Assembly (NCBI GenBank): GCA_002794465.1
Contig: MTSL01000168.1
Span: forward strand, 5,683 to 36,000
Reading direction: 5' to 3'
DNA from: Paramicrosporidium saccamoebae KSL3
Lineage: Eukaryota; Fungi; Cryptomycota
DNA: 30,318 nucleotides
Shown here: positions 1 through 30,318 of the stretch, in pieces
Numbering within the stretch: the stretch's first letter is position 1
How the letters are laid out: each line of letters begins with the position of its first letter
Notes under the pieces: generated by a model
The model's input: the letters and a program-made list of their open reading frames with translations, nothing else
What the model was told of the DNA's origin: nothing
Databases searched by the model: none
Translations under genes and position numbers: made by a program

Positions 1-7
1 CTGGACT

Positions 8-619
8 ATGGCCGAACATCTCGCCTCTATTTATGGAACGGAGAAGGACAAGTAGCACTCTTTTTCTAGGCAGTAACACTTTAGGGTAAATTGTTCATTC
101 TATTACAAGATCGGCGCTTGTCGGCATGGCGATAAATGCTCCCGCAAGCACGTCAAACCCAATTATTCCGTAACGCTCCTCATTCCCAACATTTACCTCA
201 ACCCGGCACACGACGTCTCCTGCGCCCTCTCGCCTGATCAGTTGCAGCAGCATTTTGACCTTTTCTTCGAGGACATGTATGTTGAGCTGGCCGTAAAGTA
301 CGGAGAGATTGAGGAAATGGTCATTTGTGATAATATCGGGGACCACCTTATTGGGAATGTCTATGTCCGTTTCAAGTATGAGGATGCAGCAGGGAAGGCT
401 GTAGAGGACCTCAACAAACGGTGGTATGCCGGAAGACCCATATTCGCAGAGCTTTCACCCGTGACCGACTTTAGGGAGTCTTGCTGCAGACAGTACGAAA
501 ACGGCGAATGCAATCGAGGTGGATACTGTAATTTCATGCACTTGAAATATCCAAACCGAGAACTAAAGAAGGAGCTGTTTGCCTCTCAAGTGGAATCCAT
601 CAAGACCAAGGGGAAATAA
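8..619 (+). CDS. U2AF1: Splicing factor U2AF small subunit (U2AF35/U2AF1); join(8..51,85..619), 192 aa
   Basis: Removing the 33-nt intron 52-84 (GTAGCA...TTTAG) gives [37 protein letters not shown]..., the canonical U2AF35 N-terminus. It is followed by the UHM (EMVICDNIGDHLIGNVYVRF) and a second CCCH finger (CRQYENGECNRGGYCNFMH). Confidence 0.97.
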
Positions 620-751
620 ATTTTATTTGCATGTAAATGTTCAGAGCAAGTGCCAACCAGTGCATCTAAGCGGAACCCAACAACATAAATTGTGCAAATA
701 TCATTCTGTTGCGTGGTGAGAGTATTCCCAGTGCCGATATAAATGAGTGAC

Positions 752-800
752 AGGGAACTGTTTATTATCATCTGATATGGACTCGCCGACATAGTATCCA
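752..800. repeat. Dispersed ~50-nt element, copy 1 (partner at 9462-9510)
   Basis: 751-800 and 9461-9510 are identical at 41/50 positions without gaps, including exact AGGGAACTGTTTATTA and CCGACATAGT. Confidence 0.85.
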
Positions 801-850
801 ACCGTTGAACAGTCGGGGAATGGAAAGGAGAATCAATCTTTTGATTCCTC

Positions 851-940
851 GATTCCGACTCTTCCTTCCATCCTCTGATTCCGACTCTTTCTTCCATCCT
901 CTGATTCTGACTCTTCTCCTCCTCCATCGACTCTGAATCT
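851..940. repeat. 26-nt pyrimidine-rich tandem repeat, ~3 copies
   Basis: GATTCCGACTCTTCCTTCCATCCTCT (851-876), GATTCCGACTCTTTCTTCCATCCTCT (877-902), then a degenerate third copy. Confidence 0.85.
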
Positions 941-1031
941 CCTTTCCATAATTCAACAAATACCCAGCACCTACTACCTAACACTCAACACTCAACAATT
1001 GGCATCTAGCTAAATATTCTACTACTTCACT

Positions 1032-2072
1032 TTATAATTCCATATGTAAACTTCGAGCCGCCTGTTGAGCCCGCACGGCCTGTTCCCGCTTGATGGCTGC
1101 TTCGATTTGATTCAGACCAGCAATACTCTTTAAAGAAGCAACAGTTGCCTTTCCTGGCGGTGTCTGGCCCTGATGGCCATGTTGTACATGGTATTTGAGG
1201 CCATTTGGGTTCTTGTAGCGCTTGGAGCAATTTGGAAAGGGACATCGGTGGGGCTTCTCTACAGTGTCCTTGCCGTCTCGGTCATGGCCGTGAAGCGTGT
1301 GGTATTTTAGGCCATTAGGGTTTTTGTACGTCTTTCCACATCCGGCAACTTGGCAGGCATATGGTCGGTCCTTGCCAGCGTGCTCCTCGTCCTCAGAGTC
1401 GTCAGAATCATGACTATTCCTCTTGGCGGGTGGACGAGGTGGATTAATGGTGGAGGAGAGGGCAGTGTGTATCAGCTTTAACGAATTGTCAGGGGGAGTG
1501 TTAGAGAAGACGGGCGGGAGCATTGCTCGGAGAGTATTGATGGCATGCTGGTCTGCCGAAATCCCAGCCGGCACGGACCGCGGTCTCTTTGGCGCATAAT
1601 GAAAGCCATTATTTGTCCCATAATACTGGTGGTGAGCCGGCGTAACTGTTCTAAAGACTGTCGTATCAAAGGCCGACGGATATTCCGAGGTGGCGTCTTG
1701 CTGTTCGATACCCACGGCAATGATTCGTCGCTTCGGATTGGCCGGCGGCCCATATTTTCCATACCCATGGGGGTGGACCGTATAGACATCATCTGCATCT
1801 TCCATCTTTACATGACTCTCTTCATAATGTTGCAGCAGGGCATGCAGGTCTGGCAATGCTACTCCGCAACACACAAAATCGCTGCAAAAGTTTTGGTCCA
1901 CGTCCACCTCTTCGAAATGAGCTGGTTCTGGGGCAGCGTAGTAGTCCCAGCTTTCGACGAGTGGGTCGGAGGGTAACATGAGGGAGGCTTGACTCATTTC
2001 AATAAGACTGGTTGCTGCTAGATCAGCTCCTTCGCTAATTCCGCGTGGATGGACCTGGTACGGTATCGTCAT
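1032..2072 (-). CDS. SFP1: SFP1/JAZF1-type C2H2 zinc-finger transcription factor, 346 aa
   Basis: N-terminal FCSDFVCCGVALPDLHALLQHYEESH motif and two fingers with YKNPNGLKYH (CQVAGCGKTYKNPNGLKYHTLHGH; CPFPNCSKRYKNPNGLKYHVQHGH), characteristic of fungal Sfp1. Confidence 0.88.
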   Translation of the reverse strand: MTIPYQVHPRGISEGADLAATSLIEMSQASLMLPSDPLVESWDYYAAPEPAHFEEVDVDQNFCSDFVCCGVALPDLHALLQHYEESHVKMEDADDVYTVHPHGYGKYGPPANPKRRIIAVGIEQQDATSEYPSAFDTTVFRTVTPAHHQYYGTNNGFHYAPKRPRSVPAGISADQHAINTLRAMLPPVFSNTPPDNSLKLIHTALSSTINPPRPPAKRNSHDSDDSEDEEHAGKDRPYACQVAGCGKTYKNPNGLKYHTLHGHDRDGKDTVEKPHRCPFPNCSKRYKNPNGLKYHVQHGHQGQTPPGKATVASLKSIAGLNQIEAAIKREQAVRAQQAARSLHMEL

Positions 2073-2118
2073 TTAGTACGCGCAACCCCCTGTTCAGAAA
2101 AATTCCTTTCAAATGATA

Positions 2119-2130
2119 GATTGGCCAATC
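2119..2130. promoter_or_regulatory. Palindromic double CCAAT box (GATTGGCCAATC) in the divergent SFP1/ASPM intergenic region
   Basis: Perfect 12-nt palindrome giving one CCAAT on each strand, with NF-Y-like flanks (GGCCAATCAG), ~48 nt upstream of the SFP1 ATG. Confidence 0.5.
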
Positions 2131-2524
2131 AGGTGCAACATTGAAATTTTTTGCAAGAATTTTTTTTTCAACACCACGTGTAACATGTAGCACGTAACAT
2201 ATAGCTTGTAATATGCGAATTTGATTTACTGTGTAGTCCTTCTATAGATGCGTTCAGGCTTTTTTAGTGGATTCATATGGTACATGGTAGAACACTCTGC
2301 GTTCAAAGGATAATGGCCTTTATTTACAACATGATAAGATAAAATAATTCGTCCTTATAAATGATGGGAGATATTTGATAGAACAAGTTCTCGTTAAACA
2401 TGTGCGATACTAGCTCTTGTACTTAGACATAGGAATCTGTTAAGAATTATTCGCTTATGATTGGGAAAGGGAGAGGGGTTTGATTCAGATAGCGGCCCTA
2501 CAAGCCAGTTCCACCATATTGAGG

Positions 2525-5287
2525 ATGACGGCTTACAAAGGCGCCACCTATGCTAGAAACCAAATCCGCTCATCACCAGACTCCCTACGTTGTAATATAG
2601 AACAAATCTTTGGATGCCGGGGGTTCATGTTGCAACGAGATGACAGCACAGATTTGGTTCCCGCTCCAGTGTTGGGGGATATTGAGCAACATCTTCCAAT
2701 TTTGCCACTGGAAAATATAGAGGCAGAATTTTGTAGAACGCGACAGGAGCGCTATCTTTCTGGGTGGCTAAATTCATTGCTACCATCCGATGAGCAGTTT
2801 TGTTGGCGGCGCGCCATGCAAATGGTCGACAAGACTTTTCGTACCATTTCTCCCACACACATGGCTCGTTTAGAACAGGTAGCTCTAATCCATGTATAAT
2901 CGATTTTACAGGCATTTTCAGACAAATTCAGTGTTCGGAGCGGGCTTCTTGACATAAAAGTTGGCGAAATCCTTGTTCAGAGTCTGCAAAACATTGGCGA
3001 TTCTTGGCTCCGGATTGCAAGCCATTGTATCGTAGGTCAGGATTACGGTGCCTTTGAAATACGAGATGCCTTTTTGTTGGTTAGAAATAGCGAGGCAATA
3101 CGTGCCTTTGTTTGCTCCGTGTTCCAAATTATTCTTCTTTTGAATCAAACGGCAAGAGATAACTCGCCGTTGGAATGGCCAATCTACACTGACGCGACCA
3201 TTTCGTTTAAGAACATCCTTGCCACTCTGGGAGATGCGTTTTTGTGTGGAGAGGGCGACATTTGGCGCCATATTTCGTATGTTGTGGGGGAAAGTCTCAT
3301 TCCATATTGCGCGTGCCCGCTAGACGGATTCCAGTGGCAAATTGAGAGACTTGGATCATCTATAGGAGATGGTTTCCGTCTATGTCGCATTGCTGATCAA
3401 CACGCCCTGGTTCCGCTTGCTCGTTCTTCGCCATTGGAGAGATTAAGTGTGGTCTATTCTCATTTTGGCATTTCTACCAAGGAATTCCCTATTGCGGACA
3501 TTATAAATAGAGTCCAAAGTACCACTATGCGACTCTTATGGAGGATCAGGGCAGCTTGGCAACATCGCAGCCTTGAGTCTTTGCTAAGTGAGGAGATTAG
3601 GCTTCTGGGCTTTGTTCCGGATGCAAAGGATCCTGTTTTACAGTGGAGCCGATATGCCAACATGACCTATGGAAAATATGTCGGAACCCATGTTGAAGCT
3701 CTAGTTGACCCCATTGTGACTGCCAACATCCTGTCAAAATATGGCGTTCAGGCGATTACTAGCCATGAGCAGCTGTCGTTGATCGGATTCCCAGAAGACT
3801 TGAGACCTTCTGATTCTGAGACATTGTGCATCGATCATTGCCGGGTCTACTTTGGGACTCTTTTCGATCTAGTAACGTTGCAAAGAGATCGGTTTAAGCA
3901 TATTCCAATATTGTCCAATCTGCTTCGGCTCGTGTTTCGTAGATATGTGGATTGCTACCGGTTCCGACATGCCATATCAGCAAAAGCGTCGATTGTATTA
4001 ACCTGGAAGCGTAGCAGGGCCCAAAGACAATTTCAACAACATTGCCGACTAAGTGTACATTGTAGCAAGCATTATCGACGTTACTCGGCAATTTTGCGAC
4101 ATGTCCGCGTCAAAATTGCCAGCTCTACTTTGTGCTCCATAGTTCGGCAGACTCTCGCCAGAAGTAAACAAAAATCTCTTACAGCCCATCGTCATTCTCA
4201 TTCTGTAAGGATCATCTTTCAGCTATGGCTGGCATACAGGTGTCGTTTACAACTCCAAATTGTCACATCAGGCTCTACATTAATCTCGACTGTATATACG
4301 CGCTTCCGGGATCAGGTAAAATTTCGGGCCTATCAGTTTTCAGCAACGACGGTCCAGTCTATTATCCGTTGTCAATTTGTGGCTGCTCGTTTCAAGAAAT
4401 TTGAAAGTGGTGCCCTGCTTCTCTGCACGGTCTGGGAGATGAGCAGAGAGCGCAAAATTATACATGGCTTCCTATCAGCTAGCCAGAAATCGATTGTCAT
4501 CATGTCACATTATCGAGCATACCGGTATCGGCTAAAAGTTTTACAAACTCGCCAACAGAATACTGAAAAGCGGATCGAACGGATTGTGTCTATACTTCTT
4601 CAGTCCCTGTACTCGAAAAAGCTTCGGCAGTCACAAGCGCTAAATCGGCGCATCATTGGTTGTTATAAAATTTGGAAAGCTCAGAGTGTGATTCATAGCT
4701 CACTTGCCGTCTGCCTAATCTCTGCAGCATTCAGACGATTCTCAACCAAAAAGGCATTCGTGGGAAAACTTGAACATAGTGCATTGACCTCAAAGGCCCG
4801 ATTGGCTCTGGCTCAAATCAAGGGAAAAAGTCTCTCGCAAATCACAGCTGGATGCCAGAGTCTTGCCACAATGATTGCAATAAGCAAGGACTGCATCAAA
4901 CAGTTGGATATTGAAGCTCTCGCACAGAGGCTGGTAGAGTTACTCTCCAACGGAAATCAAAGCCTCCCGTACGTCGGTATGGCTAAACAAGCAGCAATTC
5001 TCTTGTCGCATGTACCGATAGAGCTTAGACTGACGCATCGTGAGGCTCTGATTGATTCCATGCTCTCACACAAAGGGGTCCCCGATCTGCTAGTGGATCT
5101 CTCCGCACTGCTTCCAGGTGACATACTTACAGATTTATCCCATCGCAAGCTCGCTGTCCTTTGTGCGTACTGCAAGAAAAAGTCGAAACTGACGATTGCT
5201 GTAAAGATGCGCGACGGATCTCTCGTTCCTCAAGGTGAATTGTATCGCCAATGCCTACAGAGGATTCTCGGTGCAGAGATACCATAA
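2525..5287 (+). CDS. ASPM: ASPM/Asp-like abnormal spindle protein (CH region, few IQ-like motifs, helical C-terminus); join(2525..2878,2912..5287), ~909 aa, start uncertain
   Basis: A 33-nt intron 2879-2911 (GTAGCT...TACAG) joins the two ORFs in frame. SWLRIASHCIVG and FLCGEGDIWRHISYV...PLDGFQWQIERLGSSIGDGFRLCRI match ASPM WLRIGLETTYG and FLSGEGDLSRHL...[24 protein letters not shown]. A basic IQ-like region follows (e.g. TTVQSIIRCQFVAARF). Confidence 0.82.
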
Positions 5288-5429
5288 GCTTTTCTTATGG
5301 TAGGCCAGTCCACTACGCTTGATATTACACAATACGTAGCAAAATTGTTTATAGTGTCGACCAATCGACGTTGCCGCAAATCAGGCCGAAAAGAAATAAA
5401 TTGGCCCCGTCCTCGTGTAGCGTCATTAA

Positions 5430-6665
5430 ATGTCATTCTACGACCTCGACCAAAAGTACTTGCTCACTCCAAAGTTGCTATACTTTTGCGTTGGGTCCGT
5501 ATACTATGCGTTCTACATTTTCCGTATAAAGTTCTGTCACGATTACTACGGCTTTAAGGCGGACAAGGCCAGCGACATTTCTGCCGTCATTTCTCTCTTT
5601 GGATTCCTCTTCATGGCAGTGTGGAGCTGGCTCGCGGATCACTTGCATCGTCATCGAGCGATACTTATTGTACTGGCAGTGGCGGCAAGCGGTAGCTTTG
5701 AGTTGCTGCTCCTAAAAGTGGGCGATAGTTACTGGTACTCATTGGGTATCTTTGCCGTTTTTGGAGCCGTGCTGGGTGGATTACTGCCGCTGGCGGACTA
5801 TCAGATTCTAAAGCTGCTTACCGTAAAGTTCAAAGCCAACAAGGCTCTCTATGGGAGGCAGCGGATGATGGGCACCGTGTCCTATGGTCTCACAACTCTG
5901 CTGGTCGGCGATTTGATTCATCGCACCAATGTGACTGTCATGTTCTATGCCCTTCCAGTGTTTTCGACAATTTTGGTGCTGGTTTTGCTGGCATTTGGCT
6001 TTCCTGATGCAAAACCCGAAGATGACCAGCTTGACAAGATTGAACGCCCACAGGTGCAGAAGCCCTCCTTCCTGGTCTTCTTTAAAGATCCCCACTTTAT
6101 CTTTTTCCTCCTTGTGGTCCTTGTAACCGGCTGTGGACGCCAAGTGCTTCAAATCTATCTTCCTCCGCATCTGGACAAATTCATGCACATGGACGAGCGA
6201 CAGGCAGGCTATGCCGTTGTCAGCAGCACCATATTCTCCATCGTTTTCATGTTCGTTGGCGGTTCGCTCATCAAGTACCTGGGAGTACATTTAATGCTCG
6301 TTCTTGGAATGGCCGTCATGGGACTCCGACTGGGCGCCTACATGTACCTGACGCCCTCTTCATCACCCTTTCTCGTGTATGCCATCGAGCTCCTGAATGG
6401 CGTGGCATTCAGTTTTACCCATCTTGCTGGAGTCAAGATTACTGCCGATTTCGCACCGCCTGGGCTGGAGGCCACTGGACAAGCAATTTACACAAGTTCG
6501 TACATGCAACTTCCTGCCGTCCTGGTTCCATTGATTGGAAGAAACTTGTTCCGCGCACGCGGCGGAGTGGTGCTATTTGGTATGACTGCCAAGGTGCTTC
6601 TAGTCTGTGCTCCCTTGGTGGGAGTGAAATATTTAATCCAAGGAAAATTGTGGAATCGTCCCTAA
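5430..6665 (+). CDS. Major facilitator superfamily transporter, MFSD6/MFS_1_like type, 411 aa
   Basis: About 12 hydrophobic segments; WSWLADHLHRHR loop and LYGRQRMMGTVSYG motif typical of MFSD6-like permeases. Confidence 0.85.
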   Translation: MSFYDLDQKYLLTPKLLYFCVGSVYYAFYIFRIKFCHDYYGFKADKASDISAVISLFGFLFMAVWSWLADHLHRHRAILIVLAVAASGSFELLLLKVGDSYWYSLGIFAVFGAVLGGLLPLADYQILKLLTVKFKANKALYGRQRMMGTVSYGLTTLLVGDLIHRTNVTVMFYALPVFSTILVLVLLAFGFPDAKPEDDQLDKIERPQVQKPSFLVFFKDPHFIFFLLVVLVTGCGRQVLQIYLPPHLDKFMHMDERQAGYAVVSSTIFSIVFMFVGGSLIKYLGVHLMLVLGMAVMGLRLGAYMYLTPSSSPFLVYAIELLNGVAFSFTHLAGVKITADFAPPGLEATGQAIYTSSYMQLPAVLVPLIGRNLFRARGGVVLFGMTAKVLLVCAPLVGVKYLIQGKLWNRP

Positions 6666-6671
6666 ATACCT

Positions 6672-6840
6672 TGTTTAAAGAGTCATTTACAATGTGCAGT
6701 ATTTAAGGAATCATTTACAATGCATACATAGTGTTTAAAAAGTCATTTATAACGCAGGATATTTAAAAACTACCTACCACGCATGATATTTAAAAACTAC
6801 CTATCACGCATGATATTTAAAGGGCTATTTACAATGCAGA
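6672..6840. repeat. Degenerate 27-32-nt tandem repeat, 6 units, between the convergent MFS and HAUS6 3' ends
   Basis: Units begin TRTTTAA. 6760-6786 and 6787-6813 differ at one base (TATTTAAAAACTACCTA[C/T]CACGCATGA); other units share TCATTTACAATG-like cores. Confidence 0.85.
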
Positions 6841-7404
6841 GTTTATAAAGTCTGCCTTTATATGTGGTAGCGTCGGTATTTCAAATTTTCGTCTCCCAGT
6901 AGACCCACTTGCTTTGCGACAGTTTGAGTGAACCAATATGGACAATCTCGCATTGAGCCTCACGAGCTCGGCATGATGGGAGTCCTCCAAGAATGCCTCA
7001 CAGGCATATACGGCCGGCGATAGTTGCGGATTGAATTCCTTCATCTCAGAGGCTTTCCTTGCCACCAGAAACTCTGCAAAGTTTTTCAGACACTCTTCCA
7101 GTCGTTCTCCCACCGCCTCGTCCAGGTATGATTTCCGTGGTACACATTCCCGGGGCACCTCTCCAGCCTGTTTCCACTTTTCCATAAACTTTAAGGATTC
7201 TGCGCGAAAGTGTTTAGAGCGTTGTGGGGTGGTGGTTGGCCAGAATTCGCAAAAACGTTCGGCACTGGCGGGTTTGAAGAGTGTTAGGAGAAAGTACAGA
7301 ATCTCTTCCATTAACTTTGGGTTGGGCCGTGTGAACAATGACTGATCGACACGAAAGTTTTTGGTAGGAAATCCGAGCAAGGCCAGGTCCAGCACCAAAG
7401 GCAT
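6829..7404 (-). CDS. HAUS6: HAUS6 (augmin subunit 6) N-terminal domain protein, 191 aa (3' end uncertain)
   Basis: LVLDLALLGF, EILYFLL, FWPTTTPQRSKHFR and VPRKSYLDEAVGERLEECLKNFAEFL match the HAUS6_N pattern (fungal VVRKTMLDECKGERLEEVL). Confidence 0.75.
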   Translation of the reverse strand: MPLVLDLALLGFPTKNFRVDQSLFTRPNPKLMEEILYFLLTLFKPASAERFCEFWPTTTPQRSKHFRAESLKFMEKWKQAGEVPRECVPRKSYLDEAVGERLEECLKNFAEFLVARKASEMKEFNPQLSPAVYACEAFLEDSHHAELVRLNARLSILVHSNCRKASGSTGRRKFEIPTLPHIKADFINSAL

Positions 7405-7418
7405 GGAAACGATAAATA

Positions 7419-7446
7419 TGAGGTTTGTAGTAAAGTCCTTTTATTA
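7419..7446. repeat. Dispersed 28-nt element, copy A (partner at 28586-28613)
   Basis: TGAGGTTTGTAGTAAAGTCCTTTTATTA vs TGAGGTTTGTAGTAAAGCCCCTTTATTA: 26/28 identical, first 17 exact. Confidence 0.85.
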
Positions 7447-7584
7447 GTGGCCTTGACCCGTTCGTTGTAATCGTAATCAATAGTTTATGGTAGTATTCTC
7501 CGTTTACTAACAGAACTTTTAGTGGGGAGATTCTTGATCTGTAAATACGATATACTATTCCACATAAACAATTTCGTAAATTTG

Positions 7585-9363
7585 ATGTTTAGGACTCGTG
7601 GAATATTACGACTCCGACAGAGTGTTCTACGGCCATGTTTTTTCACCACAGTCAATTCGACCCGTTCATTGTCCTTGACTAAGACAGTTCCATCGTTTTG
7701 CTCGATTCCCGTGGCCAAAACATTGCAACCGCTTCGTTTTTACTCGCTGGCCGAGCCCTTTCCAATAATAGAGGACACTATCAACGTTAGCGACGAGACG
7801 TTTCGTCAAAACGATGTTTCCATGTCAGCGGTAGTCTCTGAAATGCAGAGCGTCCTTGATCGCGTTAAACTCGGTGGCGGGGAAGAGGCGCGGAATCGAC
7901 ATCTTGGACGTGGCAAACTGCTGGCAAGAGAACGTGTCAGCCAGCTCGTCGACCTTGGCTCTCCCTTTCTCGAATTGTCGCCGCTCGCAGGGTACAAGTT
8001 GTATGAAGATGAAGATGTGGCGGCTGGTGGGATTGTCACGGGGGTGGGACGGGTTAGTGGACGACTTTGCATGATCGTCGCAAACGATCCGACTGTAAAG
8101 GGTGGCACTTATTACCCAATAACCGTCAAGAAGCATCTTAGAGCACAGGAAATTGCACAAGAATGCCACTTGCCCTGCGTCTATCTGGTAGATTCTGGAG
8201 GTGCAAATCTTCCCCGCCAAGCTGATGTCTTTCCTGATAAACAGCACTTCGGCCGCATCTTTTATAACCAAGCCAACATGAGTGCGTCAGGGATCCCCCA
8301 AGTCGCCGTGGTTCTCGGTTCGTGCACCGCAGGAGGGGCCTATGTGCCAGCCATGGCAGACGAGAGTGTCATTGTGGCTAAGCAGGGAACAATCTTTTTG
8401 GGCGGTCCGCCGTTGGTAAAGGCTGCGACTGGTGAGGTAGTTTCGGCAGAACAGCTCGGAGGCGCTGACCTGCACTGCCGAACCTCTGGTGTCACTGACC
8501 ACTATGCCATGAATGACAATGATGCACTCCGTATTGCCCGAAGGATCGTCTCATCTTTGCCTGAGAGTCGAATGTCAAGTTCTGAACGCTCAACGGAGCC
8601 GCTGTATTCGGCTGATCAGCTAGGGGGAATTGTGGGAACCAACTTGAAAAAGTCCTTTGACATTCGACAGGTGATTGCTCGCATTGTGGATGAAAGTCGT
8701 TTCCAGGAATTCAAAGAGCTTTATGGAACCTCCCTCGTCACCGGTTTCGCCCATCTCTACGGCCAGCCCGTCGGAATTGTCGCCAACAACGGTGTTCTTT
8801 TCAGCGAAGCCGCCCTCAAGGGAGCCCACTTTATCCAGCTTTGTTCGCAACGTGGCATTCCGCTCCTATTTTTACAGAACATTACCGGTTTTATGGTCGG
8901 CTCTACCGCAGAGGCTGGCGGCATTGCCAAGAATGGTGCCAAGATGGTGACTGCTGTGGCGTGTGCCAATGTGCCTAAGCTGACTCTGCTTCTCGGCGGT
9001 AGTTTTGGAGCTGGTAATTACGGCATGTGCGGAAGAGCATATTCTCCCAATTTCCTATTCTCCTGGCCGAATTCGAGAATCTCAGTGATGGGCGGCGAGC
9101 AAGCCGCCAATGTGCTGACACAGATCACCAAAGATTCAAAAGAGAAAAAGGGTCAGAAACTAAGTGCATCGGAAGAAAAGGCTATCAAGGATCCAATCCT
9201 GAAACAATATGAAGAAGAAGGCTCGCCGTATTTCTCCAGCGCGCGTCTCTGGGACGACGGGGTGATCCGACCTCGAGATACTCGTAGGACACTAGGGCTG
9301 GCGCTATTTGCCGCAATGAACAAGGAGCGTCAAGAGACCAAGTTTGGTGTATTCCGTATGTAA
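7585..9363 (+). CDS. MCCC2: Methylcrotonoyl-CoA carboxylase beta subunit, mitochondrial, 592 aa
   Basis: Arg-rich presequence ([17 protein letters not shown]) followed by carboxyltransferase motifs [71 protein letters not shown] and KFGVFRM. Confidence 0.96.
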
Positions 9364-9461
9364 GTAAAGACAGTATTGTTGCGTAGTGAGTGGCGAGCGA
9401 TGGGCGGTGAGTAATGAGTGGTGGAATATTGGCACAGTGTCAATATAATTAACTGGATGAG

Positions 9462-9510
9462 AGGGAACTGTTTATTACAAGCCGGTATGGACTCACCGAC
9501 ATAGTGTCAA
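9462..9510. repeat. Dispersed ~50-nt element, copy 2
   Basis: See copy 1. This copy is additionally bracketed by a 13/15 direct repeat CA[C/T]AGTGTCAATA[T/C]A at 9433-9447 and 9500-9514. Confidence 0.85.
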
Positions 9511-9620
9511 TACATCAAAGCATTGTAGCGTCAATATTTTCTTTCCCCTCCCCTGACTATGCCCCAATAAAAGAATGTCTCGATTCTTGATATATTACCT
9601 CCCCATCCCTCATAAAAGAA

Positions 9621-9694
9621 TGTCTCGTCCCGGACTCGAACCGGGGACCGCCTGTGTGTTAGACAGGCGTGATAACCATCTACACCAACGAGAC
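9621..9694 (-). tRNA. tRNA-Val(AAC)
   Basis: The reverse complement GTCTCGTTGGTGTAGATGGTTATCACGCCTGTCTAACACACAGGCGGTCCCCGGTTCGAGTCCGGGACGAGACA folds to a cloverleaf: acceptor GTCTCGT/ACGAGAC, anticodon stem CCTGT/ACAGG with loop CTAACAC, T-loop TTCGAGT. A T-run terminator follows. Confidence 0.96.
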
Positions 9695-9822
9695 CTGTGA
9701 TCACTGACTTGTCATAAAGGTCAACAAGTTCATACTCTCAAAGTATCATCTGAAAGGGATTGGCTTATATGCGCCGTGGAGTAGTAGGCCTATTAACTCT
9801 AAGAGTTTTACATAGGAGATTC

Positions 9823-10425
9823 ATGACATCAAACGCCTCGGTATGCATTATATCAAGTTTAATCTCATTGCCATAGACTGCCGTATCAGTGCTAGTGACG
9901 GACCCTTCCTACGTCAAGACCCGCTCAGATTTTGACGAAAATATCCTCCCCGACACCTGCGGGGACCCTACACACAAAACACCTGGCTCCTACGTGCGTC
10001 TCCCTCTCACCTCTACCACCTGGGAGTCTCTCCGAAAGCCGCAGCAGTTCCTGCGTCCCAGTCCTGAAAGTGACGAAATGCTGTTCGTATTGGGAGACCT
10101 CCACCCATTGCAAGAGTACGAGTACGTTGGATCACACCACACAGACTCTGGGTTGACGGCAATATTGCGAGACGATGCTTATGCGGGCGAGGATGCAGAG
10201 CTGGACTGGTTAGAGTTGGTGGCGAGGACACTGGAGAACCCGCGGGACGGCGCCATTGATGTGGATGATTTCTCCCCTCTCGACTTTTGTGGCAGTGTTC
10301 CAGAGGAGGAATCTGCTGTGGCCGTCTTTGGAAAACGCAATCCCGCCAATGGAGGCTATGACAGTGTAGTGATGAGGGCATGGTGCAAGGCCTTTCCCAG
10401 CGTAGAATCAGATCTAGAGTCTTAA
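9823..10425 (+). CDS. Hypothetical acidic protein; join(9823..9840,9877..10425), ~188 aa
   Basis: ATG at 9823, canonical 36-nt intron 9841-9876 (GTATGC...CATAG) joining in frame to the 178-codon ORF. No family recognised. Confidence 0.65.
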
Positions 10426-10641
10426 TTAAAAGTGTGCACGAGCGTGATTTAATATCAAAGATGCAGTCCCGACTACACCGTGTCTAATGTCGGATGACCC
10501 TCAAGCCGTATTTAGAGTTGCCTCTTTGCGAATACTCCCACCACGCAACACAAACCCTCAACACCGGACTCTAGCAGAGACTAAACCTTGTTATCGACAC
10601 CTAATTAAAGGCTGATTGGTCGGATTTATTATTACGCCGCA

Positions 10642-12121
10642 ATGTGTCCTACTTTGACAGAAGAATTGGCCCATAGTCAGGGCTCCATCTACCAGGACGC
10701 ACGTAGCGACATGGAGATATTCGAAAAAGGCCTTGATAAAATATTGTCGACAGTAGACCTTTCAACAACAGAGCTCAGCCCCGCCGAGGTGGATACTTCG
10801 CGGAAGATTCGGAAAAAGTATGGATTGGAGGAGCTCTGCCAGACTGACGATTCCTCCATCTGTCTTTCACGACATAGCAGCTCGGGACGAGACCATGGCC
10901 AGGAGATTGCGATTCTCCACTCGACGCTGCATTTGCTGACTCGCCGTTTCCTGGAAGAGCTCGTGTCGGGAGGAACAGTGGAGAATGAGCATCCGCTACT
11001 GGAGCCGTTCCTGGCCGTGCTAGAGGTCATGCTATGGCATGGCTGGCAGGGCAGCTTTTTGGGACGAAGGAGTATTTGGGGACTGGTCCGACGGACGAAT
11101 AGCGGTGCAGTGGAGAATGTGCGACAATGGGAGGGGTTGAAGAGTAGTGCAGGGAGAGTACGGGCCTGGATCCGACTAACAATCATGAACAAGACATTGG
11201 CTACCGATCTAACCCATCTCATCAACTCTGAGGGCGCCTTGATTGCGTATGAGCATCATGATGTTTTCAATGTGTAGGGAATGTTATGATGATTGGGCCT
11301 GTATGAGATCCGACGAATTCCAGCCCATGTTAGCACTCATCAGCACACTGGACGCCATCGATTTTAATCTGTTTGTCAAGGAGGAGGAGATTGCCAAGAC
11401 TGGCTTTACCGACGACTGGAGTGGATTATTTGCGGGGAATCAGTTGAATTTTGACCGGCTAACTCCCCCAGTGCGTATTTCACTGAATTTGCTGCGGGTC
11501 GGGTCGATGAAATCCCCCTCAATGGGAAGCCTTCTCAGTCAGGGAAAGGGTAACGATGACGATTTGGTAATGCAGCGTCTAATCGCCCTGAATGACGAAA
11601 ATGCGCGACTGCGAAGGTCGCTGGTTGCACAAATAAACCAGCGCGCATACTTCCAGGAGGAATACCGACGGGCCCAAACACGCTGTGCTGCTGCTCTCCT
11701 AGAAAGTCACACCTTTTACGAAGACAATGGGATACTACAGCGACGCGTCAAGGAGTTGGCATCGTTGATTGAAGTTCATGAACGAACAAATGAGGCATTA
11801 CAGGAGCAACTTGCAGATGCCTACAATGACGACACGGGCGATAGGGAGCAGGGTAGGAGAATGCGGGACACAATCAATCGACTGGGAGCCGAGTTGGAGA
11901 CGGAACGGATGCACCACAAAGCGGCCCGTTCTGAACTCGATCAGCGGGAAAGCAGTGAAACGTCAGCAATAGAACAGCTAAAGAGCCAGTTGGCCGAGTT
12001 ACGGGAATGCGAAGACTCGTGGACTGATCGTGTCAAAATGTTGCAAGAACAGCTAAAGCTGGCCAACAGTCTAAAAGAGGAATACAAACGACGTCTGAAA
12101 TCTTCCAGTCCCGATCCATAG
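10642..12121 (+). CDS. RUN-domain plus coiled-coil protein, RUFY/RUNDC3-like, no FYVE; join(10642..11246,11278..12121), 482 aa
   Basis: A 31-nt intron 11247-11277 (GTATGA...TGTAG) restores the RUN domain: PFLAVLEVMLWHGW...SIWGLV...GRVRAWIRLTIMNKTL...LIAECYDDWACM...LDAIDFNLFVKEE. An E/Q/R-rich coiled coil follows. Confidence 0.85.
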
Positions 12122-12221
12122 ACATTCCGTTAATCTCTGTGACCTTTATTCCCATTATCTCTTACCCCCTACTCTAGATCTCCACGCACAAGTTACAAGT
12201 AAAACTTCTATTATACAACTG

Positions 12222-13307
12222 TTACGGCTTTTGGTATCCACCATGCACCAAATAAGTGTTGGGAAAGGTCTCTCGCAGCTTGGCCACCGAGTAGGAGCTC
12301 TTCCAATAATTCATGACAATCTCGGCATACACAAATTTGTGTATCACCTGACGCACCACCATAATATTCTCCAGATCGTAGAGGAACCGCCAAAAGTCTG
12401 TATCAAAGGAACGGTCCTTTCGGGGAGTGGCAGCCTGCACATATGGACGATAGTGGCGGATGTACCAGGCGCGGAATTGTCGATCTCCCACATTATACAG
12501 GGCATTGCCGTTCATGTGGAAATACTGCGGAGGATGGCGGGTAGCATAGACTCCCTTATTGTAGCCGCGATAGATGCTGCCCTTCATCCAGAAGGACGGC
12601 TGGGGCCAGCGCACCGAAGTGTCCAAGGCATTGAGCCAGTTGCTGCGGATCGGATAGCAATCGGGTTCCATATAAAAGACGTACTGTCCGGGATACTGCA
12701 GCTTCACCTTGCCAACCAGCAGCTTTTCAATCATCAGACGGGTGCCCTTGTAATAAGTGTCGCTACTACCACTCAGATTAGCGTGTTGGATCTCAATGGA
12801 CTGGAAACAGGACAACACGTCAGAAGTCAGATTGGCCACGGCAGCCTGGAGACGCGCCTCCAACTCGGCAATATACGCCTTTTTCTTCGAATCCGCTGAA
12901 CTGTACAACACCAAATGATATCCTGTGAGAGGAGAGGCGGGCTGTCCCTCTCGACTGCAAGGTGGAAAGGTTTGCCACAGTCGCAAATTCCCCTCCACTC
13001 GACCCACTTGGCTGGTGTGGAATGGCATCACCACGTGTGTTAGACGCTGTCCATGGTACGTTGGATAATTGTCACTGCATGTGCCGTTGCCATAGTGTTG
13101 CACACATTGCTCCCCACTGCTCAAATTCATCACTGGACGTCCATTGCTGTTTCCAACGTGCAGCATGCGTCCCACATCGAGGTCATCCTCCTCCTCCAGG
13201 ATCATGGCCAAACGACGGTAGAAGCGCTCCCCCACAAACAACACATTGGCCGCTATACTAAAGTACAGAATCAGCACGGTTGTCCGTCGCTGTAGAATGG
13301 GCAACAT
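12222..13307 (-). CDS. Array paralog P1: type II membrane, putative GT-A glycosyltransferase-like protein, motifs intact, 361 aa
   Basis: First in-frame ATG at 13307 (the ORF track uses a TTG). N-terminal TM; LTHVVMPF, WQTFPPC, YVFYMEPDC, FWMKGS, HMNGNALYN, FDTD, HGG. The functional call is inference. Confidence 0.8.
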   Translation of the reverse strand: MLPILQRRTTVLILYFSIAANVLFVGERFYRRLAMILEEEDDLDVGRMLHVGNSNGRPVMNLSSGEQCVQHYGNGTCSDNYPTYHGQRLTHVVMPFHTSQVGRVEGNLRLWQTFPPCSREGQPASPLTGYHLVLYSSADSKKKAYIAELEARLQAAVANLTSDVLSCFQSIEIQHANLSGSSDTYYKGTRLMIEKLLVGKVKLQYPGQYVFYMEPDCYPIRSNWLNALDTSVRWPQPSFWMKGSIYRGYNKGVYATRHPPQYFHMNGNALYNVGDRQFRAWYIRHYRPYVQAATPRKDRSFDTDFWRFLYDLENIMVVRQVIHKFVYAEIVMNYWKSSYSVAKLRETFPNTYLVHGGYQKP

Positions 13308-13407
13308 TGGCACGTAATGAGAGGGATTAGACTTTCTAAACAAAACATCACATTGCCTTATTGGGACGGCGAGGAAATCTGTCTGGATCGGGAAGGGGCG
13401 GCTGACA

Positions 13408-14466
13408 ATGGCGGCGAAAGGGAAGAGTCGGACCTGGCCCGCTTATCTTGTTCTGCTAGCCAGCACCACATTGAATGTGCTGCTTCTTGTGCAACTCTTT
13501 AACAAGAATGCGTCTATGGATGAGATGGTGTGGCAGCCCGTGTACCGATCCTGGCCAGGATGGCTGTCACTTGTCCGTCCAGACATGAAGAATGTGGACC
13601 TCACCAAACTGGATGCTCCACCCACCCATCGCGGCAAGCTCAGTCACGTCTTGTTCACCATGAGGGACACTATGGAGGATTTCATCGAGTTTCAGGAAAC
13701 ACTGGAATATTGGAAAAAGTATCCGCCCTGTCTGGTCGACTCTTACCCAACCAATACGGAACAATCAGATATTTCCCTGGTAATATACTACGACGCAAAG
13801 CCAGCCCGAAAGACGCTAAGAAGAATTGTCCGCGCCTTAAACAATCTCCCGTCCCCAGTTAAATCGTGTTTTGCTCAAGTTCAAATCCGTCACGCGGGCC
13901 TAATGCCCCTTCATTCTCTTATTCCTGAGGCTGAACGGGCGCAATGGCGATCCGTCTTTACATCACTCCTCACCAATACTGCTGCTATAGAGGCCCCCAA
14001 CCATGTGCTGATCCTTTCCAGCGCCTGTCGACCCGTGCAGCCCGATTGGCTGAATCATGTGGACTACCAGACTCGTCCCCCGAATGAACATGCCTGGATC
14101 CGCGGAAGTGCCTTTCTTGGCTACACAGAAACACTGCCCACCAGTCTGGGGGAGTTGGTACGCATCTCACCCGCAGGACTATACTTTCTCGGCGACTCGA
14201 GCTTTGCACAATTCTACATGACACGGGTGAGGCCGTGGTATCAGACCACCGAAGCTCCTCTAGGCGAATTCAATGATCGCTGGGCACTGGACATGGCTGC
14301 ATATCTTGCACGCGATACAGATGAAGGTGATTGGATGGCCGTTACTCATCAATTCCGCCATGCCAGCTTCATTGCCGACTATAGCGGACGAACTGTTTCC
14401 TTGGAACAAATCCATCGTGACCGTCCTGACACGGTTCTCGTTTGTGCTCGCAATATCGTCCCCTAA
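13408..14466 (+). CDS. Array paralog P2: same family, putative catalytic motifs degenerate, 352 aa
   Basis: TM, LSHV, YWKKYPPC, SCF, WL...TRPP, WIRGS are retained. EPD is replaced by SSA, HxNGNA by RISPAG, DTD by ALD, HGG by CAR. Confidence 0.8.
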   Translation: MAAKGKSRTWPAYLVLLASTTLNVLLLVQLFNKNASMDEMVWQPVYRSWPGWLSLVRPDMKNVDLTKLDAPPTHRGKLSHVLFTMRDTMEDFIEFQETLEYWKKYPPCLVDSYPTNTEQSDISLVIYYDAKPARKTLRRIVRALNNLPSPVKSCFAQVQIRHAGLMPLHSLIPEAERAQWRSVFTSLLTNTAAIEAPNHVLILSSACRPVQPDWLNHVDYQTRPPNEHAWIRGSAFLGYTETLPTSLGELVRISPAGLYFLGDSSFAQFYMTRVRPWYQTTEAPLGEFNDRWALDMAAYLARDTDEGDWMAVTHQFRHASFIADYSGRTVSLEQIHRDRPDTVLVCARNIVP

Positions 14467-14759
14467 TAAAGTCATTTTCATTACGAGCTCCAGGTGTGAT
14501 GTAAGGGCTGATTAGCTGGATATTTGTGTGCTAGGACGCGAGACGTGGTGGGTCAACCCGCTATATTTAAGGCCTAAGAACTCCCATTGGTTGCTACGAT
14601 CTGACGGCGAGCCTTGCCCCATAAATGAAAACGATATTTAATAAAAGGGGCTCTCGCTTGAAGTGTCACAATAAGGGGTTCCTGCACCCAGGCCGTTGTA
14701 TCACCACGGAACAGAACGCATCAATTAGCTGGGTATTTGAAGCCAGTGAGCAAGATTTC

Positions 14760-14799
14760 ATTTCGCCTCATTTCGCCCCATTTCGCCTCTTCTCGCCCG
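14760..14799. repeat. 10-nt tandem repeat ATTTCGCC(T/C)C, ~4 copies, upstream of P3
   Basis: ATTTCGCCTC ATTTCGCCCC ATTTCGCCTC TTCTCGCCCG. Confidence 0.7.
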
Positions 14800-14933
14800 A
14801 ACGAGGCCATTGGATTAACGATGGACGAGATTTCTTAATACGTGGTATTCTCCCCACTACGCGACATATGCATGCCCAAATCGGGCTAAATTCATTTTCC
14901 TTATATCGTGTTTACCGCTGGGAAAATCCGATC

Positions 14934-16040
14934 ATGATGAGGGACGTGATAGTAGAGGGATTGTGGACCATTGCCACGATCATCTCCATTTCTATCAACT
15001 TTCATCTCCTGGGCATTGTACTGGAGCGGCCCGAAAATCCCCGTGAATCCACTGCCCCACTCTCGCGTTTCCCAGTCCCCGCAGTGCCGGCCAAACAAGC
15101 CCGTGACAACACAACGGATGCCTTAGTATCCGCTTCATCATTAGCCTTTTCCCCCAAGGACCTTGAAGGACTGCCAAAATTTACGGGAATGCTCAGTCAT
15201 GTGGTTCTCGAGGTGGGCGAAGGCAAGGATGAGGAAGAAAAGATCAAACGTCTGTTTGAATATTGGAGCAAATTCCCGCCCTGTCTGTTGGCTTCGAATC
15301 CCACTAATTGGAGTCAGTCCGAGATTACCTTTAGCATGTTGTTACGTGGCACTCGGGAGGCCAAGAAAGTGGAGCAGCTGAAGCAGCTCTTTAACACACT
15401 GCCCAAGACGGTGCGCGCATGTTTCAAGACGTTTGAGATTTTGCAGGCTGGATTGCCAGACCTCAAAAATAATCGGCTGGAGACATTGCGGGATGACTCC
15501 CGGAAACTCTTCTCCGCCATCATGCTGAATAGCATTAAACTGGAAAAACCCAATCATGCGCTGTACATTTCGGCCGACTGTGTGCCAATCCAGCCCAATT
15601 GGCTGAATTTGGTGGATTATCGCACTCGTCCGCCGAACGAGCCGTTCTGGATGCAAGGCAGCGTGTTCCGTGGCCAGCGTTCCGAGTGGACGCGAAACAT
15701 GGCATCTTTTCTGCATCTGAGTCGGTATTCAATCTACAATCTGGATGATGCTGCCTTCAGGACGTGGTATCTTCATAGCGTAGTGCCCTACACTCGGGAA
15801 GTGCCCATCCCCCTCTATGACTTTGGCCGGTGGGATATGGATTTGGCCCATTATCTGGCCGATGTTGGCCGGTCAGTAGACTATCAAATGGCTGCCTCAA
15901 AGTTCCGTCTGACCAATACAATTCTGAATCAGTGGAATGTCACCATCAACATTCCCGAAATTATATCACGTGAACCTGATGTGGCCATTGCGTGTGGGAT
16001 TGTTCCTGAATTGATAAAACAAGTTCTTGAGACGCAATAA
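14934..16040 (+). CDS. Array paralog P3: same family, motifs degenerate, 368 aa from ATG 14934
   Basis: TM directly after ATG 14934; YWSKFPPC, ACF, WLNLVDYRTRPPNEPFWMQGS. EPD is replaced by SAD, HxNGNA by HLSRYS, HGG by CGI; DMD is retained at the DTD position. Confidence 0.8.
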   Translation: MMRDVIVEGLWTIATIISISINFHLLGIVLERPENPRESTAPLSRFPVPAVPAKQARDNTTDALVSASSLAFSPKDLEGLPKFTGMLSHVVLEVGEGKDEEEKIKRLFEYWSKFPPCLLASNPTNWSQSEITFSMLLRGTREAKKVEQLKQLFNTLPKTVRACFKTFEILQAGLPDLKNNRLETLRDDSRKLFSAIMLNSIKLEKPNHALYISADCVPIQPNWLNLVDYRTRPPNEPFWMQGSVFRGQRSEWTRNMASFLHLSRYSIYNLDDAAFRTWYLHSVVPYTREVPIPLYDFGRWDMDLAHYLADVGRSVDYQMAASKFRLTNTILNQWNVTINIPEIISREPDVAIACGIVPELIKQVLETQ

Positions 16041-16066
16041 ATTCTGTTATGTAACTGAATAATATG

Positions 16067-16205
16067 GAATTGGGACTCGACTGAATCAGGGAATTATCAC
16101 TCGACTAAATCAGAGAATTGTGACTTGACTAAATTAGAGAATTGTCACTCGACTGAATCAGAGAATTGTGATTCGACTAAATCAAAGAATTGTCACTCGA
16201 CAGTA
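16067..16205. repeat. 24-nt tandem repeat, ~5.8 copies, with alternating (48-nt higher-order) structure
   Basis: Units start GAATT at 16067, 16091, 16115, 16139, 16163 and 16187; consensus GAATTGT[CG]ACTCGACT[AG]AATCAGA. Confidence 0.9.
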
Positions 16206-16302
16206 CCAAGTCTATTATAACATTGCGTATCGAAAATTCAACAGTTTTGTGAACAGACGGAATAAAGAGGACATTGGTGCGTCCATTGGGTTATTTATCC
16301 TA

Positions 16303-17277
16303 ATGAGGAACACGGTTAGACATGTGTTGCTCTTCTCTGTCATTCTGAACGTTTTGCTGCTAGATTTATCAGGATGGAAGAATGTCACCCAAAAGCAAAG
16401 AAATGGTTCGCTCCCGTTGCTCCATCCAGCCAACTGTTTGGCGGGTTTTGACGCACAGAACATTCGAATGCGACAGTATGCCTATCGAGCCCGTCTTACC
16501 CATCTGGTCATTGTTTTCAGCAAGCGTCAGATGGCTGACTTGCAACGTCTGCTCCACTCCTGGGTCAGCCATCCACCCTGCAAAGCCGACGTCCCGCGAC
16601 CCCTCGGACCGTTGGGAAGGAATATCCATTTGGTGTTGCACGTGTCCGAGTCCAGGAAAATAGCGAGAATCCAAGCCAAATTGGAGGTCATGTACAAAGG
16701 GCTACCGCCCGCGATTCAAAAGTGTTTTCAGGACATGTCGGTGAGTTTTGGAGAATTGGATAATTCCCACGCAGTGGAATACGATTGGGGACGATGGATC
16801 CTCTTTGACCATATGGTGACAGGCTATCTGGGCATTATTGATCCTTCCTACGTTTACTACATGAATGTACACACCCGACCAGTGGCATCAGGTTGGCTTG
16901 GCACTCTTGATTCGCTCTGTCGATGGCCCAGTGCTCCATTCCTCATAAAGGGCACCATGATGGCTGCTCAAAATACAACCCATCCACCCCACCTGAGCGA
17001 GGAGGCGCTATACTACTTGGGAAGTTCTGCCCTACGATTGTTCTATCTAAACTACATATCGCCTCTCATCGCCAGTGGGAAGGACCATTTTGTAGAAGAA
17101 TGTATTACGCGCTTTCTTGATGATCCCACTCAACAGGAAACTTCGTCACAGGTTGCGCATCAAGTCCAATACACTGACGTGTTATCCTTTGCGCACAATT
17201 CGCCGTTCACTGTGCAACAATTGTTAGTGACGCGACCGAACACAGTACTAGCCAGGGGATATGCTGGGCAGATTTAG
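16303..17277 (+). CDS. Array paralog P4: same family, motifs degenerate, 324 aa from ATG 16303
   Basis: TM, RARLTHLV, WVSHPPC, KCF, WL...RWP...IKG are retained. EPD is replaced by NVH, HxNGNA by HLSEEA, DTD by VEE, HGG by RGY. Confidence 0.78.
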   Translation: MRNTVRHVLLFSVILNVLLLDLSGWKNVTQKQRNGSLPLLHPANCLAGFDAQNIRMRQYAYRARLTHLVIVFSKRQMADLQRLLHSWVSHPPCKADVPRPLGPLGRNIHLVLHVSESRKIARIQAKLEVMYKGLPPAIQKCFQDMSVSFGELDNSHAVEYDWGRWILFDHMVTGYLGIIDPSYVYYMNVHTRPVASGWLGTLDSLCRWPSAPFLIKGTMMAAQNTTHPPHLSEEALYYLGSSALRLFYLNYISPLIASGKDHFVEECITRFLDDPTQQETSSQVAHQVQYTDVLSFAHNSPFTVQQLLVTRPNTVLARGYAGQI

Positions 17278-17461
17278 AATAAAGCCATTGTAGTTCTTGG
17301 ATAGTGTCGTGAATTATGGATCGTAGATAAAGGAATAAGGGATAAAGGATAAAGGGATATCTCTCCACCTGTCCAACTTGGTGAAATTGACTTTGTGGAC
17401 TTTGTTCGACAATTAGAATAAACATAACTATATTTGGAAGTGATTCTGGATACGGAACTGG

Positions 17462-18934
17462 ATGGAAAAGTATCATCGTGCAGTTCAAACAGTTTTGGTG
17501 CTGAATCTGGTGTTTTGTGCCCTGCTCCTTCAGCAATTGTTCTTTGTCGCTAAACCGGAGCAGCATGGCAAACTAAAGAGAGTGAAAAATTCCGGCTCGG
17601 AAGGGAGGACCGAGTTTTCAAACAATAGGCCGATATGGAATAACGCGGCGGAACTATTAGGCAGGGTTAATGTGACAGAATTAACAAGTGGAAATAACAT
17701 GAAGGAATCGTTGGGGAGAAATGACGTGACAGAATCATTGGGAGGAGATGACCTGACAGAATCATTGGGAGGAAATGACGTGACAGAATCATTGGGAGGA
17801 AATGACGTGACAGAACCGTCAGGAAGAAATAGCATGCAGGCATCATTGGGAAGAAATGACGTGATGGAATCACCAGACGGGATTAATGTGACGGAATCAC
17901 CAGACAGGATCAATGTGACGGAATCACCAGAAAGGATTAATGTGACGGAATCATCAGGCATGATTAACGTGACGGAATCATCAGGCAGGAGTAACGTGAT
18001 AGAATCAACAGGTAGGAGTAACATGACAGAATTATCCGGAGGAAATGACGTGACGGGACCATCAGACAGTAATGACCCACCAATGGGTGATATTGTGCTA
18101 AAGTCTCCACAACGACTACGAGATGTCGTGATTCCCTTTACAACGGGTCAAGTCTCGCGCGTATTTGAACAGTTTGACAGCTGGCGTAGTTTCCAACCCT
18201 GTCCAACCGTTCCTCCAAAGGGATCGTTGCCAGAAGGCTATGAATTCTACATGGCCAACCCAGACGTGGGTCGTAACATTACCCTCACTTTGGCGCTCTC
18301 CGGATTGGATGATCCAGGAGTCCGGAAGACGCTGTTGGATCGATTCCACAGTCTGCCCAAGGCCACAACCCAATGTTTCCGGGAGGTGCGGGTGGTCTTT
18401 GCTAATCTGACTGGCTCAGAGGACAGCTATCTGTCGGGTGCACGCAACATGGTGGAAGCTATGATGCGCAACGACTTTTATCTCGATGACCCATACTATG
18501 TGCTGTACATTGAGCCGGATTGCAGACCATTGAAGCGCTATTGGCTCGCCGCAATGGATGCCATGACGAGGCCGCCCACTGCTGATTTTTGGATTAAAGG
18601 CTCGTTGTACCGTGGTACCAGTCGAGGTGTCATTGAGAACGAGGTTTATGCGCGCCATCTCAACGGTAACGCAATATATCGGGTTGGCGATCCCGAATTC
18701 TTAAAGTTTCATTTTGACAAGGTGGTACCACATCCGGGATATAGAAGCGGCTATGACACGGATCGATACCAGTACTTTGCCGATCGGCGCGACGAGGTTT
18801 TAGGAGTTCGTCACAAGTTTGTCTACAGTGATTTCATCCAGAACATGTGGCATTACGAATACAGCCGGGCTCAATTACTGGCCGCCTCGCCCTACACCTT
18901 TATCACCCATGGGGGCTCTCCCAAACCGGAGTAA
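17462..18934 (+). CDS. Array paralog P5: same family, motifs intact, long repeat stem, 490 aa
   Basis: TM, repeat stem, then YVLYIEPDC, FWIKGS, HLNGNAIYR, YDTD, THGG. Confidence 0.82.
   Translation: MEKYHRAVQTVLVLNLVFCALLLQQLFFVAKPEQHGKLKRVKNSGSEGRTEFSNNRPIWNNAAELLGRVNVTELTSGNNMKESLGRNDVTESLGGDDLTESLGGNDVTESLGGNDVTEPSGRNSMQASLGRNDVMESPDGINVTESPDRINVTESPERINVTESSGMINVTESSGRSNVIESTGRSNMTELSGGNDVTGPSDSNDPPMGDIVLKSPQRLRDVVIPFTTGQVSRVFEQFDSWRSFQPCPTVPPKGSLPEGYEFYMANPDVGRNITLTLALSGLDDPGVRKTLLDRFHSLPKATTQCFREVRVVFANLTGSEDSYLSGARNMVEAMMRNDFYLDDPYYVLYIEPDCRPLKRYWLAAMDAMTRPPTADFWIKGSLYRGTSRGVIENEVYARHLNGNAIYRVGDPEFLKFHFDKVVPHPGYRSGYDTDRYQYFADRRDEVLGVRHKFVYSDFIQNMWHYEYSRAQLLAASPYTFITHGGSPKPE
17654..18058 (+). 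repeat. Coding 27-nt (9-aa) tandem repeat x15 in the P5 stem
   Basis: LLGRVNVTE, LTSGNNMKE, SLGRNDVTE, SLGGDDLTE, SLGGNDVTE x2 ... SPDRINVTE ... LSGGNDVTG; spans exactly 15 x 27 nt. Confidence 0.9.
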
Positions 18935-19136
18935 TAGAACATTGTGTAGTGCATGTAATGTGTACGACGTATAGGATACATTTGTGAGTTTCAATTACTT
19001 GTTACACTGTTTTTTAATGTAGTCTGGGCGATTGACAATGAAAGGCATTTTTGCCACTACCAAGCATACTGTCCCACCCGCCATCTACAATGTACGCAAT
19101 TTACAATAACAACCCACCCTATCGCCCATATGACGT

Positions 19137-19747
19137 CTATAGTCCAAGGAAGGAAAGCTGGGTCTCGAGCGGCATAATCTGCGCCATAAGCTTTTCAGTC
19201 TTGATGGCCAGCGCCAAAAACAGTTCATCGTTGGAGGCAGTCGTCTCAGGAGCGGTAAATGCAGTGTTCTTGCGGCCAACTACCCCCAGGTTGTAGTCGA
19301 TCAGCAATCGACATTGCGGGGGGGGTTGTGGGACGGTAGGGGCACAAGATCAGGGGAATTAAGATGTTTGAAAATGGTTTGTTGGGTGGCCGCATCATAG
19401 AGTCCCAGGGTCTTACGAGAATAGACCAGAAGGACGAGTGACCGACCCTCCTCATAATCGACGGGCCATTGGGTAATTACGGGGACTTGCATTTCGTCAT
19501 CAGAGAGACGCCTGGGGATGAGATGCCGACTGTTTTCATCCGAATTGACCCAATCCTGCATATTGTACGCCACCTCCAAGTCGGCAAACTGCAAACCATA
19601 TTCACTCTTACTACCTTTCATTTGCACAGTTGGCGGCATCACCAACACTACTCGTCGTACTGAAAGCCGTGCCAACAGAGCAATCGTTTCAGCAAAGTCT
19701 TCGCGATTACAGGGCACCACCTCGTTCAGTGCATCCCATTCTTTGTA
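19137..19747 (-). pseudogene. Probable C-terminal continuation of the DxD GT-like gene, past an in-frame TGA and a C8 frameshift (or spliced exons)
   Basis: In the same frame as 19748-20509, an open frame continues after the TGA (YKEWDALNEVVPCNREDF...) to the C8 run at 19318-19325. One extra C would continue it as ...QCRLLIDYNLGVVGRKNTAF...SFLGL to TAG 19137-19139. There is no ATG near its 5' end. Confidence 0.45.
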
Positions 19748-20613
19748 TCAGAAATGATATACATTTGGCGTCTTTTCAAAAATCTTGGTGTAACTCTCCG
19801 GATGATTCCGCAGAATGATCATGTCGGAAATGTGCGACTCGTGAGAATCAGTGTAATTTGCCATCAGCGCCAAGTGACGGGCAATTGCAGGGGGCCCCGC
19901 GTGGGCGAGCATTGGCCACAGATTAAAGGGGTATGAGTAGGCCTCGTCATAGCCCACCTGGGGGAAATGCACCTCGCCCAGGGCCAAAATGTCATAGTCC
20001 ATGAATGTGCCCCCACCAATCATCTCAAACGCCATCCATCGACGATAACAGATCAGCTCATAATATGGATCGTTGAAGGTGGGGTAACTGGAAAAGATTT
20101 CGGTTAGTCGAGTGAAATTGGCGTGTTTCTCCATGTCCTTGAGGATGAGGATGCGCGGCTTGTAGCCATAAATGTGCCAACTGCGCAACCACAGGCGTGT
20201 GATCCGCTGGGTGTAGTCTTCCGCATAGCCCAAAGCCGGTTCGTAATATGTGTAAACAAAACTCATGTCCGGACCGGCCAATTGAGGCACCAATCTGGCT
20301 GTAGCAGGAGCCACAATCTCATTGACTGTCTTTTTAGGCGCTCTCCCCTTTACCAGCAGGGAAATTCGTACTGCCTCTGCCCTCTTCTTGGCTGCCAACG
20401 AAGCGGGGTCGAGGGGAGGCGGCTCCAGCTCTCTCTGTATGATTATAAAGCTGACATTGGGCAAACTTAGCAAGACTAGGAAGAATCCACAAAAGATCAG
20501 CCCTACCACTGCCCCTTTCTAACCGTACCCCTTATGGCCAGACATTTCTGGGTCAGTGTACACATTGCCAATTTCCATTTTTGGATACGAACCGTTTTCG
20601 CCTCCCTCGCCAT
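19748..20613 (-). CDS. Second-family putative glycosyltransferase-like type II membrane protein (DYD motif), unrelated to P1-P8; 5' structure uncertain
   Basis: TM (VVGLIFCGFFLVLLSL), then VYTYYEP, LWLRSWHIYG, YELICYRRWMAFEMIGGGTFMDYD and SHISDM. The ORF lacks its own ATG (in-frame TAG at 20519-20521). ATG 20613 plus a 74-nt intron 20592-20519 would give MAREAKT-KGAVVGL. Confidence 0.6.
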
Positions 20614-20783
20614 TGCGTATTTGCAGCGATAGCTTATAGCCTCACTTGCAGTGATTAAATATGCGACAATGATTGTCAATGCTGCAAAAGCCGAATTGCT
20701 AGTTTGTCAACAACTCGACATTCATCAAAATCGTTTCGGACTTCCAAATTTGGAAAGTGGCTGTTTGAGACCGTCCGACTGGA

Positions 20784-22058
20784 ATGCTCTCATCGTACCG
20801 ATGGGCTATTCGTACCCTGTTTGCCATCAGTCTGATAACTTGTGCCTTGCTCAGTCAGCGAGTCTTCCGGACCTTTAAATTAGAGTCAACTGTACTACGC
20901 TATGGAAGGGGTGCTGGTGCACCTAGAAGAAACCCCCAAAATGTAGAAATCCCACGAGACGCGATAAACGTCGAACCATTGAGGTCTGCTCCACCTGAAC
21001 AGAAGGACGAGGCAAAGTTGGACATTCCAAAGACAATCACACAACTGTCTGTAGACGACTTACAGGCCACCAACAAATCTTTGGTAGACAATGTAACGAC
21101 AGCCAACCAACTGTTGGTAGACGATGCAGAGACAACCAAACAGCCGTCTGTAGAACCACAAAACAGTGCGACGACAGACCAACCATCCGACGCGTCAAAG
21201 GGGGATATACTTATGGATGGAAGACACGCCGTCCCACAGCGATTAAAGGACGTAGTAATCCCCTTTAATGCAGCTCAAGCGGAGCGCATGGTAGAACATT
21301 TCAAGACATGGCTTACCCATCCGCCTTGTCCCGCCGAGCCCTTCCATGTTCCACCCACCACCGAGGGTTACGAGTTCTATGCCAACAATCCAGATGTCGG
21401 TCGGAACATTACACTGACATTGGCGCTTTCAGGCACGACTGACAAAAAAATCCGTAACTTCCTGCTGAGCAGATATCAGGAACTGCCGGCAGGTATCCGC
21501 AGCTGCTTTCGGGAGGCGCGGGTGGTGTTTGCCAACTTTACCGGCGACGACGATTCATATTTTAACGGTTCACGCAATATGGTGGAAGCTATGATGCTGA
21601 ACAAGTTTGGTCTGAAGGATCCCTTTTATGTACTGTACATTGAGCCGGACTGTCTCCCCGTCCGCAATTATTGGCTGTCCGCACTGGATGCCATGACACG
21701 GCCGCCAGCCGACACCTTCTGGATCAAAGGCAGTCTGTACCGTGGGGGCAGCATTGAGGTGCAACGCATGGAGCTGTATGCACGCCATCTTAACGGAAAC
21801 GCCATCTACAATATTGGCGACAAGGACTTTTTGCAATTCCACTTTAGCAAGGTGGCCAAGCAAGTCAGCAACATTGGCTATGACACGGATCGGTATCAGT
21901 ACTTTATCAACCACCCCTACGAGGTGTTACCATTGCAGCATCGCTTCCAGTACTCGGATGTGGTGCAGAACATGTGGCATTTTGACTTTAGCAAACGCCT
22001 TTTGGCGGTAAAATCGCCTTTGACGTATATTGTGCACGGCGGCTTCCCCCGTGAATAA
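20784..22058 (+). CDS. Array paralog P6: same family, motifs intact, closest to P5, 424 aa
   Basis: NPDVGRNITLTLALSG and RNMVEAMM are shared with P5; YVLYIEPDC, HLNGNAIYN, YDTD, VHGG. Confidence 0.82.
   Translation: MLSSYRWAIRTLFAISLITCALLSQRVFRTFKLESTVLRYGRGAGAPRRNPQNVEIPRDAINVEPLRSAPPEQKDEAKLDIPKTITQLSVDDLQATNKSLVDNVTTANQLLVDDAETTKQPSVEPQNSATTDQPSDASKGDILMDGRHAVPQRLKDVVIPFNAAQAERMVEHFKTWLTHPPCPAEPFHVPPTTEGYEFYANNPDVGRNITLTLALSGTTDKKIRNFLLSRYQELPAGIRSCFREARVVFANFTGDDDSYFNGSRNMVEAMMLNKFGLKDPFYVLYIEPDCLPVRNYWLSALDAMTRPPADTFWIKGSLYRGGSIEVQRMELYARHLNGNAIYNIGDKDFLQFHFSKVAKQVSNIGYDTDRYQYFINHPYEVLPLQHRFQYSDVVQNMWHFDFSKRLLAVKSPLTYIVHGGFPRE
21042..21165 (+). repeat. Coding 33-nt (11-aa) repeat, ~3.5 copies, in the P6 stem
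   Basis: QLSVDDLQATN / KSLVDNVTTAN / QLLVDDAETTK / QPSVE... Confidence 0.7.
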
Positions 22059-22229
22059 AAGTCGCTATAGAGAAATTGTCCATGGACAATACGCGGTCAA
22101 CAGGCCTTTGTTCTAATAATCTTTAATGGGTCGTCATGGCTACACAAGCATAATATACACAACATGCATAAAATCTACAATATACAATATACACAACGCA
22201 CACATAGTCGGCTTGTTTCCAACCCGATC

Positions 22230-23291
22230 ATGTACGGAAGAATCACACGCTATGTACTGTTCGGTCTCTGCATATGGATGGGCTACAAGATCTCCATCTT
22301 TGTCCAGTTGGTGCGTCACAATTACGGCAGCCCCCAGGCCGTGTCTACAGCCAAACTTGTGACATTGTTAAAGACTTTGACGCTAACAGAGACGGCCACT
22401 GTCACTGTTCCCTCCTACATCACCTCCACTGCATACTCCACGGTTACCTTGGCCTCCCCAGGAAATGGCCATAATCACGGTCTGTCGCACATTGTCATTC
22501 CGGTAGCATTCAAGCCCAGTCAGTTGATCAAGTTGGAGCGCAGTCTCAAATGGTGGGACGTTCATCCGCCCTGCTTAGATGGCAGTTGGCCCAATCGGCC
22601 CGGCGAAACCAACACAACATTGACATTCCTCTGCTATGGACGACTGACTGCCGGCCAACGTACCAAACTGCAGGATTTGTATTGGTCGCTCAACTGGCAG
22701 GTCCGTCGCTGTTTCCAGGAAATGGAGATTCGCAGTGCCGATCTCGATGACGCCTCCGATAACCATAATAAGGGATCACGAGCCATGTTCGAATCAATCA
22801 CTAGCGGCAATATTGGTCTGAAGAGCCCGCGATATGTATTCTGGATGGAGCCTGATGCCGTCCCCATCCGACCCGATTGGCTGAATGCCTTGGATCGTAC
22901 GTGTCGCACTGATGAAAAGTTTTGGGTCAAGGGAAGTACACTGCGTCATGATCTAAACCGACAGGTGCTTGTCCAAAGATACGGCCAGTCATTCCTTTAC
23001 CATATTAATGGAAACGCCATCTATAACATGGCTGCTGACGAATATCCGGCCTTTTATTACAACACCCTCCTCCCTTATTTGGATACCATAGGGAAGCGTC
23101 ATTCCCACTTTGATACCTCACTGGCCATCTATCTCCAAGATATTGAGAATGTAGACCATTGGCGGCACATTGGCCATCATTTCCAGTACACTGAGCTAAT
23201 CCAGAACCGCTGGGGAGAAAACTATTCAGTCCATGAACGAGCCATCAAATACCCCAACACTTATATTATCCATGGCGGAGTGCCGCAGTGA
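22230..23291 (+). CDS. Array paralog P7: same family, motifs intact, Thr-rich stem, 353 aa (alternative ATG 22164)
   Basis: TM, TLTLTETATVTVPSYITST stem, WWDVHPPC, YVFWMEPDA, FWVKGS, HINGNAIYN, FDTS, IHGG. Confidence 0.8.
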   Translation: MYGRITRYVLFGLCIWMGYKISIFVQLVRHNYGSPQAVSTAKLVTLLKTLTLTETATVTVPSYITSTAYSTVTLASPGNGHNHGLSHIVIPVAFKPSQLIKLERSLKWWDVHPPCLDGSWPNRPGETNTTLTFLCYGRLTAGQRTKLQDLYWSLNWQVRRCFQEMEIRSADLDDASDNHNKGSRAMFESITSGNIGLKSPRYVFWMEPDAVPIRPDWLNALDRTCRTDEKFWVKGSTLRHDLNRQVLVQRYGQSFLYHINGNAIYNMAADEYPAFYYNTLLPYLDTIGKRHSHFDTSLAIYLQDIENVDHWRHIGHHFQYTELIQNRWGENYSVHERAIKYPNTYIIHGGVPQ

Positions 23292-23661
23292 CGTCTTGTG
23301 GTGGCATGTGACGGCGTGGAACGTCACATAATGCCGTGGAATCAGGCAGGATGAGCTACAGTCACACGCTAAAATATAGTAATCATGATATATTGACAAC
23401 ATTCTACGCTTGCAATTAATGACAGCAACTTTTGATTCACGACCCACGGCCATTCCCAACACATCCACATCACATTACACACCATCAACACGCTCCCAAC
23501 ACACCACCCACGTCAAACATCACAGAGGTCCAGTCATAGACGTCACTTTACGCAATATGTCCATCTTTAGATGAATACCCCGATATATTGCGATTGGTCC
23601 TTAGTAACGGTTGTCAAGGTGTGTTGCTTATATCAAAAACCGGCCCCCCTCTACTCCCAGC

Positions 23662-24744
23662 ATGTTAGATCCCCGTCTACGTGCCCTCCTGGTCCTGTCT
23701 CTTCTCGGCAATGTCGTGCTGGTCGTCTTTTACTACACCTTCTCCGTTCCCGCCCTCCATGCCGTTCAAAAGGGTCTGAACTGTTGGGATCTTGAGGCGC
23801 AAAAGGCCGACTATTACCTCGACGTCAACATGATGTCGCTCCCCATGTATCGTCCCCAATCCAGCGAACTAAACGTCAAACGTGCTCGATTGACCAACTT
23901 GGTCATGCCGTTCCATGCCCGACAGGAACCAGCCGTGATGCGGAATTTGGAGCTGTGGAAGCACTTTCCGCCATGCTATCTGGCCGAGGAGCCTGGAACC
24001 CATCCCAACCAAGATTACATGGACTCGTTCTTTGCTCGGGATGAACATCCTGCCGGACGGCTCGGGCGCAATGTCACCTTAACCTTCTTCGTCTCCTCTG
24101 AGGCTGACCCCGAGTTGGAAATGCGTGTGCTGGGCGCCTTCAATGCGCTGCCCATCCGGATTCAGAAATGTTTCAGCAGTGCCAATGTTCGTTTTAGTCG
24201 GCTCTCCAACGAGGACGACAAGTATCTGACTGGCAGCAGGAAAATGTTCGAGTACATGTTGAATGGATGGCTTGGCCTGCTCGAGCCCTATTATGCCCTG
24301 TATATGGAGCCTGACTGTCTGCCTGTCCGTCCTAACTGGCTCATGATACTCGATTCACAGACCCGTTGGCCCAACAGTCCGTTCTGGATCAAGGGAAGTA
24401 TTTTCCGCGGCGATGCCCATGCAATCACCAATCGAATTGTCTACAACCTGTTCCACATTAATGGAAACGCACTCTACAATCTAGGCGATCCGTCCTTCCG
24501 TCACTTTTACTTTGACATGTTGCGTCCCTACATTACAAAATACTACACAGAGGGCGCCTATGATACGGACGTGTTCAAATTCCTGCTGGATCTCGGAAAT
24601 TACAATTACGCGCGGCAGACGGCACACATGTTCCAATTCACCGACGCAATTCAGAACCATTGGCATTCGAATTATTCGATTGGCGAGCTGAAGGCCATGA
24701 GTGAGACGGTCGTGTTAGTTCATGGTGGTACTCCGAATCCGTAA
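23662..24744 (+). CDS. Array paralog P8: same family, motifs intact, 360 aa
   Basis: ATG 23662 followed by TM; RARLTNLVMPF, WKHFPPC, YALYMEPDC, FWIKGS, HINGNALYN, YDTD, VHGG. Confidence 0.82.
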   Translation: MLDPRLRALLVLSLLGNVVLVVFYYTFSVPALHAVQKGLNCWDLEAQKADYYLDVNMMSLPMYRPQSSELNVKRARLTNLVMPFHARQEPAVMRNLELWKHFPPCYLAEEPGTHPNQDYMDSFFARDEHPAGRLGRNVTLTFFVSSEADPELEMRVLGAFNALPIRIQKCFSSANVRFSRLSNEDDKYLTGSRKMFEYMLNGWLGLLEPYYALYMEPDCLPVRPNWLMILDSQTRWPNSPFWIKGSIFRGDAHAITNRIVYNLFHINGNALYNLGDPSFRHFYFDMLRPYITKYYTEGAYDTDVFKFLLDLGNYNYARQTAHMFQFTDAIQNHWHSNYSIGELKAMSETVVLVHGGTPNP

Positions 24745-24755
24745 CTTACTGGTAC

Positions 24756-24961
24756 AATGTATAGCCTGGATGTCTAGCGTTCAATTATTATAAAGAATCC
24801 ACCTATCAGAGCACTGTCTAGTGTTCAATTACCATAAAGGATCCACATGTCAGAATGTGTAGCCTGGATGTCTAATGTTTAATTATTATAAAGAATCCAC
24901 ACATCAGAATGTGTGGCCGGGATGTCTAGTGCCTAATTATTATAAAAAATTCACCTATCAG
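24756..24961. repeat. 54-nt tandem repeat, 4 units (second unit 44 nt), between the convergent P8 and HROB 3' ends
   Basis: Units at 24756, 24810, 24854 and 24908; consensus AATGTGTAGCCTGGATGTCTAGTGTTCAATTATTATAAAGAATCCACCTATCAG. Confidence 0.92.
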
Positions 24962-24981
24962 AAATATGCAGCGCCCGATAA

Positions 24982-25985
24982 TCAGACATGATGCACATTG
25001 GAATAGATTTTGACCAGGTTGTTTGGGGTAATAATCAAATGTCGATCGGTCTGTTCGTTTAAACAGAATATGGTCACATCCTGCACCAGCAGAGCAAGTC
25101 CAAAATGAATCCTAATCTTGTGCGTGGATAGCACTTTTTCATGGATCGTGGCAGAAATAGCCCCGCTCTCATCCAACAAAGTGACACCCAGATCGCGGGC
25201 ATTGACAGATACTTCGCGCACCATCATCAACATTAACGGACATTTTGTACCCGATGCCAAAGTCTTTACGATAGAAATGCTGGTCAATTGGGATAGATTG
25301 ACACCTTTGGTGTTACTAATTATCGAATGTGCATTCCGAGTCCAATCCGAGACTGCAAAGTTTTCTGGAAAGAATGGGTATGGAAGGAATTGGAGCAGAT
25401 TGTCATTAAAATCTGGTATGCGCAAAGGTACGCTTGTGGCAATCGGTCCAGAAACTGGCCTAGGAATTGATTCAGGCATTACTCTGGGTGTTGATTCAGG
25501 CATTACTCTGGATGTTGATTCAGGCATTAGTCTGGGGGTTGATTCAAGCATTATTCTGGGTATTGATTCAGGCATTACTCTGGGCGTTGACTCGAGAATC
25601 AATCTGGAATCCAGTTCAGGAATCGGTTCGGAAATCAAGCCAATAGTTGGCCCTTCAAATGCTCCCACAGTCGGTTTCACTGGCATTTGCACATCATCTT
25701 GCATAAAGTCAATTTCACTAGACAATGGAGTGACGCTTTTCTGCACATTCTGTAGAGCTGGCATAGCCGACGCGGCTTGAATGGTATGCGCCGTTTGTGC
25801 AGTGGGTGGCATGCAATCAATTTCGTCCAACAGTGCCAGAATGGCTTCCTCGTCGTCGCTGCTCTCCATTCTTGTACGCTTCATTGGCGTTGCCGGTGTT
25901 GCTATCTTTGCGCTAGTTTTGTTCTTAAGTGCATCCAAAGTTGCCTAGACCTTATTGAATCCACCAACAAAGTTACCCGTAGCAT
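24982..25985 (-). CDS. HROB: HROB/MCM8IP (C17orf53, DUF4539 OB-fold) homolog; probable join of 25985..25977 and 25944..24982, ~323 aa
   Basis: C-terminal LLDESGAISATIHEKVL...GLALLVQDVTIF...HLIITPNNLVKIYS matches HROB FKDPTGEMQGTVHRLLL...GSVLLLKQIGVF...YLNVTPNNLVHIYS. The proposed 32-nt intron is 25976-25945 (GTAACT...TCTAG) after ATG CTA CGG; otherwise the first in-frame ATG is 25884. Confidence 0.8.
25467..25610 (-). repeat. Coding 24-nt (8-aa) tandem repeat x6 in HROB
   Basis: TTGATTCAGGCATTACTCTGGGTG-type units every 24 nt on the + strand; the protein reads ESTPRVMP / ESIPRIML / ESTPRLMP / ESTSRVMP ... Confidence 0.92.
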
Positions 25986-26048
25986 TGTGCATTTACAGCC
26001 AATCAGGGGCTGTCATGGCCGGGCTCCGACGCTTTTCGTGAGAGGAGC

Positions 26049-26575
26049 ATGTCGGGCGTAGACCATGCCCGAGACCCTTGGTATCTATTGTTGCTTTGTG
26101 TATCCTAACAGCGCTAGTCCGTGGCGTATTTTGGAAGATTGTGGAACAGCCTTTGCCATGGGTTCTATTGGAGGCTCTCTATGGCACAGTTTGAAGGGGT
26201 TCAAAAACTCTCCTCGAGTACCACCAGCCTCATGTAACTTTTGTATAGGGAGAACGTATGATTGGCAGTATATTAGCAGTGAAGCAGCGTGCTCCTGTGC
26301 TTGGCGGTAACTTTGCCATCTGGGGTGCAACATTCAGTTCCTTTGACTGCGCGTTGATCGCCCTTCGGCAGCGCGAAGATCCTTGGAACTCTATCATTTC
26401 CGGCGCGTTGACCGGTGGAGTGTTGGCGGCGCGCGGCGGGCCCGGTGCTGCGGGACGCAGTGCCATTGTCGGTGGTATCTTATTGGCGCTCATCGAGGGC
26501 ATGGGAATTGCTATTAATCGACTGTTCGCTGAAGAGTACCGACCTGCTAATCGACTTTCCCCCGTTCAACAATAA
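26049..26575 (+). CDS. TIM17: Mitochondrial import inner membrane translocase subunit Tim17; join(26049..26080,26118..26217,26249..26575), 152 aa
   Basis: Introns 26081-26117 (37 nt, CTAAC branch) and 26218-26248 (31 nt) give [30 protein letters not shown]...[14 protein letters not shown]...[13 protein letters not shown]...[11 protein letters not shown]. Confidence 0.96.
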
Positions 26576-26766
26576 ATTGTCTAGACATTTGGTGTATTAT
26601 GAAACTGTGAGCATATGGGACTTGCCTTGTGAATATATGGGATATGCTATTGTGAGTATTTGGGGCTCGCTATCGATTGACTGTTCGCTATAGTACCGAT
26701 CTGAAAGTTGACTTTTTCTTGTTCAACAACAAATAGTCTAGACATTTAATGTATTATGAAACTGTG
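26510..26766 (+). repeat. Degenerate direct duplication of the TIM17 3' end (~26510-26608 repeated at ~26669-26766), with three 22-23-nt units between
   Basis: Shared blocks GACTGTTCGCT, AGTACCGA, GTTCAACAA, GTCTAGACATTT and TGTATTATGAAACTGTG in the same order and spacing. Confidence 0.88.
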
Positions 26767-26779
26767 TATTTTAGCTGCC

Positions 26780-28578
26780 ATGGCTGATATAGAAGGACTT
26801 TATGTAAAGACGTTTCCACATTGGGACGCCAGGGTGGGATGGAGCAAGTGTTGAACTACTTCAGACAGGCCGAAAAGGTCCTCGATGCAAACCAATTTCC
26901 CACCGACGAAGACTATGAGCTGTTTATGCAGAATGTGTTTAGTGAGGTGGAAGGGATGGAGTACCGTCTCGCCTGCAGTCACGATGGCAGCACCATTCTC
27001 GAAAAAATTTTAAAAGGAGCAACACCCTTCCAACTACGCGTCTTTTTCGAAAAGGTGCGTGGGAAGTGGAGCGACATGTGTTGTCACCGCTATGCTTCGC
27101 ATGTTGCAGAAGCGTGGGTGAGGTCGGCAGCGGACAAAGTCGCAGTCGATCAAGAAGTTGCTGATGAGCTTCCAAAGCTTGACGCTCAAATGGCGGATAT
27201 CGCCGGGATGGCCACTGAAGAGTCTGTCAAACTTGTAGAGGATGCGTATGGAACCCATGTTGTCCGACTGCTGTTACAGATTTGGGGTGGAGAATTAGAT
27301 GGAAGACCAGTGTCCATACCCAACGGACCGCAGTTCCTGGCCACTTTTGCCACAGACCTGTTCTCCATGCCTAAGGAAATTTTCAACCTCCAAAGGGCTG
27401 TATCGACCCAGCAGAGCAGTCCAGTGCTGCAACTGTTGGTACGGTTTGTGCATCGTGATGATGCGAAATTATTCCAAAAGTTACTGGGCGAGCTCTTCCC
27501 GGGTGTCTTTTCCAATTCTTCTTCAGAGGAGCCTTGCTGCACGTCTTTCCTAAAGATGACTGATAACGAAATTGGCAGCCGGTTTGTTGAAGCCCTAGTG
27601 GGTACTCTTGATTCGGCCGCCTTTTTGGTCTTTTTTAGCAAGCTTGTACGCCGAAACGCGGGCCGGCTACTTGATGGATTCCACTCTAATTTTGTCTTTC
27701 AATGTATCATAAGTCGGTGCCACAGTTCACATCAATTTGGGATGATCCTGGAATGCTTGAAGCCGCATGCGACTGATTTGGTTATCAAGAAGCGTCATGG
27801 AGTACTACTGCGTCTGTCACAATGGGTTGTGAATCACGAACTTGCGCATGCTGAGGATGTCATGTCTATCATTTTTGACGCATTCCATCTCAAGGATGCA
27901 CAGGATCGCAAAAAGTCGTTCATTGCCATTGCCCGGTTACAACCCAAAGACAACATAGACGAGTCGAAGAATCTAATTGCTGGTGGATGTTCGCTACTGC
28001 AGCTATTGCCCATGTTCCCTGCGACCATTGCCAAACCCGTTATTGACGGCTTCTTGGATGCTTCCGTAGCGTCCATAGTTGCCATGTCGATGCATCCCAA
28101 TGGCAGCCACGTCGTTGAAGCAATCATGTCCAGTCGCACCGTTTCCGACACTGTCAAGCAACGAACTATTCGCAAACTACGCGACCATGTTGATACTCTG
28201 GCCGCTGACAAATTTGGTTCTCACATTGTCGACAAATGCTGGAACCTGGCCACCACTGAGCTTCGAGAAAAGATTGTCGAGCGTCTAATGGGAGTGAAGA
28301 CACGCCTGGAAGACAATCCGTATGGACGTATGGTGTTGAGGAACTGCCGTGCCTACGAGTTTGAGAGGGATGCGCAGAATTGGAAAAATGCCGAGGAGAG
28401 TGCCGAGAGAAAAAAGGCCATGTTTGCAGACATATTGGAGGACTCTACCAACGATCTCTTACCCGACTCTCTGCGGGTCGATGTGTCTGATAAAAAGATT
28501 AAACGGAAACAGAAAGACTCTCACAGTGAACTGCTACCCCAGGAGCTAAAAATGAAGAAGAAGAAATTGCGTAAATAG
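26780..28578 (+). CDS. NOP9: Nucleolar protein 9 (PUF-like repeat RNA-binding protein); tentative join(26780..26803,26833..28578), or start at 26839
   Basis: VLNYFRQAE, LACSHDGSTILEKIL, CCHRYASHVAE, YGTHVVR, SSPVLQ, SNFVFQ, GSHVVE, FGSHIVDKCW and a basic C-tail match Nop9. The 29-nt first intron (26804-26832) is tentative. Confidence 0.88.
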
Positions 28579-28585
28579 ACAATTG

Positions 28586-28613
28586 TGAGGTTTGTAGTAA
28601 AGCCCCTTTATTA
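28586..28613. repeat. Dispersed 28-nt element, copy B
   Basis: 26/28 identical to 7419-7446; begins 8 nt after the NOP9 stop. Confidence 0.85.
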
Positions 28614-28643
28614 TTTGGACCGAGATTTTGATTCGTCCGCTAT

Positions 28644-28715
28644 TATGATACTACGGGACGGTATGATATTACGGGATGGTGTGATAATATGATATCGTTA
28701 TACTATGGGATTATA
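28644..28715. repeat. 18-nt degenerate tandem repeat, ~3-4 units
   Basis: TATGATACTACGGGACGG / TATGATATTACGGGATGG / TGTGATAATATGATATCG. Confidence 0.7.
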
Positions 28716-28832
28716 TGTTACACTATCTTGCAGTTCCTGCTTGCTAATTTACTAAACAATTTCACAGGCTCTGACTTGTTGATCTACTCATAACAATTCC
28801 TAAATATCTTTGCACCCCTCGTCGGACCAATC

Positions 28833-29984
28833 ATGGAAGCCGACAACACGGAACGTGTTTTTCCGGCGTCCCCGAGCGGAAGCACCAGTCCTGTATCAGT
28901 AACGCCGCCAGGCACTCCTCAGTCTGGATGGCGATCGATATTCAAGTGGTATTGGCCCACATCCTTGGACCAAGGCGCTGCCAGCGAAAAGGTCCTTTTA
29001 CAAGAATACGGTGGAATACCGGTGGACAACACTTTACATGTGCAGCTCCAACGCGTCTCACTTGGAAGCAACACACAGCGCTTTATTAACACTCTAGTCC
29101 TCGACCAGAGTGACGTCCGTGGAAGCGCCTCGGAGCGCACCAATATCGTCCTATGTCATGGCTTTGGGGCGGGGCTGGGCTTTTTATATAAGAATCTTTG
29201 GCCGCTAAGTCGGCTGGTTCCCAATTGTCGGGTTTATGCAATTGATCTACTGGGGATGGGAAGGAGTGGACGGCCCGAATTCCCCAAATTTCAGATGAAC
29301 AATACGCAGGCCGATGCGACACGGGCGGTTGACTTTTTCCTCGACTCGTTTGAGGAGTGGCGGATGAAGCAAGATGGGCTGGAAAAGTTTGTTTTGGTGG
29401 GACATAGCATGGGCGGCTATTTGTCAGCGCTGTATGCCCTACGCCATCCCCAGAGGGTGGAGAAACTGATATTGGCTAGTCCAGTGGGATTGCCCGAACA
29501 AGTGGGCGATGGTGTGGCAGTGACTGGCCACAAGATTCCTGGTTGGATATCCCATCTATGGAATGCAAACTACACGCCCCAGGGAATGTTACGCGGACTC
29601 GGACCCCTTGGGCCACGCTTTGCCCACGGTTACATTAACAATCGCTTTGCCTATCTCCCTGAGCCTGAGCGACTCTCCCTTGCCACCTACTTTTACCACA
29701 TTTCGGCCGATCTCGGGTCGGGAGAGTATGCGCTTGCCGCACTACTTGCACCCGGTGCTTGGGCACGCGAGCCGTTGCATTCCAGGCTGCCCAAGCTGAC
29801 AATGCCCACAACGTTCATGTATGGGGAGAATGACTGGATGGACAAGAGACATGCAGTAGCGGCCGCAGAAAAGATGACTGTGGAAGTGGATATTGTTAGT
29901 GTGCCACAGGCTGGACACCATTTGAATTTGGACAATCCGCAAGAGTTTAATAGAATAGTGGCAGCCCAAGTTATGAATATATAG
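28833..29984 (+). CDS. Alpha/beta hydrolase, ABHD4/ABHD5/Cld1/Ict1 family (phospholipase/acyltransferase), 383 aa
   Basis: VLCHGFGAGLG, VYAIDLLGMGRSGRP, nucleophile elbow GHSMGG with Ser present, LILASPVG, YGENDWM and C-terminal HxxxxD (HHLNLDNP). Confidence 0.9.
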   Translation: MEADNTERVFPASPSGSTSPVSVTPPGTPQSGWRSIFKWYWPTSLDQGAASEKVLLQEYGGIPVDNTLHVQLQRVSLGSNTQRFINTLVLDQSDVRGSASERTNIVLCHGFGAGLGFLYKNLWPLSRLVPNCRVYAIDLLGMGRSGRPEFPKFQMNNTQADATRAVDFFLDSFEEWRMKQDGLEKFVLVGHSMGGYLSALYALRHPQRVEKLILASPVGLPEQVGDGVAVTGHKIPGWISHLWNANYTPQGMLRGLGPLGPRFAHGYINNRFAYLPEPERLSLATYFYHISADLGSGEYALAALLAPGAWAREPLHSRLPKLTMPTTFMYGENDWMDKRHAVAAAEKMTVEVDIVSVPQAGHHLNLDNPQEFNRIVAAQVMNI

Positions 29985-30057
29985 TGAGTGGGCCCCCTAG
30001 ATTATGCATACAGTGAGTGTAGGCCCACGGATTATTAATATAGTGGATAAGTCCCAC
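29979..30057. repeat. 29-30-nt degenerate tandem repeat, ~2.7 units, starting across the hydrolase stop codon
   Basis: ATATAGTGAGTGGGCCCCCTAGATTATGC / ATACAGTGAGTGTAGGCCCACGGATTATTA / ATATAGTGGATAAGTCCCAC. Confidence 0.7.
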
Positions 30058-30266
30058 TTCAAACGTGACTAAACAACTCCCACTATATGTGCAGGTCAGA
30101 TTACCAAAGACTTTTCAGGGTTACAAGACTAGCTCGACGGGGTATATCCCGGAACTTGGTCTCTCAACTTCGCCTTTTCATCATCATTCCCTAACGCGCA
30201 GGGATACAGCGTTACGGCACAAATACTATAGACGATAGAATAATCACATACTGACCTACGACAGAT

Positions 30267-30318
30267 GGTCCTTTAGCTCAGTCGGTTAGAGCGTGGTGCT
30301 AATAACGCCAAGGTCGGC
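30267..30318 (+). tRNA. tRNA-Ile(AAT), truncated by the window end
   Basis: GGTCCTTTAGCTCAGTCGGTTAGAGCGTGGTGCTAATAACGCCAAGGTCGGC: D-arm AGCTCAGTCGGTTAGAGC, anticodon loop CTAATAA. Confidence 0.92.

What the first reader, a model, noticed from the sequence alone, without database searches (positions are those of the whole stretch)
12222..24744. Eight-gene tandem array of an unrecognised GT-A-like type II membrane protein family: a candidate glycan-synthesis locus
Seen in sequence: eight paralogs (P1-P8) fill ~12.5 kb of a genome that is otherwise compacted. All have an N-terminal TM, W-x(3)-[PQ]PC, a second invariant C-F, and in the intact copies GxRxM, EPD, FWxKGS, HxNGNAxY, [YF]DT[DS] and terminal HGG. 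Established knowledge: GT-A enzymes carry DXD, G-loop, xED and C-His motifs in that order, and GT15 (Kre2/Mnt1) uses an EPD variant about 26 residues after an RHM helix. Here RxM lies 23-24 residues before EPD in P1 and P5. Inference: this is a lineage-expanded Golgi or surface glycosyltransferase family, possibly building spore-wall or host-interface glycans. I cannot assign it to a named CAZy family.
Basis: partly seen in the sequence, partly recalled or inferred. Interest (0 to 1): 0.85.

Follow-up and report, generated by a model that had tools for sequence, protein, structure and literature searches.

The report
Tandem array of unclassified GT8-like glycosyltransferases
Eight neighbouring genes in the amoeba parasite Paramicrosporidium saccamoebae encode membrane-anchored proteins predicted to have a sugar-transferring enzyme fold; they belong to a widespread family that no database names, and three of the eight have lost the residues needed for catalysis.

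Summary
A family HMM finds exactly eight paralogs in the window. All eight have one N-terminal hydrophobic anchor, W-x3-[PQ]PC and a second C-F. P1, P5, P6, P7 and P8 also keep GxRxM, EPD, FWxKGS, HxNGNAxY, [YF]DT[DS] and HGG. P2, P3 and P4 have lost them. An unrelated minus-strand gene interrupts the array at 19137-20578.

The window comes from Paramicrosporidium saccamoebae (Rozellomycota). An AlphaFold2 model of P8 (pLDDT 87.8) matches only GT-A glycosyltransferases in the PDB. GT8 ranks first and Kre2/Mnt1 (GT15) ninth. The order and spacing of the four motifs copy GT8. No Pfam, NCBIfam or PDB sequence match exists.

The family is not lineage-specific. It has 1745 clusters at 50% identity, with members in Hydra, Naegleria, a chytrid and bacteria. 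Bacterial members are fused to other glycan enzymes, and in several loci they sit beside GDP-L-fucose synthesis genes.

Related genomes carry the array in the same place. The motif-lost copies form their own clade in three genomes, so they are probably non-catalytic partners.

Verdict: a real, unclassified GT8-like family. Donor, acceptor and any spore-wall role are untested.

The parts
12222..13343 (-). P1: motif-intact family member (EPD, HMNGNALYN, FDTD, VHGG). The likely ATG is at 13307. TM segment at residues 21-39 of the listed ORF.
   Evidence: hmmsearch 398 bits; motifs; TM and ATG; orthologs at 63-69% identity in L001 and L003, bootstrap 100
13408..14466 (+). P2: motif-lost member (SSA for EPD, RISPAGLYF for HxNGNAxY, VCAR for VHGG) that keeps the fold motifs W..PPC, CF, WL..D and W.RGS.
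   Evidence: groups with L006_7101 (bootstrap 94) inside a motif-lost clade with bootstrap 100; alignment A5
14625..16040 (+). P3: motif-lost member (SAD, HLSRYSIYN, ACGI). The TM segment is at residues 115-133 of the long ORF, so the real start is probably the ATG at 14934 or 14937.
16168..17277 (+). P4: motif-lost member (NVH, HLSEEALYY, VEEC, ARGY). The likely ATG is at 16303. A 24-nt tandem repeat (16067-16201) lies upstream.
17462..18934 (+). P5: motif-intact member with a 211-residue stem. The stem contains about 13 copies of a 9-residue repeat (27-nt period, 17672-18069) that carries N-V-T sequons.
   Evidence: 60% identical to P6 and pairs with it at bootstrap 100
19137..20578 (-). Unrelated gene that interrupts the array, annotated in NCBI as PSACC_02546, hypothetical protein. 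It has an N-terminal hydrophobic segment and a conserved GGGTFMDYDIL motif. In this assembly it carries an in-frame TGA at 19748-19750 and a frame break at a run of eight C at about 19325-19332. It is not part of the family.
   Evidence: the family HMM does not detect it; it is absent from the related arrays; model pLDDT 64 with no fold match
20784..22058 (+). P6: motif-intact member with a 150-residue stem; recent duplicate of P5.
22164..23291 (+). P7: motif-intact member (EPDA, HINGNAIYN, FDTS, IHGG).
23611..24744 (+). P8: motif-intact member and the copy closest to the family consensus. The likely ATG is at 23662, which gives the 360-residue product seen as P0001. This is the copy that was modelled.
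   Evidence: 445 bits; AlphaFold2 pLDDT 87.8; Foldseek; orthologs at 53-55% identity in L001 and L003

Best explanation
The locus encodes a family of type II membrane proteins of the secretory pathway whose lumenal domain is a GT-A glycosyltransferase built on the GT8 plan.

Five copies (P1, P5, P6, P7, P8) are predicted to be active. By analogy with GT8, and with GT15, I infer the following roles. The E-P-D that follows strand beta-4, together with the C-terminal His of HGG, would hold a divalent metal and the diphosphate of a nucleotide sugar. The Asn of HxNGNA and the D-T-D would contact the donor sugar. The sugar would then be transferred to a glycan or protein acceptor, probably with retention of anomeric configuration.

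The two cysteines found in every eukaryotic copy (PPC and CF) probably form a lumenal disulfide.

Three copies (P2, P3, P4) keep the fold but have lost all four catalytic motifs. They are most likely non-catalytic partners, such as anchors, scaffolds or regulators of the active paralogs, in the way GAUT7 serves GAUT1 within GT8.

What is shown: the eight paralogs, their predicted topology, the predicted fold, the motif pattern, the conserved position of the array in related genomes, and the glycan-synthesis setting of the bacterial relatives.

What is inferred: metal dependence, retention, the disulfide, the partner role, and the Golgi or ER location. Donor and acceptor are unknown. Gene neighbours in bacteria point to a GDP-sugar, possibly GDP-L-fucose, for at least one bacterial subclade.
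For: Fold. The P8 model has pLDDT 87.8 and pTM 0.78, with a TM helix at 21-45 and alternating beta-alpha elements from residue 94. In Foldseek against the PDB, 89 matches have E<=0.001 and the 50 listed are all GT-A glycosyltransferases. The best are GT8: 3tzt at E 4.8e-7, then LgtC, LARGE1, XXYLT1, GlyE and glycogenin. They are followed by GT77 AgtA, GT15 Kre2/Mnt1, GT24 UGGT and GT6 GTA/GTB. GT8 also leads the viral-library matches.

Motif geometry. EPD (233-235) follows strand 228-231 directly, which is where GT-A enzymes carry DxD. The spacing in P8 is E233 -> N284 (+51) -> D318 (+85) -> H371 (+138). In GT8 WaaJ it is D130 -> N180 (+50) -> D215 (+85) -> H264 (+134). In 3tzt it is D108 -> N158 (+50) -> D193 (+85) -> H244 (+136), read as LDPD, YYNSG, PDQD and LHFCG.

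Conservation. E233, D235, H282, N284, N286, A287, D318, G372 and G373 are at least 90% conserved across 59 diverse members. Bacterial relatives keep ExD, HxNGNAxYN, YD and HG but lack the cysteine pair.

Functional setting in bacteria. The domain is fused to GT4 and MptE-like domains or to an FkbM methyltransferase. It lies next to an ABC transporter and sulfotransferases. GDP-mannose 4,6-dehydratase and/or a GDP-L-fucose synthase homologue lie within about 5 kb in 5 of 11 loci. The synthase passes NCBIfam's equivalog cut-off in the two loci checked. One eukaryotic relative (L005) lies next to FUT8-like and GT10 genes.

Topology. Every copy has one N-terminal hydrophobic segment and a variable stem. 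The P5 stem is a sequon-bearing repeat.

Motif-lost copies. They remain intact ORFs of 350-470 codons and form a clade with bootstrap 100 that includes copies from two other genomes, L003 and L006.
Against: No biochemical data exist for any member.

No sequence method links the family to GT8 or to any other glycosyltransferase family. Pfam gives nothing. hhalign against a two-sequence WaaJ/WaaO profile gives probability 0.08%, though that profile is very thin.

Foldseek TM-scores are moderate: 0.34-0.42 normalised on the query and 0.50-0.57 on the target.

A retaining enzyme acting on GDP-beta-L-fucose would make a beta-L-fucoside, which is unusual. So either the fucose lead or the retention inference may be wrong.

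The motif-lost copies evolve about twice as fast as the intact ones (33-34% identity between species, against 53-69%). This fits relaxed constraint as well as it fits a new role.
Confidence: 0.7

Rival explanations
1. The proteins have a GT-A fold but are not Leloir glycosyltransferases. They could use the nucleotide-binding fold for another reaction, such as sugar-phosphate transfer or nucleotide-sugar hydrolysis, or for binding alone as lumenal or surface lectin-like proteins.
For: No sequence-level link to any glycosyltransferase family. Three of the eight copies clearly cannot use the canonical motifs. TM-scores are only moderate.
Against: Every strong structural match listed is a glycosyltransferase. 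The four motifs match the GT8 catalytic motifs in order and spacing. The bacterial fusions and neighbours are polysaccharide-assembly genes.
Confidence: 0.12
2. P2, P3 and P4 are decaying duplicates, that is, pseudogenes in the making with no function. Only five genes matter.
For: All four catalytic motifs are lost. They diverge faster than the intact copies: 33-34% identity between species, against 53-69%. Two metagenome scans found no further relatives of this clade.
Against: All three are uninterrupted ORFs of 350-470 codons. At about 50% G+C, 350 codons free of stops would arise by chance with probability near (61/64)^350, about 5e-8. Motif-lost relatives in L003 and L006 form one clade with P2 and P3 (bootstrap 100). 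That clade still conserves W..PPC, LP..V..CF, NWL, FW..GS and LY..GD..F..Y...V.P. This implies selection on the fold since before the species split.
Confidence: 0.15
3. The family is a GT15-type (Kre2/Mnt1-like) GDP-mannose alpha-mannosyltransferase family, as the EPD motif suggested to the first reader. It would make O- or N-linked mannans.
For: EPD is the Kre2/Mnt1 form of DxD (from my own knowledge of the Kre2p/Mnt1p structure literature, not checked here). 1s4o is ninth in Foldseek at E 3.8e-5. The bacterial neighbours make GDP-sugars. O-mannosylation is the known glycosylation of microsporidian spore and polar-tube proteins (general knowledge, not checked here).
Against: There is no match to Pfam's GT15 model (Glyco_transf_15), as to any Pfam model, even at E<=5 in 59 members. 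GT8 structures score better. The motif spacing fits GT8 to within four residues, and the GT8 protein 3tzt itself reads D-P-D. The HxNGNA and DTD motifs have clear GT8 counterparts (YxNxG, DQD).
Confidence: 0.1

Closest known systems
CAZy GT8 (LgtC, glycogenin, WaaJ/WaaO, XXYLT1, the LARGE1 xylosyltransferase domain, plant GAUTs; Pfam Glyco_transf_8)
   Same: Best structural matches in both the PDB and viral libraries. Four motifs occur in the same order with almost the same spacing. The acidic motif after beta-4 is YMEPD here and YLDxD in GT8 (LDPD in 3tzt). The other three are HxNGNAxYNL against YxNxGhhhhNL, YDTD against PDQD, and VHGG against hHxxG. Eukaryotic GT8 members are also type II Golgi proteins. 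GT8 also includes a non-catalytic paralog that anchors an active one (GAUT7 with GAUT1; from my own knowledge).
   Different: No detectable sequence similarity (Pfam; hhalign). The first acid is Glu and the middle residue is a fixed Pro. The Gln of the GT8 DQD is Thr. The KPW that follows the GT8 His is missing. The N-terminal half has its own W-x3-PPC and CF cysteine pair.
CAZy GT15 (yeast Kre2/Mnt1 alpha-1,2-mannosyltransferase, PDB 1s4o)
   Same: GT-A fold, type II Golgi topology, and an E-P-D variant of DxD that acts with a C-terminal His in metal binding (from my own knowledge). Foldseek E 3.8e-5, TMq 0.38.
   Different: Ranks below eight GT8 and other entries. No Pfam GT15 match. The remaining motifs were not compared with Kre2/Mnt1.
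Multidomain bacterial polysaccharide glycosyltransferases of ABC-transporter-dependent pathways (general architecture)
   Same: Bacterial members of this family are modules inside such proteins, arranged MptE-like + this domain + GT4, or FkbM methyltransferase + this domain. They lie next to an ABC transporter and nucleotide-sugar genes.
   Different: The eukaryotic copies are single-domain, membrane-anchored, carry two extra cysteines, and are multiplied in tandem.

Membership tests
GT-A fold glycosyltransferase superfamily | A single Rossmann-like alpha/beta/alpha domain that resembles solved GT-A enzymes | tested here: met
   AlphaFold2 pLDDT 87.8. Foldseek gives 89 PDB matches at E<=0.001, and the 50 listed are all GT-A glycosyltransferases. 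The viral library agrees.
GT-A fold glycosyltransferase superfamily | An acidic DxD-type motif at the end of strand beta-4 | tested here: met
   E233-P234-D235 follows the modelled strand 228-231 directly. It is at least 90% conserved in 59 members and appears as ExD in bacterial relatives.
GT-A fold glycosyltransferase superfamily | The acidic motif, the sugar-binding residues and the C-terminal His meet in one nucleotide-sugar pocket | not testable with these tools
   Model coordinates are not exposed, so only linear order and spacing could be compared.
GT-A fold glycosyltransferase superfamily | Transfer of a sugar from a nucleotide sugar to an acceptor | not testable with these tools
   This needs an enzyme assay. 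The only indirect support is the glycan-synthesis setting of the bacterial relatives.
CAZy GT8 / Pfam Glyco_transf_8 | Significant sequence match to the family profile | tested here: not met
   No Pfam match for any of 59 members at E<=5. hhalign against WaaJ/WaaO gives probability 0.08% (that profile has only two sequences).
CAZy GT8 / Pfam Glyco_transf_8 | Motif series DxD ... N-x-G ... D-Q-D ... H-x-x-G with characteristic spacing | tested here: inconclusive
   The order and spacing agree to within four residues. The residues themselves differ: E for D, T for Q, and no KPW.
CAZy GT15 / Pfam Glyco_transf_15 (Kre2/Mnt1) | Significant sequence match to the family profile | tested here: not met
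   No Pfam match. The structural match 1s4o is only ninth.
Type II Golgi/ER membrane protein | Short cytoplasmic tail, one N-terminal signal-anchor, a stem, and a lumenal catalytic domain | tested here: met
   The hydrophobicity scan and ATG positions agree for all eight copies. Helix 21-45 appears in the model. Localisation itself was not tested.

The most novel reading that the evidence does not exclude
The family would be a new CAZy-level family of GT8-like enzymes that uses GDP-sugars, GDP-L-fucose among them, and so a kind of fucosyltransferase not yet described. In rozellid parasites its active members would work as hetero-complexes with dedicated catalytically dead paralogs encoded in the same array. 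Together they would build a lineage-specific glycan of the spore wall or the host interface.
Probability: 0.12. Interest if true: 0.7.

Novelty: new variant of a known kind. Interest (0 to 1): 0.5.

Why it matters
A family with about 1700 clusters at 50% identity, spread across bacteria and several eukaryotic lineages, carries no Pfam, NCBIfam or structural annotation. Every named member seen here is labelled hypothetical or uncharacterised. Assigning it to the GT-A fold with a GT8-like active site makes these proteins testable.

For Paramicrosporidium, one survey counted only 37 glycosyltransferases (PMC6690862). Five to eight more is a sizeable addition for a parasite with a compact genome. 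Keeping them suggests that the glycans they make matter for its life inside the amoeba.

The conserved pairing of active and motif-lost copies in one array is also a convenient natural system for studying pseudo-glycosyltransferases.

The bacterial members are soluble modules in defined polysaccharide gene clusters. They offer an easy route to finding the donor sugar.

Tried and rejected
Sequence searches that found nothing:
- Pfam on the eight paralogs, on ten long relatives and on all 59 alignment members gave no glycosyltransferase family. The only hit was DUF1647 in the N-terminal part of the Naegleria protein.
- NCBIfam on window and bacterial members gave nothing.
- Profile searches of PDB sequences with the 8- and 59-sequence alignments gave no hit at E<=10.
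- hhalign against a WaaJ/WaaO GT8 profile was not significant.
- The IMG/VR viral contig scan found no relative, so a link to giant viruses has no support.
- Two metagenome scans for more members of the motif-lost clade found nothing. dN/dS could therefore not be computed, and the available orthologs are too diverged.

The gene that interrupts the array:
- I tested the idea that it is a second glycosyltransferase because of its GGGTFMDYDIL motif.
- It has only four homologues in 5.8 billion proteins.
- The model of its intact homologue P0348 (first row of alignment A4) has pLDDT 64 and no fold match below E 0.027.
- It is absent from the related arrays.
- I therefore do not count it as part of the locus.

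Literature:
- The P. saccamoebae genome paper does not mention glycosyl-, tandem or expansion (PMC5701793).
- The GT-A fucosyltransferase WrtF is a GT2 enzyme and is unrelated (PMC12595478).

Other readings:
- A canonical microsporidian origin is rejected. The flanking genes include MCCC2, Tim17, HAUS6 and HROB, and one gene is named as Paramicrosporidium.


Full report
**What is in the sequence.** The window is gene-dense eukaryotic DNA with about 49% G+C. The flanking genes are a zinc-finger protein, an MFS transporter, HAUS6, the beta subunit of methylcrotonoyl-CoA carboxylase (MCCC2), a RUN-domain protein, HROB, a Tim17-family protein, NOP9 and an alpha/beta hydrolase.

One gene inside the finding matches the NCBI protein PSACC_02546 of Paramicrosporidium saccamoebae at 92% identity (91% of the query), on a contig of 88,000 bases. 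The closest named relatives of MCCC2 are early-diverging fungi at 69-75% identity. The source is therefore this rozellid, an intranuclear parasite of amoebae (PMC5701793), and not a canonical microsporidian.

**The observation.** I built an HMM from a 59-sequence family alignment and searched it against every six-frame ORF of the window.

- All eight copies have W-x3-[PQ]PC and a later C-F.
- P1, P5, P6, P7 and P8 also keep GxRxM, EPD, FWxKGS, HxNGNAxY, [YF]DT[DS] and HGG.
- P2, P3 and P4 have replaced EPD (SSA, SAD, NVH), the NGNA loop, DTD and HGG.
- Each copy has one N-terminal hydrophobic segment with an ATG just upstream, then a stem of 64-211 residues.
- The P5 stem holds about 13 copies of a nine-residue repeat containing N-V-T.

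Paralogs are 19-38% identical over the catalytic domain. The exception is P5/P6 at 60%.

Two corrections are needed. P1 is on the minus strand. An unrelated minus-strand gene (19137-20578) separates P5 from P6.

**What the proteins are.** No sequence method names them. Pfam finds nothing in the eight paralogs or in any of the 59 members, even at E<=5. NCBIfam finds nothing. Profile searches of all PDB sequences find nothing.

Structure prediction does give an answer. With the 59-sequence alignment, AlphaFold2 gives P8 a confident model: pLDDT 87.8, pTM 0.78, and 270 residues above pLDDT 90. It has an N-terminal helix at 21-45 and an alternating beta/alpha domain from residue 94.

Foldseek against the PDB returns 89 matches at E<=0.001, and the 50 listed are all GT-A glycosyltransferases. 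GT8 entries lead: 3tzt at 4.8e-7, then LgtC, LARGE1, XXYLT1, GlyE and glycogenin. GT77 AgtA, GT15 Kre2/Mnt1 (ninth), GT24 UGGT and GT6 GTA/GTB follow. GT8 proteins also head the matches to predicted viral structures. TM-scores are moderate, at 0.34-0.42 on the query and 0.50-0.57 on the target. This is a distant relationship, not membership.

**The GT8-like active-site plan.** EPD (233-235) follows the modelled strand 228-231 directly, which is the DxD position of GT-A enzymes. I compared motif spacing with two GT8 proteins read here.

| Protein | Acidic motif | Asn motif | Second acidic motif | His |
|---|---|---|---|---|
| P8 | E233 | N284 (+51) | D318 (+85) | H371 (+138) |
| E. coli WaaJ | D130 | N180 (+50) | D215 (+85) | H264 (+134) |
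| 3tzt | D108 | N158 (+50) | D193 (+85) | H244 (+136) |

The local sequences also resemble each other:

- YMEPDC against LYLDPDM
- HINGNALYNL against YYNSGLLLINL
- YDTD against PDQD
- LVHGG against VLHFCG

From published GT8 and GT15 structures (my own knowledge), the first acid and the C-terminal His bind Mn2+ and the diphosphate, while the Asn and the D-Q-D contact the donor sugar. I infer the same roles here. I also infer a retaining mechanism, because the closest folds are retaining families.

hhalign against a two-sequence WaaJ/WaaO profile is not significant. The link therefore rests on fold and motif geometry, not on sequence statistics.

**How widespread the family is.** A full HMMER search of 1.84 billion representative proteins finds 1745 clusters at E<=0.001 and 384 at E<=1e-30. 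Every named member seen is "hypothetical" or "uncharacterized":

- three Hydra vulgaris loci, one of them a single uninterrupted ORF on a 52.8-Mb chromosome
- Batrachochytrium salamandrivorans KAH9246699.1
- Naegleria lovaniensis XP_044555148.1, which carries DUF1647 in its N-terminal part

A scan of 185,579 prokaryotic genomes finds 11 bacterial loci, in Roseomonas, Rhizobiaceae, Rhizomicrobium, Caulobacterales, Lamprobacter, Chlorobiaceae, Gilvimarinus and others. These members keep ExD, HxNGNAxYN, YD and HG but lack the paired cysteines. That fits a disulfide which forms only in the eukaryotic secretory lumen (inference). No relative was found in viral contigs. The family is thus unrecognised but not lineage-specific.

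**Functional setting of the bacterial relatives.**

- In Lamprobacter and a Chlorobiaceae genome, the domain sits between an MptE-like domain and a GT4 domain in proteins of about 1070-1100 residues. In Lamprobacter the next gene encodes an ABC transporter, and a methyltransferase gene lies upstream in both.
- In a Rhizobiaceae genome it is fused to an FkbM methyltransferase.
- GDP-mannose 4,6-dehydratase and/or a GDP-L-fucose synthase homologue lie within about 5 kb in 5 of 11 loci. L010, L011 and L013 have both, L012 has the synthase, and L020 has the dehydratase. The synthase exceeds NCBIfam's equivalog cut-off in L010 and L013.
- Sulfotransferases occur in L013 and L020, and a GT2-GT4 fusion in L020.
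- One eukaryotic relative from a metagenome lies between FUT8-like and GT10 genes.

This is consistent with a glycosyltransferase role. It is also a lead towards a GDP-sugar donor in at least one subclade. The four alphaproteobacterial loci are related to one another, so the independent observations number about two. A retaining enzyme would make an unusual beta-L-fucoside, so the donor remains open.

**History of the array.** Related genomes carry the array at the same place. In L006 (GCA_047514055.1) the gene order is MCCC2, RUN, one further ORF, five family genes, HROB. In the window it is MCCC2, tRNA-Val, one ORF, RUN, the array, HROB. An activated-sludge contig (L001) has six copies around the carboxyltransferase gene. 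L003 (GCA_020047435.1) has three.

A neighbour-joining tree with 100 bootstraps gives these groups:

- P1 with one copy each from L001 and L003 (bootstrap 100; 63-69% identity)
- P8 likewise with one copy from each (bootstrap 83; 53-55% identity)
- P5 with P6 (bootstrap 100), a duplication specific to this genome
- P2 and P3 with motif-lost copies from L003 and L006 (bootstrap 100)

Most of the duplications, and the loss of the catalytic motifs, are therefore older than these species.

**The motif-lost copies.** They evolve about twice as fast as the intact copies: 33-34% identity between species. They are still uninterrupted ORFs of 350-470 codons in every genome. They also share W..PPC, LP..V..CF, NWL, FW..GS and LY..GD..F..Y...V.P. 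An unconstrained 350-codon frame free of stops has a chance probability of roughly 5e-8.

I conclude that they are retained non-catalytic proteins, most simply partners of the active paralogs. The GAUT1:GAUT7 pair in GT8 is a precedent (my own knowledge). This is inference. Slow decay remains a rival reading at about 15%.

**The interrupting gene.** PSACC_02546 encodes a protein with an N-terminal hydrophobic segment and a conserved GGGTFMDYDIL motif. It has only four homologues. Its fold prediction was weak and matched nothing, and it is absent from the related arrays. In this assembly it has an in-frame TGA where a relative has Trp, and a frame break at a run of eight C. The NCBI gene model steps over both with introns. 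I treat it as a bystander.

**Novelty and score.** Nothing in the genome paper, in a survey that counted 37 glycosyltransferases in this species (PMC6690862), or in my other literature searches describes this family. It is a new sequence family within a very well-known fold and mechanism. Its distinctive feature is the conserved active-plus-dead paralog array.

That is useful and testable, but it would not astonish a glycobiologist. I score interest at 0.5. I rate it a new variant of a known kind, with 0.7 confidence in the glycosyltransferase explanation.

Noticed in passing
window 19137-20578 (-): PSACC_02546-like gene. It has an in-frame TGA at 19748-19750 where the 66%-identical relative P0347 reads Trp (…NVYHFWYAEWDAL…). 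It also has a frame break at a run of eight C (about 19325-19332); after the break the relative's …LIDYNLG… continues in another frame down to 19137. The NCBI model removes both with introns. This is either a young pseudogene or an assembly error at a homopolymer.
   Followed up: partly
window 20525-20544 (-): Possible 20-nt GT…AG intron. It would join ATGTCTGGCCATAAGG to TGGTAGGGCTG and give the interrupting gene an ATG start (MSGHKVVGLIF…). The NCBI model uses a different splice. This is speculative.
   Followed up: no
window 10642-12121 (+): The RUN-domain gene is split over two overlapping reading frames with the junction near 11243-11277. This is probably a short intron. The same gene precedes the array in L006.
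   Followed up: no
window 9621-9694 (-): tRNA-Val (anticodon AAC) between MCCC2 and the RUN-domain gene.
   Followed up: no
window 25466-25608 (within the HROB-like gene 24982-25938, -): A 24-nt tandem repeat of about 5 copies. It encodes an eight-residue ESTPRVMP-type repeat in the N-terminal half of the HROB homologue.
   Followed up: no
window 16067-16201, 24771-24963, 6672-6821: Intergenic tandem repeats with 24-, 44/54- and 27/32-nt units. They lie upstream of P4, downstream of P8, and between the MFS and HAUS6 genes. The units are unrelated to one another.
   Followed up: no
L008 9971-10999 (Hydra vulgaris CP147928.1): The Hydra family member is one uninterrupted ORF on a 52.8-Mb chromosome, and it groups with a metagenomic eukaryotic copy (L005, bootstrap 100). 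With members also in bacteria, Naegleria and chytrids, the patchy distribution suggests horizontal transfers.
   Followed up: partly
L013 3072-4232 and L020 1418-2371: Sulfotransferase genes (Stf0-type and Sulfotransfer_3) lie beside the bacterial family members and the GDP-fucose genes. L020 also has a UDP-sulfoquinovose-synthase-like gene below the NCBIfam cut-off. These could be clusters for sulfated, fucose-containing polysaccharides.
   Followed up: no
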